A stretch of 64,000 nucleotides of DNA from Myxococcota bacterium (lineage in GTDB: Bacteria; Myxococcota_A; UBA9160; UBA4427). The notes under the pieces were generated by a model. It searched no databases. It was given only the letters and a program-made list of their open reading frames with translations, and had not been told where the DNA came from. Numbering within the stretch: position 1 is the first letter of the stretch; every line of letters starts with the position of its first letter. The position numbers and the translations under genes were made by a program. Shown piece after piece: positions 1 through 64,000 of the stretch. The stretch is from positions 373 to 64,372 of the forward strand of contig JAYGDB010000116.1 of NCBI GenBank assembly GCA_046583095.1, read 5' to 3'.

Positions 1-614
1 ACCGTCTGCTCAGCTACGTCGCCGTGGTCCAGGCGGGAGGCTTGGGACCGTGGCGCGACCTGACGGCGCGGCAGGCGAAGCTCGGGGTCGCGCGGAGTTG
101 GCTGGCAGGTCGGCTCAGTGCGGGCTTCGGGAGTGAGGCCGAGGAGCGCTTCGCGATGGATGTCTTTGCATACTTCGACCTCCGGTTCACCGATCGCAGC
201 GGGCGACCGCGACTGACGCACGAAGGCATCCAGCACCGATTCGGCCCGGCGCTCCACGGTGTTGGCCCCAACGTCCCGCCTCTCGAACTTCTCGACGCAG
301 CGATCCGCAGCTTCCGGGAGCGCGGGATCGAGGTTCTCGTCTACACGAGTCCTCTAAACGTCGAGCACATCGAAGCCGTTGGATCCGACAATCCGACCGG
401 CCTCGCCCGAACCCTGACCTCGATCGAATCCGTGTCGCTTCGCGCGGGCGGCCGCTTCATCGATCTCCACGACCTGCTGCCGGATGCCGGATTTCGCGAC
501 GTCGCCGGTCACCTGAGCACCACCAACACAATCGACGGCCCGAAACAGCTCGCCAGTCGGATCGCACCGATCGTCGTCGAGACTGCGCGACGCGCTCGAG
601 AGAGTCGCGACTGA
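1..614 (+). CDS. C-terminal part of a protein coupled to the downstream MBOAT gene. Possibly an SGNH/DltD/AlgX-type O-acylation accessory protein. The 5' end lies outside the window.
   Basis: The frame is open from the window edge to the TGA at 612-614. There is a TGATG overlap with the next gene. Its position upstream of an MBOAT fits an accessory role. No strong catalytic motif was recognised, so the function is inferred from context. Confidence 0.45.
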   Translation, partial: RLLSYVAVVQAGGLGPWRDLTARQAKLGVARSWLAGRLSAGFGSEAEERFAMDVFAYFDLRFTDRSGRPRLTHEGIQHRFGPALHGVGPNVPPLELLDAAIRSFRERGIEVLVYTSPLNVEHIEAVGSDNPTGLARTLTSIESVSLRAGGRFIDLHDLLPDAGFRDVAGHLSTTNTIDGPKQLASRIAPIVVETARRARESRD

Positions 615-2017
615 TGCCCTTCAACAGCATCCAGTTCGCCCTCTTCTTCGCCGTCGTGTGGCTGCTGCACCGGTCCCTCCCGGCCGGCGCGCGCAACGGC
701 TTCCTGCTGACCGCAAGCCTCGTCTTCTACGGGCTGTGGGTCCCCGCCTACCTGCTGCTCCTGCTGGGAGACATCCTCGTCAACTACGCGCTCCTTCGCG
801 TAATGGTTCGAAGTACGCGTCCGCGAATCGCCCTGGTCACGTCGGTCGTCGTCACCCTCGGCCTGCTCGCGGGCTTCAAGTACGCGGCGCTGGCGATCGA
901 GGCATTCGCGCCCGTCTTGCGCGCTGGCTTCGGCTTCGATCCACCCATCCCGGAGATCTTTCTCCCACTCGGAATCTCGTTCTTCAGCTTTCAGATCCTG
1001 GGACTCGCAATCGACACCTATCGCCGGGAGATCGACGCCCCCGAGAGCCTCAGCCGCTACGCGCTCTTCGTTTCGTTCTTTCCGCAGCTGATCGCGGGAC
1101 CGATCCTACGAGGCAGACAACTTCTGCCGCAGCTCGCGCGGGGCGCGGCACGTTCGGCAGCGCGCAGCCAGCGCGGGCTCTGGCTGATCGCGTCCGGACT
1201 CGCGAAGAAGGTGATCCTCGCCGACTTCCTGCTCGGCGATTTCGTCGATGGGGTCTTCCAAGCCCCGGGTGTGGGAAGCGCAGCGTTCCACTGGGTCGCA
1301 GCCTGGAGCTTCGCGTTCCAGATCTACTTCGACTTCTCGGGCTATACGGACATCGCGCGCGGGTTGGCACTGCTACTGGGCTTCGAACTGCCTGCCAACT
1401 TTCTCGAGCCGTACCTGTCGCGCGATCCTTCGGAGTTCTGGCGACGCTGGCACATCACGCTGTCCCGCTGGCTACGCGACTACCTCTACATCCCGCTGGG
1501 CGGCAACCGGACCGGGCAATCCCGGACGCTCGTGAACCTGATGCTCACGATGTTGCTGGGCGGCCTGTGGCACGGAGCCGCCTGGAACTTCGTCATCTGG
1601 GGTGGAGTTCACGGCGTCCTGCTCGTACTTCACCGGCAATTCGGAGGCCCGCGACAGCCGGAGAGGGAAACCGACTGGCGCGACGCACCGCACGTCTTCC
1701 TGACCTTCAACCTCATCTGCATAGCCTGGGTGTTCTTCCGGGCGCCCAGTTTCGAAGAGGCCATCCACTTCATCGCGGGGATGCTCGGCTCTGGGCCCGG
1801 GACCGGCTGGCCCGTACTGCCGACGCTGGTGGTGTTGTGTTGCGCGGGGATCCATGTCCTCGAGCGCTGGCTGCGACTGCATGGCGCTTCCCTTCGCGCC
1901 GCACTGAACCGCCGCTGGTGGGGGCCGCTCCTCCAGGCAGCGGGCCTGGGTGGACTGACCGGCCTCGCGATCGCCGCTGCCGGTGCCGGCGATCAGTTCA
2001 TCTACTTTCAGTTCTGA
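614..2017 (+). CDS. MBOAT-family membrane O-acyltransferase (AlgI/DltB-like)
   Basis: 467 aa and polytopic. It has the N-terminal 'FNSIQFALFF' and the conserved His region 'FWRRWHITLSRWLRDYLYIPLGGNR' typical of AlgI/DltB MBOATs. Confidence 0.9.
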   Translation: MPFNSIQFALFFAVVWLLHRSLPAGARNGFLLTASLVFYGLWVPAYLLLLLGDILVNYALLRVMVRSTRPRIALVTSVVVTLGLLAGFKYAALAIEAFAPVLRAGFGFDPPIPEIFLPLGISFFSFQILGLAIDTYRREIDAPESLSRYALFVSFFPQLIAGPILRGRQLLPQLARGAARSAARSQRGLWLIASGLAKKVILADFLLGDFVDGVFQAPGVGSAAFHWVAAWSFAFQIYFDFSGYTDIARGLALLLGFELPANFLEPYLSRDPSEFWRRWHITLSRWLRDYLYIPLGGNRTGQSRTLVNLMLTMLLGGLWHGAAWNFVIWGGVHGVLLVLHRQFGGPRQPERETDWRDAPHVFLTFNLICIAWVFFRAPSFEEAIHFIAGMLGSGPGTGWPVLPTLVVLCCAGIHVLERWLRLHGASLRAALNRRWWGPLLQAAGLGGLTGLAIAAAGAGDQFIYFQF

Positions 2018-2067
2018 CCCGCGAAGCGACCCGGCGCCGCTCCCAGGCGTGGCTCGGCTCGTTGCCG

Positions 2068-2667
2068 TCAGCCTTCCGGTGCGAGACTCTGGTGGATGGC
2101 CCGCCAGAGGTCGTCGATCCCCTGCCGGGTCTGTGCGGACGTCGCGACGAGCTTCGTGCCCTTGCGCTCGAGCTGAAGGGCGAGCTCCTTCAGGCGCTTG
2201 GCCCGGCGCATGGGCTTCAGCTTGTCGACCTTCGTGACCACCACCTGCCAGGCGACCTCTCGCTCGTCGAGCCAATCGAGCAGCAGGGTCTCGTCCTCGG
2301 AGAAATCGCGGCGCAGATCCTGAAGCAGAATCGCCAGGCACAGGGGCGGGCGATCGTCGAGGTAACCCTCGACGAGCTTCCCCCAGCTCTCGCGCTCCGT
2401 CCTGGAGACCTTCGCCCAGCCGTAACCGGGCAGATCGACGAGCGCGAGTTCCTGGCCGCCGGCGCTCACGTCAAAGAAGTGGATGAGGCGGGTCTTGCCG
2501 GGTGTCGAGCTGGTGCGGGCGAGCTGCTTGCGTCCCACCAGAGCGTTCAAGATGCTCGACTTCCCGACGTTCGAGCGGCCCAAGAAGGCGACCTCGGGCA
2601 GGCCGCCGGTCGGAAACTGGCGGGCGCTTCCCGCTGACTGCAGTAGCTCTGCGCGATGGATCTTCAT
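2068..2667 (-). CDS. engB: Ribosome-biogenesis GTPase EngB/YihA
   Basis: 199 aa. G1 motif 'GRSNVGKSSILNAL', 'DLPGYG' (G3) and 'TKVDK' (G4). Confidence 0.92.
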   Translation of the reverse strand: MKIHRAELLQSAGSARQFPTGGLPEVAFLGRSNVGKSSILNALVGRKQLARTSSTPGKTRLIHFFDVSAGGQELALVDLPGYGWAKVSRTERESWGKLVEGYLDDRPPLCLAILLQDLRRDFSEDETLLLDWLDEREVAWQVVVTKVDKLKPMRRAKRLKELALQLERKGTKLVATSAQTRQGIDDLWRAIHQSLAPEG

Positions 2668-2882
2668 CGGCCGAGTTCCACTCGCTCCAGCAGGAGGAAG
2701 GGCTCGAGGCTTGCCGGGTCTCGGAAGGTCACGCGCCCGGGATACCCGGTCACGCCGCCCGCAACAAGGTGTAGCGCTGCAAGTAGTTGTTTAAACATCA
2801 CTTTCTGGCGCTCTCGGTTTGACGCTCGGAGGCCCTGCGGCTACCTTCCCCGTTCTCCCAGCCCGCCCTCCGAAGGCGACCC

Positions 2883-3380
2883 ATGTCGCAAGAGTCGCAA
2901 GAGTCGCAAGCCGAAAATCCCCGACCCACCGGGCTTTCGAAGGGCGCTCAGATCGCCATCGGCGCCCTCGTCGTGGCCGGGCTGCTGGGCTGGTACGGCT
3001 ACACCAACCTGGGCGGCGAGAGCTTCACCTACTACCAGACCCTCGCAGAGTTCAAGGCGGCCGGCGCCCCGTCTCCCGACCAGGGCCTGCGCGTCCACGG
3101 CTACGTGTCGACCGCTTCGATCGAACGCAACATCAACGAGAAGCAGGTGCGGTTCGTCGTGCAGAACGATCCGCCTCACGCGGCCGCGGCGGCCAGCGAC
3201 ACACGGCTGATGGTCGTCTACCGCAGCCTCGAAACCCCGGACCTCTTCAAGGACGGGGCCGAGGTGGTGGTGGAAGGACGTCTCCAGGGTCGCGGGGCGG
3301 ATGCCGTCTTCGTCGCGGACAACGTGATGGCGAAGTGCCCGTCGAAGTTCCAGGCGCAAGCCGAAGCCCAGCCGCTCTGA
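2883..3380 (+). CDS. ccmE: Cytochrome c maturation heme chaperone CcmE, Cys-type variant (CPSKF in place of HDENY)
   Basis: 165 aa with an N-terminal TM anchor and an OB-fold-like body ('LRVHGYV...VRFVV...DLFKDGAEVVVEGRL'). The C-terminal 'VMAKCPSKF' aligns to the E. coli 'VLAKHDENY'. It sits directly upstream of ccmF. Confidence 0.88.
   Translation: MSQESQESQAENPRPTGLSKGAQIAIGALVVAGLLGWYGYTNLGGESFTYYQTLAEFKAAGAPSPDQGLRVHGYVSTASIERNINEKQVRFVVQNDPPHAAAAASDTRLMVVYRSLETPDLFKDGAEVVVEGRLQGRGADAVFVADNVMAKCPSKFQAQAEAQPL
2886..2912 (+). repeat. 9-bp tandem repeat x3 (TCGCAAGAG, TCGCAAGAG, TCGCAAGCC) encoding (SQE)2-SQA at the CcmE N-terminus
   Basis: Read directly from the sequence at 2886-2912. 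Confidence 0.9.
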
Positions 3381-3430
3381 ACGTTCGAGAGTCGTCGATC
3401 CGCCCACCACCTCGCAACCCGGAGACGCCC

Positions 3431-5389
3431 GTGTCGGACATCGGCCTCTACTCACTCCGCTTCGCCCTCGCGATCGCGACCTTTGGCATCGCCGCCGGTG
3501 TCGCCGCAGGCCTGCGGAAGCGGGCGGACTGGACGCAGGTGGCCGAGCGGTGCCTGCTGGCCGTGTTCGCGTTCATCTCGATCTCGATGCTCTCCCTCTT
3601 CTACGCCCTGGCAACCAACGACTTCTCACTCGCCTACGTAACCCAGCACTCCGCGCGGTCGATGACCCTGGCGTATCGCCTGGCGGCGCTATGGGGCGGC
3701 CAGTCCGGATCGCTTCTGCTGTGGGTCTTCATGCTCGGAGCCTTCGGCGCCGCCACGGTCGCGGCGAACCGGCACCAGAATCGCAGCCTGATGCCCTGGG
3801 TGGTGGCGGTGCTGTTGGCGAACGCCTGCTTCTTCCTCGTGCTGCTGAACTTCGTGACGATTCCGTTCGAACGGCTGCCCCATGGCCGCATCCTGTCGGA
3901 CGGCAACGGGCTCAACCCGTTGCTGCAGCACCCGCTGATGACCATCCACCCGTTGGTGCTCTACACGGGCTTCGTCGGTTTCGTGGTTCCTTTTGCCTTC
4001 GCCTTTGCGGCACTCATCACCGGCGAGCTCGGCACGACCTGGTTCCGCAGCACCCGCCGCTGGACATTGGTGGCCTGGGCGTTCCTGGGATTGGGCCTGA
4101 TCCTCGGCGGGCGCTGGGCCTACGAGGTGCTCGGCTGGGGAGGCTACTGGGGCTGGGATCCTGTCGAGAATGCGGCCTTCATGCCCTGGCTCGCGGCCAC
4201 CGCCTACCTGCACTCGGTAATGATCCAGGAAAAGCGAGACATGCTGAAGATCTGGAACCTGGCGCTGATCGGCCTCACCTACTCGCTGTGCCTCTTCGGC
4301 ACCTTCCTCACCCGCAGCGGCGTGGTGCAGTCCGTGCATTCGTTCACGAATTCGGGCTGGTTCGGCTTCATCTTCCTCGCCTACGTATGCGTCATCGCCA
4401 GCGGGTTCTTGATGGCCCTCTTCTTCCGCTGGAAGGAACTCCGCAGCCCGCGCAGGCTCGAGTCGATGGTCTCACGCGAGGCCGGCTTCCTGCTGAACAA
4501 CTGGGCGTTCATGGCACTCCTGGTCGTGGTCTTCTGGGGAACGATGCTGCCCGTCTTCTCCGAATCGTTCTCCGGAGAGCGTACGACCGTCGGGCCGAAG
4601 TTCTTCAACACGATGACCGGACCCATCGCGCTGGTCGTGCTCTTCCTGACCGGTGTCGCTCCGCTGATCGCCTGGCGCCGCGCCACGGTCGCGAGCATTC
4701 GAAAGCAGTTCGTGATTCCCGGCAGCATCGGTGCCTCGGTGGGCATCGTGTTCGGCGTGATCTTCTGGGGCAAGATCGGCGTCTGGTCCCTCAGTTGCTG
4801 GGCGCTCGGGGCATTCGTGACGGCAACAGTCGTACAGGAGTACTGGCAGGCCATGAGTGCCCGCATGCGGCTCCACGGCGAATCGGTCCTGGTTTCACTC
4901 TCGACACTTCTGACCAAGAACCAACGCCGTTACGGCGGCTACATCGTGCACGTCGGGATCGTCCTGATGATGATCGGCTTCTCGGGAGCATTCTTCAACG
5001 AAGAAGTCCTCGAGAACATGGCACCGGGCGACTCGGTGAAGCTCGCCGCGTACGACTTCAAATACCTCACCGCCGAAGCGATTCCCGCGCAGCACTACGG
5101 CGGTGCCAAGGCGCGAGTGGCCCTCTACGAGCATGGGCAGCCCATCTCGATGCTGACACCCGAGAAACGGATGTACTGGCTCGAAGAGCAGCCGACCTCG
5201 ATCCCGGCAATTCACTCGACCCTGTCGGAAGATCTCTACGTGATCCTGACGGCACTCGAGGAAGACGGCTCTGCGACCCTCAAGATCTACCGGAATCCGC
5301 TCGTCAATTGGATCTGGCTGGGTGGACTCGTCCTCATCGTCGGAAACTTCGTGATCCTGTGGCCTCATCCGACCGGGCGCCGGGCATGA
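3431..5389 (+). CDS. ccmF: Cytochrome c-type biogenesis heme lyase subunit CcmF
   Basis: GTG start at 3431 with SD GGAGA at 3421-3425, just after the ccmE stop. About 652 aa and polytopic. WWD motif 'YWGWDPVENAAFMPWL'. The longer ORF in the track (from 2819) overlaps ccmE and is not credible upstream of 3431. Confidence 0.93.
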   Translation: MSDIGLYSLRFALAIATFGIAAGVAAGLRKRADWTQVAERCLLAVFAFISISMLSLFYALATNDFSLAYVTQHSARSMTLAYRLAALWGGQSGSLLLWVFMLGAFGAATVAANRHQNRSLMPWVVAVLLANACFFLVLLNFVTIPFERLPHGRILSDGNGLNPLLQHPLMTIHPLVLYTGFVGFVVPFAFAFAALITGELGTTWFRSTRRWTLVAWAFLGLGLILGGRWAYEVLGWGGYWGWDPVENAAFMPWLAATAYLHSVMIQEKRDMLKIWNLALIGLTYSLCLFGTFLTRSGVVQSVHSFTNSGWFGFIFLAYVCVIASGFLMALFFRWKELRSPRRLESMVSREAGFLLNNWAFMALLVVVFWGTMLPVFSESFSGERTTVGPKFFNTMTGPIALVVLFLTGVAPLIAWRRATVASIRKQFVIPGSIGASVGIVFGVIFWGKIGVWSLSCWALGAFVTATVVQEYWQAMSARMRLHGESVLVSLSTLLTKNQRRYGGYIVHVGIVLMMIGFSGAFFNEEVLENMAPGDSVKLAAYDFKYLTAEAIPAQHYGGAKARVALYEHGQPISMLTPEKRMYWLEEQPTSIPAIHSTLSEDLYVILTALEEDGSATLKIYRNPLVNWIWLGGLVLIVGNFVILWPHPTGRRA

Positions 5390-7170
5390 AGCGACACGCC
5401 GCGGCCGAGGTGTGCGCAATCCTGTGCATCTGGCTGATCGCCGGCGCGAGCGCGGCGTGGGGACAGGCGGCACCCCATCCCAGCGTGCCCACGGGCGGAG
5501 CTTCTTCGCTTCCGCCCGGCGACGGCACGATCCGCGGCGTGGTGACAGATGCGGACCACCCGGGCGCAACCGGCGGGCTGACGGTCGCCCTCTACGCCCT
5601 CCAGCCTGACGGCACCCCGGGAATCGGCAGCGCGGAGACCGCACCCGACGGCAGCTTCGTATTTCCCGGGGTCTCGAATGATTCGGCCATCGTCTATCTC
5701 GTCGGCATCCGCTACCAGCTCGTCCCCCACGGCGAGCGCACCGCATTCGCCGTGGGACAGCGCGAGATCGACATCGCGCTCCCGGTGACGCGACCCACCA
5801 CGGACACCTCCGCGATCACGATCATCGAGACGACCCTGCAGATCGAGGCGCAAGGAACGCGGATCGCCGTCCTCGAGACCCACAAGCTCGAAAACGCCGG
5901 CCCTCGACCCGTCTACGTGGCCGACGGCGAACGCGCGAACCACACGCCACCCTTCCGGGCGAAGCTCCCTCGCGGCGCGGTGAACTTCCAGGCGGGGGGC
6001 TTCAACTCGAGCGAGGGCTTGGAGAACGCCGCCGGCGAGCTCTCCTACTGGGGTCCGATCTACAGCGGCGAGCAGGAGTTACGCTACGGCTACGAGTTGC
6101 CCGTCGAACCGAGCGGATCGATCGTCGCGTTCGAGAAGCGCTTCCCGCTCGGCAGCGGTCGTATTCGCGTCCTGGCTCCCGAGCACGGCCCGCGCGTCGA
6201 GTCGCCCGACCTCGTCGCGGGCGACCCAGTCGAGATCGAGGGCACCCGGCTCACCCTGCTCCAGAGCAGCGCACTCGATCCGGGCGCGTCCCTGCAGCTG
6301 ACCGTCCACCTGCCAGAGATGACCTCGAACCTCAGCGCGCTGGGCCTGGGGCGCGCAGATCTCTCGATCGAACTCGACGACACCTTCCTCGAGGTCACGC
6401 AGAAGCAGAAGCTCAGCGTCGCGCCCGGCGCCCACCTCGGCAGCACGCATGGCGAGCCGCTGCTGCGCTTCGAGGTTCCGCTGGCTGCAGAGTGGGTCGG
6501 CATCTCGGCGGGCGCCGAGCAACTGGGTATCCGAGCGATCGACTCCCCCGGCGCTTCTCCACCCGAGAAGGGGGTCTCGCTGTTCGGTCCGCTCGGTCCG
6601 GGCGAGCACGAATTCGCGTTCCGCTACCGGATCCCCGTCGAGCACGGCGCCGCCACCCTCGACCTGCGCTTCCCGATGACGGTCCCCACCCTCTTCATTC
6701 GCACGGCCGACACCGGTCTCCTGATCGAGAGCGACCGGCTCCACCGGCTGCGTCCCCAGCCGATCGGCACCCGCACCTGGATGTTGCGCGAGGCGTTCCA
6801 CATCGAGCCCGACGAGCGGCTCTCGATCCGCTTCGAGGCGCTCGACCAGAAGGGGCCGTCGCAGTTCGGCGGGCTCGCGTTCCTGGTCGGGGCGAGCGCC
6901 TTCGTCCTGCTCTTCGTCCCGAGCCCCTTGCGCACGACCGGCAGCCAGACCCACTCCGTGCAGGACGAACGTTCCGGCCCCGCCCGCGAGCGTGACCTCG
7001 TGTATGCGACGATCCGCGATCTCGAGCACGACTTCGAGACCGGTAAGGTCAGCGAGCAAGATTACGAGCGAAGCCTCGCCGAGCTTGAGGCTCGGGCCAT
7101 CGAGTTCATGCGCGAGGAGAAGCAGACCCCCCCGCAGGATCCCAGCATCGAGTCAGAGCCCGACTCGTGA
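5386..7170 (+). CDS. Ccm-operon-embedded exported protein: signal peptide, CarboxypepD_reg-like beta domain, large beta-rich region, C-terminal TM anchor and a CcmI-loop-like cytoplasmic tail
   Basis: ATG at 5386 overlaps the ccmF stop (ATGA). Its own stop overlaps the ccmA GTG (GTGA at 7167-7170). Signal-like 'AILCIWLIAGASAAWGQA'. 'GTIRGVVTDADHPGATGGLTVALYALQPDGT...APDGSFVFPGV'. TM 'FGGLAFLVGASAFVLLFV'. Tail 'IRDLEHDFETGKVSEQDYERSLAELEARA'. Confidence 0.7.
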   Translation: MKRHAAAEVCAILCIWLIAGASAAWGQAAPHPSVPTGGASSLPPGDGTIRGVVTDADHPGATGGLTVALYALQPDGTPGIGSAETAPDGSFVFPGVSNDSAIVYLVGIRYQLVPHGERTAFAVGQREIDIALPVTRPTTDTSAITIIETTLQIEAQGTRIAVLETHKLENAGPRPVYVADGERANHTPPFRAKLPRGAVNFQAGGFNSSEGLENAAGELSYWGPIYSGEQELRYGYELPVEPSGSIVAFEKRFPLGSGRIRVLAPEHGPRVESPDLVAGDPVEIEGTRLTLLQSSALDPGASLQLTVHLPEMTSNLSALGLGRADLSIELDDTFLEVTQKQKLSVAPGAHLGSTHGEPLLRFEVPLAAEWVGISAGAEQLGIRAIDSPGASPPEKGVSLFGPLGPGEHEFAFRYRIPVEHGAATLDLRFPMTVPTLFIRTADTGLLIESDRLHRLRPQPIGTRTWMLREAFHIEPDERLSIRFEALDQKGPSQFGGLAFLVGASAFVLLFVPSPLRTTGSQTHSVQDERSGPARERDLVYATIRDLEHDFETGKVSEQDYERSLAELEARAIEFMREEKQTPPQDPSIESEPDS

Positions 7171-7895
7171 GCCAGATCGAGATCTCCGCTCGCTCGGTCG
7201 AGAAGCGCTTCGGCCCGGTCGCGGCGCTGCGCGGAGTCGACCTCGACGTCGAAGGCGGCCAGGCCGTAGCCGTGCTCGGCCCGAACGGGGCCGGGAAGTC
7301 CACGCTGCTTCGCATCCTCGCCGGACTCGCTCGGCCGACGGCCGGCAGCGTCTCGATCCGGCGCGGAGGCCGCGCTCCCGATGGACGCGGACGCGCGCGC
7401 GCTTGGGTGGGGTTCGCGGGTCACGCCACGCTCCTGTATCCCGAGCTGACCGCGCGAGAAAATCTCGTCTTTCACGGCCGCCTGCAGGGGGTCGTGGACC
7501 CGGCCCTGCGAGCCGATCAACTACTCGACGAAGAAGGCCTCACCCCAGTCGCCGACCGGCGGGTCCGAACCTTCTCCCGCGGCATGGCGCAACGGCTCTC
7601 GATCGCTCGGGCCCTGGTCCAGGACCCCCCGCTGCTGCTCCTCGACGAGCCGTTTACCGGACTCGATCGGCGGGCAGGCGATCGCTTGTCCGAGCGACTC
7701 CAGCGGCTCCGAGGTGAGGGGCGGGCAATCCTGCTCGTCACCCACGACCTGTTGCGCGCAAGCGAGATCGCGGACGCCGCGCTGATCCTGGTGTCCGGAC
7801 AAATCCGCAAGCGCGCGGAGGGCAGCACCCTCGAACGAGTCGCGCTGGAGGCTACCTACGCCGAGGTGCTCGAGTCCGAGGTGTCGGCCGGATGA
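7167..7895 (+). CDS. ccmA: Heme exporter ABC ATPase CcmA
   Basis: Walker A 'GPNGAGKST', signature-like 'FSRGMAQRLSIA' and Walker B 'LLLLDEP'. Sits directly upstream of ccmB/ccmC. Confidence 0.9.
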   Translation: MSQIEISARSVEKRFGPVAALRGVDLDVEGGQAVAVLGPNGAGKSTLLRILAGLARPTAGSVSIRRGGRAPDGRGRARAWVGFAGHATLLYPELTARENLVFHGRLQGVVDPALRADQLLDEEGLTPVADRRVRTFSRGMAQRLSIARALVQDPPLLLLDEPFTGLDRRAGDRLSERLQRLRGEGRAILLVTHDLLRASEIADAALILVSGQIRKRAEGSTLERVALEATYAEVLESEVSAG

Positions 7896-8557
7896 GGATC
7901 CTGGCGGCAATTCTGTGGAAAGACCTCGTCACCGAGTGGCGATCCCGTGACCGCGTGGTCGCGATGCTCGTCTTCTCGCTGCTCGTCGTGATGGTCTTCC
8001 ACTTCGCCCTGCCCCAGGGAACCGGCAAGCAGATCGCCACCCACGCGCCGGGCCTGCTGTGGGTGGCCTTCGTCTTCGCAGCCCTGATCGGGCTGAACCG
8101 CGCGTTCGCGATGGAACTCGAAAATGACGCGTTGGCAGGCCTGGCCCTGGCGCCCCTCGACCGCGGCTGGGTCTTCCTGGGCAAGGCCATCTCGAACGTG
8201 TTGCTGATCGGAATCACCCAGGTGCTCACCGCGGCGGCCTTCTCGTTCGTCTTCGACCTGGACCTGTTGTCGTCGGCCGGGTCACTCGGCCTCGTCTTCC
8301 TCCTGGGCACTCTCGGAATCTCGTCCGTCGGGACGCTCTTCGCCGCAATGGCGGCGCGCACCCGGTTCCGAGAGGTGCTGTTGCCGATCCTGCTGCTCCC
8401 GGCGCTGTTCCCGGTGCTCGCGGGCGCCGTCGAGGGCACGATGGAGGCAATCCGCGACGGCACCACATCCTTCGCGTCGATCCAGCTCCTCTTGGTGGTG
8501 GATGGCATCTACTGGATCATCTGCTTCATCGGCTTCGAATTCGTTCTCGATGAGTGA
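7892..8557 (+). CDS. ccmB: Heme exporter membrane protein CcmB
   Basis: 221 aa with about 6 hydrophobic helices. ATGA overlap with ccmA. Positioned between ccmA and ccmC. Confidence 0.85.
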   Translation: MRILAAILWKDLVTEWRSRDRVVAMLVFSLLVVMVFHFALPQGTGKQIATHAPGLLWVAFVFAALIGLNRAFAMELENDALAGLALAPLDRGWVFLGKAISNVLLIGITQVLTAAAFSFVFDLDLLSSAGSLGLVFLLGTLGISSVGTLFAAMAARTRFREVLLPILLLPALFPVLAGAVEGTMEAIRDGTTSFASIQLLLVVDGIYWIICFIGFEFVLDE

Positions 8558-8568
8558 GGGCTTCGTTC

Positions 8569-9300
8569 ATGACCACTGACACGAACGGGGTTGGGTTCGG
8601 TTCGGTCGCCTCTCGGATACGGACGGCCTCGGGCGCCACCCTCGGCGTGCTCCTGATCGCCTACCTGTACACGGTGGTGACCGCGCCGATCGACGCAACC
8701 CAGGGCGTGATCCAGAAAATCCTGTACGTGCACGTGCCGCTCGCATACGGCGCCTATCTCGGCTTCGTCGTGACAGCCGTCAGTGGTGCCCTGTATCTCT
8801 GGAAGGCCGACGAGAAGTGGGACCGGCTCGCCGTCGCCGGGGCCGAGGTGGGCGTCATCTTCTGCACACTGATGCTCGTCACGGGTCCGATCTGGGCACG
8901 GGGAACCTGGGGGAAGTGGTGGAGTTGGGACCCGCGGCTCACGGTGACCCTGCTCCTCTGGTTCGTCTATCTCGCGTACCTGCTGCTCCGGAACTTCAGC
9001 GACGGTGGCTCTCTCACCGCGCGCTTCGCGGGGGTGTACGGGCTAGTCGGGGCCGCACTGATCCCGCTGAACTACTTCGTGATCGAGATCTTCGGGGGGC
9101 GCGGCATGCACCCGGAAAACCTCGAGCGCGGCAGCCTCGGCGAGGGAATGGGGCTGCCCTTCCTGATCGGCAACCTCACCCTCTTCTTCGCGTTCGCATA
9201 CTTACTGCTGTTGCGTTGGGAGGTCGAGACACTTCGCGCCCGAAATCTCGCGGAGTCCGTCGATCCGATGGCCCGCGTGAGAGAGGAGATCGGGCCGTGA
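8569..9300 (+). CDS. ccmC: Heme exporter/heme-handling protein CcmC
   Basis: WWD motif 'WGKWWSWDPRLT'. The ATG at 8569 is preceded by GAGGG at 8556-8560. An alternative GTG at 8554 overlaps the ccmB stop. Confidence 0.9.
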   Translation: MTTDTNGVGFGSVASRIRTASGATLGVLLIAYLYTVVTAPIDATQGVIQKILYVHVPLAYGAYLGFVVTAVSGALYLWKADEKWDRLAVAGAEVGVIFCTLMLVTGPIWARGTWGKWWSWDPRLTVTLLLWFVYLAYLLLRNFSDGGSLTARFAGVYGLVGAALIPLNYFVIEIFGGRGMHPENLERGSLGEGMGLPFLIGNLTLFFAFAYLLLLRWEVETLRARNLAESVDPMARVREEIGP

Positions 9301-9425
9301 GCTACTTGATCGCCGCGTACGGCGTGACCGGCGTCGCCCTCGTCGCCTACTCGGTGTACCTCGTCCGCGAGCGGGTTCGGGCACGTGAGAGCCGCCCTCG
9401 AGCCAGGGAAACAAATAACGGTTGA
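9297..9425 (+). CDS. ccmD: Small single-TM protein, CcmD-like
   Basis: The GTG at 9297 overlaps the ccmC stop (GTGA). 42 aa, 'SYLIAAYGVTGVALVAYSVYLVRERVRAR': one TM helix plus a basic tail, in the canonical position after ccmC. Confidence 0.6.
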   Translation: MSYLIAAYGVTGVALVAYSVYLVRERVRARESRPRARETNNG

Positions 9426-9450
9426 CACCTCCCGAGGGGCGACGCAGTAT
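9422..9450 (+). promoter_or_regulatory. Putative sigma70-type promoter (TTGACA-N17-CAGTAT)
   Basis: A perfect -35 hexamer at 9422-9427 (it overlaps the ccmD stop), a 17-nt spacer, and a weak -10 CAGTAT at 9445-9450. No experimental support. Confidence 0.3.
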
Positions 9451-9847
9451 AGAAGTCGTTACCTGTGTAAGTGTCTAAGAGAGCGTAGGATTTCGACTCC
9501 GGGTTGCCGCGATTCCAGGCCTCGAAATGACTTTCGAAGACACTCAGAACGTCCCGCTACGACAGGATTTGCGCGGAAACCTCATCGGCCACCGATGAGG
9601 GTAGTTCGCTTCCCAATGTCCCCCAGGACCCCCTAGCCTGGGACAAACCGTTACAGCAATCGATCTCAAGAGCGAGCAGGGAGTAGGAAAAAGATCGAGA
9701 AACCGGGCGCCCCCCAGCCGGTCCGGCGCCGACTCGGATTCCATGGCACGTCACTTGCTTCTTGTCACGACCATGTCAGGTACAGACAAGAGTCAGTGGT
9801 TCAGGCAGGCGGGATCCGGGACCTCGAGAGAGGAGGCATCCCAAGGG
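9451..9847 (+). other. Unassigned structured non-coding block: a long 5' leader or an independent ncRNA upstream of the zinc-ribbon gene
   Basis: About 400 nt with no credible ORF. My hand count gives about 58% GC over 9421-9840. At least five local stem-loops are visible: 9471-9476/9538-9543 enclosing 9522-9527/9532-9537; a perfect 9-bp stem 9580-9588/9592-9600; 9617-9627/9637-9645; 9660-9666/9692-9698; and 9706-9711/9725-9730. Strand is not established. Confidence 0.35.
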
Positions 9848-10345
9848 ATGGCCAGCATGAAGCGCGGCGTCGGATACTGCGAGAACACGGACTGCGAGGA
9901 TTACGCCAAGGGTGTCTTCCTCCTCAACCACGGTGACACGTTCTATTGCCCCCGCTGCCGCCAGCTCGGCAAGGTCGAGAAGGAGCGCGGCTTCTACACG
10001 GGCAACTCGGACATCTTCAAGGAGGTCCGAGTCGAATATAACTTCGATCCCATCAATGCCGTCTATCGCGAGATCGCGATCGTCCGAGACGAGAGCCTCT
10101 GGGGTCGAAACAATGTCTACACATTGCAGTCACCTCTCATCAAGACCGAGAAGCGCGCGCTGAAGGTCGCCGAGGCGATTCTCGCCAACCTCAACCGCTA
10201 TCGCGGGCTGATCAACGGGGACGACATCCCGCGCACCACCGAGATCATCCTGTCGTTCGACGATCCCTTCGACGAGTTCTCACGCAAGTTGCAGCAGCTC
10301 TCGAAGGAGTGGGAAGCCAGCGGCCTGCGGGAGCAGCGCCGCTAA
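9848..10345 (+). CDS. Hypothetical zinc-ribbon protein (CX5C-X17-CX2C) with an uncharacterised ~120-aa C-terminal domain
   Basis: The ATG at 9848 is preceded by a strong SD, GAGAGGAGG, at 9828-9836. 'GYCENTDCEDYAKGVFLLNHGDTFYCPRCRQLG'. GC-rich third codon positions indicate native coding sequence. The track start at 9743 lacks an SD. Confidence 0.65.
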   Translation: MASMKRGVGYCENTDCEDYAKGVFLLNHGDTFYCPRCRQLGKVEKERGFYTGNSDIFKEVRVEYNFDPINAVYREIAIVRDESLWGRNNVYTLQSPLIKTEKRALKVAEAILANLNRYRGLINGDDIPRTTEIILSFDDPFDEFSRKLQQLSKEWEASGLREQRR

Positions 10346-10346
10346 C

Positions 10347-10883
10347 TCAATCGCTTTCGGAAGCGGAGCCCCGGGTTCGCTGCCTGGACGGGTTCCGAAC
10401 TTCGCAGGATGCGCCCTCGCTGTTCACCGCGGGGGCGCTCTTCGTAGGGCGATCTCCCCGCCAGCGCATTCTGAGATCGATCTTTGCGGCCGCCCAGATT
10501 GCGCCCGCTCCCTGCCGCTCTTCCCGCTCGACCGGGTCGGCGTCCGGCACGAAGGCGTCTCGTAGGGGCTCGAGGTACCAAGGAAACAACGTGTCGGGCA
10601 GCAGCAGCGGGTGGAACCAGGCGAGCGCGCGGCTCTCGCCGCTGGTTCGCAGCTCACCCGCAACGGGACGACAGGCGAACACTTGCGCGACGTGGGGACG
10701 AAATCCAGTCCTGCGGTAGGTACCCACGTGCCGGTCGACAGCAATCACCAGCCCGGTCTCCTCGCGCACCTCACGCTCGAGGGCCTCCTCGAGCGACTCC
10801 AGCCCCTCGACCTGCCCGCCGGGCAGCTCCCAACCCCGAATGTCATTGCGAACCGCCAGCAGTACCTGGTCTCCGTCCCGCAC
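10347..10883 (-). CDS. Nudix hydrolase. This is the minimal extent; the gene may extend to a CTG at 11027.
   Basis: Nudix box 'GGQVEGLESLEEALEREVREETGL'. The first canonical start is the GTG at 10883, but the in-frame upstream sequence still reads as protein ('SYLRIAWWGLVSPAIERGELVVVQAV'). Confidence 0.85.
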   Translation of the reverse strand: MRDGDQVLLAVRNDIRGWELPGGQVEGLESLEEALEREVREETGLVIAVDRHVGTYRRTGFRPHVAQVFACRPVAGELRTSGESRALAWFHPLLLPDTLFPWYLEPLRDAFVPDADPVEREERQGAGAIWAAAKIDLRMRWRGDRPTKSAPAVNSEGASCEVRNPSRQRTRGSASESD

Positions 10884-11023
10884 GACAGCCTGGACGACGA
10901 CCAGCTCGCCTCGCTCGATTGCCGGCGAGACGAGCCCCCACCACGCGATCCGCAGATAGCTTCCAACGCCGGCGACGCAGGAGCCGACCGCCGAAAGCAG
11001 CGGGAGTCGGGCGCGCAGCCGAC

Positions 11024-11914
11024 TCAGTGGACGATCTTGGTGAGGGAGGTCTCGATGATGCCGCGCGCACCAGCCTCAGCAAGCTGCACGATGATCTCGC
11101 GCACCAGCCTCTCCTCGACGACGGTCGTCACTTCGACCCAGCTGTCGTCGGCGAGGGGTGCCAAGGTCGGCGTGTTGAGTGCAGGCAGCAATTCGAGCAC
11201 CTTCGAGAGCCGAGCCCGAGGGACGTTCATCGAGAGATTCACCTGGCTCGCGGCTGCGATCGCCCCGAGCATGAGAAGCCGGAGCTGCTCCATCTTGGCG
11301 CGCTTCCAGGGATCCTCGGCAGCCTCATGGTTGGCGATGAAACGCGGTGTGCTCTCCATCACCACCTCGAGAACCTCGAGGTCGTTGCTTCGCAGGCTGG
11401 CACCGGAATCGGTGACATCGAGGATGGCATCGGCAAGCACGGGCGGCTTCACCTCAGTGGCACCCCAGGAGAACTCGATCAACGCGGCGACCCCTGCAGC
11501 CTCGAAGTGGCTCTCGGCCAGGCCCACCGCCTCGCTGGCGATGCGCTTGCCCTCGAGGTCCTGGATGCTCGTGAAACCCGAGCCCTGCTTCACCGCCAAT
11601 ACCCACTGGATCGGCGAATAGTTCGGCCAGGGTGCCTTCAGGTCGGCGAGTTCGACCACGTCGACCCGATTCTCCTGGATCCAATCATGGCCCGCGATTC
11701 CACAGTCCATCGCACCCTGGGCGACGTAGCGCGCCATCTCTTGGGGCCGGATCAGGACACACTCGATCTCCGGATCGTCGATGGTGGGGAAATAGGAACG
11801 GCTCGAAAAGCGAACATCGAAGCCGGCACGGGCGAGCATCGTCCGGGTCGTCTCCTGGAGCGTGCCCTTGGGCAGCCCCAGCCGCAGACACGGCGAGGTC
11901 TTCTCTTGACTCAC
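11024..11914 (-). CDS. hisG: ATP phosphoribosyltransferase, long form
   Basis: The GTG at 11914 overlaps the hisI stop (GTGA). '[11 protein letters not shown]', '[10 protein letters not shown]', and a C-terminal regulatory domain. About 296 aa. Confidence 0.9.
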
Positions 11915-12303
11915 TTCTTGTAGACCTCCTGGGGGTCGAAGATGGGTTCGCTTACCACCTCGTACCCGCCATGCTCCTCGACCTTTCGGAAGAAGCAGCT
12001 GATCCGACCCGTGTGACAAGCGGCCCCGCCCTTCTGCTCGACCTTGAGGAGGACGACATCGCCATCGCAGTCGATGTACATCGACTTCACCTGCTGGGTG
12101 TTCCCGCTCTCTTCTCCCTTGTGCCAGAGCCGGTTGCGCGACCGGCTCCAGTAATGCACCTCACCCGACTCCAGCGTGCGATCGAAGGCATCCTCGTTCA
12201 TGAATGCCACCATCAGGACCTCTCCCGTGGTGTCATCCTGAGCGATCGCGGTCACGAGACCGCCGCCCTTGGCGAAATCGAGTTCGGTCTTCGGATCCGG
12301 CAT
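11911..12303 (-). CDS. hisI: Phosphoribosyl-AMP cyclohydrolase
   Basis: '[21 protein letters not shown]', '[11 protein letters not shown]', '[20 protein letters not shown]'. Start taken at the internal ATG 12303 ([10 protein letters not shown]). Confidence 0.9.
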
Positions 12304-12316
12304 CGGGCGCCGGAAT

Positions 12317-15004
12317 CTAACGCGACCCCAGGGCCTCCGCCAAACGCTCGCGGAAGTCCACCAGAGCGTGCCACTCCTCCCCCCGGGCATAGCGGGCCTC
12401 GGAAGAGCGGCGGCTCCCGCTGTGGTTCTCCACGAGGATTCGACGTTCTACCAGCAGGTCGAGGACATTCGAGAAGGTCGCGTCGTTAGCGGCCTCGGGC
12501 CGCGCGGCTTCCCCGAGGAGTTCCGACCGCTCGAAGTACTCGGCGGCCTGCTTCCGGAGTCCCCGCTTGTCGATGTCGACGTTTTCGTCCGCGTCGGAAT
12601 CGAGCACCGCCAACGCCGAGCAACACGCCATGTAGGCCTCGATCACGCCCCGCGACTGCTCGGCAAGGCAGGCGAGGATCGCCTCTCCAGACGGGGTCGC
12701 CCGCCAGACATCCTCCTCGCAACAGGCCCAACCCGAGGTCTCGAAGTGCCGTAGGCAGCGCTCCTGGCTGGCTGCCAGGACGTCCCCACCCGGCACGAAG
12801 AACTCGCGGTAGAGGATCTCGTGCCACGCCTCGAAGTCGTCATCCAACTCCTTCTGGGTCGAGCCGCGCAGCAGGCTGAGGGCCAGCAGACTCGGAGTCG
12901 CCAAGAAGTGAGTGATCGAGTTCCGGTAGATGTCGAGGGCTCGCCGGCGCGACTCGGCGTAGTAGAGGATCTCGCCCCGGGGATCCTGGACCAACTGCAA
13001 CAGATCGGCCCGCAGCAGAAAGGCAATCGAGTCCTCGAACGAGCCCTCGTCGGCCGCCAGCGCCGGGGTGAGACGAACTCCCTGCAGGCGCAGCAACTCC
13101 ACGATCTGCTGCATTCGCTCCACCAGCTCTGTACGCACGAGGCCCCGGTGCGGAACACCCATCAACACCGTTGCGGCCACCGACGTCGCGTTGGCGGCCA
13201 TCGCGCCGTTGATCTTCTCGACGATCCGGCGTCCGAGCCGCTCGATGAACGCGCGCTTCTCGATCCGCAGACGCTCGGCTTCGCCCGCCTCGCAGCGCTC
13301 GATGTAGGCCGAGCTGAAGCGCTCCCGGTTCTCGCCCAGCTCGGCGGCCAGCGAGATCGGACGGTCATAGCGAACGTGCACGGTGCCCAAGCGGCTCCGG
13401 AGATACTTCAGCGCGCGAACCAGGGCGAGCGTGCTTTCCTTCTCCTTCTGAGCGCCCTCGAGCTCGTCCACCATCGAGCTCTCCTCGACCAGGCGCTCGT
13501 ACCCGAAGGCAACCGGGACGAAGAAGAAGTCCCGCCGGCTGCTCTCGATGAAGGATTCCACCTGCCAGGTGAGCATTCCGAAGCGCGGCGGCAGCGACTT
13601 GCCTGTGCGCGATCGCCCGCCCTCGATGAAGAACAGCTGGGTGAGCCCCTCGCGAACGAGGTGACCGAGATAAGAACGGAACACCTCGCGGTAGAGCGGA
13701 TCCTCGAACGACTGGCGCATGAAGAAGGCGCCACAGCGCCGGAACAGGTAGCCGAACGGCCCGAAGCGCATGTTGTCCCGTGCGCCGATATGGGGGGGAA
13801 GCATGAAGTTGCGGTACAGCAGATCGGATGCGAGCAGGAAATCGAAATAGGAGCGGTGGTTCGGAACCAACACGATCGGATGCTGCTTGGCGGTGTCCGC
13901 CATCTCTTCGAGACCCTCCACCTCGATCGAGGAGAAGAGCCGCCGGAAGAGGATGCGGCAGAGCAGATCGGCGGCAGCCAGCAGGGTCGAGTTCATCCGG
14001 GCCGCGATCTCGCGGAACATCTTCTCCGCCTCGCTCTGGGCCCGCGCGGGCGAACTCTTGGGGCTGCGAGCGCGCACGGCGATCGCCGCCTGCACGCCCG
14101 GGTCGGTGAGCACGTCGTCTCGCACTCGAGTCTGGGAGCGAAGCGTCGGCCCCTCGACGACCTTCTCTTCGCGATACAGGTAGATGAGGATTGCCCGGCG
14201 GATCTTGCGTGCGATCCGGGCTGCACCCTCCTCCCGGCGTTCGGCGATGAAACCCGACAGGTCGATGGGCTCACCGGTCTTGATCGCCAGGCTGCGATAG
14301 GTGGCGAGAAAGCGCATCACCTTGGCGAGGTCCGAAGGCCGGGTCAGTGCGCCGTAGTCGAGGTTCAGGAAGCGGCTCGGGCTGCGGGGACCCTTGCGCC
14401 AGAAGAGCGCGAGGGGAACGATGACGGTCGGCGTCTCCACATCCCAGACGGCGCGGACTGCAACCTCGAGCAGGTCCAGCTCGTCTTGGCGGCGGTTGCG
14501 ACGGCCGCGCAGCCAGGTCCGAAAGCGCGCGGTGCGAAGGAAGAGGAAGAAGGACTGGCCGCTCGGCGCCAGAGCCCGAACGTGTTCGCGGGCGTCGTTT
14601 CGGTCGAGCGCCTTGGGCTGCACCCGCTTGCGCCGCAGCGCGATCCGTAACCAGTCGAAGACGGGACGGTAGTAGTGGAAGTGAATCCCGTTCGCGAAGG
14701 CCGAGAGCCGCAGCCCGGCTCGCTGCAGGACAGAATTGAAGAGGAAGTAGTCGAGCCGGCTCGAGTAGCGCATCACGAAGATGACGCTGCCGGCTTGCTC
14801 GAACTCGCGAAGCCGGTCGACGGTCTCGGAATCCAGGCCGAAGTGGCTGAAGTAGCGCCGCTCGAGGCCCCGCAACAGCAGGTTGAAGCGCGGCGTCATC
14901 GCGGAGAGGGGATCCGCACCGTCAGGCAGGCCGAGGCGAGCGAGGTCGGGACCGGCTCCGACTCTCTCGCGCTCGCGTGAAGCTTCCATCGGGGGCTGGG
15001 ACAT
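12317..15004 (-). CDS. plsB: Glycerol-3-phosphate 1-O-acyltransferase (PlsB-type)
   Basis: 895 aa. HX4D block '[10 protein letters not shown]', 'FMRQSF' and '[11 protein letters not shown]'. The architecture resembles E. coli PlsB. Confidence 0.85.
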
Positions 15005-15119
15005 CAGCGGTCAGGGTACCGGCGCGCGATGCCACGGGGCAACGCGTACCGCCGCCTGCACCCGGCTCGCGCAGGAGGCGACTTCGCGGCGTTCTCCCGG
15101 GAGCCGGTATCGACTCTCG

Positions 15120-15983
15120 CTACTCCGGGAGCAGGATCTGGCCGGCCTGCATGCCTTCGGCAATCTCCTGCGGCGTCCACAGCGCGCTGGGATCGGCCTT
15201 CGTGACGCCTGTGGTCGTCACCATCTTCATCTCGGCGATACGACCCCCACCGCAGAAGAACGTCTTGCCGGTGATGTCCTTCGCCAGGTCGCTTGCGAGA
15301 TAGGTGACCAGGGGCGACACCGCAGCCGGATCCATACGGGCCTTCATGTCCTCGTTGTCGAAGCCACCCAGGTCCTCGGTGAGCCGCGTCAGTGCGACAG
15401 GAGCGAGGATGCAGACACGGATGTTGTACTTCTTGCCCTCGATCGCCAGGCAGCGGCTGAAGCCCGCGATGCCGGCCTTGGCGGCGCCGTAGTTGCATTG
15501 CCCGAAGTTGCCGTTCAGACCCGAGGTCGAGGACGTGTTGATGATCGAGCCGCCCGCGCCGCGCTCCTTCATGTGGTTGTAGATCGCGTGGGTCACGCAG
15601 TAGGTGCCTCGGAGGTGGACGGCGAGGACAGGATCCCAGAAGTCTTCCGTGGTGTTCGCAAAGGACTTGTCGCGCAGGATGCCGGCGTTGTTGACCAGGC
15701 AATCCACCTGGTCGAAGGCCTCGAGGGCCGTCTTCAGAATGCCCTGCCCCCCGGCGATGGTGGAGACGTCGTCGTAGTTCGCGACCGCTTCGCCGCCAGC
15801 CTGCTTGACCAGGTCGACGGTCTCGTCGGCCATCGAGGAGCCACCGCCGGTACCGTCGCGTGCGCCCCCGAGATCGTTGGCGACAATGGCAGCGCCTTCC
15901 TTGGCCATGGCGAGCGAGTGCTGGCGGCCGAGACCGCCTCCGGCTCCGGTGATGACGACGACTTTGCCTTCCAACAGGCCCAT
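15120..15983 (-). CDS. Short-chain dehydrogenase/reductase, similar to the hydroxyacyl-CoA dehydrogenase domain of MFE-2
   Basis: 'VVVITGAGGGLG', 'NNAG', and the catalytic 'YGAAK'. Confidence 0.85.
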   Translation of the reverse strand: MGLLEGKVVVITGAGGGLGRQHSLAMAKEGAAIVANDLGGARDGTGGGSSMADETVDLVKQAGGEAVANYDDVSTIAGGQGILKTALEAFDQVDCLVNNAGILRDKSFANTTEDFWDPVLAVHLRGTYCVTHAIYNHMKERGAGGSIINTSSTSGLNGNFGQCNYGAAKAGIAGFSRCLAIEGKKYNIRVCILAPVALTRLTEDLGGFDNEDMKARMDPAAVSPLVTYLASDLAKDITGKTFFCGGGRIAEMKMVTTTGVTKADPSALWTPQEIAEGMQAGQILLPE

Positions 15984-16056
15984 GGGGGTACTCCTGTATT
16001 CGTGGTGGGGATTCGGTCAATCCTGGAAAAGGGAAACGATCCTAGCCAACACCAGG

Positions 16057-16905
16057 CTACTGGAACAGGACCGTTCGGAGCTGCGCGAACGGTTCGAATC
16101 CGAGACGTTCGTAGAGGCGTTCTGCCTCGCCATTGCCGTTCACCACCGCGAGCTGAACGTGGTCGGCCCCGGTCGCAAACGCCTCCTGGCAGAGCGCCGA
16201 CATGCCCGCAGCAGCGAGTCCGCGCCGCCGGGCACGGGGAAACGTGTAGACGCCTTGGACGAGCCAGCCCTCGGGCCTGCGGACATCCGCATAGCCCACG
16301 AAGAGCACCTGCCCATCCACCTCGACGACCCGAGCCCGAGGCAGTCGGCCGTCCACCCAGCGTCGAAAGCTCGGCAAGTCGCTGTCGAAGGAGTCCGGGC
16401 GGCCTTCCTCGCGAAGACTCGCTCGCGCCGCGTCCACCAGCTCTTCGAGATCGCCTCCCTCGGCGGCCCGCAGTTTTGCCCCGGGCGGAGGGTCCAGTTT
16501 GACGATCCGATCGGCGGTGAGGACATAGGCCGTCTCGCGGCGATCGAGCAGGCAGTTGCGGCCGCGTGCCGCCAGGCGTTCCCACAAACTCGTCACCTCG
16601 TCCCACCCGCTCTTCATCAAGCCGCTCGGCACGACTTCGAGAAACGGCATCCAGGCGTCGACCATCGCTTCGTCGATCCCGGAGTCGACGACCAAGCTGG
16701 GACGCAGGGACAGAACACCGACGATGCGTCCGCCCTCGAAGGCACCGAGCACCTGGGGCTCGAGCTCGCCCGGTGCCGTTGGGCGTCCCAGTCGCGACGC
16801 GAGATCCAGCAGGTGCAGGTTGTGGAGCGGATCCCGCGCGAGGAAAGCCAGCACGGCCTCGCGATCGCGAGCGGGGAGCAGCCGTGCCTTGAGACGATTC
16901 CGCAA
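16057..16905 (-). CDS. GNAT-family N-acetyltransferase (start uncertain)
   Basis: C-terminal GNAT core 'VQGVYTFPRARRRGLAAAGMSALC...ERLYERLGF'. The track start at 16998 would overlap the upstream biotinyl-protein gene by 80 nt. The TTG at 16905 is the first start after that gene's stop. Confidence 0.7.
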   Translation of the reverse strand: MRNRLKARLLPARDREAVLAFLARDPLHNLHLLDLASRLGRPTAPGELEPQVLGAFEGGRIVGVLSLRPSLVVDSGIDEAMVDAWMPFLEVVPSGLMKSGWDEVTSLWERLAARGRNCLLDRRETAYVLTADRIVKLDPPPGAKLRAAEGGDLEELVDAARASLREEGRPDSFDSDLPSFRRWVDGRLPRARVVEVDGQVLFVGYADVRRPEGWLVQGVYTFPRARRRGLAAAGMSALCQEAFATGADHVQLAVVNGNGEAERLYERLGFEPFAQLRTVLFQ

Positions 16906-16918
16906 GCGCCGCTCCGAA

Positions 16919-17134
16919 TCAGTCGAGGACGACGAGGACGTCTCCCTCCGCAATACTTTCGCCCTCCGCAGTGCGGATCTCGCTGACGGTGCCGCCACAC
17001 GGAGCCTCGAGGGGGATCTCCATCTTCATCGATTCGATGATGAGGATGACATCCTCTTCTTGGACGGTGTCGCCGACAGCCTTCTCGATCTTCCACACGC
17101 TTCCGGCGATCTGAGCTTCGATCTCGACTGCCAC
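16919..17134 (-). CDS. Free-standing biotinyl/lipoyl-domain protein (BCCP-like, 71 aa)
   Basis: Biotinylation motif 'IIESMKMEIP' within a ~70-aa hammerhead-type domain. No carboxylase partner lies in the window. Confidence 0.85.
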   Translation of the reverse strand: MAVEIEAQIAGSVWKIEKAVGDTVQEEDVILIIESMKMEIPLEAPCGGTVSEIRTAEGESIAEGDVLVVLD

Positions 17135-17208
17135 CCAGCCTCCTTCGAGCTACGACCGCCTGATGATGCTCGATCCCCCGCCGGGCTGCGACCCGAATTC
17201 GCGTGCGG

Positions 17209-17234
17209 CTAGCCCGGACTCCTCACCGGGCTAG
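17209..17234. repeat. Perfect 9-bp inverted repeat (CTAGCCCGG-N8-CCGGGCTAG) in the divergent region upstream of ffh
   Basis: Read directly: 17209-17217 pairs with 17226-17234. Possible operator or RNA hairpin. Confidence 0.6.
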
Positions 17235-17273
17235 ACTCGGGCATCCCTCCCCCCGGATTGCCGGAGTTCCACG

Positions 17274-18800
17274 TTGCTCGAGACCGTCACCCAGGGCTTC
17301 CAGGCCGCCACCGAGAGGCTCCGCGGGGTCAAGGAACTCAGCGAAGACAACATCGACGCGGCTCTGCGCGACGTCCGTACATCGCTGCTCGAAGCGGACG
17401 TCGACTTCGACGTGGTGCGCAACTTCCTCGCAGGGGTGAAGGAACGCTCCCTGGGCCAAAAGGTCGAGACCCGTGCCCGAGACTCGTCGGGCCGGCGACT
17501 GCGGATGGCCCCCGGTCAGCAGTTCATCAAGATCTGCGAGAAGGAGCTGATCGCCCTGATGGGGCCGGTGGACCCCACGCTCGAGAAGGCCCGGGGCGCC
17601 ACGTCGATCATGCTGGTCGGGCTCCAGGGCGTCGGCAAGACGACGGTCGCCGCCAAGCTCGCCCGCCACCTCGAGAAGCAGAAGATCCGCCCGCTGCTGG
17701 TCGCCGCCGACGTCTACCGTCCGGCCGCCATCGATCAACTCGAAGCCCTCGGCGCGAGCATCGACATCCCGGTGCACCGCGGCCAAGAGGGGCAGTCGCC
17801 CCCGGAGATCTGCCGCGCCGCAGCGGATCGCGCCCGGGAAGAGCGCCTGAACGGAATCATCTACGACACCGCCGGCCGGCTGGCCGTCGACGACGAGCTA
17901 ATGAGCGAGCTCGAGCAGATCGCCACGATCGTCGAGCCAGCGAATACCCTGCTCGTCTGTGACTCCCTGATGGGCCGCGACGCCGTGAACGTCGCCCGGG
18001 CCTTCAAGCAGCGAATCGACATCGATGGCATCGTCATGACGAAGCTAGACGGCGACGCCCGAGGCGGCGCTGCCCTTGCGGTCAAGGCCGCCACCGGCGT
18101 TCCCATCAAGTTCCTGGGAACCGGCGAGACCCTCGACAAACTCGAAGAGTTTCGTCCCGAGGGCCTAGCGTCGCGCATCCTCGGCATGGGAGACGTCGTC
18201 GGCCTCGTCCAGGACTTCGAGGAAGTCGTCGACGAAAAGCAGGCCGAAGCCGACGCAGAGCGCTTGCTCAAGGGCCAGTTCACGCTCGACGACCTCGTCA
18301 CCCAGCTGAAAACCATCGGAAAGATGGGGTCGCTAAAGGAGATCCTCGGGAAGCTCCCCGGGATGGGCGACATGGCCGAGCAGGTCGACGAGACGGAACT
18401 CGGGAAGGTGCAGTCGTTGATCCACTCGATGACGCCCCAGGAGCGCCACGAGCCCGGGCTGATCGACCCGAGTCGGGCGCGGCGAATCGCCGGGGGATCC
18501 GGCCGGCAGCCGAAGGAGGTGCATCAACTCGTCGAGCGCTTCGATCAGATGAAGACTCTGATCGGCGCGATGGGAGGCTCCGGAGGCAAGGGCCTGCTCG
18601 GCGGCAGGATGCCCTCGCTGCCCGGGATGGGCGGCGGGCTCGCAGGTGCGGGTGGGGTCGGCGCCGACCCGATGGCGATGTTCGCCGAGCCAGAGACCGC
18701 AGGCCGCGCACGGGGTCGCGAGCGCGCACGGAATGCCGACACCCGGAAGAAGAGCAAGCGGAAGCAGGCGCGGAAGTCGCGCAAGAGGGGTCGACGCTGA
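17274..18800 (+). CDS. ffh: Signal recognition particle protein Ffh, with a K/R-rich C-terminal tail
   Basis: TTG start. N domain, G domain 'GLQGVGKTT' and 'DTAGR', 'TKLDGD'. Met-rich M domain. C-terminal 'RKKSKRKQARKSRKRGRR'. Confidence 0.93.
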   Translation: MLETVTQGFQAATERLRGVKELSEDNIDAALRDVRTSLLEADVDFDVVRNFLAGVKERSLGQKVETRARDSSGRRLRMAPGQQFIKICEKELIALMGPVDPTLEKARGATSIMLVGLQGVGKTTVAAKLARHLEKQKIRPLLVAADVYRPAAIDQLEALGASIDIPVHRGQEGQSPPEICRAAADRAREERLNGIIYDTAGRLAVDDELMSELEQIATIVEPANTLLVCDSLMGRDAVNVARAFKQRIDIDGIVMTKLDGDARGGAALAVKAATGVPIKFLGTGETLDKLEEFRPEGLASRILGMGDVVGLVQDFEEVVDEKQAEADAERLLKGQFTLDDLVTQLKTIGKMGSLKEILGKLPGMGDMAEQVDETELGKVQSLIHSMTPQERHEPGLIDPSRARRIAGGSGRQPKEVHQLVERFDQMKTLIGAMGGSGGKGLLGGRMPSLPGMGGGLAGAGGVGADPMAMFAEPETAGRARGRERARNADTRKKSKRKQARKSRKRGRR

Positions 18801-18882
18801 GCGGGCCGCTCTTCCCCACGGGATTCGGATCCCTGTTTCGGACCTCAGCTTCTGTCACGCAGTTGCCGATCCAAGAACACGC

Positions 18883-21033
18883 ATGATGCGTACCCCTATC
18901 GCACTTCTATGCCTGGCCGCCCTGATCCTCGTCTCGCCGCCGGCCGACGCCGACCGGAGCTCAGAGCTGTTCCCGCGGCCTCCCGAGCTCGAGCGGGACG
19001 TTCAGTTCTGGGTGCGCGTCTACACGGAGGTGGACGGCGACAGCGGCTTCATCCACGACAGCCGCCTTCTGCATGTCGTCTACCAAACCGTGAAGTTCCC
19101 GGCCGGCGCGAACTCGCGCACCCGGGACCGCATCGTTGAGAAGTCGAAACGCGGATACCGCGATGCACTCCGCGCCCTCGCCAAGGGCAAGCGGGCTCGG
19201 CTCACGCGGCTCGAAGCGCGTGTGCTGGCACTCTGGGGCACCGACGTCAAGAACAGTGAGCTACGTGCCGGCGCATCACGGCTGCGCTTCCAGCTGGGGC
19301 AGGCCGACAAGTTCCGGGCCGGGCTGATTCGCTCGGGCATCTGGCGCAAGCAGATCCACAAGACCTTCACCGACCTGGGTCTCCCGAGCGAACTCGCTGC
19401 CCTGCCTCACGTCGAGTCGTCCTTCACCCCCAACGCGTACTCTCGGGTGGGCGCCGCCGGCCTCTGGCAGTTCACCCGATCCACCGGTCGCCGTTACATG
19501 CGGGTCGACCACGTGGTGGACGAGCGGCTCGACCCGACGGCCGCCACGCTCGCCGCCGCCCGCCTGCTCGAGCACAACCATCGGGCCACCGGCACCTGGC
19601 CGCTCGCGCTCACCGCCTACAATCACGGTGCTGCCGGCATACGCCGCGCGTCCCGCAAGATGGGAACGAAGGACATTGCGGTCATCGCGCGCAAGTACCG
19701 CAGCCGCCGGTTCGGCTTTGCGTCCCGAAACTTCTACGTAGAGTTCCTGGCGGCCCTGGAGATCGACAAGAACCCCGAGAAGTACTTCGGTCCGATCGCC
19801 TTCCGCGCTCCGCCCGAGATAGAGATCGCCGAGCTGCCGTACTACGCCTCGGCACAGGGGCTCGCCAAGGGACTCGGCATTTCGCTCGATGTCCTCAAAC
19901 AGGCCAACCCCAGCCTGCGGCCTTCCATCTGGAACGCTGCCAAGCGGGTGCCCAAGGGTTATCGGCTGCGTGTTCCACGGACCAGCCTCACCGAGCCGCT
20001 CGACCGCCTGATCGCGGGCGTGCCGCGCTCGGCCCGCTATGCCGCTCAGACACGCGATAGCTTCCACAAGGTACGGCGCGGCGAGACCTTGTCGGCCATC
20101 GCGGCCCGCTACCGAACCAGCGAGAGGGAGCTCGCGTCCCTGAACGGACTGCGCAGTCGGCACCGGATCCGCGCCGGCCAGAAGCTGCGCCTGCCCGAGG
20201 AGGCGGGGGCTCGGCGAAGCCGCCAGCGCGCCTCCATCGCACCCGAGGTGCGTCAGCCGCCGCCCGAGGACGGGATCTACCGGGTGCGTCGGGGTGACAG
20301 CCTCGCGAAGATCGCCGCCCGCTTCGGCGTGACCGTGCAGGACCTGCTCTCTCAGAACGCGATCCGCAACCAACACCGAATCGACATCGGACAGCGACTC
20401 CGCGTCGCTCCGGCACCGAACCCCGCGGCGACGCCCACAGAGGCGGCCCTGGCCGCGGCCCACCCGCACTCCATCGCGGAGTTTACGCCGCCTGCGGCGG
20501 CCCAGGCGAAGTTCGGGATCATCAGCGAAACCTCGCGCAACACGAGTGTCGCTGACGCCGCCGCCGAGCGGCCGGCAGCCGGCCAGCCCACGGACGCCCT
20601 GCTTGCCGACCCGGGCGACTACTCGGTCGCCTCGGACGAAACCATCGAGGTGCAAGCCGCCGAGACCCTCGGCCACTATGCCGAGTGGCTGGACCTGCGC
20701 GCGAGCCGACTGCGTCGGCTCAACCACATGAGCTACGGAACGCCCCTCGTCCTGGGCAGGCGTCTGCGGCTCGACCTGAGCCAGGTGACTCCAGAGATTT
20801 TCGAAGAGCGCCGGAAGGAACATCACCGGGCGCTGCAGGGTGAGCTCTTCGAGCGGTACGCGATCGCCGGAACTCAGACCCATCGGGTTCGCCGGGGCGA
20901 CTCCATCTGGGAGCTCGCAGAGCACACGTACCACGTGCCGCTCTGGCTCCTGCGCCAGTACAATCCGGACATCGACTTCGGCGAACTCCACCCCGGAGTC
21001 CGCCTCGCGATCCCGAAGCTGCGCGCGCGCTAG
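18883..21033 (+). CDS. Membrane-bound lytic murein transglycosylase (MltD-like) with three LysM domains
   Basis: ATG at 18883, then the signal peptide 'MMRTPIALLCLAALILV'. SLT motif 'HVESSFTPNAYSRVGAAGLWQF'. LysM repeats 'YHKVRRGETLSAIAARY', 'YRVRRGDSLAKIAARF' and 'HRVRRGDSIWELAEH'. Confidence 0.88.
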   Translation: MMRTPIALLCLAALILVSPPADADRSSELFPRPPELERDVQFWVRVYTEVDGDSGFIHDSRLLHVVYQTVKFPAGANSRTRDRIVEKSKRGYRDALRALAKGKRARLTRLEARVLALWGTDVKNSELRAGASRLRFQLGQADKFRAGLIRSGIWRKQIHKTFTDLGLPSELAALPHVESSFTPNAYSRVGAAGLWQFTRSTGRRYMRVDHVVDERLDPTAATLAAARLLEHNHRATGTWPLALTAYNHGAAGIRRASRKMGTKDIAVIARKYRSRRFGFASRNFYVEFLAALEIDKNPEKYFGPIAFRAPPEIEIAELPYYASAQGLAKGLGISLDVLKQANPSLRPSIWNAAKRVPKGYRLRVPRTSLTEPLDRLIAGVPRSARYAAQTRDSFHKVRRGETLSAIAARYRTSERELASLNGLRSRHRIRAGQKLRLPEEAGARRSRQRASIAPEVRQPPPEDGIYRVRRGDSLAKIAARFGVTVQDLLSQNAIRNQHRIDIGQRLRVAPAPNPAATPTEAALAAAHPHSIAEFTPPAAAQAKFGIISETSRNTSVADAAAERPAAGQPTDALLADPGDYSVASDETIEVQAAETLGHYAEWLDLRASRLRRLNHMSYGTPLVLGRRLRLDLSQVTPEIFEERRKEHHRALQGELFERYAIAGTQTHRVRRGDSIWELAEHTYHVPLWLLRQYNPDIDFGELHPGVRLAIPKLRAR

Positions 21034-21044
21034 GGAGTTCCGGT

Positions 21045-21722
21045 CTAGACCTGGAAGATCGTTTCGTCCGGCAGCCGGATCGCGGTCAACGGGCCACCGT
21101 ACGCGGCGCCGGTGTCGATCCCGATGCCGAAGGGCGCATTCCAGCGCACCTGGAAGTCCTCGCTCGGCGTGTGGCCGTAGATCACTGTGGCGCCCAAGCG
21201 ATGAGGCAAGTCGCAGGTCGCGCGCGTCCACAGCAGGTCTTCGGGCTTGCTCTTGCGCAGCGCGTAGGCAACGTCCTCAACCTTGAGCTGAGCGCGGCCG
21301 AAGCCCGCGTGGACGAAGACGTAATCGCCCTCCACGTAGTGGAGCTTCAGGCTCAGCAGGAAGTCCTCGTGCTTCTTCGGCAGGCGGAAAGACCGCCGGT
21401 CGCGCTGCTGTCGATCGAAGTAGCCGTAGCTCGCCAGGGTGCGATCCCCGCCGTTCATCAGGAAGGCGTCGCCACCGAAGTAGGCGTCATCCGTCCAGCC
21501 GAGGAAGTCCAGCAGCATCGACTCGTGGTTGCCAAGCAGGAAGACGCAGGGCCAGTCCTGCTGGAGCTGGATCAGCCGCTCCACCACTGCGAAGGGATTC
21601 GGACCCCGGTCGACGTAGTCCCCGAGGAAGACCAGCCGATCCCCCTCCTGCAGGGGAAGCTTGTCGAGCAACTCCTCGAGCTTCTCGTTCTCTCCGTGGA
21701 TGTCGCCAACGGCGTACAGCAT
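21045..21722 (-). CDS. Metallophosphoesterase (PPP-family Ser/Thr phosphatase or ApaH-like)
   Basis: 'GDIHG', 'GDYVDRG' and 'GNHE' motifs. Confidence 0.88.
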   Translation of the reverse strand: MLYAVGDIHGENEKLEELLDKLPLQEGDRLVFLGDYVDRGPNPFAVVERLIQLQQDWPCVFLLGNHESMLLDFLGWTDDAYFGGDAFLMNGGDRTLASYGYFDRQQRDRRSFRLPKKHEDFLLSLKLHYVEGDYVFVHAGFGRAQLKVEDVAYALRKSKPEDLLWTRATCDLPHRLGATVIYGHTPSEDFQVRWNAPFGIGIDTGAAYGGPLTAIRLPDETIFQV

Positions 21723-21798
21723 GAGCCGAACGGTCGCCTCCCCTCGTCGCGTCTTCGGCCGATGGGCCCGGGGGCTTGACCTGCGACCCCAGGAGTCT

Positions 21799-22848
21799 TC
21801 AGCCGGAGGGGCTCTGGGGGCTGCGAGAGCGGGCGGCGAGCTGACCGCAGGCGGCGTCTATGTCCGCACCGCGATTGCGCCGGAGGGTGACCCGCAGGCC
21901 GCCCTCGTGAAGGATCGCCGTGAAACGATCGACGACCTCCCGAGCCGGCGGCCGGTACGGCGCATCGGCGTGGGCGTTCATGGGAATCACGTTGAGCTTG
22001 CACGGAATCCCCTGCAGTAGCGCGGGCAGCCGGCGCGCATCCTGCTCCGAGTCGTTCACGCCCTGCATCAGGGTGTACTCGAAGAAGATGGGACGCCGCG
22101 CAGAGATGAGCTCTTCGTTCCGCAGGTAATCGAGCAGCTTCGCGATCGGGAAGCGTCGGTTGAGGGGGACGAGCACGTCCCGCACCTCGTCGCGAGTTGC
22201 GTGGAGCGACACGGCGAGGTTGATCGGCCCGACCTCGAGCAGCGGCCGGATCTTCGGGAGCACTCCGGCTGTAGATACGGTGACGCGACGCGGGGCCATC
22301 GCGAAGGCCTTGGGGTGGACCAGGATGCGAATCGCTTCGAGAACCGCCGGCAGGTTCAGGAGCGGCTCGCCCATGCCCATGAAGACGATGTTGCTGATCC
22401 GGTCCTCCTCTTCGAGAACCTCGCGGGCGCGGCAGACCTGATCGACGATCTCGGCGGTGGAGAGGTTGCGGGTGAAGCCCATGGCGCCCGTCGCGCAAAA
22501 CGAGCAGCTGAGCGGGCAACCCACCTGGGTGGAGATGCAGAGGGTGTTGCGCCGCTCCTCGGGAATCAGGACGGCCTCGACGACCGCGTTGTCCGCGGCT
22601 CGCAGGACGAGCTTGCGGGTGCCGTCGCTCGACACACTCAGGGCGTCGAGCGAAAGGGCCCGGGTCTGCCACTCGCTGGCGAGACGTTCGCGCAGGGAGG
22701 CGTCGAGGTTCGTCATCTCGTGGGGATCCTCGACACCGCGCCGGTAGAGCCAGTCCGCCACCTGGTCGGCGCGGTAGCGCGGGATGCCCTCGGAGACGAA
22801 GTACTCGCCCAAGCGAGGCAGTGAGAGATCCTTCAGATTGACGCTCAT
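21799..22848 (-). CDS. rlmN: 23S rRNA/tRNA adenine-C2 methyltransferase RlmN (radical SAM)
   Basis: The ATG at 22848 overlaps the trmB stop (ATGA). 'CPLSCSFCATG' radical-SAM cluster and 'GMGEPLLN'. The upstream part of the track ORF is R-rich and looks non-coding. Confidence 0.9.
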   Translation of the reverse strand: MSVNLKDLSLPRLGEYFVSEGIPRYRADQVADWLYRRGVEDPHEMTNLDASLRERLASEWQTRALSLDALSVSSDGTRKLVLRAADNAVVEAVLIPEERRNTLCISTQVGCPLSCSFCATGAMGFTRNLSTAEIVDQVCRAREVLEEEDRISNIVFMGMGEPLLNLPAVLEAIRILVHPKAFAMAPRRVTVSTAGVLPKIRPLLEVGPINLAVSLHATRDEVRDVLVPLNRRFPIAKLLDYLRNEELISARRPIFFEYTLMQGVNDSEQDARRLPALLQGIPCKLNVIPMNAHADAPYRPPAREVVDRFTAILHEGGLRVTLRRNRGADIDAACGQLAARSRSPQSPSG

Positions 22849-23483
22849 CGCCGGACGTACTCGAAGAAGTAGAGGGGTCGCCTTTCTTGCCGCCAGGTCT
22901 CTTCGTAGGCGGTTCGGACGCGACCCGCGACCTCGCTGCACCACGGATCCGGCGCAAAGGCGTTCTCGAGGTCGCGCCCGGCGGCGAGGAGGGAGTCGAT
23001 CTGGTGCGCGTAGGGGGTGTCGTCTGTCGCGACGTGGAGCGTGCCTCCCGGTTCGAGCGCGCGCTCGACGGACGCGACGAACGGAGCCTGGAAGAGGCGT
23101 CGGCTGGCCTGCCGGTCCTTCGGCCACGGATCCGAGAAGTTGATCCAGAAGGCGGAAACACCTCCCGGCCGACACAGGTGCTCGACCACCACCTGCCCTC
23201 GGCCTTCGACGAGGCGCACGTTGCGGAGCCCGGTCCGCGCGAGCCGGCGGGCCATCCTGAGACATCGCTTGAAGGAAACCTCGACGCCGACGAACGCGGT
23301 GTCCGGGTTCTTGCCGGCCAGGTCGAGCAGGAACTCTCCGCGGCCGAAACCGATCTCGACGACGAGACGCAGGGGAGGTTTCAGGCCTGGAGCGAACTCG
23401 TCCTCCCAGCCGCGCTCGGCGACGCCATCGACTCGACGTCTCCAGTCTTCACCCGGAATGTCGTACTTGAGACCGCGGCCCAT
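22845..23483 (-). CDS. trmB: tRNA (guanine46-N7)-methyltransferase
   Basis: 'VEIGFGRGEFL', 'GVEV' and 'FSDPWPK' motifs. Confidence 0.88.
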   Translation of the reverse strand: MGRGLKYDIPGEDWRRRVDGVAERGWEDEFAPGLKPPLRLVVEIGFGRGEFLLDLAGKNPDTAFVGVEVSFKRCLRMARRLARTGLRNVRLVEGRGQVVVEHLCRPGGVSAFWINFSDPWPKDRQASRRLFQAPFVASVERALEPGGTLHVATDDTPYAHQIDSLLAAGRDLENAFAPDPWCSEVAGRVRTAYEETWRQERRPLYFFEYVRR

Positions 23484-23491
23484 GGAAGCTC

Positions 23492-25105
23492 CTAGACTTC
23501 CGCCCCCATGAGCATGGCGCGCAAGTCCGGCAGGAACGGCCGCCGGGGGAGGATGTCCAGTTGATAGCGCTCCCCGTCACCGATGCCTGCCCGGCGTCGC
23601 GCATCATCAATCGCTTCCAGGGGACCTCCCAGACCGTCGACGAGCCCCACGTCGAGGGCGGTGCGGCCACTCCATACGCGGCCGCCTGCCACGCGCTCGA
23701 CGGCGGCGACGTCCAGCCCGCGGCCCGCCGCGACGCGCTTGACGAAGACGTCGTAGAGCGCCTGCATCTCGTCACTGACGGCGCGGCGCTCATCGGGCGT
23801 AAAGCCACGTGTCTCACTGAAGAGCCCCGCTCGGTCTCCCATCTCGACCGCGTCCCGGCCGATTCCGAGCCGACGGTATAGGCCCTCGAGATTCAGCTTG
23901 CCGCCCACCACGCCGATCGAACCGGTCAGGCTGCCGGGCTCGATCCAGATCGCGTGGGCGGCCGCCGCCAGGTAGTACCCGCCCGACGCGGCGACCTCTC
24001 CCATCGAGACCACGACGGGCTTCTCCTGGGCGGTCAGTTCGACGGCGCGGTAGAGGAGATCCGATGCCACCGCGTCGCCGCCCGGAGAGTCGACTCGCAG
24101 CACGACCCCCGCGGTGCGGTCGTCCTCTCTCACGCGAGCCAGCAGGCGGCTCACCGGGACGCTGCCGATCCCCCGGCGTGACGTCCCGCGAAGCACGTTC
24201 CCGGTCGCGACGACGTAGGCCAGCTTGGGCAGGTGTCGTAGCAACGGGCGCCAGCCCGGATCCGCAACGACCCTGCCGAGGTAGCTGGCGAGATCGAGAA
24301 ATGCGACGTCCCGGCTCGCGTCGCCGCCGCGAGAGAACGGCCGCAGGGCTTCTTCGAGTTCGTCGGCGTACAGGAACCCGTCGATCAGTCCGGCCTCCCG
24401 CGCGGCGCCAGCCGCATACGGGCCACGATCGATTCTCTCCCGAACCTCTCCGGGCTCGAGCCCCCGCCCGGTTCCAATCGCGTCCACCAACTCTCGGTAG
24501 AGATCGGTCAGCCACGCCTCCGACTGCTCGCGTTGCTCGGGTGACATGGAGCGTCGGGTCGCGATCTCCCCGGCGCTCTTGTACCGGCCCACGTGAACCA
24601 CCTCGGGCTCCACGTCGAGCTTGTCGAGCAGATCCTTCAAGAAGAACTGTTCGGTCCGCAGTCCGACGAGTTGCACGACACCGCTCTCGGGAAGCCAGAC
24701 GCTGTCGGCGCCGCTGGCGATCCAGAGCTGCGCGGCGGTCAGGCTCTCGGCCCAGGCGACGACGGGCATACCGGCTTCCCGAAGTCGATCGACCCGACGC
24801 CGCAGCGCAGCTGCCTGATTGAAACGATGCGGCCCAGTACCCTGGAAGCGCAGCAAGACTCCCGAGATTCGAGGATCCTCGGCCACGCGCTCGAGGCTCT
24901 GCAGCAGTTCGAGGAAGGAGAGCCCGGCATCTCGATTGGTTCCGAAGGCGGCTCGGCCCCGCTCTCCGACATCGGCGCCGAGCGGAACTAGCAGCCACAG
25001 CGCGTTCGCCTTCGCCCTCCGCTCGAGTCCACGGCCGGCAAGCCGCACTGCCCTGGCGCCGTTCGCGAGGAGCCGCGAGGCGAAGCCGACGACCGGAGAC
25101 GCCAA
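23492..25105 (-). CDS. sppA: Signal peptide peptidase SppA (S49, tandem-domain type)
   Basis: Two ClpP/crotonase-like halves. 'MGEVAASGGYYLA' (Ser nucleophile region). The TTG start directly abuts the upstream stop. Confidence 0.85.
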   Translation of the reverse strand: MASPVVGFASRLLANGARAVRLAGRGLERRAKANALWLLVPLGADVGERGRAAFGTNRDAGLSFLELLQSLERVAEDPRISGVLLRFQGTGPHRFNQAAALRRRVDRLREAGMPVVAWAESLTAAQLWIASGADSVWLPESGVVQLVGLRTEQFFLKDLLDKLDVEPEVVHVGRYKSAGEIATRRSMSPEQREQSEAWLTDLYRELVDAIGTGRGLEPGEVRERIDRGPYAAGAAREAGLIDGFLYADELEEALRPFSRGGDASRDVAFLDLASYLGRVVADPGWRPLLRHLPKLAYVVATGNVLRGTSRRGIGSVPVSRLLARVREDDRTAGVVLRVDSPGGDAVASDLLYRAVELTAQEKPVVVSMGEVAASGGYYLAAAAHAIWIEPGSLTGSIGVVGGKLNLEGLYRRLGIGRDAVEMGDRAGLFSETRGFTPDERRAVSDEMQALYDVFVKRVAAGRGLDVAAVERVAGGRVWSGRTALDVGLVDGLGGPLEAIDDARRRAGIGDGERYQLDILPRRPFLPDLRAMLMGAEV

Positions 25106-26743
25106 CTACCGCCTCCGCAGCTTCTTGTGCGAGATGTAGTCGACCATCAGGAAGGACCCGAGCTGGCTTGGGCTGGTGTAGAAGGCGCGTCCCCGGTTGA
25201 TCTGGGTCATCTGTTCGACGAAGCCGAGCAACTCCGGGGCGTCGTCGAGCATGAAGGTGTTGATGGTGATGCCCTGCTTGGTAACGCGGCGGACCTGCTT
25301 CAGGGTCTGCACGACCGCGTGTGGCGAGATGCCGCCGAAGCCGGAAGGCCACTCTACGCGCAGCTGCTCGCCTGCCCGCGTCGGCTCGAAGTACGCCGTC
25401 GGCTGGCCATCCGTAATCACGATGATCTGGGGCGAGGAGCACGGGAATTGGCGGATCAAGCGCTCTGCGATGCGCAACCCGTCCTGCAGGTTCGTAAACG
25501 GATCCGAGACGTCCCAACTCACCTCTGGCAGTTCGCGGATCGAGATCTCCCGGGCCTGCGTCGAGAAACCGACCACGCTGAAGTGGTCACGCGGGAAGCT
25601 CGAGCGGATCAGCTGGTCCATCGCGAGGGCCACGCGCTTGGCGGCCGGGAAACGACCCGCCCAAGACATCGACCAGCTCATGTCCAGGAGCAGGATCGTC
25701 GTCGTCTGGGTCGTGTAGTCCATCTCCCGGACTTCGAAGTCAGCAACCTCGAGAGAGACGGAGCTGCTGCCCAGCGTCTGCCCTTCGCCCGTCCGCCGCT
25801 GCACGCCGTTCATCACCGTTCGGACGATGTCGAGATCCAGGTCGTCGCCGAACTCCCAGGGCCGCGTCTCGTCGGGGCGCGGCAGCCCGACGCCACGAGA
25901 GTTCGTGTCGTGCTGGCCTGCCATTCCCTTGCGCAGCGCCGTGTACACATCGGCGAGCGCGTTCGCACCGATCGCTCGTATCGCCCGGGGCGTGAGCTCG
26001 GGATCCGGACCGCCGCGCAGGTAACCGGCGTTCTCGAGCTCGCTCTCGAGATCGCGGAGCAACACGAACGACTGGGCGGCCGGGTCGCCCAGCAGATCCC
26101 GCAGCTGCTCGGGCGAGATGGGTTCGAGGTTGCCTTCCTGGAGGTTGCGCGCCATCTGTTCGAGGGCCTCGATGCGCTCGCGGATCTCCTGGGCGGTCTC
26201 GTAGTCGGCCTGCTCGCTGCCGCGGAAACGGTCACCCCGCCGCTCGAGGAAGTCATCGAGCCGCTGGATGCGCTCGAGTTCATCGAGGAGCTCCTGGAAG
26301 TCCTCGCCCGCCTGCCGGTCCTCGAAGTCGTGATCGCGCATCCGCTCGATCCGGCTGCCCACGTTCTGGTCCTCGCCGTGGCGTCGATCGAGAAAGTCGT
26401 TCATGCGCAACGACTCGAAGCCGTGCCTGGCGCGCAGCGCCTCCTGTTCGCGATCGAGGATGTCGTCGAGCTGCTGCTCGAGCTCCGACGTCGCGGCGTC
26501 CATGTCGTACTGCTCGTAGAGCGACTCGACCTGGTCCCGCAGCTCACGGACCAACTCCTGGAGTCCCATCACGCGCATGTTCATGCCCGCCATCGGGAAG
26601 CCGTACTCGCGCATCCACTCGAGGGCCTCGCGCGTGTTGAGCCCTTCCATCATGAGGTCCGAGAGCTGCTCGAGAGCGCTCTGGGCGTCCATGCTGAACT
26701 CGTCCAGGGAGCCGTCCCAGCGGCTGTACCGGTACGCCCTCAT
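25106..26743 (-). CDS. VWA-domain protein, partner of the upstream AAA+ ATPase
   Basis: MIDAS 'LLLDMSWSMSW' in the C-terminal half. Long acidic coiled N-terminal half. The ATGA overlap with the ATPase gene at 26740-26743 was verified. Confidence 0.85.
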   Translation of the reverse strand: MRAYRYSRWDGSLDEFSMDAQSALEQLSDLMMEGLNTREALEWMREYGFPMAGMNMRVMGLQELVRELRDQVESLYEQYDMDAATSELEQQLDDILDREQEALRARHGFESLRMNDFLDRRHGEDQNVGSRIERMRDHDFEDRQAGEDFQELLDELERIQRLDDFLERRGDRFRGSEQADYETAQEIRERIEALEQMARNLQEGNLEPISPEQLRDLLGDPAAQSFVLLRDLESELENAGYLRGGPDPELTPRAIRAIGANALADVYTALRKGMAGQHDTNSRGVGLPRPDETRPWEFGDDLDLDIVRTVMNGVQRRTGEGQTLGSSSVSLEVADFEVREMDYTTQTTTILLLDMSWSMSWAGRFPAAKRVALAMDQLIRSSFPRDHFSVVGFSTQAREISIRELPEVSWDVSDPFTNLQDGLRIAERLIRQFPCSSPQIIVITDGQPTAYFEPTRAGEQLRVEWPSGFGGISPHAVVQTLKQVRRVTKQGITINTFMLDDAPELLGFVEQMTQINRGRAFYTSPSQLGSFLMVDYISHKKLRRR

Positions 26744-28152
26744 GCTCGCCCGAATCGAACCCCCTTCGCGCTCACGTCCTTGTTGAGACGGTTCGCCAGG
26801 TGGAGGCCCTCGAGGATGAACTCGATCGCGGCAGCCGTCTGTGCCGGCGAGCTGCCTCCCGCGAGGCGCTCGGCCGCGACTCGAAGTCCATCGATCTCGT
26901 CGAGACCCACCAGATAGTCGGCAGCGGACATCTCGGCAGAAACCTCGACCTGCCAGCCCTCGTCGAAGGCCTTCACCACCGAGTCGAGCTCGTCGGGCTG
27001 CACGAACTCGTCGAACACGACATGGATCGCGCGCCTCACCATGCCTTCGAGAAGCTCCGACTCGCTTCGCTCGACGCCCGCGTACTCGAGCTCGATCTTG
27101 CCGGTCGTGGACGCCTGGAGGGCAGCCAGGTCCGAGATGCGCGGGACCGCCTCGGCCTCGTCGCTGCGCAGCGCGCGTCGCACGGCACTGGCGATCAGAG
27201 TCTCGTAGTTCGCGATGCTCATGCGAACGCTGACCCCCGAAGTCTGGGAAACATCGGGACTGCTGCGCGCCTGGAAGGTGATCTCGGCAACGACCTGCTC
27301 CATGTACTCGGGCATCGAGACGTCGATCCCGTCGGCTTCGGCGGGGGTCGCCTCCTGTCGGACGATCTCGATCTCGGTCTGGCGCTCCAACGGGTAGTGG
27401 GTGCGAATCTGCGCCGCGTAGCGGTCCTTGAGGGGCGTAATGATCCTTCCGCGGCTCGTGTAGTCCTCGGGGTTCGCACTCGCCACGATGAGAAGGTCGA
27501 GGGGTAGGCGCACCCTGTAGCCCTTCACCTGGACGTCGCGTTCCTCCATCACGTTGAACAGGCCCACCTGCACCTTCTCCGTCAGGTCGGGCAGCTCGTT
27601 GATGCAGAAGATGCAGCGGTTGCTTCGGGGCAGGAGTCCGAAGTGGATCGTGTACTCGTCCGAGAGGTGATGCCCCTCGGCGACCTTGATGGGGTCGACA
27701 TCGCCGATCAGGTCACCGATGGAGACGTCGGGGGTGGCCAGCTTCTCGACGTATCGCTCATCCCGATGCAGCCACGAGATCTCCGTCGCATCGCCCTTCT
27801 CGGCCACCTGCTGGCAGGCGAACGCCGACACCGGCGCCATCGGGTCGTCGTTGATCTCGCTCCCCGCCACCACCGGGATCCACTCATCGAGCAGGCCCAG
27901 GAGAGAGCGAATCAACCGGGTCTTCGCCTGGCCGCGCTCACCCAGGAAGATCATGTCGTGACCCGAGAGGAGGGCGTTTTCCACCGCCGGAATCACGCTG
28001 TCGTCGAAGCCCCGGATGCCCGGGAACAGCGGCGTGGCTTCGCGCAGGTGTCGCCGCAGGTTGACCTGGATCTCATCCCGCAGGCTGCGGAACACGTATC
28101 CGGCCTTGTGCAATTCGCCGAGCGTGCGCTCGGCGGGCGGACGAATCGACAT
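26740..28152 (-). CDS. AAA+ ATPase of the Mg-chelatase ChlI / sigma54-interaction-like class
   Basis: 'MIFLGERGQAKTRL' (Walker A variant), 'FCINELPDL' (Walker B-like) and 'ASANPEDYT...GRIITPLKDR'. Confidence 0.8.
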   Translation of the reverse strand: MSIRPPAERTLGELHKAGYVFRSLRDEIQVNLRRHLREATPLFPGIRGFDDSVIPAVENALLSGHDMIFLGERGQAKTRLIRSLLGLLDEWIPVVAGSEINDDPMAPVSAFACQQVAEKGDATEISWLHRDERYVEKLATPDVSIGDLIGDVDPIKVAEGHHLSDEYTIHFGLLPRSNRCIFCINELPDLTEKVQVGLFNVMEERDVQVKGYRVRLPLDLLIVASANPEDYTSRGRIITPLKDRYAAQIRTHYPLERQTEIEIVRQEATPAEADGIDVSMPEYMEQVVAEITFQARSSPDVSQTSGVSVRMSIANYETLIASAVRRALRSDEAEAVPRISDLAALQASTTGKIELEYAGVERSESELLEGMVRRAIHVVFDEFVQPDELDSVVKAFDEGWQVEVSAEMSAADYLVGLDEIDGLRVAAERLAGGSSPAQTAAAIEFILEGLHLANRLNKDVSAKGVRFGRA

Positions 28153-28233
28153 GGAGCCTCCCGAGTGAGTCGAGCTTGAGGTGGGACGTCTCGCCTCCAG
28201 GGTAGGTCTTCGCCCCGCGCGGAGCCCTTCGAA

Positions 28234-29439
28234 TCAGGAGAGATCGGAGAGGTCGTAGCCGCCTTCTCGGCGGAGGCTCTCGACGACGTGGCGGATCACG
28301 AGGAGCACCGAGCCATCGATGGTCGCGTTGTCGACGATCGGGATGTCGGAGCGATCGGCAAGCTCGAGGAACTCCTCCTGGATCTTCAGGATGGCGTCCA
28401 GATTCTCGACGTAGCGCTGGGCACCGCGGCGTCGCTGGCGCTCCTCCCTGGAGATGAAGTGGCTGCGGAAGGCGACCTCATCGAGCCGCGCGACCACCAG
28501 GAAGATCACGTGCGCGACATCCCGATACGCGGAGAGATCGATCAAACCCGGAACCAAACTCACGCCGTCGAGGATCAGGCTCGCGTTCTCGTCGATGGCC
28601 CGGTCGATCATCGCCCGGATTCCCACCGACACCACCGCCGCCTGGGCGTGAAAGCCCGCCAGGACGGGGTCCTGGCCTTCCTCGACCAGCGGGAAGGTGG
28701 CTGGGTGAGCCTCGAACGACGATGCGTGCAGCGCCGGGACGAGATCCGGCGTCAGGGTGATCCGCAGGATCTGCCGGATGGAGTCCGTCGAAGCGACACG
28801 GCTGATGCCGAGCCGCTGTGCGACCTCGAGGGCGAGAGAGGTCTTGCCCGAGCCCGTGGTTCCGCCCAGCAGGATGATGACCGGCTTCTCCGGCTCCTGG
28901 TGCCTGCGCCAGATGAGGAACCGCTCGGCCGTCTTGGGGCCGAAGCGCCGCAACAGAGCCTCGTAGGCGAGACTTCGAAGCTCGCCTCTCGGGATGTCCT
29001 TGCGGGACTCGAGCAGGAGAGACTGCTCGATCCGCGCCGCCACGTCGAAGGCGTCGTTGGGATCGATCGAAGCGGCCAGCAGCGACTGCGACAGGGTGCC
29101 CTTGGAGAACGGCATCGGCGATCGCTGGTCGCTCGTCACGAGAATGCGCCCGACCAGCGGCGGCAGCGGAGGCTGGTGCTCCTGGAGGGCGTCCTCGCCG
29201 AGAGTCTCGCGGAGGAGCTTTGTGAGTTCAGCGCGACTCACCACGCCCCGTCCGACAACCCGTGACTGGACCGCGTCGGCGGTGGCGAGGGCCACCTCCA
29301 CGTCGACGCCACGGGCGATCAATGAATGGACCATGATCCCGCGCATGAACGGGCGGCGCCCTGCGCCGTCTTCGACCACCACCCGCTCGTCTTCGCGTGC
29401 GGGTGTCGTCTTGGGGAGATCCTGTCGCGGGTTCGTCAC
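28234..29439 (-). CDS. 2-phosphoglycerate-kinase-like P-loop kinase with an N-terminal ATP-cone-like domain
   Basis: 'RPFMRGIMVHSLIARGV...' (ATP-cone-like) followed by Walker A 'LLGGTTGSGKTSLA'. The family call is from memory of COG2074-type proteins. Confidence 0.6.
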   Translation of the reverse strand: MTNPRQDLPKTTPAREDERVVVEDGAGRRPFMRGIMVHSLIARGVDVEVALATADAVQSRVVGRGVVSRAELTKLLRETLGEDALQEHQPPLPPLVGRILVTSDQRSPMPFSKGTLSQSLLAASIDPNDAFDVAARIEQSLLLESRKDIPRGELRSLAYEALLRRFGPKTAERFLIWRRHQEPEKPVIILLGGTTGSGKTSLALEVAQRLGISRVASTDSIRQILRITLTPDLVPALHASSFEAHPATFPLVEEGQDPVLAGFHAQAAVVSVGIRAMIDRAIDENASLILDGVSLVPGLIDLSAYRDVAHVIFLVVARLDEVAFRSHFISREERQRRRGAQRYVENLDAILKIQEEFLELADRSDIPIVDNATIDGSVLLVIRHVVESLRREGGYDLSDLS

Positions 29440-29707
29440 GGGAACTGCTCAGACTAACCGATTTGGCGCTCCAGCCGCGCGGCAGTGACCTCCCCGCGGG
29501 CGGATCCCTTTGCCTCGCAAGAGCCTCTCAAGTCGATACAAACCTGTAGGGAAAACACCTGATCCTGCTCGGAGATGCCAGCAAATCGAGACAATAATCC
29601 CCATTCTTGGCTTGACTTTCGTTCAGGTTCGGAGTCTCCTGCCATGGCCTCCGGCTGTTTCGGGGGAGGTCTGCCAGTTTTTGGTATCTCTGGCTGGGAC
29701 AGCGCCG

Positions 29708-30184
29708 ATGCCCCAACGCTCTTCGCCCTTCTATCGAACGCGGGACGTGGTCGAGATCCTCGGGATCTCACGTCGCCAACTCCAGTACTGGGCACAGACC
29801 GACCTGGTGACACCCTCGGACAAGACGCCGGGCGGCCACCGTCGTTACTGCTTCGCCGACCTGGTCGCACTGAAGGCGACCAAGCGACTCATCGACGCCG
29901 GCATCTCCGTACAACGGGTCCGGAAGAGCATCCAGGCCCTGCGCAAGACCCTGCCCGACATCGAGCGCCCGCTCTCCGAACTGGTCCTGGTCGCGACCGG
30001 CGATGTGGTTCTGGCATTCCGCGAAGGCGCTGCGTTCGAGGCAATCTCGGGGCAGGAGTGGGTATTCGAGGTTGCCGAGTTTGAGCGCGAGGTGTCGGAC
30101 TGGCGAGGGACGGGCCTGGCCCAACCCATTCGCCGACCACGCAAGGTCGAGAGCCGGACCGGGAGGCTGCGCGGGACGGGCTAG
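29708..30184 (+). CDS. MerR-family transcriptional regulator
   Basis: ATG at 29708. HTH 'YRTRDVVEILGISRRQLQYWAQTDLVTPS...GHRRYCFADLVALK'. About 158 aa. Confidence 0.85.
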   Translation: MPQRSSPFYRTRDVVEILGISRRQLQYWAQTDLVTPSDKTPGGHRRYCFADLVALKATKRLIDAGISVQRVRKSIQALRKTLPDIERPLSELVLVATGDVVLAFREGAAFEAISGQEWVFEVAEFEREVSDWRGTGLAQPIRRPRKVESRTGRLRGTG

Positions 30185-30232
30185 CCAACCGATTCGAAGT
30201 TCGTGGAGATCGGCAGAAACGGGGGATCTGCC

Positions 30233-31312
30233 ATGAGAACCATCGCAATCGTCAACCAGAAGGGTGGCTGCGGAAAGACGACCACTACCGTCAATCTCGG
30301 TGGTGCGCTCGAGGCCGACGGCAACCGGGTGCTGATCATGGACCTCGATCCTCAGGCCCATGCAACGCTGGCACTTGGCATCAACCCCGACGAACTCGAC
30401 GCCAATCTGTACGAGGTCCTGGCGGAGCCCGAAGGAGAGTCGGAGCTCGCAGGCGTCCTGATCAACATCTCCGAAACGATGGACTTGGCGCCGTCCAGCA
30501 TCGTGATGTCGGCCCTCGAGCAGAAGCTGGCCGCAGAGCGCCACGATGCCAGAACCGAACGGCTTGCCGTGGCGCTGGAGAAGCTCGGACCCGCGTACGA
30601 CTTCGTCTTGATCGACTGTCCGCCGAACGTCGGGCTGCTCACCTTCAACGCCCTGCGGGCCGCCGAGGAGGTGATCATCCCGCTGGAAGCCAGCTTCTTC
30701 GCCGTCGATGGCGTTCAGAGGCTCCTCGAGACCATCGGTCTGCTCTCGGACCGGATTGGCCACGAACTGGACGTGCGGATCCTGCCGACCCTGTACGACG
30801 GGCGCACACGCTACGCCCGCGAGACCCTGGCCGACATCCGCGAACTCTTCAAGGACCTGTGCTTCGACACCGTGATTCGGCAGAACGTGAAGCTGCGCGA
30901 GACGGCGCGTCAGGGCGTCCCGATCGCACGCTACGCGCCCTCCGCGAACGGGGCTCTGGACTACGCGGCGGTCGCTATCGAGGTCGAAGCCGGACAGCAG
31001 TCTCCCGCGGTCGAGGGCGCCGCGAGCCACAGTCTCACGGAGTTGCGAGAGGTCATGGTTCGCTTCAGCGACAGCCAGGCCGGTGACGTCCGGATCGCGG
31101 GCGACTTCAACGGGTGGGTGCCGGACAAGGGCGTTCGCTCGGTGATCGAGGCCGAGAACGGGTCTCGGGTATGGACGAAGATCCTGCACCTGCCGCCCGG
31201 CACGTATCAGTACCGCTACGTCGTCGACGGTGAGTGGCGCGAAGATCCTGTCAACGCGAGCACCGCGCCCAGTGCCACCGGCCGGGTGAACTCGGTACTC
31301 GTAGTACGCTAG
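30233..31312 (+). CDS. ParA/MinD-family ATPase fused to a C-terminal CBM48 / AMPK-beta glycogen-binding-like (E-set) domain
   Basis: Deviant Walker A 'NQKGGCGKTTTTVNLG' and 'LIDCPP'. The C-terminal ~85 aa, 'VMVRFSDSQAGDVRIAGDFNGWVPDKG...WTKILHLPPGTYQYRYVVDGEWREDPVN...NSVLVV', match the CBM48/AMPK1_CBM pattern. Confidence 0.85.
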   Translation: MRTIAIVNQKGGCGKTTTTVNLGGALEADGNRVLIMDLDPQAHATLALGINPDELDANLYEVLAEPEGESELAGVLINISETMDLAPSSIVMSALEQKLAAERHDARTERLAVALEKLGPAYDFVLIDCPPNVGLLTFNALRAAEEVIIPLEASFFAVDGVQRLLETIGLLSDRIGHELDVRILPTLYDGRTRYARETLADIRELFKDLCFDTVIRQNVKLRETARQGVPIARYAPSANGALDYAAVAIEVEAGQQSPAVEGAASHSLTELREVMVRFSDSQAGDVRIAGDFNGWVPDKGVRSVIEAENGSRVWTKILHLPPGTYQYRYVVDGEWREDPVNASTAPSATGRVNSVLVVR

Positions 31313-31435
31313 GAGTCTAGACGGCCGAAACGCCTCGAACTCCCGGCCAGAACGAGCCAACCGACATGACACAGATCACGTTCTCACTTTGGAGCATCGC
31401 GCGGCGGGCCCGCGCGAGAGCCTAGAGCTTCGCGC

Positions 31436-32281
31436 ATGCCTCGCGATCTGGCGGACGTGCTTCATCATTTCATTCCAGAGTCGGGCCCCGTGGGCTCGCG
31501 TGACGCTGCTTCCGAGCGCCGCGGCGCTTCCAAGAGTCGCGGCGCTTCCGAGAACCGCGGCGTCCCGCGCAGGCAGACGCTTCCGATCGTCGGCGTGCCG
31601 CTCGGCGAGCGGGACGTCGTGCGCGCGGCCTTTACCTGGAACCTGGCGGTGGAGGTGGCCCGCGCGGGAGGCCGCACGGCCGTCGTTGCCCCTGACACCG
31701 ATGCCAGCACCGCCCTCTGGCCCGAGGAGAGCACCGGCCCGCTGAGCGCGAACGTCGTCCTCGTACCCGCCACGAACCTCGGCCAGCTGCATCGCGCGGC
31801 CCTGGATATCGCGGAGGCACGGGCGTCCGATGGACCTGCCCTCGATGAGGACGGCCTCGTCTTCGTTCGAATCCCACCCCTGTGGCTCCGCAACTCCCAG
31901 GGTGCGACCGGGCTGCTGCGCTGGACCCTGCTGTTTACCTCTTCCGAGAACCGCGACCTGCTGGAGAGCTATGGGATCGCGAAACTCCTGACCCGAGCCC
32001 TCCCGGAAGCTCGCGTCGGCGTTACGGTGCACGGAGCTCGACGGATGGCAGATGCCGAGGCGGCCTTCTCCCGCCTGGAGCGCGCCACCTCGCAACGACT
32101 CGGCCTGCCTCTTACGAGCTACGGTCTCCTGGTCGACGATCTGCACGTCTACCAGGCCATCGTGGCCCAGCGGCCGATCGGCATGGTTCACCCCCAGTCC
32201 CCGGCCGCCCGTTCGATGGGAGACGTCGCGAAGCTGCTGCTGGAGGACGCCCGGAAACAGATGGACCGAGTGGATGCCTGA
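31436..32281 (+). CDS. Degenerate MinD/FlhG-like protein (Walker A lost) with a basic, repeat-containing N-terminus
   Basis: The C-terminal half matches the MinD/FlhG pattern ('LGLPLTSYGLLVDDLHVYQAIVAQRPIGMVHPQSPAARSMGDVAKLL'). The expected 'GKGGVGKT' position reads 'VPLGERDVVRA'. The N-terminus has 'ASERRGASKSRGASENRG'. Confidence 0.7.
   Translation: MPRDLADVLHHFIPESGPVGSRDAASERRGASKSRGASENRGVPRRQTLPIVGVPLGERDVVRAAFTWNLAVEVARAGGRTAVVAPDTDASTALWPEESTGPLSANVVLVPATNLGQLHRAALDIAEARASDGPALDEDGLVFVRIPPLWLRNSQGATGLLRWTLLFTSSENRDLLESYGIAKLLTRALPEARVGVTVHGARRMADAEAAFSRLERATSQRLGLPLTSYGLLVDDLHVYQAIVAQRPIGMVHPQSPAARSMGDVAKLLLEDARKQMDRVDA
31508..31561 (+). repeat. 18-bp imperfect tandem repeat x3 encoding (A-S-E/K-x-R-G)3
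   Basis: GCTTCCGAGCGCCGCGGC / GCTTCCAAGAGTCGCGGC / GCTTCCGAGAACCGCGGC, read directly. Confidence 0.9.
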
Positions 32282-32852
32282 GAGCGATCTGCACTACGTC
32301 GCCTCACTGCCGCGGCCGGAGCTGCGAAACGCGCTCCGACGTGCCCAGGCCTTCGACCCGCCCCTGCGGATCCTCGCGGAGGACGTCCTGGGCGCCGACG
32401 CGCCCATCGACTTCATTGCGGTCGATCCGGACGGCCGCGTCGTCCTCGTCCTGATCGGGGAAGACGGCGAGGACCAGGAACTCCTGACACAGGCCCTCGC
32501 CCAGCGCGCCTGGGTGCGTCCTCGCATCCGAGACTGGCTGCAGCTCGCTCCGAACCTGGAGCTGTCCGCAAGCGCCCCGGTGGCCGTGTCCCTGCTGTGT
32601 CCGTCCTTTTCGTCGAGCACCCAGGCCGCCGCGGCCGATCTAGGCCCAGACGTGCTGGACCTCTCCACCCTCCGCTGTGTCCGAAACGGCGCGGAGGCGA
32701 CGGTGCTGCTCGAGCGGCTCTCGCCGCCGGGACCGTCAGACCGCAGGCGGGCCGCGGTCGATCCGCCAGCCGAAGGCGGACCCCGCTTCCGGAGCGGGCT
32801 GACCGCGGAGGATCTCCAGCTCACACCCGAAGAAATCAGCGAATTCGACTAG
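32274..32852 (+). CDS. Hypothetical protein, last gene of the ParA module, with a possible nuclease-like (PD-(D/E)xK-type) core
   Basis: The ATG at 32274 overlaps the upstream gene by 8 nt. 'PIDFIAVDPDGRVVLVLIGEDGEDQELL' resembles restriction-endonuclease-fold strands, but no Lys follows. Acidic C-terminus 'LTPEEISEFD'. Confidence 0.55.
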   Translation: MPESDLHYVASLPRPELRNALRRAQAFDPPLRILAEDVLGADAPIDFIAVDPDGRVVLVLIGEDGEDQELLTQALAQRAWVRPRIRDWLQLAPNLELSASAPVAVSLLCPSFSSSTQAAAADLGPDVLDLSTLRCVRNGAEATVLLERLSPPGPSDRRRAAVDPPAEGGPRFRSGLTAEDLQLTPEEISEFD

Positions 32853-33021
32853 TTCCGTGTCGAAGCTGCGCGTCGGCGCGGAACTTGCGCCTAGACCTGG
32901 GGGGACATTTTTCGGCACCGGTGACATTTCGTGACACCTCCTGCACCCATCCCGCCACTCCCTAAAGAGCAGGGATCCCTCGCCGAGAGCGGCAGGGCCT
33001 CTGCGTGGGTCTTGGGAAGTC

Positions 33022-33609
33022 GTGCGAAGGGGGCCTCGGTTGGCGGTTGGGCAGCTCGAGCCTGTAGACGAATCAGACGAAACGCTGGTCGTTCGGGTCA
33101 CGCAGGGCGATGAAATCGCCTTCAGGGAAATCTATGAGCGCTTCTTCAAGCGCATCTACCTGTTCGTCGACAAACGCCTCCGCAATACCGCCGACACCGA
33201 GGAGACCGTTCAAGAGGTCTTCATCAATGTCTTCAACTCGATCGACAGCTACCGCGGTGAGGCGCCGTTCTCCGCCTGGGTATTCGGAGTGACGCGCCGC
33301 ACGATCGCCGGACGCTTCAAGCGCAAGCATCATCCCACGGTGCCCCTCCTGGACGACGACCACGTCACTGCCGCCGTGAATGGCAGCGGCGCGCAGCCCT
33401 CGCCCCTCGAGGCATACGAGTGTCAAGAACTCCTGTCGCAGCTTGAAGCGAAGCTCGATTCCAAGCTGTCCGCGGAGCAGCGGGAGCTGTTCCAGCTGCA
33501 CCACGTGGAAGACCGCTCGATCTCTGAGATCGCTCTCGCCCTCGACAAGACCGAGAACGCCATCAAGTCGAACCTGTACCGGGCCCGGAAGATCCTCCAA
33601 CCGCGCTGA
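33022..33609 (+). CDS. ECF-type RNA polymerase sigma factor
   Basis: Region 2 'ETVQEVFINVFNSIDSYRGEAPFSAWVFGVTRRT'. Region 4 'LSAEQRELFQLHHVEDRSISEIALALDKTENAIKSNLYRARK'. Confidence 0.88.
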   Translation: MRRGPRLAVGQLEPVDESDETLVVRVTQGDEIAFREIYERFFKRIYLFVDKRLRNTADTEETVQEVFINVFNSIDSYRGEAPFSAWVFGVTRRTIAGRFKRKHHPTVPLLDDDHVTAAVNGSGAQPSPLEAYECQELLSQLEAKLDSKLSAEQRELFQLHHVEDRSISEIALALDKTENAIKSNLYRARKILQPR

Positions 33610-33627
33610 CCCGCTAGACTCGGGCCG

Positions 33628-34446
33628 ATGGCCGAGTCGATCTGCTTCGATGCACCGCAGGGTGAAGACCTGTCGATCCTCGAGCGCCCCGCGGAAGGCG
33701 CCGAGACACCCGCTGGTGCCGGAGCCCGCCGCTTCGAGTTCTCGTGCCGCGGAGACCGGGTTCCGCTCGCCGTGCTGGCTCCCGAATCCGAACCGCCGTA
33801 CCCCACGCTGCTGGTGCTGCCTGCACCGGGCGAGGGGAGTGAGCTGTCGAACCTGCAGGGGCTCGACAGCTGGCTCGCCGCCGGCGTAGCCGTCGCTTCC
33901 ATCGAGCTGCCGCTCTTCGGGTCGCGACGCTCCGGCAAGCTCTCCGAAAAGCTCACCGAGTCGGTGGTGGCAGCCGCGCGCGGCGAAGCCATCGACGACA
34001 CCGGTGAGCTTCTGTGGGAGGAGTTCACCCGGCAGGCCGTGATGGAGCTTCGGCGCGGCCTGGACATGTTGGCGGAAGTCTGGGGCGGCGAACCGAGCGC
34101 AAGCGCCTTCGCCGGCGTGGGCATCGGTGCCTCGATCGGAACGCTCTGGTGCGCCGTCGACGAGCGGCCCTGCGGCGCTGTGCTCGTGCTCACTGGGGGC
34201 GGCTTTGGCCCCGCGTCCATCGACCCGACGAGCTTTGTCGCCAACATCGCGCCGCGCCCGCTGCTCTTCGTGAACGAGGAGGCAGCCAAGGCGCGACCTG
34301 GCGCTCCCGCCATCTCCAAGGACCGGGCCATCGAACTGCACGAGGCCGCCGGCGAACCCAAGGAAGTCTCCTGGCGGGCAGCAGAGGCCGGGGACGTCCT
34401 CGACCTCGCGTGGAAGTTCCTCGCGCCCCTGCTCGGGGTGGGCTGA
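33628..34446 (+). CDS. Alpha/beta-hydrolase-fold protein (dienelactone-hydrolase-like) in the position usually held by an anti-sigma factor
   Basis: GxSxG 'GIGASIG'. No TM segment and no HxxxCxxC motif. Lies 18 nt downstream of the sigma gene. Confidence 0.6.
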   Translation: MAESICFDAPQGEDLSILERPAEGAETPAGAGARRFEFSCRGDRVPLAVLAPESEPPYPTLLVLPAPGEGSELSNLQGLDSWLAAGVAVASIELPLFGSRRSGKLSEKLTESVVAAARGEAIDDTGELLWEEFTRQAVMELRRGLDMLAEVWGGEPSASAFAGVGIGASIGTLWCAVDERPCGAVLVLTGGGFGPASIDPTSFVANIAPRPLLFVNEEAAKARPGAPAISKDRAIELHEAAGEPKEVSWRAAEAGDVLDLAWKFLAPLLGVG

Positions 34447-34493
34447 ATCCGACAGCCGGCTACCCCGGAAGCGCGCCGCCGGGCCCGGGACTC

Positions 34494-35834
34494 CTAGGCA
34501 AGCGCCTGGATGCGAGCCAGCATCCGGTCGCGCTCTTCCACCATTCGCTCGGGCGTGTCCGCTTCGAGGTTCAATCGCAACACCGGCTCGGTGTTCGAGG
34601 GGCGCAGATTGAACCACCAGTCGTCGTAGCTCACGAGGAGACCGTCGAGCTTCGAGACGCTGGGGGCATCCCGATGCTCGCTCTCGATCGCCTCGAGCAC
34701 GCGGCCTACGTCGCCGACCCGGCTGTTGATCTCTCCACTCGCCGCGTAGCGCCGCAGGGGCGCGACGATCTCCGAAAGGGGGCGCTTCTCCTTTGCGAGT
34801 ACGTCGAGCAGGGCGACGAATCCCGCGATTCCGTCGTCCGCGACCAGGGTGTCGGAAAACCGAAAGTAGAGATGGCCCGACAGCTCGCCCGCGAAGATCG
34901 CACCCGTCGAGCGCATCTGTGCCTTCACGAACGAGTGACCTACCCGGCAGATCTCCGCGACACCGCCTGCCTTCTCGATCTCCTCGGCGACGACACGGCT
35001 CGAGCGCAGGTCGCAGAGCACGAGACCGCCCGGGCTTCGTTCCAACTGGTAGCGCGCGAGAATGCCCGTCATGAGATCCCCGGCAATCGGCTCTCCCTGC
35101 TCGTCGACGAAGAACACACGGTCCGCATCGCCGTCGAAGGCCGCCCCGAAGTCGGCCCCGGTCCGTTTCACCGCCGCTCGCAGATCGGCGAGGTTTTCGA
35201 GCTTGAGCGGGTCGGCCTCATGGTTCGGGAAGGTCCCATCCGGCTCGAAATAGAGACGCTCGGTCTCGAGGGAGAGCTCGTCTAGCAGGGGCTCGAGGCC
35301 CACCGCAGCCATCCCATTCCCGCAATCGATCGCCACCTTGAGGGATGGACGCCCCGACCCCACGGCGAGCACGTGCTGCACGTAGTCTGCGGTCACGTCC
35401 GCCTCGCGAACGCGTCCCGGCTCTCCGACGGGCGGAGCCGACTCGACCGCCGGAAGCCCGGCCTCGATCTCTCGCAACCCCGAATCCTCGCCGACCGGCA
35501 CGGCATGGGCCAGGCAGATCTTGAAGCCGTTGTACTGGGCCGGGTTGTGGGACGCCGTGATCATGATCCCCGCGTCGGCGCCGAGCGAGTCGACGGCGAA
35601 GTAGAGCATCGGCGTGGCGACGAGCCCCAGGTCGACGACATCGACGCCTTCGTCGCACAAACCGCGTACCATCGCGTCTCGCAGCGCCGGAGAGTGCGGC
35701 CGCGCGTCGCGACCGACGACGATGGTGTCGGCAGCCACAAATCGAGCGGCCGAGCGGCCGATTCGATAGCTGATCTCCGCGTCGAGCTGATCCGGCACGA
35801 TGCCCCGGATATCGTACGCCTTGAAGATCGTCAC
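34494..35834 (-). CDS. Phosphomannomutase/phosphoglucomutase
   Basis: 'FKAYDIRG', active-site 'TASHNPAQYNGFK' and Mg site 'FDGDADR'. Confidence 0.92.
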   Translation of the reverse strand: MTIFKAYDIRGIVPDQLDAEISYRIGRSAARFVAADTIVVGRDARPHSPALRDAMVRGLCDEGVDVVDLGLVATPMLYFAVDSLGADAGIMITASHNPAQYNGFKICLAHAVPVGEDSGLREIEAGLPAVESAPPVGEPGRVREADVTADYVQHVLAVGSGRPSLKVAIDCGNGMAAVGLEPLLDELSLETERLYFEPDGTFPNHEADPLKLENLADLRAAVKRTGADFGAAFDGDADRVFFVDEQGEPIAGDLMTGILARYQLERSPGGLVLCDLRSSRVVAEEIEKAGGVAEICRVGHSFVKAQMRSTGAIFAGELSGHLYFRFSDTLVADDGIAGFVALLDVLAKEKRPLSEIVAPLRRYAASGEINSRVGDVGRVLEAIESEHRDAPSVSKLDGLLVSYDDWWFNLRPSNTEPVLRLNLEADTPERMVEERDRMLARIQALA

Positions 35835-35942
35835 GAGCCGGAGTCTAACCTTCGCGCTCGTCCAATGGTCGCCTCGCGGCCACTTGCTTGACCCCAGAGG
35901 GCTGCGGCGGCACCCTGTGAGCCTCCGCAGTCGCGGAAGAGG

Positions 35943-36191
35943 TTGCGCATGTTCGGAATGGGAGCCACCGAGCTCGCCATCATCGCCGTGATCGTCATCG
36001 TGCTGTTCGGAGCCCGTCGCCTACCCGAGATCGGGTCCGGGGTGGGCAAGGCGATCAAGAACTTCCGGGCCGGCATGTCGGGTCAGGACGAAATCGACGT
36101 GACTCCGGAGGCTCCGAAGTCCGACGAGGTCGCGGAAGATTCGTCGGATGAGGTGGCTAGCGAGCAGCGACCGGAGACGGATTCGTCGTAG
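35943..36191 (+). CDS. tatA: Twin-arginine translocase subunit TatA/E
   Basis: 'FGMGATELAIIAVIVIVLFGARRLPEIGSGVGKAIKNFR'. The start could instead be the ATG at 35949. Confidence 0.9.
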   Translation: MRMFGMGATELAIIAVIVIVLFGARRLPEIGSGVGKAIKNFRAGMSGQDEIDVTPEAPKSDEVAEDSSDEVASEQRPETDSS

Positions 36192-37359
36192 CGCCCTCCG
36201 GGGCGGGCACCCGCTCGGCCATCTCGACGAGGAAGCTCGTCGCCTCGTCGGGAACGTCATCGAAGAACGCCTGGAAGCCCACGGCCTGACCCGGCTCGAG
36301 AGGGGTCCCGGCCAGCTGGGCCGCGGCGCCCCTCGCGGCCTCGGCCAAGGCGTCCGCCGATAGCATTCGGAGTTGCTCCTCGCTGAGCGGCACGCCCGCT
36401 CGGGCCGCGGGAATCTCGAGCCGCGCTCCATGCGATGACAACAGCGCCACCTGGGTGCCGTCTCCGGCACGCAGGACACGGGTGCTGCCATTCAGCAGCC
36501 GACCGTGCAAAACGTACAGCCGGGTGGAGCGCGCCGTCTCGAGCCACACCGCGCGGATCTCCCGGGCCTCGAGGTCTCCCAAGCGGACGACGGTGGCCGT
36601 TGTCGAGCCGGCCGGTGCCACCGGAAAGATTCCCCGCCCGATTCCCAAGCCGCAGAGAGCCACGGTCACGATCCAGCCCAGCATCCGGCCGGGCCCGCGC
36701 AGACCCCGAAGCCACGATCGCGAGTCCGATGGAACCGCGGCGAACCCCGGACCGGAATGGGTCATCCGGGGGACGACAGCGGCCTCAGCCACCGACATCG
36801 CGTCGTCCAGGGGCTCGAGCGGAGAAACGGACTCGAGTGATTCATCACTGAAGAAGTCCCAGTCCTCGGGCTCCCCCACGTCCTCGATGCTGACCGGAGC
36901 CGCGTCCTCCTGCATGACCGATTCGACATTGTCGGCTGGAGCCGAGAAGTCGCTCGCCTCACCGAAGTCGCTGGCATCTTCGTCGCCCCCGAAGCCGATG
37001 CCTCCCTGGGCGTCGACCTCCTCCCCGGCATGCGGATCCGTCAAGACGCCGTGGCTGGACTCTCTGGGCTCTTCGCCGGGTGGATCCCGGTTGAACTCCC
37101 ACTCCTCCTCTTCGGGTTCACTGGGACCCGGCGATGAAGCGACGAGCGGCTCGTGCGATAGATCCTGGGTGGACTCGGGCGCTGCGGCGGCCACCGCCTG
37201 CGCGACGACGTCGTGGGTGACCTGCGCCTCGCTCGCGCTCGGGTGCTGGAGAAAGAAGGTCCGTTTGCAGCGCGAGCAGCGTACGCGGATGCCACTCAGC
37301 GGCACGCGCGATTCGTCGAGCCGGAACCGCGTCTGACAGTTGCTGCATTCGACGATCAC
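36157..37359 (-). CDS. MJ0042-type zinc-finger protein with an acidic linker, one TM segment and a DUF3426-like C-terminal domain
   Basis: GTG at 37359 gives the N-terminal 'VIVECSNCQTRFRLDESRVPLSGIRVRCSRCKRTFFL', and this zinc finger is normally N-terminal. The track extension to 37860 is R-rich and looks non-coding. The 3' end overlaps tatA convergently by 35 nt. Confidence 0.75.
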   Translation of the reverse strand: MIVECSNCQTRFRLDESRVPLSGIRVRCSRCKRTFFLQHPSASEAQVTHDVVAQAVAAAAPESTQDLSHEPLVASSPGPSEPEEEEWEFNRDPPGEEPRESSHGVLTDPHAGEEVDAQGGIGFGGDEDASDFGEASDFSAPADNVESVMQEDAAPVSIEDVGEPEDWDFFSDESLESVSPLEPLDDAMSVAEAAVVPRMTHSGPGFAAVPSDSRSWLRGLRGPGRMLGWIVTVALCGLGIGRGIFPVAPAGSTTATVVRLGDLEAREIRAVWLETARSTRLYVLHGRLLNGSTRVLRAGDGTQVALLSSHGARLEIPAARAGVPLSEEQLRMLSADALAEAARGAAAQLAGTPLEPGQAVGFQAFFDDVPDEATSFLVEMAERVPAPEGATTNPSPVAAR

Positions 37360-37683
37360 GTCGCCCCCTCGGCCCGGGTTCGATGGCCTGCGCGAATCGG
37401 CGTCCAACTGCCTGTGCCAGCGTCGAAACGGGCACGCGAGCCCACTCGACATTTCGGAATCGCCGCGAGGCGGCTTGAGCCCAGGCGGCACTACGCGGGC
37501 GGTGGAAGGTTGTAATCCAGGCGGAACCGCGGGCTTCGGGGCCCGAACTGCTCCCGACCGAAGCCGCGAAGCGCGCAGCCCACTCTGCGACCGAGGGGAC
37601 GAAGCGATACGCTTCGCTCGTGCAGCTCGACCCGCAAAGCGCGTCTCCCACACTCGCCGCGAGTTCAAACGGGGTGCGGCTTC

Positions 37684-38211
37684 ATGGCTCCTGAGCCCCG
37701 GCTCCCGCGCGGGCCCGACGCCGCGGGCGAAACCGCCTCGCAGGCTCTGGAACGTGCTCGGGTCCACGCTGGACGTGCGATGGGAGAGGCCCTGGCGGCA
37801 GCCCGCGCGCTGCTCGATGCCGCGGCGATCGGATGGAGCGGGCGGCCCAGCGAGGCACACACCGCCCTTCGCGGCATTGCCGAAGTGCTGGACGAACAGT
37901 CGGCGCGCTTCGCCGAGGGCGCTGGGGGAGTTCCCGCCGCGATGATGAGCACGATCGTCGAGGCGCTCGATGAGGAAATCGCGAGGTGGGAGCAGCGAGC
38001 GAGCACCGACCCGGATGCCCGCGCCGTCCTACGGACCTTCCTCGGACTGCGCGAGATCCTGTGGGAGTTCGGTCTGCGTAGCGACGCGCCCGGCGAAGGG
38101 GAGACCCCGCCGCAGCGACCCCGACACAAGCCAATCCAGGCGGCTCGCGGCAAGCCCGGAAGCGGCCCGAGACGACCGGGCCGCGTTCAACGGGTCGATG
38201 TACAAGGCTAG
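37684..38211 (+). CDS. Hypothetical helical protein
   Basis: 175 aa and Ala/Glu/Leu-rich, with a basic tail '...RRPGRVQRVDVQG'. Codon third positions are GC-rich. No motif recognised. Confidence 0.5.
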   Translation: MAPEPRLPRGPDAAGETASQALERARVHAGRAMGEALAAARALLDAAAIGWSGRPSEAHTALRGIAEVLDEQSARFAEGAGGVPAAMMSTIVEALDEEIARWEQRASTDPDARAVLRTFLGLREILWEFGLRSDAPGEGETPPQRPRHKPIQAARGKPGSGPRRPGRVQRVDVQG

Positions 38212-38267
38212 GTCGATCGAACTCCCCTCCGTGCTAGCGTCCGCCGGCTGATGACGACGAGATCTTC

Positions 38268-38861
38268 ATGGCGATCCTGATCAAGCGCTACGCAAACCGG
38301 AAGCTCTATAACACCCAGACCAGCCGATACATCACGCTCAAGGGAATCGCCGAGCTGATCGACGACGGCGAGAAAGTTCGCGTCATCGACAACGAGACGG
38401 GTGAAGACATCACGAGCGTGGCGCTGTCGCAGATCCTCGTGGACAGCGAACGTTCGAACTCGGACGTCTCCGGCAACGTGCTCTCGCAGATCCTCGGACG
38501 TGGCGGCGACGCCCTGTATGACACGCTTCGCAAGAGCTTCGACGATGCGAGCGAGAACCTCGGCGACTTCCAGGACCGTTTCCGCCGCTTCGTCGCAGGC
38601 GAGGACGACGGAGACGGGGACAGCGCCGCTGCGGACGGACGCGACCCCCGGAAACTGAGAGACTGGATCGCCTACGCGGCGCCAGACTTCGAGCAGATCG
38701 TCCAGAAGTCGATGGAGCGCGTCTTCAAGCTGCTCGACCTGCCGCGCCGGTCGGACATCGAGGCATTGAACGAGAACCTCGAGCGGGTGGCCCAGGCGGT
38801 GGAGACCCTCGAGAAGGTCTACGAGCGCCGCGAGTCGTCGAGCCCTGCGCCCGAGGCCTAG
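38268..38861 (+). CDS. PhaR/PhaF-like protein: PHA-accumulation-regulator DNA-binding domain plus a phasin-like C-terminus
   Basis: The N-terminal 'ILIKRYANRKLYNTQTSRYITLKGIAELI' matches the PHB_acc_N pattern. Coiled C-terminal part. Confidence 0.8.
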   Translation: MAILIKRYANRKLYNTQTSRYITLKGIAELIDDGEKVRVIDNETGEDITSVALSQILVDSERSNSDVSGNVLSQILGRGGDALYDTLRKSFDDASENLGDFQDRFRRFVAGEDDGDGDSAAADGRDPRKLRDWIAYAAPDFEQIVQKSMERVFKLLDLPRRSDIEALNENLERVAQAVETLEKVYERRESSSPAPEA

Positions 38862-38992
38862 CTGCCGGACGACGGCTGCGCGGCCCTGTCGATGCAGGGG
38901 AGCCCTTCCGGGAGCTGGCGAGGAGGTGGCTGGACCCGGTCCGCGCGAGGGTCGGCGTGAATGATCCGGGCTAGGGTACGCGCCATTCGGCG

Positions 38993-40759
38993 ATGGCCCA
39001 GGCATCCAGATCGAACAGCGTAGAACGACCCGCGCGCGAAGGCGTGGGGCGTGGCTTCGGATGGCTCGATATCTCGCTGCTGGCCTTGATCGTGATCGCG
39101 CTAGGGCTCGAGCTTCGGCTCGTATTCGACCTCAACATCAACTGGGACGAGTTCCACTTCCTCTCGCGGATCTACGAGCATCGGACTGGCGTCCTCACCT
39201 CGCGGCTCCAGACGCTCCACGTGCACCTGTTCGGCTGGTTGCCCGCGGTCTCGCTCAGCGAGGTCGATCAGATCGTGGCCGCCCGGGGTGTCCTGTTCGC
39301 ACTGGGCATCGGGATCCGGGCACTGCTCTACACGATCGGGAGGCACTTCCTACCGCGATCGGGCGCGCTCTTCGCGGTACTCACCTATTCCTCGTTCTCC
39401 TACGTGCTCCACCACGGTACGAGCTTCCGCTTCGACCCTCTCTGCTCGTTCCTGGTTCTCACGAGCCTGGCGCTGCTGCTGTCCGAGCGCCCACGACCCG
39501 GTCAGCTGACGCGCACTGCGCTGGCGGGGCTCAGCTTCGCGTTTTCGATGATGGTCTCGCTGAAGAGCGCGATCTTCCTACCGACGATCGGTGTGACGCT
39601 CGGCTTCGTGTGCACCCGCAGCCCCCGGGCGCGCGTAGACAGTTTGCGAACAGCGGCGGTCTTCGCCGTCGCTCTCGCGGGGAGCTTCGGCCTGCTCTAC
39701 GCGCTTCACGCGGGCACCTTGGCCTCGGATGCACCCGACACGGTTGCGTTCGTCTCCCGCATCGGCTCGAGCTTCCTGGTCTTCGGCGAGCTGTTTCCGC
39801 GTTCCCAGTTCTTCCTCCAGAGCCTGTCCCGAGATCCGATCGCCTGGTGCGCGCTCGCAATCGGCGCCGCGATGGGGCTCTACGGGCTGAGGCTTCGGGA
39901 AGAACGCGCGAAGTGGCTGGCATTCCTGGGCTTCCTGCTTCCACTCGCGATGCTCGTCTCGTATCGGAACGCCTTCCCCTACTTCTACGTCCTGATGTTG
40001 ACCCCGGCGATCCTGATTACCGGCGCCCCGATCGCCGCGATCGCGAACCACTTCGGCCCCCGGACCCGAACGAGCGGCGCACTCATCGTTGCGCTTGCGC
40101 TCGCTGTCTTCGCATCGGGCCTGCGCTTCCATTGGGACAATCGCGCCGACCAGACCCTCGTCCAGCGTCAGCACATCGACCTCGTCCACGAACTCTTCCC
40201 GCTGCCCGTCCCCTACATCGACCGCTGCGCGATGATCTCCTCCTACCCGAAGGCGGGGATGTTCCTGAGTGCCTGGAGCCTGGCCGACTACCGCGCCGTC
40301 GCTGAGCCAGTCATGCAGAGGGTCATCGCGGAAGAGCAACCCGTCTTTCTGCTCGCGAACTCGCCCGGCCTCACCGCAGCGCTCGCGAAGGGGCCCGTGC
40401 CACAACCGATTGCCCACCGCCTCCTCGACGAGGACGCCCGCGTGCTCCGCAGCCACTACATCTGGCACTGGGGGGCGCTCTTCGTGGCCGGAAAGAACTT
40501 CGTCTTCGACCCCGAGACAGCAGCACAAGAGTTCGACCTCTTGATCCCCGGGCCCTACACGGTCGAATCGCCAGTCCCCGTTCGTATCGACGGGGTCCCC
40601 AGGCGCCCCCGCTCCCACGTCCGCCTGGACACAGGCCGGCACACGATCACGGCCGACGGAGCTTCCGCCCGGGTGGCACTGCGCTGGGGATCGAGCCTGC
40701 CGCGCCCCGAGCAGCCTGCTCTCGAGCACCGGATCTTCCGCAGATTCCAGTACCGCTGA
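38993..40759 (+). CDS. Polytopic GT-C-fold glycosyltransferase (PMT/ArnT-like)
   Basis: More than 10 hydrophobic helices. The first-loop Asp-Glu motif 'NWDEFHF' resembles the PMT 'FDEVHF'. Soluble C-terminal domain. Confidence 0.6.
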   Translation: MAQASRSNSVERPAREGVGRGFGWLDISLLALIVIALGLELRLVFDLNINWDEFHFLSRIYEHRTGVLTSRLQTLHVHLFGWLPAVSLSEVDQIVAARGVLFALGIGIRALLYTIGRHFLPRSGALFAVLTYSSFSYVLHHGTSFRFDPLCSFLVLTSLALLLSERPRPGQLTRTALAGLSFAFSMMVSLKSAIFLPTIGVTLGFVCTRSPRARVDSLRTAAVFAVALAGSFGLLYALHAGTLASDAPDTVAFVSRIGSSFLVFGELFPRSQFFLQSLSRDPIAWCALAIGAAMGLYGLRLREERAKWLAFLGFLLPLAMLVSYRNAFPYFYVLMLTPAILITGAPIAAIANHFGPRTRTSGALIVALALAVFASGLRFHWDNRADQTLVQRQHIDLVHELFPLPVPYIDRCAMISSYPKAGMFLSAWSLADYRAVAEPVMQRVIAEEQPVFLLANSPGLTAALAKGPVPQPIAHRLLDEDARVLRSHYIWHWGALFVAGKNFVFDPETAAQEFDLLIPGPYTVESPVPVRIDGVPRRPRSHVRLDTGRHTITADGASARVALRWGSSLPRPEQPALEHRIFRRFQYR

Positions 40760-40780
40760 ACGGCAGCTGGGCGATCACTC

Positions 40781-42991
40781 TCAGGGGCGGCTCGCCCCGG
40801 GCCGCCACGGCTCGACTTCGTCGGTCAGGATCGTGATGCCCCGCGGCGGGCGCTCTCCACTGCTTCGGATGAGCATGCGAGCAACCGAGAAGTCGAGCAC
40901 ACCCGAACGCTCGCGCAGCGGCTTCGCAACCGTCAGGCACTGGGTCCGGCCACGGCCCGGGTCGGGGACGAACGCATAGCGGAGCCGCAATCGGCTGCCG
41001 GGAGCCAATCTTCGGGTCGTGTCGAGCCGAACCTCGAGCGGACCCTTCAAGCGGTGCCTCAGTTCGACCCCGACCCGACGACCCACCGTCACGTCGAGCT
41101 CGACCTCGATCCACTCGCCGTCGCGCAGGTCGACGTTCTGGCCGCCATGGAGCATGCGCGGCTCGGCGTCCGGCAGTACGAACCTGCGCTCGGCCATCAG
41201 CTCGATCACCCCGAGGTCGCTCGCGGCCGCGCCACTCGTGAGACTCCAGCGGGCCACCGAGGCGACGAGGCCCCCGTCCGGCTCGGACCAGGCAGCCGGG
41301 CGACGCGTGGCTCCGAACACGCCGTCCGGCACCTCGAACGCCTCGCAAAGCTCGAACCGCTTTCGGCACAGCAGCAGGCGGCCGAGCGGGTCGATCGCTC
41401 CCGCTGCACCGCGACGGCTGTTCGCGAAGAACACGTGCCGTCCATCGGGGTAGTGGCGAAACACGCTGCGCCCCAGGAGTCCGGCCCGAGTGGCCTCTTC
41501 ACCACGGGACAGGTAGTCGAGGACCGAGACCGGCAGATCCGAGAGGGCGAAGGGCGCATCGACGCGCGCGCTGCCGATCCCGGGCCCCGCGGCAACCAGG
41601 AATCCCCAGTTCTGACTAATGAGCCGCAAGAGAGTGTCGCCCGCGTCGCGGCGGCCACGCGATTCGTCCGACGATACGAGCACCAGGGTGTCCTCGAGAA
41701 CGCCCATCGCCTCGAGCGACTTGAGGAGCCGCCCGACCTCGAGATCCGCGTAGGCAAGCGCACGCTCGAAGTCATCGGCCTGATCGGGCTCGAACTCGTC
41801 CGGAACCAGGTAGGGGTGGTGAGTGCCGACGGTCAACAGCGTCGCGAACCAGGGACCCTCGCGGGCTCGAAGTCGCCGAACGAGCGCCAAGCCTGCTCGA
41901 AACAGGGTGGCGTCATCGACTCCCCATGCGCTTCGGGCCGCCGCCTCCGCGAACGAGAGATCCCCTCGGACCTCCTGGAATCCGATTCGCGGCAGGAACT
42001 GGTCCTTCAGCATGAAGGCAAGCGGTGCAGCCTGGAGGTAGGCGGTGTGGTAGCCCGCGTCCTGGAGGAGTCTCGGAAGGCAGGTGGTCAGCCCGGTCGC
42101 CGCGTGGACGGACATCTTCGGCGTACCGGGGAGCAATTTCGGGAGATCGCCACACAGGGCGGCGTAGAGGCCTCGGTTCGTGTTGACCTGGTGGGTCACG
42201 AATGTCGAGAAGGAACGGTGGCGGCGCGCGAACGCGTCGAGTTCGAGCATCGTCGGCCCGGCCTGTTGCCCGTGCGCCAGCGCGAGGGAGGGCAGATACG
42301 CAGCCGAGACCGACTCGACCAGCACGAGCAGGACGTTCGGGGTGCCGGTCGGGACACCGACCTCCCGTTCTCCCGAAAGATCGACGGCGAGGTCCGAGGC
42401 GATGGACGCGGAACTCGCCGCGGAGAGCGATCCGCGGGTGTCCGCCCAGTCGTGGAGCAGAGCGTGGGTCTGGCGCCAGTCCGCAACGTCCGGACTCCAG
42501 CCGATGGAAGCGTGAAGCCCCAGGAGGAGCGCACCGGAAACGAAGCCAGCCGCAATTTGCTTGGATGTCGCGTACGCGAGACGCCCCGCCCACGATAGGC
42601 ACAGGCTGAGAATCGTCGCGACGAGGGGCCATCCCGGCGAGAACAGCTGCAGACCCGATCCGAGCAGGAAAGTGGCATCGGCGAGGTAGCCCGCATCTCG
42701 GAACGAAGGCAACGCATCGAGGGAGCGAACCGACTCATAACTGATCAGCTGAATGACGAGCCAAACGAAAACGATCGCCAGGCCGCCCGCGCGAGACCGA
42801 CGAAGCACCGCCAGTACGAGGCCGCTCACGATCGCGGCCAACCCGAGGTCCGCGATGAAGCCGACGGCATCGTAGGGGGAAGCAACCTGGCCGCCTGCAG
42901 CTCGCAAGAGCAGAACTGCGCGAAGCAGCCAGGCCGGAAGCAACACGGCGGTGAGCAGGCAAGCTAGACGCAGTCGCTCCGCCACGTTCAC
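40781..42991 (-). CDS. LtaS/MdoB-like sulfatase-superfamily phosphoglycerol/phosphoethanolamine-type transferase
   Basis: N-terminal multi-TM region followed by 'PNVLLVLVESVSAAYL' and a sulfatase-like domain. Confidence 0.65.
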   Translation of the reverse strand: MNVAERLRLACLLTAVLLPAWLLRAVLLLRAAGGQVASPYDAVGFIADLGLAAIVSGLVLAVLRRSRAGGLAIVFVWLVIQLISYESVRSLDALPSFRDAGYLADATFLLGSGLQLFSPGWPLVATILSLCLSWAGRLAYATSKQIAAGFVSGALLLGLHASIGWSPDVADWRQTHALLHDWADTRGSLSAASSASIASDLAVDLSGEREVGVPTGTPNVLLVLVESVSAAYLPSLALAHGQQAGPTMLELDAFARRHRSFSTFVTHQVNTNRGLYAALCGDLPKLLPGTPKMSVHAATGLTTCLPRLLQDAGYHTAYLQAAPLAFMLKDQFLPRIGFQEVRGDLSFAEAAARSAWGVDDATLFRAGLALVRRLRAREGPWFATLLTVGTHHPYLVPDEFEPDQADDFERALAYADLEVGRLLKSLEAMGVLEDTLVLVSSDESRGRRDAGDTLLRLISQNWGFLVAAGPGIGSARVDAPFALSDLPVSVLDYLSRGEEATRAGLLGRSVFRHYPDGRHVFFANSRRGAAGAIDPLGRLLLCRKRFELCEAFEVPDGVFGATRRPAAWSEPDGGLVASVARWSLTSGAAASDLGVIELMAERRFVLPDAEPRMLHGGQNVDLRDGEWIEVELDVTVGRRVGVELRHRLKGPLEVRLDTTRRLAPGSRLRLRYAFVPDPGRGRTQCLTVAKPLRERSGVLDFSVARMLIRSSGERPPRGITILTDEVEPWRPGASRP

Positions 42992-43088
42992 GTCGCGCCC
43001 CTGCCCGCGGACGCGAGCAACATCGTCGATCCCACAAGCCGTGCGATGAGCAAACAGCTGTCGCGGGCCGGGGGCGCCAATCGAGCCC

Positions 43089-44069
43089 TCAGCCCCATGC
43101 CGAAGCGCGACGCTCGAGCGCCTCGCTCACCAGCTCCTGGATTCGCTCGCGTAGCTCCTCGATGACGCCCGAGAGGAGCGACTCGTCGTCGAGTGCACCC
43201 GCCCCGAGATCCTCGAGCGAGATCGGCTCGCCAACGCGGATGATCCACTTGGTCGGCAGCGGCAACAGGCCCAGGGGCCCCAGCAGCGGGAACGTGGGGG
43301 TCACAGGCGCGAAGGGCAACCCGATGGCCCGCGCCGGCAGATCCGCCTTGAACAGGATGGGGTGGGCCTCTTCTGCGCCCACGATGCCCACGGGCACGAG
43401 GGGCGCGCGGTTCTCGAGCGCGGCCCGGATCACGCCACTGCGACCGAATCGCTTCAGCCGGTAGCGCTCGGCGAAGACCTTGGCGGCGCCCCTCACACCC
43501 TCGGGAAACGCGATGACCGAGTGACCGGTCCGCAGCAACCGGTCCGCGTTCTCGCGACACGCACGCACGCCTCCGAGCTGCGCGAGATAGGGCTGCGCGA
43601 AGGGCAGCGTCATGAGCCAGTCCGCCACCAGGAAGCGCGGGCGATCACGCGTGGGGTGCCACCGCTCGACCGCGTGGGAGAGCATCAATCCGTCATACGG
43701 AAGCAGTCCCGAACAGTTCGCGACGAACAGGTTCGGACCTCCGGAATCGATCGCGTCCAGGCCGCTCACCTCGGCCCGCCAGTAGCGATCCATCAGGAAG
43801 TCGAGGAGCATGCGCGAGCGATCGAGGCTGACGTCGTCCATTCCGAACTCGTCGACCTCGCCCGAGCGCTCGACCATGCCGAGGCTGCCGAAGCGGTGGC
43901 GGAGCTCGTTGAAAGCCGCCTGCCAGTCGAACTCCCGGAGCGACTCGTTGTCGACCCGAGTCTCCGGCCGAGTGGACGAGCGTGAGCGGATCTTTCGTCG
44001 CAGATCGCTCAGCGCGAGATGAAGGACCTCGAGTTCGTCGTGTTCGCTCGTACCAGGACCCGAGTCCAT
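43089..44069 (-). CDS. Lysophospholipid acyltransferase (LPLAT/PlsC-family) homologue with Cys in place of the catalytic His
   Basis: The ATG at 44069 overlaps the upstream stop (TGATG). The block I motif reads 'FVANCSGLLPYDG' (expected NHSG...D). 'IAFPEGVRG' and 'PLVPVGIVG' are present. Confidence 0.75.
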   Translation of the reverse strand: MDSGPGTSEHDELEVLHLALSDLRRKIRSRSSTRPETRVDNESLREFDWQAAFNELRHRFGSLGMVERSGEVDEFGMDDVSLDRSRMLLDFLMDRYWRAEVSGLDAIDSGGPNLFVANCSGLLPYDGLMLSHAVERWHPTRDRPRFLVADWLMTLPFAQPYLAQLGGVRACRENADRLLRTGHSVIAFPEGVRGAAKVFAERYRLKRFGRSGVIRAALENRAPLVPVGIVGAEEAHPILFKADLPARAIGLPFAPVTPTFPLLGPLGLLPLPTKWIIRVGEPISLEDLGAGALDDESLLSGVIEELRERIQELVSEALERRASAWG

Positions 44070-45091
44070 CAGCCGAATCGCTCCATCCGTCGTGATGAGA
44101 CGAAGGAGATCCAAGCCTCCTTCGTGGTGTAGACAGGCTCGCCAAAGGTCTGCCAGCCGCGGTCGCCGTCGGCGATCCAGAGATAACGAAGGTAGTCGAA
44201 GAAGCCAGCCGGAAGATCGCCCGTCTGGTCCTGGGAGGGAATACTCGGCATGCGCTGCAGCAGCCAGTTCGGGAGCGGCAGGCTGCGCTTGCCGGCCAGT
44301 GCGAGCAGCGTCGAGAGCGGAAGCACTCCGCGACCGACGACGTTGTATACCCCCGGATGCGCCTCCAGGGTCGCCTTTTCGAAGACACTCACGAGATCGC
44401 CCTCGTGGATGAACTGCAGCAGCGGGTCATAGCCGAGCACGACCGGCACCACGGGCCGATCGAAGTAGCGCACCACGTGATCGACGTAGGTCGGCCCCAT
44501 GACCCAGCAGTGGCGGAGCACGCAGACCTGGACGTCCGGGTGCCTCGGCATCCACCGGGTCAGCAACTCCTCGGTCTCCACGCGATTCCGGATGCAGTGC
44601 GCATCGACATGCCCGGCGAGCGTCCGCTCCTCGTCGAGGAAATTCGGGTTGGTCGGATCGGGGCCGTAGAGCATCGTGGAGGAGGCCAGGACGAGCCGCT
44701 GCACCTTCGCGGCCGAGCAGGCGTTCATGACGCGAAGGCTGCCGAGCGTCTCCAACTCGTGGTCGTACTCGAGATTGGCGCTCGGGGACCTCCGAAACGC
44801 GAGGTGCACCACGACCTCCACCTGCTCGTCTGCCAGAATCGTCGCCAGGTCGCCGCTGGCGGTCGCATGGGTGAGGTCGAGAGGACGGAATGCGATACGC
44901 CCCTCGAGACCGAGCGGCTGGCGCAGATCGATGCCCACCAATCGCGGAGGGTCCGGAAGCGCCAGGAGCCGCTCGGCAAGGCGCTGGCCCACGAACGTGT
45001 TGAGGCCCGTAAGGGCGACGCTACGGGGTCCTCTCACGCTCGCCGGTCGCTCGCTCGGAAGCTGGGTTCCATCAGCCACGGCCGATACCAT
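44069..45091 (-). CDS. NAD(P)-dependent epimerase/dehydratase-family (extended SDR) protein
   Basis: Rossmann N-terminus 'VALTGLNTFVGQRLAERL' and 'VVHLAF'. The start could be the GTG at 45037. Confidence 0.75.
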   Translation of the reverse strand: MVSAVADGTQLPSERPASVRGPRSVALTGLNTFVGQRLAERLLALPDPPRLVGIDLRQPLGLEGRIAFRPLDLTHATASGDLATILADEQVEVVVHLAFRRSPSANLEYDHELETLGSLRVMNACSAAKVQRLVLASSTMLYGPDPTNPNFLDEERTLAGHVDAHCIRNRVETEELLTRWMPRHPDVQVCVLRHCWVMGPTYVDHVVRYFDRPVVPVVLGYDPLLQFIHEGDLVSVFEKATLEAHPGVYNVVGRGVLPLSTLLALAGKRSLPLPNWLLQRMPSIPSQDQTGDLPAGFFDYLRYLWIADGDRGWQTFGEPVYTTKEAWISFVSSRRMERFG

Positions 45092-45099
45092 CGTCGATC

Positions 45100-46158
45100 A
45101 TGGGCCAGTTGGGCAAGATCCTCGTCGTTGCCGATCCGCGATACCAGGATCACCAGGGGCCGGACGGCCACCCGGAGCGTCCGGAACGCCTCTTGGCGGT
45201 CGAGGAAGCGCTCTCGGAGTTCGAGGACGCGATCGAGCGTCGCTCTCCGAGAGCCGCCGAAGCCCACGAGATCCAGCGCGTACACGGACGCGAACACTGG
45301 GCTCGGGTCGAGCAATCCGCCGACCTTCCCCCCAGCCGCCTCGACCCTGACACCTACACGTGTCGGGAGAGCTTCGAGGTCGCGCGTCTGGCGGCCGGGG
45401 GCACGCTCGACCTCGCGTGCAGCATCGCCGCTGGCGAGGCAACGTGCGGGATCGCAGCCGTCAGGCCACCCGGCCATCACGCGGAGGCGGATCGGGCAAT
45501 GGGCTTCTGCCTGTTCAACAACGTGGCGATTGCGGCACGGGCACTCCAGGCCGAGCACGGCCTCGACAAGCTGTTGATCCTGGACTGGGACGTGCATCAC
45601 GGAAACGGAACCCAGCACTCCTTCGAGGACGATCCCTCCGTCCTGTACGCCTCGACACACCAGTTCCCCTACTACCCCGGCACGGGGGACTTCGGCGAAG
45701 CGGGGACTGGCCGCGGGCTGGGCACGACACTGAACATTCCGATGCCCGCCGGCTGCGGTGACGCCGAGTATGTCGGTGCGTTGGCGCGACTGCTGGTTCC
45801 CGTAGCTCTGCAGTATCAACCGCAGATGATCCTCGTGTCGTGCGGATTCGACGCCCACCGCGACGACCCGCTCGCCTCGATGGACGTGACCGAGGCCGGC
45901 TACCGGGCGATGACGCAAATCGTGCGATCCCTCGCCGACGAGACCTGCGACGGCCGGATCCTGTTCGTGCTGGAGGGGGGCTATGCCAGTTCGGGCCTGC
46001 TGGAGGGATCTCGTGCTGTGCTCGCCACGATGTCGTCCGCCGAAAACGAAAACACCAGTTATTTCAACAGGTTAGAACCGAACCGGACGCTTCGGAGCAT
46101 CCTCGAGCGGGCCGCCTCGGTACACGGGGGACGCTGCCCAGACATCGACACCGGCTGA
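45100..46158 (+). CDS. Histone-deacetylase-family (class II / acetylpolyamine amidohydrolase-like) deacetylase
   Basis: 'HPERPERL', 'RPPGHHA', 'DWDVHHGNGTQ' and 'YPGTG'. Confidence 0.9.
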   Translation: MGQLGKILVVADPRYQDHQGPDGHPERPERLLAVEEALSEFEDAIERRSPRAAEAHEIQRVHGREHWARVEQSADLPPSRLDPDTYTCRESFEVARLAAGGTLDLACSIAAGEATCGIAAVRPPGHHAEADRAMGFCLFNNVAIAARALQAEHGLDKLLILDWDVHHGNGTQHSFEDDPSVLYASTHQFPYYPGTGDFGEAGTGRGLGTTLNIPMPAGCGDAEYVGALARLLVPVALQYQPQMILVSCGFDAHRDDPLASMDVTEAGYRAMTQIVRSLADETCDGRILFVLEGGYASSGLLEGSRAVLATMSSAENENTSYFNRLEPNRTLRSILERAASVHGGRCPDIDTG

Positions 46159-46333
46159 ATTGAGATCCCCGCAGCATGCAAGTCCGCATGACAGCTAAGG
46201 ACACAAGTCAGCCCCGAAGTTGTCTCGGTTGGCATTTTTCGGTGGCAAATGGGAAAAATCACTAGTCTGGAGGTGGCGAGAGGGATCTGGTGGTATAGAG
46301 TGGCGCGCGAGGACAGCGGCGGAAACCAATCTC

Positions 46334-46789
46334 ATGTCATTTCGGGGCCGCTTCAATCACACGCTAGACAACAAGGGACGCGTCAGCATCCCTACGGGGT
46401 TCAGGATGGAGATCCAGAGGCTCGGCGGTGACAGAGCACCCATTCTGACGCGAGGCAAGGACCACCTCCGCCTTTACCCGGCCGAAACGTTCGATGACAT
46501 CGAACAGAGGCTCTCCACCAAGTCGAGCCTCAACCCGCACGTCGAGAAGCTCCAGCGCTTCATGATCGGCGACTGCATCCCGTGCGCCATCGATGCGCAG
46601 GGTCGCATCACCATCCCCGCACTCTTCCGCGACTTCGCCGACCTCGCGGGCAAGATCACGCTCTCGGGCGTGTTGGAGAAGATTGAGATCTGGAATCCCG
46701 ATCGTTTCGAGGCTGCTCAGATGCGCACGCTGGACAACCTCGACGAGATCCAGATCGCGGTGGATCAGAGTTCCAACGGCTCCGAGTGA
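46334..46789 (+). CDS. mraZ: Division/cell-wall cluster transcriptional regulator MraZ
   Basis: ATG at 46334. Duplicated SpoVT-AbrB motifs 'DNKGRVSIP' and 'DAQGRITIP'. 151 aa. Confidence 0.93.
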   Translation: MSFRGRFNHTLDNKGRVSIPTGFRMEIQRLGGDRAPILTRGKDHLRLYPAETFDDIEQRLSTKSSLNPHVEKLQRFMIGDCIPCAIDAQGRITIPALFRDFADLAGKITLSGVLEKIEIWNPDRFEAAQMRTLDNLDEIQIAVDQSSNGSE

Positions 46790-46813
46790 ACAAGGAGCCA
46801 CCAGGAGTTCGAG

Positions 46814-46828
46814 TTTTTTTGGGGGGGG
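46814..46828. repeat. Homopolymer pair T7G8 in the mraZ-rsmH spacer
   Basis: T at 46814-46820 and G at 46821-46828, read directly. Confidence 0.95.
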
Positions 46829-47010
46829 ACTGGGTGAGGCAACTCATCCAGTAAGAGAGGTCGGGGTGTCCCCGGGACACCACTGTATGACTGCGGGGCG
46901 GTTACTGGGGGGTACGCACCGTGGTCTAGGTTTTCCGGGGCACCCCACTCTTCTTCTGACTTCCCCGATCCCGTCTCCCAGGAGGCACGGACGGGAGGCG
47001 CCCCGCGGTA

Positions 47011-47982
47011 GTGGCTAGCGAATTCGCCCATCGCCCCGTTTTGCTCGCAGAGAGCGTCGGCCACCTGAATCTGAAATCGGGCGACGTCATCGTAGACGGT
47101 ACCCTTGGCGGAGGCGGCCACGCCGAAGCGATCCTGCACGACACGGATCCGGACGGCCGCCTGATCGGCCTCGACGTCGATCCCGACGCGCTCGAGGCAG
47201 CTGGCCGCAGGCTCGCCGGATTCGGCGATCGCGTTCGCATGGTTCAGGCGTCATTCCGCGACCTCGTTCGAGTTCTCGAGGAACTGGGGATCCCGAGCGT
47301 CGACGGCGTGCTCTTCGACCTGGGGGTGTCCTCGTTTCAGTTCGATCAGGCTGGGCGCGGGTTTCGCTTCTCGGGCGATGCCACCGAAACCGCCTCGACA
47401 CGGCTCGACATGCGAATGGACCCGACGCGAGGCGAAACTGTCGCCCAACTCCTGCGCCATGCCTCCGAGGCGAGCTTGCAGGAGACGTTCCAGAACTACG
47501 CCGAACTGCGCGGCTCCAAGCGACTCGCTCGCGCGATCGTGGAGGCTCGAAGCCAGGCGCCTCTCGAAACCGCCGCCGATCTGCTGCGAGTGATCCGCGA
47601 CGCTCGCATCGGCGGCGGCCGCCGGCACCACCCCGCAACCCGGGTCTTCCAGGCATTGCGAATCGCGGTGAACGACGAACTCGGCGCCCTGCGCGAGGGG
47701 CTGGACGCGGCGGTCACCAGCCTGCGTCCGGGCGGACGGCTGGTGGTGATGTCGTATCACTCGCTCGAGGACCGGATCGTCAAGCGGCACTTCCGGGACG
47801 GCCAGCGCGGCTGCACCTGCCCTCCCCGCACCCCGATGTGCGTGTGCGGCAACTCGGTGACGTGGGAAATTCTCACCCGACGGCCGGTCGCACCGACCGA
47901 CCAGGAGATCGCGGCGAACCCACGCGCCCGCTCCGCTCGCCTGCGGGCTGCCGAACGGGTGGCCGTGGGAGAGGCTGCATGA
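47011..47982 (+). CDS. rsmH: 16S rRNA (cytosine1402-N4)-methyltransferase
   Basis: 'HRPVLL', 'DGTLGGGGHA', 'DLGVSSFQ' and 'SYHSLEDR'. Confidence 0.93.
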   Translation: MASEFAHRPVLLAESVGHLNLKSGDVIVDGTLGGGGHAEAILHDTDPDGRLIGLDVDPDALEAAGRRLAGFGDRVRMVQASFRDLVRVLEELGIPSVDGVLFDLGVSSFQFDQAGRGFRFSGDATETASTRLDMRMDPTRGETVAQLLRHASEASLQETFQNYAELRGSKRLARAIVEARSQAPLETAADLLRVIRDARIGGGRRHHPATRVFQALRIAVNDELGALREGLDAAVTSLRPGGRLVVMSYHSLEDRIVKRHFRDGQRGCTCPPRTPMCVCGNSVTWEILTRRPVAPTDQEIAANPRARSARLRAAERVAVGEAA

Positions 47983-48566
47983 ACCGGCGTCGGACATCGA
48001 AACGGATCCTGGCAACCCGCTCCACCCGCTCCGTGAAGCGACAGCGACCGCGCCACCGCAAGACCTCCCGGCGAGCCACCCGATGGATTGCCCTCGACCG
48101 GCTACGCGCGCGCCTCGGCCGGTCGATCGATCGCTGGGCCGAGCGCACGTCGGATCGCGCGACCGATCCCGGAACCCCTCTCGTCGGCCTCGACATCACC
48201 AGGCTGCCGAGCCGACTCCGGACGAGTTCCTGGGGACCGGTCGCGATAGCGATCGTCGGCGGCGCCTTGTTCCTGGCGTTCCTGCGGATCGACGTGATCC
48301 GCATGGGCTTCACGCTGGCCGGGACGTTCGACGAGACGCACCGTCTCGAAGAGCTCAAGCGCGAGCTCACCGTGGACATGCGGCAGCTGCGGGATCCGGC
48401 TGCGCTCATCCGACACGCACGAGAGTTGGGTTTCCGTCGGGCAGAGCGTCTGATCGAACTCGACGGAAACGGCCCGGTGCACAGGCCCTCTGCTGTCGAG
48501 GAGCCTGCGGGCGCGATCGAACTCGTATCCGCTTCGCCCCGCCGCCCCCTAGGTGAGAACCCATGA
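47979..48566 (+). CDS. ftsL: FtsL-like division protein with a long Arg-rich N-terminal extension
   Basis: The ATG at 47979 overlaps the rsmH stop (ATGA). Single TM 'WGPVAIAIVGGALFLAFL', then the coiled 'HRLEELKRELTVDMRQL'. Position is canonical. Confidence 0.75.
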   Translation: MNRRRTSKRILATRSTRSVKRQRPRHRKTSRRATRWIALDRLRARLGRSIDRWAERTSDRATDPGTPLVGLDITRLPSRLRTSSWGPVAIAIVGGALFLAFLRIDVIRMGFTLAGTFDETHRLEELKRELTVDMRQLRDPAALIRHARELGFRRAERLIELDGNGPVHRPSAVEEPAGAIELVSASPRRPLGENP

Positions 48567-50686
48567 GATCGGCGACGCTGTCCGGTCCGTCGCGACGTCT
48601 TCGGCTGCTCGCAGTTCTGCTCCTCTCCTCGTTCTTGGTGCTGGCGGCGCGGGCGGCACACCTGACGCTTCTCGATTCGCGTGGCAAGGGTCGCGGCCAG
48701 CGACAGATCACCAAGGTGCTGCAACTTCCCGCGCCGCGCGGACTGATCGTCGATCGGCGCGGCGTCGAACTCGCTGTCACGATCCCAGCCCCGTCGATCT
48801 ACGTCGTACCCCACGCTCTCGGCGATCGCAGGCAAACGGCGCAGAAGCTCGCTCATGCGCTGGGGATGGATCCGGCGACCCTCGCTGCGGACCTCGAGCG
48901 GCGAACGCGCTTCGCGTTCGTCAAGCGCTGGACGACGCGAGAGGAGGCGGAGACGATCCGCAAGCTGGATCTACCCGGCGTCGGGATTCTCAAGGAGCCG
49001 CGGCGCGCGTATCCCGCCGGCGCACTCGCTGGACAGCTGATCGGCTTCGCAAATATCGACGAAGAGGGAGTGCGTGGAATCGAGCAGCAGGAGGACCGCG
49101 CCCTGCGAGGCCGGGCACGCACGGTCACTGTCGAACGGGATGCCCGGGGACGCCATCTCGTTGTCGATCCCTCACTTCCACGAGACACCGCGGGCGCCGA
49201 TGTCCGCCTCACCCTCGACGCGAAGCTGCAAGCAGCCGCCGAAGGGGCGCTGGCCAGTCTGGTCGAGCGGACAGGGGCGAAGGGAGGTTCGGTCGTCACC
49301 CTCGATCCGCGCACCGGAGACATCTTGTCCCTCGCCGAGCACCCCCCGACGGACCCGAACGACTTCCGCAGTCTCGACTTCAAGAGCACCCGCTCTCGCG
49401 CGTTCCACGACGCCGTCGAGCCAGGCTCGACCTTCAAGGTCTTCCTCGTCGCGGGCGCTCTCGACGCCGGCGTGATCCAGTCCGACGAGATGATCGAGAC
49501 CTCGCCGGGTTGGCTGCGAATTCCCGGCAAGACCATTCGCGACCACGAGGACTACGGCCGGATCTCCATCGCACAGATACTCGAGATCTCGAGCAACGTC
49601 GGTGCGGTGACGATCACGCAGCGCCTCGAGCCGCGACGCCATTACGAACTTCTACGGCGCTTCGGTTTCGGTCACAGCACAGAGAGCGGATTCCCCCAGG
49701 AGTCGGCGGGCATCCTGCGCCACTATCGGGGCTGGCAGCCAGTAGATCGCGCCACCCTGGCCTTCGGTCAGGGCGTGAGCGTCACGCCCGTTCAACTCGC
49801 GTCAGCCACGGCAGCGCTCGCGAACGGCGGCGTCTGGCAGAAGCCACGGCTCGTCGCGGCTCGTCGCAAGGCGGGTGGCACGTGGGAGGAGGTCCCCCGC
49901 GAAGCAGGCCACCGGGTGGTCAGCGCGAGAGCAGCCGCCGAAACGCTCCGAATGATGGAAACCGTCGTGAGTGCAACCGGGACTGGACGCCGTGCGTCCC
50001 TGCGCGGGCTGCGGGTGGCCGGCAAGACGGGCACCGCCCAGAAATTCGACACCGAGGCGGGTCGCTACTCGAAGACCGACTACCTGGCCTGGTTCATCGG
50101 CGTGGTGCCCGCGAACGATCCCCGGCTCGCAATCACTGTCATGATCGACGAGCCTCAGGGCCGGGCACACGGCGGGGGCGACGCAGCGGCGCCCCTCTTC
50201 GCGCAGGTGGCATCGGCTCAGCTCGCACATCTGGGCATCGTCACCGCACCCCAGTCGATCCGCTCGAGGCCCTTCCGCACGCTGGCGGCGAAAGCCGAAG
50301 AAGAAAAGGCGAGGCGACGGGCCGCAGCCCTGCCAGAGAAGAAGCCCGTCCAGGTCGCGAAGGCTGGGCGCAGTGACCGGAAGGCTATCGCCCCCGCGAG
50401 CCGTCCCGCGAAGGCGGCTCGGAGAGTCGTGGCGGTTCCGCGCGTACAGGCTCCGTCTCCGAAGTCGGTTGCCAAAGTGACTCATCTGGTCCCCGACTTC
50501 CGCGGCGAGACGTTGACTTCCGCTCAGGGCATCGCCGCCAAGGCATCGATCGTCCTGGAACTCCACGGTAACGCGCGGGGTCTCGTCGTTGAGCAGCGCC
50601 CGCACCCCGGAACCGTCGTGACCGGCGACAGCCCCCGCGTGCGACTTCGTTTCACGCTGGACTCACCTCACAGAGAAGAGGGCTGA
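48563..50686 (+). CDS. ftsI: Peptidoglycan D,D-transpeptidase FtsI (PBP3) with a C-terminal basic linker and a PASTA-like domain
   Basis: SxxK 'GSTFKVF', 'SSN' and 'KTGTA'. The C-terminal 'VPDFRGETLTSAQGIAAKASIVLELHGNARGLVVEQRPHPGTVV' is PASTA-like. Confidence 0.92.
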   Translation: MRSATLSGPSRRLRLLAVLLLSSFLVLAARAAHLTLLDSRGKGRGQRQITKVLQLPAPRGLIVDRRGVELAVTIPAPSIYVVPHALGDRRQTAQKLAHALGMDPATLAADLERRTRFAFVKRWTTREEAETIRKLDLPGVGILKEPRRAYPAGALAGQLIGFANIDEEGVRGIEQQEDRALRGRARTVTVERDARGRHLVVDPSLPRDTAGADVRLTLDAKLQAAAEGALASLVERTGAKGGSVVTLDPRTGDILSLAEHPPTDPNDFRSLDFKSTRSRAFHDAVEPGSTFKVFLVAGALDAGVIQSDEMIETSPGWLRIPGKTIRDHEDYGRISIAQILEISSNVGAVTITQRLEPRRHYELLRRFGFGHSTESGFPQESAGILRHYRGWQPVDRATLAFGQGVSVTPVQLASATAALANGGVWQKPRLVAARRKAGGTWEEVPREAGHRVVSARAAAETLRMMETVVSATGTGRRASLRGLRVAGKTGTAQKFDTEAGRYSKTDYLAWFIGVVPANDPRLAITVMIDEPQGRAHGGGDAAAPLFAQVASAQLAHLGIVTAPQSIRSRPFRTLAAKAEEEKARRRAAALPEKKPVQVAKAGRSDRKAIAPASRPAKAARRVVAVPRVQAPSPKSVAKVTHLVPDFRGETLTSAQGIAAKASIVLELHGNARGLVVEQRPHPGTVVTGDSPRVRLRFTLDSPHREEG

Positions 50687-52239
50687 TGCGCCTGTCCGCA
50701 CTGCTCGCAGCGTTGCCGGCCGAGCACGCCCCTCGCAGCTCCCCGTCTTCCGATCCGGTGATTCGCGGGATCACCTACGACTCGCGAAGCGTGTCGCCGG
50801 GCGATCTCTTCGTGGCTCTCGTCGGCACCGTGAGCAACGGACACGACTACCTCGAAGCCGCCCTGAAGCTCGGCGCAGCGGCACTGCTTGTCGAGGACGA
50901 GGCGAGCGCCCAGGAAGCGCTCGAAGCCGCATCCCGATCTACCCCGATCATCGCGGTCTCTGACAGCCGCCGAGCAATGGCTCCGATCGCGGCTCACTTC
51001 TTCGGTGAACCCGCGAGCGAACTCACCCTCGTGGGAATCACGGGAACGAATGGAAAAACGAGCAGCAGTTATCTCATCGAGTCGATCCTCTCGCGTACGG
51101 AGCGATCGACTGGCCTGATTGGGACGGTCGAGATCCGCTACGCGAACGAACGGTTGCGGGCCGTGAACACCACGCCCGAGAGCCTCGATCTACAGCGGGT
51201 GCTGCGTTCGATGCGTACCCAGGGCACCGCGGCGGTCGTGATGGAAGTGTCGTCCCATGGCCTCGAGCTGGGACGGGTCAACGGCTGCCGCTTCCACGTC
51301 GGTGCCATCACCAACGTCACCCAGGATCACCTCGACTTCCACGGAAACATGGAGGCGTATCTCGAGTCGAAGCTACGGCTGTTCCGGGAGCACCTTGTAC
51401 CGGACGGCGTGGCGGTCATCAACATCGATGATTCGTTCGCCCCACGCTCGCTCGAGGCAGCGACCGAAGCCGGGGCTCGCGTGATCCGCGCCACGCGCAG
51501 GGCCGACGTCGAGGCCGAGGTGAAGCTCCTCGAAGCCGAGGTCACACTCGCAGGCAGCCGGGCCCGGCTCCAGCTTCCAGCCGGCGAGATCAACGTCGAG
51601 CTGCCGCTGCTGGGCGACTTCAATCTCGAGAACCTGGTCGTCGCATGCGGAATCGCCGCGGCCCTCGAACTGCCGCTGACGACCATCGCGGAGGGCATTG
51701 CCCGCTGCCCCCAGGTGCCGGGGCGAATGGAACTCGTGGGACCCGAACAGGAAGACGTGCCGACCGTGATCGTCGACTACGCCCACACCCCCGACGCGGT
51801 CGACAAGCTGCTCGAAGCCGTGCGCGCCCTCACCGGCGGACGCCTGATCACGCTCTTCGGCTGTGGCGGCGATCGCGACCGCGCCAAGCGGCCGCTGATG
51901 GCCCAGGCTGTGGCGAAGTGGAGCGACCGCGTGGTCGCCACGAGTGACAACCCGCGCACCGAGGATCCGGTCCAGATCCTCGCGGGCGTCGAAGCCGGTC
52001 TTTCGGATCGTACGCGTGTCGAGCCCGAGGGTCTCGATGCAGCGAACGGCTCGTATACGCTCGAGATCGACCGCCGTGCGGCGATCGATCTCGCCATCTC
52101 CATCGCACGCGCGGAAGACACAGTGGTGCTCGCAGGCAAGGGTCATGAGGACTACCAGATCATCGGGAGCGACAAGCTTCCCTTCGACGATCGCGAAGAG
52201 GCCGGGCGCGCCCTCGCGGTCTGGGGCAACGCGCGATGA
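50686..52239 (+). CDS. murE: UDP-MurNAc-L-Ala-D-Glu:meso-diaminopimelate ligase
   Basis: 'GITGTNGKTS' and the DAP-specific 'DNPR' motif ('TSDNPRTEDP'). Confidence 0.93.
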   Translation: MRLSALLAALPAEHAPRSSPSSDPVIRGITYDSRSVSPGDLFVALVGTVSNGHDYLEAALKLGAAALLVEDEASAQEALEAASRSTPIIAVSDSRRAMAPIAAHFFGEPASELTLVGITGTNGKTSSSYLIESILSRTERSTGLIGTVEIRYANERLRAVNTTPESLDLQRVLRSMRTQGTAAVVMEVSSHGLELGRVNGCRFHVGAITNVTQDHLDFHGNMEAYLESKLRLFREHLVPDGVAVINIDDSFAPRSLEAATEAGARVIRATRRADVEAEVKLLEAEVTLAGSRARLQLPAGEINVELPLLGDFNLENLVVACGIAAALELPLTTIAEGIARCPQVPGRMELVGPEQEDVPTVIVDYAHTPDAVDKLLEAVRALTGGRLITLFGCGGDRDRAKRPLMAQAVAKWSDRVVATSDNPRTEDPVQILAGVEAGLSDRTRVEPEGLDAANGSYTLEIDRRAAIDLAISIARAEDTVVLAGKGHEDYQIIGSDKLPFDDREEAGRALAVWGNAR

Positions 52240-53627
52240 CGGCTCCCTTCACGGCCGGCGACGTCGCGCGCTGGACAGGCGGGCAGCTCGTCGCGGGCAG
52301 CCCGACGACTCCCTTCACCGGTGCGGTGATCGATAGCCGGCAGGTCACGGACGGCAACCTCTTCACCGCCATCGTCGGGCCCAACCACGACGCGCATCGC
52401 TTCATCCCCCAGGTCGTCGAGGCGGGCGCTGCGGGCGTGCTCGCGAAACGTGGAAGTGCCGTCCAGACGGGCTCCGCATGCTTGATCGAGGTGGACGACA
52501 CCACGGCCGCGCTGGGAGCCGTCGCAGCGGGACATCGCGCACTCTTCGAAGGGCCGGTCGTCGCGATCACCGGCTCGTCTGGCAAGACGACCACGAAGGA
52601 GATGTGCGCCGCGATTCTCGCGGCCGCCGGACCCTGCCTCAAGACCGAGGGCAACCTGAACAACGAGTTCGGCCTGCCCCTGACGCTGCTGCGGCGCGAG
52701 GAGCAGCACCAGCGTCTGGTCGTCGAACTGGGCATGAACCACCGGGGCGAAATCGCGCGTCTTGCTGCAATCGCGAAGCCCGATGTCGCACTGGTAACCA
52801 ACTGCGGGGTCGCACACATCGAGTTCCTCGGAAGCCGCGAGGAGATCGCCCAGGAGAAGGGCGACCTCTACGCCGCCCTCGGTCCGGACGCGGTAGCGGT
52901 TGCGAACCTCGATGACCCGGTGGCCCATGCCCAAGCCCAGCGCTTCGAGGGCCGCGTGATCGAGTACTCCTGCGGTGAACGCGGGGACGTCCGCGCGCGA
53001 GACGCGCACTTCGTCGAAGGCGGGGCATTCGCCTTCGATCTCGAAACACCGGAAGGGACGGCGGCGCTGCATGTCACCGGGCTCGGAGAGACGACGGTGA
53101 CGAACGCCGCGGGGGCGGCGGCCGCCGCGCTCGCGGCCGGCGTCGACCTCGACGCGGTCGTCACGGGCCTCGGCATCTACCACCCGCCCGCCGGACGCAT
53201 GGCCCCCTACCCGATTGCAGACGGAGCGACGGTCATCGATGACAGCTACAACGCGAACCCCATCTCGATGCGCACGTCGCTCGAAGCGCTGTCGGCCTTG
53301 GCAACGTCCTCCCAGGCCGTCGCCGTACTCGGTGACATGGGCGAGCTGGGAGACTCCGTCGACGCCGCACACCGGGAGACCGGACGCATCGTCGCCGAAC
53401 TCGGCATCGACTGGCTGATCGCGGTGGGCGAGCGCGCACCGCTGGTGATCGAGGGCGCCCGGAAAGCCGGGATGGAGCCCGCGCGCAGCCTCGTCGCCTC
53501 CGGGACGGCTGCAGCAACGAGCTTCGTCCGCGAGTGCCTGGGGAAGAACGACTGGGTCCTCGTCAAGGGATCACGAGACATGAAGCTGGAACGCGTCGTC
53601 GAGACGCTCCGCGAGGGAAGCGACTAG
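52236..53627 (+). CDS. murF: UDP-MurNAc-tripeptide:D-Ala-D-Ala ligase
   Basis: 'ITGSSGKTTTKEM'. Canonical position, with an ATGA overlap with murE. Confidence 0.92.
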   Translation: MTAPFTAGDVARWTGGQLVAGSPTTPFTGAVIDSRQVTDGNLFTAIVGPNHDAHRFIPQVVEAGAAGVLAKRGSAVQTGSACLIEVDDTTAALGAVAAGHRALFEGPVVAITGSSGKTTTKEMCAAILAAAGPCLKTEGNLNNEFGLPLTLLRREEQHQRLVVELGMNHRGEIARLAAIAKPDVALVTNCGVAHIEFLGSREEIAQEKGDLYAALGPDAVAVANLDDPVAHAQAQRFEGRVIEYSCGERGDVRARDAHFVEGGAFAFDLETPEGTAALHVTGLGETTVTNAAGAAAAALAAGVDLDAVVTGLGIYHPPAGRMAPYPIADGATVIDDSYNANPISMRTSLEALSALATSSQAVAVLGDMGELGDSVDAAHRETGRIVAELGIDWLIAVGERAPLVIEGARKAGMEPARSLVASGTAAATSFVRECLGKNDWVLVKGSRDMKLERVVETLREGSD

Positions 53628-54701
53628 ATGCTCTACCACCTGCTGTATCCGCTCGCCGAGCAGTTCGGCGTCTTCAACGTCGTTCGGTACATCACGTTCC
53701 GTACCGCCGCGGCTACCCTCACGGCGCTCTTCCTCACCTTCCTGTTCGGCCCCTGGCTGATCCGCCGACTCGCGGCGCTGCACATCGGCCAGCCGATCCG
53801 CGAAATCGGCCCCGATCACCAGGCCAAGGAAGGCACGCCAACGATGGGCGGACTGCTGATCCTGGCGGCCATGGTGGTGTCGGTGCTGCTTTGGTCCGAA
53901 CTCGACAATCGCTTCGTGTGGATCGTGCTGGGACTGACCACCGGCTACGGCGTTCTCGGCTTCTTCGACGACTACAGGAAGGTGACCCAGGGCGACAGCG
54001 CGGGCGTCTCGGCGCGCATGAAGCTCGTCTGGCAGACACTGCTCGCTGTCGGTGTTGCGGTCGCGATCTACACCGACCCCGCCTTCGACAAGGAGCTGGC
54101 GGTTCCCTTCTTCAAGGACTTCACACCGAATCTCGGGATCTTCTACATCCCGCTGGCCGCCTTCATCATCGTAGCTGCGAGCAACGGCGTGAACCTCACG
54201 GACGGCCTCGATGGGCTCGCGATCGGGCCCGTCATGATCACGGGGGCAACGTTCCTGCTGCTCTCGTACGCGGCGGGCAACGCCGTCATCGCCGACTACC
54301 TGGCCATCAAGTACGTCCCCGGAGCCGGGCAGCTCGCAATCTTCTGCGGAGCCCTCGTGGGAGGGGGGCTCGGCTTTCTGTGGTTCAACGCTTCGCCCGC
54401 GGAGCTCTTCATGGGAGACGTCGGTGCCCTCGCCCTCGGCGGCGCACTGGGGACCATCGCGGTCCTCATCCGGCAGGAGATCCTGCTCGCCGTCGTCGGC
54501 GGGATCTTCGTGGTGGAGACCGTCTCGGTGATCATCCAGGTGGCGTCGTTCAAGCTCACCGGCAAGCGCGTGTTCTTGATGGCGCCAATTCACCACCACT
54601 ACGAACAGCTGGGCTGGCCCGAGCAGAAGATCGTCGTCCGCTTCTGGATCGTCTCGATCATCCTCGCACTGGTAGCCGTCTCATCGCTGAAGTTGCGATG
54701 A
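53628..54701 (+). CDS. mraY: Phospho-MurNAc-pentapeptide translocase
   Basis: '[10 protein letters not shown]', '[11 protein letters not shown]' and 'APIHHHYE'. Confidence 0.95.
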
Positions 54702-54717
54702 AGGCGAGAAAGGAAGG

Positions 54718-56094
54718 ATGGAAAATTCGCAGAGCGATCTGCCCGATCTGCAGGGCTGGAAGGTCCTCGTGATCGGACTCGGCCTGTCCGGCGTGAGCGC
54801 CTCTCGCTTCTGCGCCGAGCGAGGCGCTTCGGTGGTGGCCGTCGACGAACGCCCGCAAGAGAGCCTTCCGCATCTGGATTCCCTCTCCCTGGCAGGCGAC
54901 ATCGACGTGAGGACGGGTACGGCCATCCCGGACTCCTCGGCTTTCGATCTCGTCGTGCCGAGCCCGGGCGTGCCGCGACAACGCTTCGCAGAAGGCGCGC
55001 AGCGGATCTGGGGGGACATCGAGCTCACCGCCCGCGCCCTTTCCGTTCCGCTCGTCGCCGTGACGGGCACCAACGGCAAGAGCACCGTGGTACGCCTGAT
55101 CGAGTCGATGCTTCGGGCCGCGGGAGTTCGCGCGCGTGCAGCCGGGAACATCGGGACGCCGGCCCTTTCGCTCGTCGGCGAGCCCCTGGACATAGCGGTG
55201 CTCGAGGTGTCCTCGTTCCAACTCGAGACGGTCGAAAACTTCCGCCCGAAGGTAGCGATCTTCCTGAACGTCACACCGGACCACCTCGACCGCCACGGCA
55301 GCTTCGACGACTACGTGCGCGCGAAGAGCACGGTCTTCGCTCGCCAGGAAGCCGACGACGTGGCCGTGCTCAACTTCGATGACCCGGTCGTGCGCGAGCT
55401 CGCCAGCTCGCTTCGGGCGCGCGTCGTTTTCTTCAGCCGCCGGTCTCCCCAGACCGACGGCGTCACCTGGGACGCCGGTCGCATTCTGCTCCCGGGGCGG
55501 GACGGACCGCGCGAGATCGCCCTCGACCCGACCTCCCTGCCCGGCCTGCAGGGGGTCCACAACCTCGAGAACGTCCTCGCGGCCACGGCCGCGGTGTGCG
55601 CACTGGGCGCGGACCCGAACCGGGCGGCGGGGGCGCTGCTCGGCTTCGAAGGACTGCCGCACCGCTGCCAGCAGGTCGCCAGCGGAGGCGGCGTGCGTTT
55701 CGTCGACGACTCCAAGGCGACGAACGCCGGCGCGGCCCAGCGCTCCCTCGAGAGCTTCCCGAACCGCGTGCTGTGGATCGCCGGCGGACGCGGGAAGGGA
55801 ACCGACCTGACCGCGTTGGCGAACGCCGCAGTGGCTCGGGCGCGGCACGCCTTCCTGATCGGGGAGGCCAGCGACGCCCTCGAAGCCGCCCTCGCTGGAA
55901 GACTCTCGACGACCCGATGCAGGTCGATCGAGGATGCCGTCGAGTCCGCCGCAAAGATCGCCGAACCCGGGGAAGTCGTCTTGCTGGCGCCCGCCTGCGC
56001 GAGCTTCGATCAGTTCGCGAGCTTCGAGGAGCGGGGAGACCGCTTCGCCGCCGCAGCGCGAAGCTGGACCGCTTCTCGGACAGGTGGCCAATGA
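54718..56094 (+). CDS. murD: UDP-MurNAc-L-Ala:D-Glu ligase
   Basis: 'VTGTNGKSTV', with SD AAGGAAGG upstream. Confidence 0.92.
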   Translation: MENSQSDLPDLQGWKVLVIGLGLSGVSASRFCAERGASVVAVDERPQESLPHLDSLSLAGDIDVRTGTAIPDSSAFDLVVPSPGVPRQRFAEGAQRIWGDIELTARALSVPLVAVTGTNGKSTVVRLIESMLRAAGVRARAAGNIGTPALSLVGEPLDIAVLEVSSFQLETVENFRPKVAIFLNVTPDHLDRHGSFDDYVRAKSTVFARQEADDVAVLNFDDPVVRELASSLRARVVFFSRRSPQTDGVTWDAGRILLPGRDGPREIALDPTSLPGLQGVHNLENVLAATAAVCALGADPNRAAGALLGFEGLPHRCQQVASGGGVRFVDDSKATNAGAAQRSLESFPNRVLWIAGGRGKGTDLTALANAAVARARHAFLIGEASDALEAALAGRLSTTRCRSIEDAVESAAKIAEPGEVVLLAPACASFDQFASFEERGDRFAAAARSWTASRTGGQ

Positions 56095-57251
56095 CTGCCG
56101 CCCCTGCGCGCCGCAAGGCCCCGACCCCGAAACGCTACGGGAGGCTCCGCCTGGATGGCGGTGTCAGCCTCGCGGCGATCACGCTGATCTCGCTGGGCGT
56201 CGTCATGAGCTACAGCACGACGGCGCCCCTCGACATCGACGTGAGGATCCCGCCTCTCTTCCGGCAGCACTTGCTCGCCCTGGCCGCGGGCCTGGCCGCG
56301 ATGGCGGCTGCGGCCGCCGTGCCGCTGCGACTGTGGCAACGACTCGCCCTGCCTCTCTGGATCGCAGGCGTCGTCCTGCTCGTCCTCACCCACTGGATCG
56401 GCAGCGACGTGAACGGAGCCAGGCGCTGGCTCGAACTGGGCATCCGCTTCCAGCCCGTCGAGGTCGTGAAGTTCACCACCCTACTGGTGGTGGTTGCCGC
56501 GGTGGCACCCCGAGACGGCCGGCGGGATCTCAGCAACCGGCGCGCGGGGCTTGCCCTCGGACTGTTCACGCTGCCCCCTGTGTTGCTGTTGCTCGCACAG
56601 CCGGATCTCGGCAACGCCGTGCTGCTGTTCGCCCTCACTGTCCTGCTGCTGGTGGTCGCCGGCCGCCCCCTGCGCCAGCTCTTGGTTCCCGCGGCGGCCG
56701 CGGCGGTGCTGGTTGCGGCGTACATCGCGAACAACGACTACGCGCGCCGGCGGGTGGAAGGCTTCCTCGATCCCTGGACCAAATGGGAGACGTCCGGCTT
56801 CCAGCTCGTCCAATCCTTCGTGGCCTTCGGACAAGGGGGGCTCGCGGGAGTCGGCCTCGGCAACGGCCGTCAGAAACTCGACTATCTCTTCGGCGCCCAC
56901 ACGGACTTCGTCCTGGCATTGATCGCCGAAGAGCTCGGCCTGCTCGGTGTGCTGCTCGTGCTCGGCGCCTTCGCGGCCCTACTCGTCACGGGATGCCGCA
57001 TCGGCCTGCGGGCCAACGATCGCTTCGGCCTGCTGCTCGCCTTCGCGATGACGTCGCTGTTGACCGTGCCGGCGATCCTGAACGGTGCCGTCGTCATGGG
57101 GCTCGTACCGACCAAGGGACTGACCCTGCCCTTCCTCTCGTATGGCGGGACGTCCCTCGTAATGTGCTGCGTAAGCCTCGGCGTATTGCTCGGCGTTGCA
57201 CGACAGACCGTGCCGGGACGACGCCGGAGTGCAAGGACAAGCAAGGTCTAG
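56091..57251 (+). CDS. ftsW: SEDS-family peptidoglycan glycosyltransferase FtsW
   Basis: The ATG at 56091 overlaps the murD stop. 'RFQPVEVVKF' and 10 TM helices. The upstream part of the track ORF is not coding. Confidence 0.9.
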   Translation: MTAAPARRKAPTPKRYGRLRLDGGVSLAAITLISLGVVMSYSTTAPLDIDVRIPPLFRQHLLALAAGLAAMAAAAAVPLRLWQRLALPLWIAGVVLLVLTHWIGSDVNGARRWLELGIRFQPVEVVKFTTLLVVVAAVAPRDGRRDLSNRRAGLALGLFTLPPVLLLLAQPDLGNAVLLFALTVLLLVVAGRPLRQLLVPAAAAAVLVAAYIANNDYARRRVEGFLDPWTKWETSGFQLVQSFVAFGQGGLAGVGLGNGRQKLDYLFGAHTDFVLALIAEELGLLGVLLVLGAFAALLVTGCRIGLRANDRFGLLLAFAMTSLLTVPAILNGAVVMGLVPTKGLTLPFLSYGGTSLVMCCVSLGVLLGVARQTVPGRRRSARTSKV

Positions 57252-57255
57252 GGTC

Positions 57256-58662
57256 ATGCTTGGACACGTCCAGCACATCCACTTCCTCGGCATCGGCGGC
57301 ATCGGCATGTGCGGACTCGCAGAGCTGCTCCACAGCCGGGGCTACACGATCACCGGCTCGGATCTCGCCGAGGCAGTCACCGTCGAACGACTCCGTCACC
57401 TCGGCGTACCCGTCCTCGTCGGACACGCCGCGAGCAACCTCGGGAACGCCGACCTGCTGGTCTATTCCTCTGCAGTTCGGAGCAACAACCCGGAGCTGAT
57501 CGAGGCTCAGCGGCGCGAGACCCCGGTCGTCTCTCGGGGCGAGATGCTCGCCGAGGTGATGCGACTGCAGGACGGCATCGCCATCGCCGGAACCCACGGC
57601 AAGACCACCACCACGTCACTCGTCGCGCACGTACTCGAAGGGGCGGGCCTCGATCCGACGGCGATGATCGGCGGGCGCGTGATCCCGCCGCACGGCGCCG
57701 AGCCCGCGGCGGCGCGAGACCGGAGCGGGGTCCTCCTCGGCAAGGGCAACCTCTTCGTCGCCGAGGCGGACGAGAGCGACGGCTCGTTCCTGCGGTTGGC
57801 TCCGATCGTGGCGGTCGTGACGAACATCGACCCAGAGCACCTCGACCACTACGGCAGCTACGAGGCCCTGCAAGACGCATTCGTCGACTTCGCGAACTGC
57901 ATTCCGTCCCAGGGCCTCGCCATCGTCTGCTTCGACCACCCGGGCGTCCAGGCAATCCTGCCCCGGCTGACGCGCCGCCACACGACGTACGGGTTCAACA
58001 GCGAGGCCGATCTCACCGCAACCGCCCTCGAGCCCGACGGCTTCGGCACCACCTTCACGGTGAGCCGGCGGGGACAGGCCCTGGGTCGGGCTCGGCTGCC
58101 TCTTCCGGGCCGGTACAACGTCGCAAACTGCCTCGCCGCCATCGCCGTAGCACTGGAGTTCGAGATCTCGTTCGAGACGGCCGCCGCATCCCTGGCCGAC
58201 TTCGCCGGGATCGAGCGGCACTTCGAGCGCAAGGGCGAGGCCGCCGGCGTCCTCGTCGTCGACGACTACGGCCACCACCCCGCCGAAGTCCGGGCGACCC
58301 TCGCGTCTGCGCGGGCCATGCACCCGGGGCGGATCGTCGTCGTCTTCCAACCCCACCGGTACACGCGCACCCGCGACTGCTTCGACGAGTTCGCGACCGC
58401 CTTCAACGACGCCGACGTGCTCGTCATGTGCGAGGTCTACGCCGCAGGGGAAGACGAGATCCCGGGCGCGGATGGCCGCGCTCTCGCGGACGCGGTCGGG
58501 GCCCAAGGTCACGAGGACGTGCGCTTCGCGCCCGAGCTCGACAAGATTGTCGCCACGCTCCCGGCAGACCTGCTCTCTGGAGATCTCGTCATCACCCTCG
58601 GAGCGGGAAGCGTCTCGAGTCTGGGTCCACCGCTGCTGGCTGCCCTTGGAGGTGCCGGTTGA
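57256..58662 (+). CDS. murC: UDP-MurNAc:L-alanine ligase
   Basis: 'HFLGIGGIGMCGLAELL' and 'IAGTHGKTTTTS'. It follows ftsW after 4 nt, so there is no murG between them. Confidence 0.93.
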   Translation: MLGHVQHIHFLGIGGIGMCGLAELLHSRGYTITGSDLAEAVTVERLRHLGVPVLVGHAASNLGNADLLVYSSAVRSNNPELIEAQRRETPVVSRGEMLAEVMRLQDGIAIAGTHGKTTTTSLVAHVLEGAGLDPTAMIGGRVIPPHGAEPAAARDRSGVLLGKGNLFVAEADESDGSFLRLAPIVAVVTNIDPEHLDHYGSYEALQDAFVDFANCIPSQGLAIVCFDHPGVQAILPRLTRRHTTYGFNSEADLTATALEPDGFGTTFTVSRRGQALGRARLPLPGRYNVANCLAAIAVALEFEISFETAAASLADFAGIERHFERKGEAAGVLVVDDYGHHPAEVRATLASARAMHPGRIVVVFQPHRYTRTRDCFDEFATAFNDADVLVMCEVYAAGEDEIPGADGRALADAVGAQGHEDVRFAPELDKIVATLPADLLSGDLVITLGAGSVSSLGPPLLAALGGAG

Positions 58663-59573
58663 TCGAAACCGCCACCAGACACGCCCTCGAAGAGGCCCTT
58701 GGCGACGCCGTTGCGTTCGACGTCCCGATGACGCGCCACACCTCGCTTCGAATCGGCGGCCTCGCAGATGCCCTGGCGACACCCAGCTCCCGGGAGCAGA
58801 TCGGAGTGCTTCTCAGCCTCTGCGCCGAGCACGGCCTTCCACATTGGACGATCGGTGCCGGCTTCAATTGCCTGGTCTCCGATGCCGGCATCGATGGCGT
58901 CGTCATCAAGCTCGGCGGTCTGCGAGCCCTCGAAGTGCGGCCGGACACCGCCGTCTTCGCCGAGGCCGGCGTCACCCACGCGAGCCTCACGCGCTTCTGT
59001 GTCGAGCACGGCCTCGCGGGCCTCGAGTTCGGCGCGGGGATTCCGGGTGTCGTGGGCGGCTGGATCCCGATGAACGCAGGCATCGGAAGCCGCGAGGTGA
59101 AGGACGTCGTGCTCAGCATCGAGGTGATCGAGCCCGGTGCCGGCGCGCGAAGCCTCCCGCGCGACGCCCTCGACTTCCAATACCGGGCGCTCCGCGGACT
59201 CGCGCCGGGAGCAGTCGTCGTGGCCGCCCTCTTCGAAGTAACCCCCTCCAGCTCGGAGACAGTTCGCGCAGAGGTCGACCGCCTGCTGGCTCAGCGTGCG
59301 GGAAGCCAGCCCCTGAACGTCCCGTCCTGCGGCTCGGTCTTCAAGAATCCCGAGGGCGACTTCGCCGGACGTTTGATCGAAGCCGCCGGACTCAAGGGCA
59401 AGCGCTCCGGTGGCGCCCAGATCTCAGAAGTGCACGCGAATTTCATTGCCAATGCGGGCGGGGCGACGGCGGCCGACGTGCGTCGCCTGATGGAACTCGC
59501 GCAGGAGGCGGTGGAGAAGGAAGCGGGAATCCAGCTCGAGCCGGAGGTCCGTCTGATTGGGAGGCAAGAGTGA
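58659..59573 (+). CDS. murB: UDP-N-acetylenolpyruvoylglucosamine reductase
   Basis: The TTG at 58659 overlaps the murC stop (TTGA). 'TSLRIGG', 'GAGFNCLV' and 'SCGSVFKNP'. Confidence 0.88.
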   Translation: MIETATRHALEEALGDAVAFDVPMTRHTSLRIGGLADALATPSSREQIGVLLSLCAEHGLPHWTIGAGFNCLVSDAGIDGVVIKLGGLRALEVRPDTAVFAEAGVTHASLTRFCVEHGLAGLEFGAGIPGVVGGWIPMNAGIGSREVKDVVLSIEVIEPGAGARSLPRDALDFQYRALRGLAPGAVVVAALFEVTPSSSETVRAEVDRLLAQRAGSQPLNVPSCGSVFKNPEGDFAGRLIEAAGLKGKRSGGAQISEVHANFIANAGGATAADVRRLMELAQEAVEKEAGIQLEPEVRLIGRQE

Positions 59574-60496
59574 TGTTCGGACCGCGACAGAATAGATACG
59601 AGCGACGCAGCCAAGCCCGAGCGCGACGCGTCCAGCGACGTCTCGAGCAGGTTCAGCGGAGCCGGGGGACCCGAGGCGCACCTCGCAGCCTACGCGATCA
59701 GCTGAAGGCGCAATCAGCCCCCCGCTCTCGCACGAGACAGCTGGCGCTCTTCGCTGTCCCCCTGCTCTTCGGCACACTCCTCGCGTCCACCGTGACGGCG
59801 ACGGTTCTTCGCTGGTGGAACGAGAAGCCCGCCACCCTGCAGTTGATCGCGGTCCAGGGAACCGAGCGCCTCACCAGCGAAGACGTCGCCTGGGCGACAG
59901 GACTGGCCCGCGGCAGTCTCCTCCATGAAATCTCCGAGACCGAAGTCGTTCGCACCGTGGCTGCCCACCCTTGGATTCGAGAGGCACGTGTGGCCACCCT
60001 GCCCACCGGTACCCTGATCATCGACGTCACCGAGCGCGAGGCCCGCGCGGTGCTCCGGGACGACTCCGGTCTCCACTTCGTCGATGAGGACGGCATCGCC
60101 TTTGCGGTGGTGCACCTCGAAGACGAGCAAGTCGCTGCGAGACTCCCTTTGATCGTCGGCAACGATTCCATCGCGGCCTCGCGGCGGCAGGGCATGACGA
60201 TCGCCGCGCGGCTCGCCGAGATGGCCCTGCCGGGCTTCGCACGGGACGACGCCCCACACCGCGGCCTGATCCTGGAGTTGCCGAGCGCGGACGATGCTCG
60301 CAGGGGCTGGGTGCTGCGCGGCGAACAAGGCCCGGAAGTGATCCTCGGAAGCGACGACGTCGCGGTCGTAACCGGCCGACTCGATCGTCTCGAACGTCTC
60401 CTGGAAGCCGACCTCGGCGCACTCGAGGCGGTGACCGCGATCGATTTACGTTTCGCAGGACAAGCCGTCCTGCGAAAAACGAGCACCTCGAGGTGA
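59573..60496 (+). CDS. ftsQ: Division protein FtsQ (POTRA) with an Arg-rich N-terminus
   Basis: The ATG at 59573 overlaps the murB stop. TM 'LALFAVPLLFGTLLASTV'. POTRA 'IAVQGTERLTSEDV...ARVATLPTGTLIIDVTER'. Confidence 0.85.
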   Translation: MFGPRQNRYERRSQARARRVQRRLEQVQRSRGTRGAPRSLRDQLKAQSAPRSRTRQLALFAVPLLFGTLLASTVTATVLRWWNEKPATLQLIAVQGTERLTSEDVAWATGLARGSLLHEISETEVVRTVAAHPWIREARVATLPTGTLIIDVTEREARAVLRDDSGLHFVDEDGIAFAVVHLEDEQVAARLPLIVGNDSIAASRRQGMTIAARLAEMALPGFARDDAPHRGLILELPSADDARRGWVLRGEQGPEVILGSDDVAVVTGRLDRLERLLEADLGALEAVTAIDLRFAGQAVLRKTSTSR

Positions 60497-60606
60497 GGTG
60501 CACCAAGCGGCGGCAGCGCGCGGACGCGCGACGCCGCCCACGACGGGACGTGCGGGAGATCCCGCGTCCCGGCCCTTTCGGGGGCAATAGGGGGTGAGAA
60601 GGAAGC

Positions 60607-61848
60607 ATGGCAAGACGAGGAGAAGAACTCCTGGTCGGACTCGACATCGGGACGACCAAGATCTGCGCTGTGGTCGCGGAGCGAACGGAGAACGGCATCG
60701 AAATCGCCGGGATCGGAACGCATCCGTCTCGCGGCCTGCGCAAGGGCGTGGTGGTGGACATCGATTCCACCGTCCGCTCGATCAAGCACGCCGTCGAGGA
60801 AGCCGAGATGATGGCCTCCTGCGAGATCACGTCCGTCTACGCGGGCATTGCAGGCGGACACCTGCGCGGCTTCAACTCGAACGGTGTAGTCGCAGTGAAG
60901 GACGGGGAGGTGCGCGATCACGACATCAAGCGCGTGATCGATGCAGCGAAGGCCGTGGCGATTCCCATGGATCGCGAGGTGATCCACGTGATCCCGCAGG
61001 AGTTCATCATCGACGGCCAGGATGGAATTACGGAGCCACTCGGAATGCACGGAGTGCGCCTCGAGGCGCACGTCCACATGGTCACCGCCGCGGTCACCAG
61101 CGCCCAGAACATCGTGAAGTGCGCCAACCAGGCGGGGCTGAATGTCTGCGACATCGTGCTCGAACCGCTGGCTTCGGCCCAGGCCGTGCTCGGTGCAGAC
61201 GAACGGCAACTCGGGGTTTGCATGATCGACATCGGCGGCGGCACCACGGACATCGCAGTGTTCGAAGAGGGGTCGATCAAGACGACGGCCGTGTTGGCCC
61301 TCGGCGGCTACCACCTGTCGAACGACATCGCGGTCGGGTTGCGGACGCCCTTCGAGGAGGCCGAGCGGATCAAGAAGAAGTTCGGTGTCGCGTCGTCGCG
61401 GTACCTCGCGAGCGACGACGTGCTGACGGTTCCCAGTGTCGGCGGGCGCCGGCCCCGGGAGATATCGCGCAAGATCCTGTGCGAGATCATCGAGCCGCGG
61501 GTGGAGGAGATCCTCTTCCTTGCCCGGCAGGAGATCGCCAAGGCGGGGCTCGAGAGCGAGATTCCGTCGGGCCTCGTCCTCACGGGTGGCGCGTCGTCCC
61601 TGACCGGCATCGTGGAGCTGGCCGAGGAGGTCTTCGAGGCTCCTGTGCGACTCGGAGTGCCATGCAACGTCGGGGGACTGCAGGACGTCGTCCGCGGACC
61701 CGAATACGCCACCGGGGTGGGACTCGTGCAGTTCGGTCTCGGCCAACGCCCCGATGCCGCGAGCCGGTTCCGGATCCGCGACGACTCGATCTTCGGGCGG
61801 GTCAAGCAGCGGATGCGGGACTGGCTCTACACCGATTTTGGAGAGTGA
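60607..61848 (+). CDS. ftsA: Division protein FtsA
   Basis: 'VGLDIGTTKICAVV', 'DIGGGTTD' and the C-terminal amphipathic 'FGRVKQRMRDWL'. Confidence 0.95.
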   Translation: MARRGEELLVGLDIGTTKICAVVAERTENGIEIAGIGTHPSRGLRKGVVVDIDSTVRSIKHAVEEAEMMASCEITSVYAGIAGGHLRGFNSNGVVAVKDGEVRDHDIKRVIDAAKAVAIPMDREVIHVIPQEFIIDGQDGITEPLGMHGVRLEAHVHMVTAAVTSAQNIVKCANQAGLNVCDIVLEPLASAQAVLGADERQLGVCMIDIGGGTTDIAVFEEGSIKTTAVLALGGYHLSNDIAVGLRTPFEEAERIKKKFGVASSRYLASDDVLTVPSVGGRRPREISRKILCEIIEPRVEEILFLARQEIAKAGLESEIPSGLVLTGGASSLTGIVELAEEVFEAPVRLGVPCNVGGLQDVVRGPEYATGVGLVQFGLGQRPDAASRFRIRDDSIFGRVKQRMRDWLYTDFGE

Positions 61849-61874
61849 CGGGTAGCCAGAGAAGAGGAGCAAAA

Positions 61875-61934
61875 ATGGAACAATCGTTCGTCGATTTTGT
61901 TACCTTCTGGCAACGTATGGGAGCGACCCCATGA
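61875..61934 (+). CDS. Candidate 19-codon micro-ORF ([19 protein letters not shown]) coupled to ftsZ
   Basis: SD AGAGGAG at 61863-61869, 5 nt before the ATG at 61875. The stop TGA at 61932-61934 overlaps the ftsZ ATG at 61931 (ATGA). Hand-counted GC is about 42% over 61871-61920. Confidence 0.3.
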
Positions 61935-63301
61935 GCAAGCAGCGCCGGAACGACGGGAACGCAAAAGGGAAACGGACTAAGCGCGCGCGGGGTGCCCCCG
62001 CGGGTAGGAGCAAAGTGCCGAAGCGCAGCAAGAAGAGCAGCGAGCAACCGAAGGCCAAGAGCCGGCGGAGTCTCGGCTTACTCGATCTTGGGCCGGAAGA
62101 CGGCCAGGATCTGCTCGAGTTCGACGGATCCTCACATCAGGCCGCGAAGATCAAGGTAGTCGGCGTCGGCGGCGGCGGAGGCAACGCCCTCAACACGATG
62201 ATCGACTCGACGCTCGCGGGCGTCGAGTTCATCGCCGCGAATACCGACGCCCAGGCGCTCAAGTTCAATCGGGCGCCCGTCAAGGTCCAGTTGGGCGCCG
62301 AGGTGACCCGCGGGCTGGGCTGCGGCGCGAACCCCGACCGGGGACGGGCATCGGCTCTCGAGGCGCGGGATCGCCTGCGCGAGCAGCTCGAGGGCTCGGA
62401 CATGGTGTTCGTGACCGCGGGCATGGGCGGTGGGACCGGGACCGGCGCGGCTCCGATCATCGCCGAAGTCGCCCGCGAGATCGGCGCGCTGACCGTGGCT
62501 GTCGTCACCAAACCCTTCACCTTCGAGGGCAAGGTGCGTGCCCAGCATAGCGAGCGCGGGATCGACGAGTTGCACGAGACCGTCGACACGCTGATCACCA
62601 TCCCGAACCAGCGACTGCTCGCACTCGCCGGCCAGGGAACGGGCATGCAGGACGCCTTCAAGTTGGCGGACGACGTCCTGCTCAACGCAGTCCGGGGCAT
62701 CTCGGATCTCATCACCGTGCATGGCCTCATCAATCTCGACTTCGCCGATGTCCGGACGGTCATGAACGACTCCGGCGTGGCGCTGATGGGGAGTGGCGTT
62801 GCCTCGGGTGACACCGGCGCGGCAGACGCTGCCGCGGCTGCGATCTCGAGCCCGCTGCTCGAGGACCTGTCGATCGAAGGGGCACGTGGTGTGCTGATCA
62901 ACGTCACGGGCGGCAATGACATGACGCTGTTCCAGGTGAACGAAGCGTCGGTGCTGATCCAGGAGGCCGCGCACGAGGATGCGAATATCATCTTCGGCGC
63001 GGTCATCGACGAGGACATGCCCGAAGGCGAGATGCGCGTGACCGTGATCGCCACCGGCCTCGACAACGACCGGCGGCGCCGGATACCGCTCCCGCACGGC
63101 CTGGACCGCACCCAGGTCGAGATCGAGCGGGCAACGCACAGGCAGGCAGTCCCGGTTCACACCCAGCAGGCGCCGGGGGCAGCCGGTGCGGCCACGATGT
63201 CCGACAGCGACGGCGCCCAGGCGGGGACCGACTTCGCGTCGCCGTTCGAGGATGAGTTCGACACGCCGGCCTTCTTGCGGCGGCGCGCCACGGAGAACTA
63301 G
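61931..63301 (+). CDS. ftsZ: Tubulin-like division GTPase FtsZ with a roughly 55-70-aa K/R-rich N-terminal extension
   Basis: '[15 protein letters not shown]', '[10 protein letters not shown]' and the C-terminal peptide 'DTPAFLRRR'. SD GGGAG at 61919-61923. There is no in-frame ATG/GTG/TTG between the start and the globular core. Confidence 0.95.
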
Positions 63302-63408
63302 CTCGACCGCGAGCGAGTGGGATCGGTCATCGGCAGGCGCGGACGACGGCAAGGCAAGATCCGACAGGCGTTGGGCAGCCCGAGAGGTTACGCTCGCGCG
63401 TCGTATCC

Positions 63409-64000
63409 GTGGCCGAGCTGATCCAGATCTCCCGTGACGGCGACATCGTCACCCTCACGTTCAACCAGCCCGATCGGCTGAATGCCATGACCCAGGCGAT
63501 GGGTGAAGCGTTTGCCGACGCGGTCGGCCGGCTTCGACCGGACGGATCGATCCGTGCCGTGATCCTCACGGGCGCCGGTCGCGCTTTCTCAGCCGGGGGC
63601 GATCTGGGAATGATCACCGACCACGCGGTCTCGGGACGCGCAGCCCCGGGCATCGCGAGGCGGGAGATCCGCGACAGCATGCGCTCCTTCTACAAGCTAT
63701 TCCTCTCGGTCCGGGAACTGCCGTGTCCGACCCTCGCGGCCATCAACGGCCACGCCATCGGCGCGGGGTTCTGCGTGGCTCTTGCGTGTGACATGCGCAT
63801 CATCGCGGACCGCGCGAAGGTGGGCCTCAACTTCACGAAGCTCGGGTTGCATCCCGGGATGGGCGCCACCTGGACCCTGCCGCGGCTCGTGGGGCCGGCG
63901 GTGGCCGCCGAACTCCTCTACTCGAGCCGGCTGGTGGACGGTGAGGAGGCGCTGCGGCTCGGCCTCGCGAACCGCTGCCTCGCGACCGAAGAAGTCGTGC
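63409..64000 (+). CDS. Enoyl-CoA hydratase/isomerase-family protein (3' end outside the window)
   Basis: GTG at 63409. 'LTGAGRAFSAGGDL', 'AAINGHAIGAGFCVALACD' and 'GLHPGMGATW'. Absent from the ORF track because there is no stop before the window end. Confidence 0.88.
   Translation, partial: MAELIQISRDGDIVTLTFNQPDRLNAMTQAMGEAFADAVGRLRPDGSIRAVILTGAGRAFSAGGDLGMITDHAVSGRAAPGIARREIRDSMRSFYKLFLSVRELPCPTLAAINGHAIGAGFCVALACDMRIIADRAKVGLNFTKLGLHPGMGATWTLPRLVGPAVAAELLYSSRLVDGEEALRLGLANRCLATEEVV

Follow-up and report, generated by a model that had tools for sequence, protein, structure and literature searches.

A conserved bacterial cassette joins a ParA-type ATPase, a glycogen-binding-type domain and a dedicated partner protein

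Judged by its sequence, a four-gene cassette in a 64-kb stretch of Myxococcota DNA (the whole stretch analysed, hereafter the window) is conserved in bacteria and so far undescribed. It combines a ParA-type ATPase, a glycogen-binding-type domain fused to that ATPase, and a dedicated partner protein. The cassette is a promising candidate for a system, the first of its kind, by which cells place or tether granules of storage polysaccharide. Our literature search turned up neither a published ParA that bears a carbohydrate-binding module nor a paper on such a cassette, in agreement with the first-pass annotation of this DNA, which knew of no described ParA system with a module of this kind built in. 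Public annotations label the fusion proteins merely 'AAA family ATPase' or 'chromosome partitioning protein'.

Results

The cassette occupies positions 29708-32852 of the window. Its four open reading frames (29708-30184, 30233-31312, 31436-32281 and 32274-32852) all lie on the forward (+) strand, as do the features described below. Gaps of 48 nt and 123 nt separate genes 1 and 2 and genes 2 and 3, respectively, and genes 3 and 4 overlap by 8 nt (32274-32281); the coordinates confirm the compact, same-strand arrangement first reported. In order, the genes encode a MerR regulator, a ParA::CBM48 fusion, a P-loop-less protein of MinD/FlhG fold and a protein of PD-(D/E)xK-like fold. The ParA, CBM48 and P-loop-less MinD/FlhG-fold calls had been made from the sequence alone, and all three hold, the first two in Pfam profile searches and the third in an AlphaFold model compared with known structures by Foldseek.

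The N-terminal part of gene 2 (residues 1-253, 30233-30991) is a ParA/Soj-type ATPase domain. It matches Pfam AAA_31 (1e-49, residues 1-180) and CbiA (5e-20) and, in the PDB, ParA (8ray, 3e-44), HpSoj (6iub, 4e-41) and TtSoj (2e-39). The deviant Walker A motif KGGCGKT is intact, as the first reading had it, and the signature lysine, P-loop lysine and catalytic aspartate are kept in 20/20 relatives. The domain is Soj-like and not MinD-like, given E-values of about 1e-17 for MinD versus 1e-40 for Soj, and tblastn segments are 39-48% identical to ParA genes that have no CBM. At the positions where HpSoj contacts DNA, N196 becomes arginine or lysine in 19/20 family members, K199 is arginine in 18/20 and K230 is lysine or arginine in 20/20; of the four lysines with which HpSoj binds DNA, two, K227 and K247, have no basic counterpart in the family. 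No amphipathic membrane helix is evident in the proteins encoded by genes 2 and 3.

A linker (residues 254-281, 30992-31075), delimited by length differences among the aligned proteins and 80-170 residues longer in Planctomycetota, leads to the C-terminal CBM48/AMPK1_CBM module (residues 282-358 plus the stop codon, 31076-31312). This segment matches AMPK1_CBM (PF16561) at 1e-12 and 48.5 bits, above the gathering score of 26.8, and also matches CBM_48 and the pullulanase X25 domain weakly. When the C-terminal 90 residues were searched alone, phmmer reached the CBM structures of AMPK beta1 and beta2 (5e-08) as well as SEX4, LSF1 and pullulanase, which bears out the original assignment; the AMPK beta, SEX4 and LSF1 domains are binders of glycogen and starch. 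We compared 19 ParA::CBM48 proteins from at least three phyla (Myxococcota, Planctomycetota and Omnitrophota), using AMPK-beta numbering. The equivalents of W100 and W133, which contact sugar in AMPK-beta, are invariant; N150 is asparagine in 18/19 (histidine in L014) and K126 is arginine or lysine in 18/19 (glutamine in L018); the L146 equivalent varies, being threonine, alanine or valine in Myxococcota and phenylalanine in Planctomycetota. Overall identity across the three phyla is only 33-47%, yet the AMPK sugar-contact residues are kept. Invariant tryptophans, with the asparagine present in all but one protein, are the pattern expected of a binding site that has been retained across such distances.

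Gene 3 has no Pfam or NCBIfam match. Its AlphaFold (AF2) model (pLDDT 86, pTM 0.80) places a MinD/FlhG-fold domain at residues 48-281 (31577-32281), with FlhG (4rz2, 2e-12, TM 0.60/0.65) as the best Foldseek match, followed by FleN and MinD, and a profile search reaches true P-loop CbiA/ParA/MinD ATPases at about 1e-13. The sequence VPLGERDVVRAAF stands in place of the P-loop and an arginine replaces the Walker B aspartate (VFVRIPP); with both Walker motifs lost, the protein cannot be an ATPase. The first-pass annotation had credited gene 3 with the C-terminal half of the fold and no P-loop; the P-loop is indeed lost, but the model retains the whole fold.

Gene 3 begins with a 15-residue peptide, MPRDLADVLHHFIPE (31436-31480; pattern MPRDLADVLHyF), whose R3, L5, V8 and P14 do not vary among 29 homologues. 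In distant relatives the peptide reads RLGRGLxxVSxLFLS, a ParB-type ParA-contacting motif, with KRLGKGLEEVSHLFLS, RRLGRGLSDVSNLFLS and KKLGRGIEEISHHFIS as examples. HpParB starts with the N-terminal peptide MAKNKVLGRG; L7 and R9 of this peptide are conserved, and ParA binding requires R9 (PMC11229316). From this likeness we infer that the gene 3 peptide contacts ParA and activates its ATPase. A basic repeat, RGASKSRGASENRG, had been singled out as the N-terminal feature of gene 3. It falls instead in a low-complexity linker (31481-31576, pLDDT about 50) that cannot be aligned and varies in length and sequence among homologues; it is the peptide ahead of it that is conserved.

Gene 4, initially listed as unknown, has a PD-(D/E)xK-like domain at residues 1-150 (32274-32723) of its AF2 model (pLDDT 87). 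The Foldseek matches are NucS/EndoMS (2vld, 3.5e-4), SfsA, Card1 and restriction enzymes. The catalytic motif is incomplete, with E36 and D46 invariant but no (D/E)xK in the third strand (VLVLIG); catalytic and probable DNA-contact motifs are degenerate and are not kept in distant relatives. The domain is nuclease-derived and probably non-catalytic. After a variable linker comes a conserved C-terminal peptide, FRSGLxxxDLxLTxEExxEF (32787-32852), with F172, R173, L176, L181 and E187 invariant in 32 homologues, and the distant homologue in L162 ends in a similar tail, LIELTDEEVGEFMEF.

Gene linkage extends well beyond the window. Among 80 metagenome loci found through gene 3, and wherever the contig allows, the CBM is encoded upstream of gene 3 in 65/65 and ParA in 41/41, and gene 4 follows downstream in 58/58. 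Synteny within the Myxococcota clade runs on into unrelated flanking genes and alone proves little. Divergent gene-3-like proteins (P0503, P0478 and P0504) are each encoded directly 3' of a ParA::CBM48 gene in otherwise different contexts, and in two of these distant contexts, L161 and L162, a gene-4-like gene comes next (A2 profile, 48 bits and 4e-16 in L162). In Phycisphaerae-type loci a single downstream reading frame combines the N-terminal peptide with a MinD-like region that has no P-loop (extended profile 21 bits; hhalign E 9e-5); its C terminus is weakly gene-4-like, the Planctomycete match being non-significant. Parts of genes 3 and 4 appear to be fused in some Planctomycetota. In L017 a ParB-like peptide is joined directly to a gene-4-like domain that scores 1.7-2.2 bits with the A2 profile, below the inclusion threshold. 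L014 and L015 lack gene 4, and L014 has gene 3 in minimised form.

Gene 1 (29708-30184) encodes a 158-residue MerR-family protein (Pfam MerR_1, 8e-15) with a helix-turn-helix at residues 9-77, a small conserved C-terminal domain to about residue 130 and a variable basic tail; residues 10-130 are conserved within the clade. Among solved structures it is closest to the MerR-type repressor CvkR/Alr3614 (7xn2, 4e-09). The gene is present in 34/34 metagenome loci with room on the contig, and is missing from 3/15 related Myxococcota genomes (L013-L015) and from beside every distant ParA::CBM48 locus examined. Upstream of it, an alignment of 16 related loci reveals a promoter-like element, GACAATAAT ... 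TTGACT (29590-29617, TTGACT at 29612-29617), in which AC-AA, GG.TTGACT and a downstream CT each occur in at least 80%. A generic sigma-70 scan found nothing, and the element's promoter function is therefore putative. An inverted repeat with 16-nt arms and a 3-nt loop (32851-32885), found by repeat search right 3' of the gene 4 stop, is a possible operon end, though no T-run accompanies it and a terminator scan did not pick it up.

These distributions refine the earlier interpretation. The idea that the pseudo-ATPase is the partner of ParA is much strengthened by its ParB-like peptide and by its position 3' of ParA::CBM48 in unrelated contexts and phyla. The domain calls also stand. The basic repeat is not conserved, and MerR, proposed as the DNA-bound or regulatory component, is not a core member and is most simply a clade-specific regulator.

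Discussion

We put at about even the chance that the cassette is an ATP-switched tether or positioner of cytoplasmic alpha-glucan (glycogen) granules on the nucleoid, with the ATPase itself carrying the cargo-binding domain. The gene 2 protein would bind ATP and dimerise in a Soj-like manner, and the dimer would sit on the nucleoid through the retained basic patch. Its two CBM48 modules, on flexible linkers, would grip glycogen and so form an ATP-dependent bivalent bridge between granule and nucleoid. Gene 3 would be the cognate partner: its ParB-like peptide, with the invariant Arg3, would dock on the ParA dimer and trigger ATP hydrolysis and release, so that granules would be spread or handed over and not frozen in place. 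The P-loop-less domain of gene 3 and the gene 4 protein, with its nuclease-derived domain and acidic C-terminal peptide, would make up the adaptor body, and the MerR protein would act as a lineage-specific transcriptional regulator of the operon.

We favour this reading because the Soj-like ATPase is intact, the CBM48 scores above the Pfam threshold with its sugar-contact residues kept, positions 196, 199 and 230 are basic in 18-20 of 20 proteins, the 64 kb contain no parB, ParB box, other ParA or parS above chance, the gene 3 peptide is of ParB type, and the partner is linked to ParA::CBM48 across phyla. Against it we count the non-basic K227 and K247 positions, the loss of gene 4 in L014 and L015, and the lack of nearby glycogen genes: none for glycogen metabolism occurs in the window or the distant neighbourhoods, and a PGM/PMM gene, whose synteny holds within the clade, is the only sugar gene close by. 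To our knowledge, no characterised ParA system has its cargo-binding domain on the ATPase instead of the adaptor, and with the domain placed there the globular portions of the gene 3 and gene 4 proteins have no obvious role.

An adaptor with globular domains of its own must bind something with them, and there is a lesser but appreciable chance that glycogen is the matrix or landmark and not the cargo. The CBM48 would then act like the membrane helix of MinD, which is likewise a surface-binding element at the ATPase C terminus; ParA dimers would coat granules, and the gene 3/4 adaptor would couple a chromosomal region or protein complex to or away from them, with the nuclease-derived domain of gene 4 perhaps binding DNA. 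The two non-basic Soj lysine positions fit such an arrangement, and the weak L017 match suggests that the gene-4-like domain is the adaptor's target-binding end. However, the three DNA-contact positions that are basic in nearly all members argue that nucleoid binding is retained, the degenerate motifs of gene 4 count against it, and no second cargo candidate is encoded nearby. We see a small chance that the CBM48 is an AMPK-beta-like regulatory sensor, through which glycogen sequesters or modulates a ParA that positions the chromosome, the division site or other proteins, tying the cell cycle to carbon reserves. The domain's closest sequence relatives are the glycogen-sensing modules of AMPK beta, the ATPase domain is close to chromosomal Soj in both tblastn identity and structure matches, and only about 14 kb separates the locus from the dcw cell-division cluster. 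That proximity is limited to one clade, though, the distant loci show no linkage to genes for division or segregation, and a dedicated partner with a ParB-like peptide adjoining in several phyla argues for a self-contained system.

Slimmer is the prospect that the beta-sandwich has lost carbohydrate binding and now mediates protein-protein contacts in a cassette that positions protein cargo. E-set and CBM48 folds are reused for protein contacts, and in AMPK the CBM of the beta subunit packs against the kinase domain as well; the absence of linked glycogen genes and the variable L146 equivalent point the same way. Yet both sugar-stacking tryptophans and, with one exception, the asparagine have been kept despite divergence elsewhere in the domain. 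It is very unlikely that gene 2 is a plain chromosomal Soj/ParA with ParB and parS elsewhere, its CBM and neighbours being incidental, as its high similarity to Soj structures and its public label of chromosome partitioning protein might imply. We checked the window for this alternative, which the first-pass annotation had raised: it contains neither parB nor a ParB box II motif, its parS matches do not exceed chance, and gene 2 encodes its only ParA. Gene 2 has its own conserved partner with a ParB-type peptide, and fusion and partner co-occur across phyla. One complete Myxococcota chromosome of 6.25 Mb has the gene at 2.73 Mb of its record, which does not obviously place it close to the origin; this is weak evidence, as a record need not start at the origin.

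Read as a granule positioner, the cassette can be set beside several known systems. With chromosomal ParABS (HpSoj 6iub/6iuc, TtSoj 1wcv/2bek) gene 2 shares the deviant Walker A, the signature lysine, similarity at 1e-39 to 1e-44 and basic residues at three Soj DNA-contact positions, and gene 3, like Spo0J/ParB, starts with a peptide containing a conserved arginine (LGRGL-type in relatives). The cassette differs in that its ATPase bears a C-terminal CBM48, no parB adjoins it, and gene 3, which lacks a ParB/Srx CTPase domain, HTH or parS, has a P-loop-less MinD/FlhG domain and is accompanied by a separate nuclease-fold protein.

McdAB carboxysome positioning, ParC/ParP, PpfA/TlpT and PomXYZ follow the same logic of a ParA-family ATPase with a small dedicated partner and non-DNA cargo. 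In their partners a short N-terminal peptide contacts the ATPase and a disordered linker comes next, a layout that gene 3 would share. These partners resemble genes 3 and 4 in neither sequence nor fold, however, and the likeness is one of working principle only. In these systems the cargo is bound by the adaptor and not, as proposed for gene 2, by the ATPase, and we know of none with a carbohydrate-binding module.

In MinD a C-terminal appendage, the membrane-targeting helix, sets the surface for the ATP-bound dimer, and the CBM48 of gene 2 could be its analogue. FlhG/FleN gives the best superposition of the gene 3 model (E 2e-12, TM 0.60-0.65), and FlhG also has an N-terminal activator peptide; gene 2, by contrast, is Soj-like, and gene 3 lacks Walker A and B. 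The CBM of AMPK beta, the CBM48 of SEX4 and LSF1 and the N-domains of isoamylase and branching enzyme belong to the same family (PF16561/PF02922) and share the two tryptophans and the asparagine. The gene 2 module sits on a ParA and not on a kinase scaffold, phosphatase or glycoside hydrolase, and it differs from AMPK beta in having arginine for K126 and a variable L146 equivalent. A conceptual parallel is PhaM of Ralstonia eutropha, through which PHB storage granules are attached to the nucleoid and thereby shared out between daughter cells. Unlike gene 2, PhaM is no ATPase, and its sequence is unrelated; the coupling provided by the cassette would be ATP-switched.

A ParA ATPase with a carbohydrate-binding module

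Four consecutive forward-strand open reading frames lie at positions 29708-32852, separated by gaps of 48 and 123 nt and ending in an 8-nt overlap at the last junction. The first-pass annotation had described a MerR protein (gene 1, 29708-30184) followed by a ParA with a C-terminal CBM48 (gene 2, 30233-31312), and this observation proved correct: Pfam and solved-structure matches confirm both.

The N-terminal part of gene 2 is a ParA-type ATPase domain. It matches the Pfam models AAA_31 (1e-49), CbiA (5e-20) and MipZ (7e-14), each above its cut-off; against solved ParA and Soj structures the E-values run from 3e-44 to 3e-38. The deviant Walker A motif reads NQKGGCGKTT, and both its signature lysine and its P-loop lysine are invariant in an alignment of 20 ParA::CBM48 proteins; Walker A' (IMDLDPQ) and Walker B (DFVLIDCPP) are present, and the catalytic aspartate, equivalent to D41 of HpSoj, is Asp in 20/20. 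Judged by these motifs, the domain looks functional. Its scores against the NCBIfam equivalog models ParA_partition, RepA and MinD fall under every cut-off, which places gene 2 outside every named subfamily.

The HpSoj-DNA structure defines a DNA-binding environment of N196, K199, K227, V229, K230 and K247 (PMC6393308). Across the 20 aligned ParA::CBM48 proteins, position 196 is Arg or Lys in 19, position 199 is Arg in 18 and position 230 is Lys or Arg in all, and positions 227 and 247 are non-basic. Binding of gene 2 to the nucleoid is plausible on this pattern.

The C-terminal module resembles the carbohydrate-binding domain of AMPK. AMPK1_CBM (PF16561) matches residues 282-358 at 1e-12 (48.5 bits against a Pfam gathering score of 26.8), and PF02922 scores 17.9, short of its 22.4 cut-off. 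Searched by themselves, the C-terminal 90 residues hit the AMPK beta CBM (5e-08, phmmer), SEX4, LSF1 and pullulanase. We aligned the C-termini of 19 ParA::CBM48 proteins, 33-74% identical overall and drawn from at least three phyla (Myxococcota, one deltaproteobacterial MAG, Omnitrophota and several Planctomycetota orders), with the AMPK beta1 and beta2 CBMs. We take the carbohydrate-contact residues of AMPK beta1 to be W100, K126, W133, L146 and N150, a list that reportedly comes from Polekhina et al. 2005. The equivalents of the sugar-stacking W100 and W133 are invariant in the 19 proteins; the N150 equivalent is Asn in 18 of 19, the K126 equivalent is Arg or Lys in 18 of 19, and the L146 equivalent is variable. 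Because binding-site residues are kept across such distances, we argue that the carbohydrate site is retained and that the module looks functional. Gene 2 lacks a signal peptide, so the expected ligand is a cytoplasmic alpha-glucan. Glycogen is the obvious candidate.

Planctomycete ParA::CBM48 genes (among loci L019-L028 and L037) encode linkers 80-170 aa longer, including a helical segment, and the motif KLADFYGV or KIDDIYGI is conserved directly before the CBM in these proteins.

A pseudo-ATPase with a ParB-like peptide

Gene 3 (31436-32281) belongs to a large family that has no Pfam or NCBIfam match. A word-indexed search found 519 homologues and an exhaustive profile search 1693 representatives at E<=1e-3, with true CbiA/ParA P-loop proteins in the tail of the latter. 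In a 29-homologue alignment the N-terminus is an invariant 15-residue peptide, MPRDLADVLHyFxPE (R3, L5, V8 and P14 invariant), followed by a linker that varies in length and composition and then by a conserved domain of ~230 aa. The basic repeat that the first-pass annotation had noted at the N-terminus of gene 3 falls in this variable linker.

The AlphaFold model of gene 3 (pLDDT 86, pTM 0.80) matches FlhG (4rz2, 2e-12, TM 0.60/0.65), FleN and MinD (1hyq, 3e-09) in Foldseek. Among the 29 homologues GERDVVRAAF occupies the place of the P-loop, and the Walker B segment is VFVRIPP, with Arg in place of Asp. Since both Walker A and Walker B are lost, we regard gene 3 as a pseudo-ATPase of the MinD/FlhG fold that stands outside the enzyme family. 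The first-pass annotation had recognised the C-terminal half of such a fold and the loss of the P-loop, and the FlhG match and the altered P-loop bear out both.

LGRGL is the ParA-contacting motif at the N-terminus of ParB. Divergent members of the gene 3 family start with KRLGKGLEEVSHLFLS, RRLGRGLSDVSNLFLS or KKLGRGIEEISHHFIS, and these contain an exact LGRGL or LGKGL motif. The structure of HpParA with DNA and HpParB(1-10) contains the peptide MAKNKVLGRG, of which Leu7 and Arg9 are shared among ParBs; an R9A change in it abolishes binding (PMC11229316). In gene 3 the counterparts of the ParB-type Arg and of the Leu after it are Arg3 and Leu5, a likeness at the motif level only. From this motif and the gene linkage we infer that gene 3 is the ATPase-activating partner of gene 2, one that would work like the N-terminus of ParB and yet is not a ParB. 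We rejected that identity: searches of Pfam and NCBIfam returned neither a ParB/Srx CTPase domain nor an HTH for gene 3, and its fold is MinD-like instead.

A nuclease-fold protein

Gene 4 (32274-32852), for which 184 homologues were found, has no Pfam or NCBIfam match. In the alignment a variable linker joins a conserved domain of ~150 aa to an acidic peptide at the C-terminus, FRSGLxxxDLxLTxEExxEF, which is invariant. Foldseek matches of the predicted model (pLDDT 87) are to NucS (2vld, 3.5e-4, TM 0.44/0.38), EndoMS, SfsA, Card1, EcoO109I and BstEII, and with moderate confidence we assign the domain a restriction-endonuclease-like, PD-(D/E)xK fold. E36 and D46 are invariant, and D46 is Ser in the more distant homologue at locus L162. 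The third strand reads VVLVLIG and has no (D/E)xK; gene 4 is therefore probably a non-catalytic nuclease derivative.

An ATPase next to a nuclease-fold protein was also considered as a defence system, and rejected. For genes 3 and 4 neither PADLOC nor PHROGs points to defence or phage proteins, PADLOC reports for gene 1 only an HTH-level match to mad1, and the cassette sits in conserved chromosomal synteny in the Myxococcota clade.

The core of the cassette recurs in distant lineages

We retrieved 80 metagenome loci through gene 3 and counted neighbours only where the contig had room for them. The CBM lies upstream in 65/65, the ParA in 41/41 and the MerR in 34/34, and gene 4 lies downstream in 58/58. 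Unrelated flanking genes (ECF sigma, the ATP-cone kinase-like gene, MoxR/VWA and PGM/PMM) are syntenic in the Myxococcota clade too, so simple vertical inheritance could account for co-occurrence within the clade.

Distant lineages with differing neighbours supply the decisive evidence. Three profile-level relatives of gene 3 (P0503, P0478 and P0504) are each encoded directly downstream of a ParA::CBM48 gene, and the surrounding genes differ: DUF3467, a TPR protein and a small excisionase-type HTH. At loci L161 and L162 a gene-4-like gene follows the gene-3-like one; the L162 protein reaches 48 bits (4e-16) with the gene 4 profile, and its tail, LTDEEVGEF, resembles the gene 4 C-terminal peptide.

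In four Phycisphaerae-type loci the open reading frame downstream of ParA::CBM48 begins RTQQALDQLADLFLT or RRNLSEISHLFLS. Its P-loop-less MinD-like segment aligns with the gene 3 family over 175 columns in hhalign (E 9e-5, probability 60%) and scores at most 21 bits against the extended gene 3 profile. The C-terminal region aligns co-linearly, though weakly, with gene 4; gene 4 and the C-terminal regions of the downstream Planctomycete proteins gave no significant match when compared directly by BLAST or HMM. Fusion of genes 3 and 4 in Planctomycetota is thus supported by sequence comparison for the gene 3 part and suggestive for the gene 4 part. At L017 the N-peptide is apparently joined straight to a gene-4-like domain, in a match under the inclusion threshold.

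The partner can also be reduced. A Myxococcota MAG encodes, after ParA::CBM48, a minimised gene-3-like open reading frame of ~165 aa (L014:7074-7600, forward strand; AQRLGDVLDLLLGE... FAVPLAPGDVLRRRAVSALARALA) that tblastn missed; gene 4 is absent there and at L015. A motif search found the N-peptide in only 4 of 13 distant loci. Inspection of the neighbours revealed no recognisable partner near the Sedimentisphaerales, Pirellulales, Kuenenia and Omnitrophota loci, which have GH5-like genes, response regulators and secreted proteins instead, so that the partner, if any, must lie elsewhere. On the strength of the distant loci, the core as read from gene content is ParA::CBM48 plus a partner with a ParB-like peptide, usually together with the nuclease-fold domain.

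Marine and sediment Myxococcota MAGs commonly carry the cassette, and ParA::CBM48 proteins also occur in Planctomycetota (Phycisphaerae, Sedimentisphaerales/Anaerohalosphaeraceae and Kuenenia) and Omnitrophota. With a spread over several phyla, it is no single-genome curiosity.

Other neighbourhoods deserve mention. A Maf-like gene lies divergently upstream of ParA::CBM48 in three Phycisphaerae loci (L026, L028 and L037), and a response-regulator receiver gene lies upstream of it at L017 and L024. On a 2.5-kb contig (L167:1-2563), a gene-3-like protein with no clear LGRGL peptide (P0505) and a gene-4-like gene (28 bits) stand beside a PP2C/SpoIIE-like gene, and the contig encodes no ParA::CBM48. 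The pair of pseudo-MinD and nuclease-fold proteins may also work in other contexts.

Regulation and genomic setting

Gene 1 exceeds the Pfam cut-offs of MerR_1 (8e-15) and MerR (9e-09) and scores far under those of the NCBIfam equivalogs (CarH, HspR, RacA, CueR and others). Among solved structures the nearest is that of the MerR-type repressor CvkR/Alr3614 (4e-09). Conservation extends over residues 10-130 inside the Myxococcota clade, and there is no MerR counterpart at any distant locus or at L013-L015. Gene 1 therefore leaves the module in which it had been placed, and of the four-gene synteny then expected the linkage of ParA::CBM48, gene 3 and gene 4 stands, in the metagenome loci and at L161 and L162. 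The simplest reading of gene 1 is a clade-specific transcriptional regulator. By analogy with the MerR-like RacA it may have a centromere-binding role. The cassette intergenic regions contain no iterated centromere-like repeat array that would support such a role; their short repeats are two-copy, chance-level matches.

Alignment of upstream regions reveals a conserved TTGACT-containing element ~95 nt upstream of the gene 1 start codon. Scans of 29300-33200 found no sigma-70 promoter or intrinsic terminator, an Rfam scan of the locus (E<=1) no RNA element, and the window contains no tRNA genes. In the 123-nt spacer that separates gene 2 from gene 3 is an imperfect inverted repeat (31396-31447; 17-nt arms with 76% complementarity), which overlaps the gene 3 start and could influence translation or relative expression. 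Between gene 4 and the ECF sigma gene, at 32901-32938, stand GGGGACATTTTTCGGCACC and GGTGACATTTCGTGACACC, a tandem pair of 19-nt repeats that may constitute an ECF promoter or operator.

The window is a chromosomal segment of 66-68% GC with ffh, phaR and the dcw cluster, and the nearest relatives of its proteins are in Myxococcota MAGs. Divergent from gene 1, a 401-aa protein (28234-29439, reverse strand) weakly matches ATP-cone and P-loop kinase (Zeta_toxin/AAA_18) models; its gene stays syntenic with the cassette across the whole Myxococcota clade and is missing at the distant loci. Beyond it a MoxR-like AAA+ gene (26740-28152, reverse) and a VWA-domain gene (25106-26743, reverse), overlapping by 4 nt, form a conserved pair upstream of the locus. 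On the other side, an ECF sigma gene (33022-33609, forward) is followed by a 272-aa protein without a Pfam match, possibly its anti-sigma factor or partner; this pair (33022-34446) is syntenic with the cassette only within the clade. Further downstream are a PhaR-type regulator of PHB/PHA accumulation (38268-38861, forward) and, from ~14 kb past the cassette, the dcw cell-wall and division cluster (mraW, ftsI, murE, murF, mraY, murD ... murC; 47011-58662, forward). Given the PhaR-type regulator, the organism probably also makes PHA granules, which is relevant background for a storage-granule hypothesis.

A proposed mechanism and its alternatives

Our preferred reading, on which our judgement is evenly balanced, is that ATP-dimerised ParA::CBM48 is a dynamic bridge between the nucleoid and glycogen granules, with the gene 3 peptide triggering release. 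The dimer would contact the nucleoid through its basic patch, and its two CBM48 modules, on flexible linkers, would grip the granules. Genes 3 and 4 would jointly form an adaptor body, whose gene 3 peptide would trigger hydrolysis and release, giving a dynamic tether by which granules are distributed.

The main rival keeps the CBM on glycogen and reverses the roles: glycogen would be the surface, and the adaptor would bring another cargo to it. We think this unlikely. Somewhat less probable again is a regulatory CBM that senses glycogen. That the beta-sandwich has a non-carbohydrate role strikes us as improbable, set against the retained carbohydrate-contact residues. Least credible of all is that gene 2 is a plain chromosomal Soj, for all its matches to Soj structures: the 64-kb window has no ParB box II motif (GERRxRA) in any frame and no other deviant Walker A protein, and its single parS-like match has three mismatches, a chance level that 31 of 100 shuffles reach. 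Neither glycogen genes nor a second parAB lie in the window.

Beyond the bridge between nucleoid and granule, we suggest more tentatively that the cassette represents a new class of ParA system, one whose ATPase binds a storage polysaccharide granule directly, as a surface. Glycogen would then count as a new type of cargo or as a third ParA/MinD matrix besides nucleoid and membrane, bivalent CBM48 binding would be under the control of the ATP switch, and a composite ParB analogue (dead MinD/FlhG plus dead nuclease domain) would couple granules to the chromosome. If this is true, glycogen granules in Myxococcota, Planctomycetota and their relatives are actively organised and inherited, not randomly distributed.

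Comparison with known ParA/MinD systems

ParA/MinD ATPases are general bacterial positioners of chromosomes, plasmids, carboxysomes, chemoreceptor arrays, flagella and division sites, and glycogen is the most widespread bacterial carbon store. We know of no positioning system for glycogen and of no characterised ParA with its own cargo-binding module. The first-pass annotation had likewise known of no ParA with a built-in carbohydrate-binding module; in the full-text literature we found no description of one, nor of a ParA-type glycogen or granule system, and the public names of the cassette proteins are generic. If the cassette acts as its domains suggest, it would add to the ParA/MinD systems a new cargo class and a new architecture in which the motor itself carries the cargo binder and a pseudo-ATPase is the activator, and would offer a direct handle on the question of whether storage granules undergo active partitioning.

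We rate the cassette as belonging to a known type, a ParA/MinD ATPase plus an activating partner. Three features set it apart from the systems already known: the binder of cargo or surface sits on the ATPase itself, the partner is a dead MinD/FlhG domain with a ParB-type peptide, and a dead nuclease-fold protein is associated with the pair.
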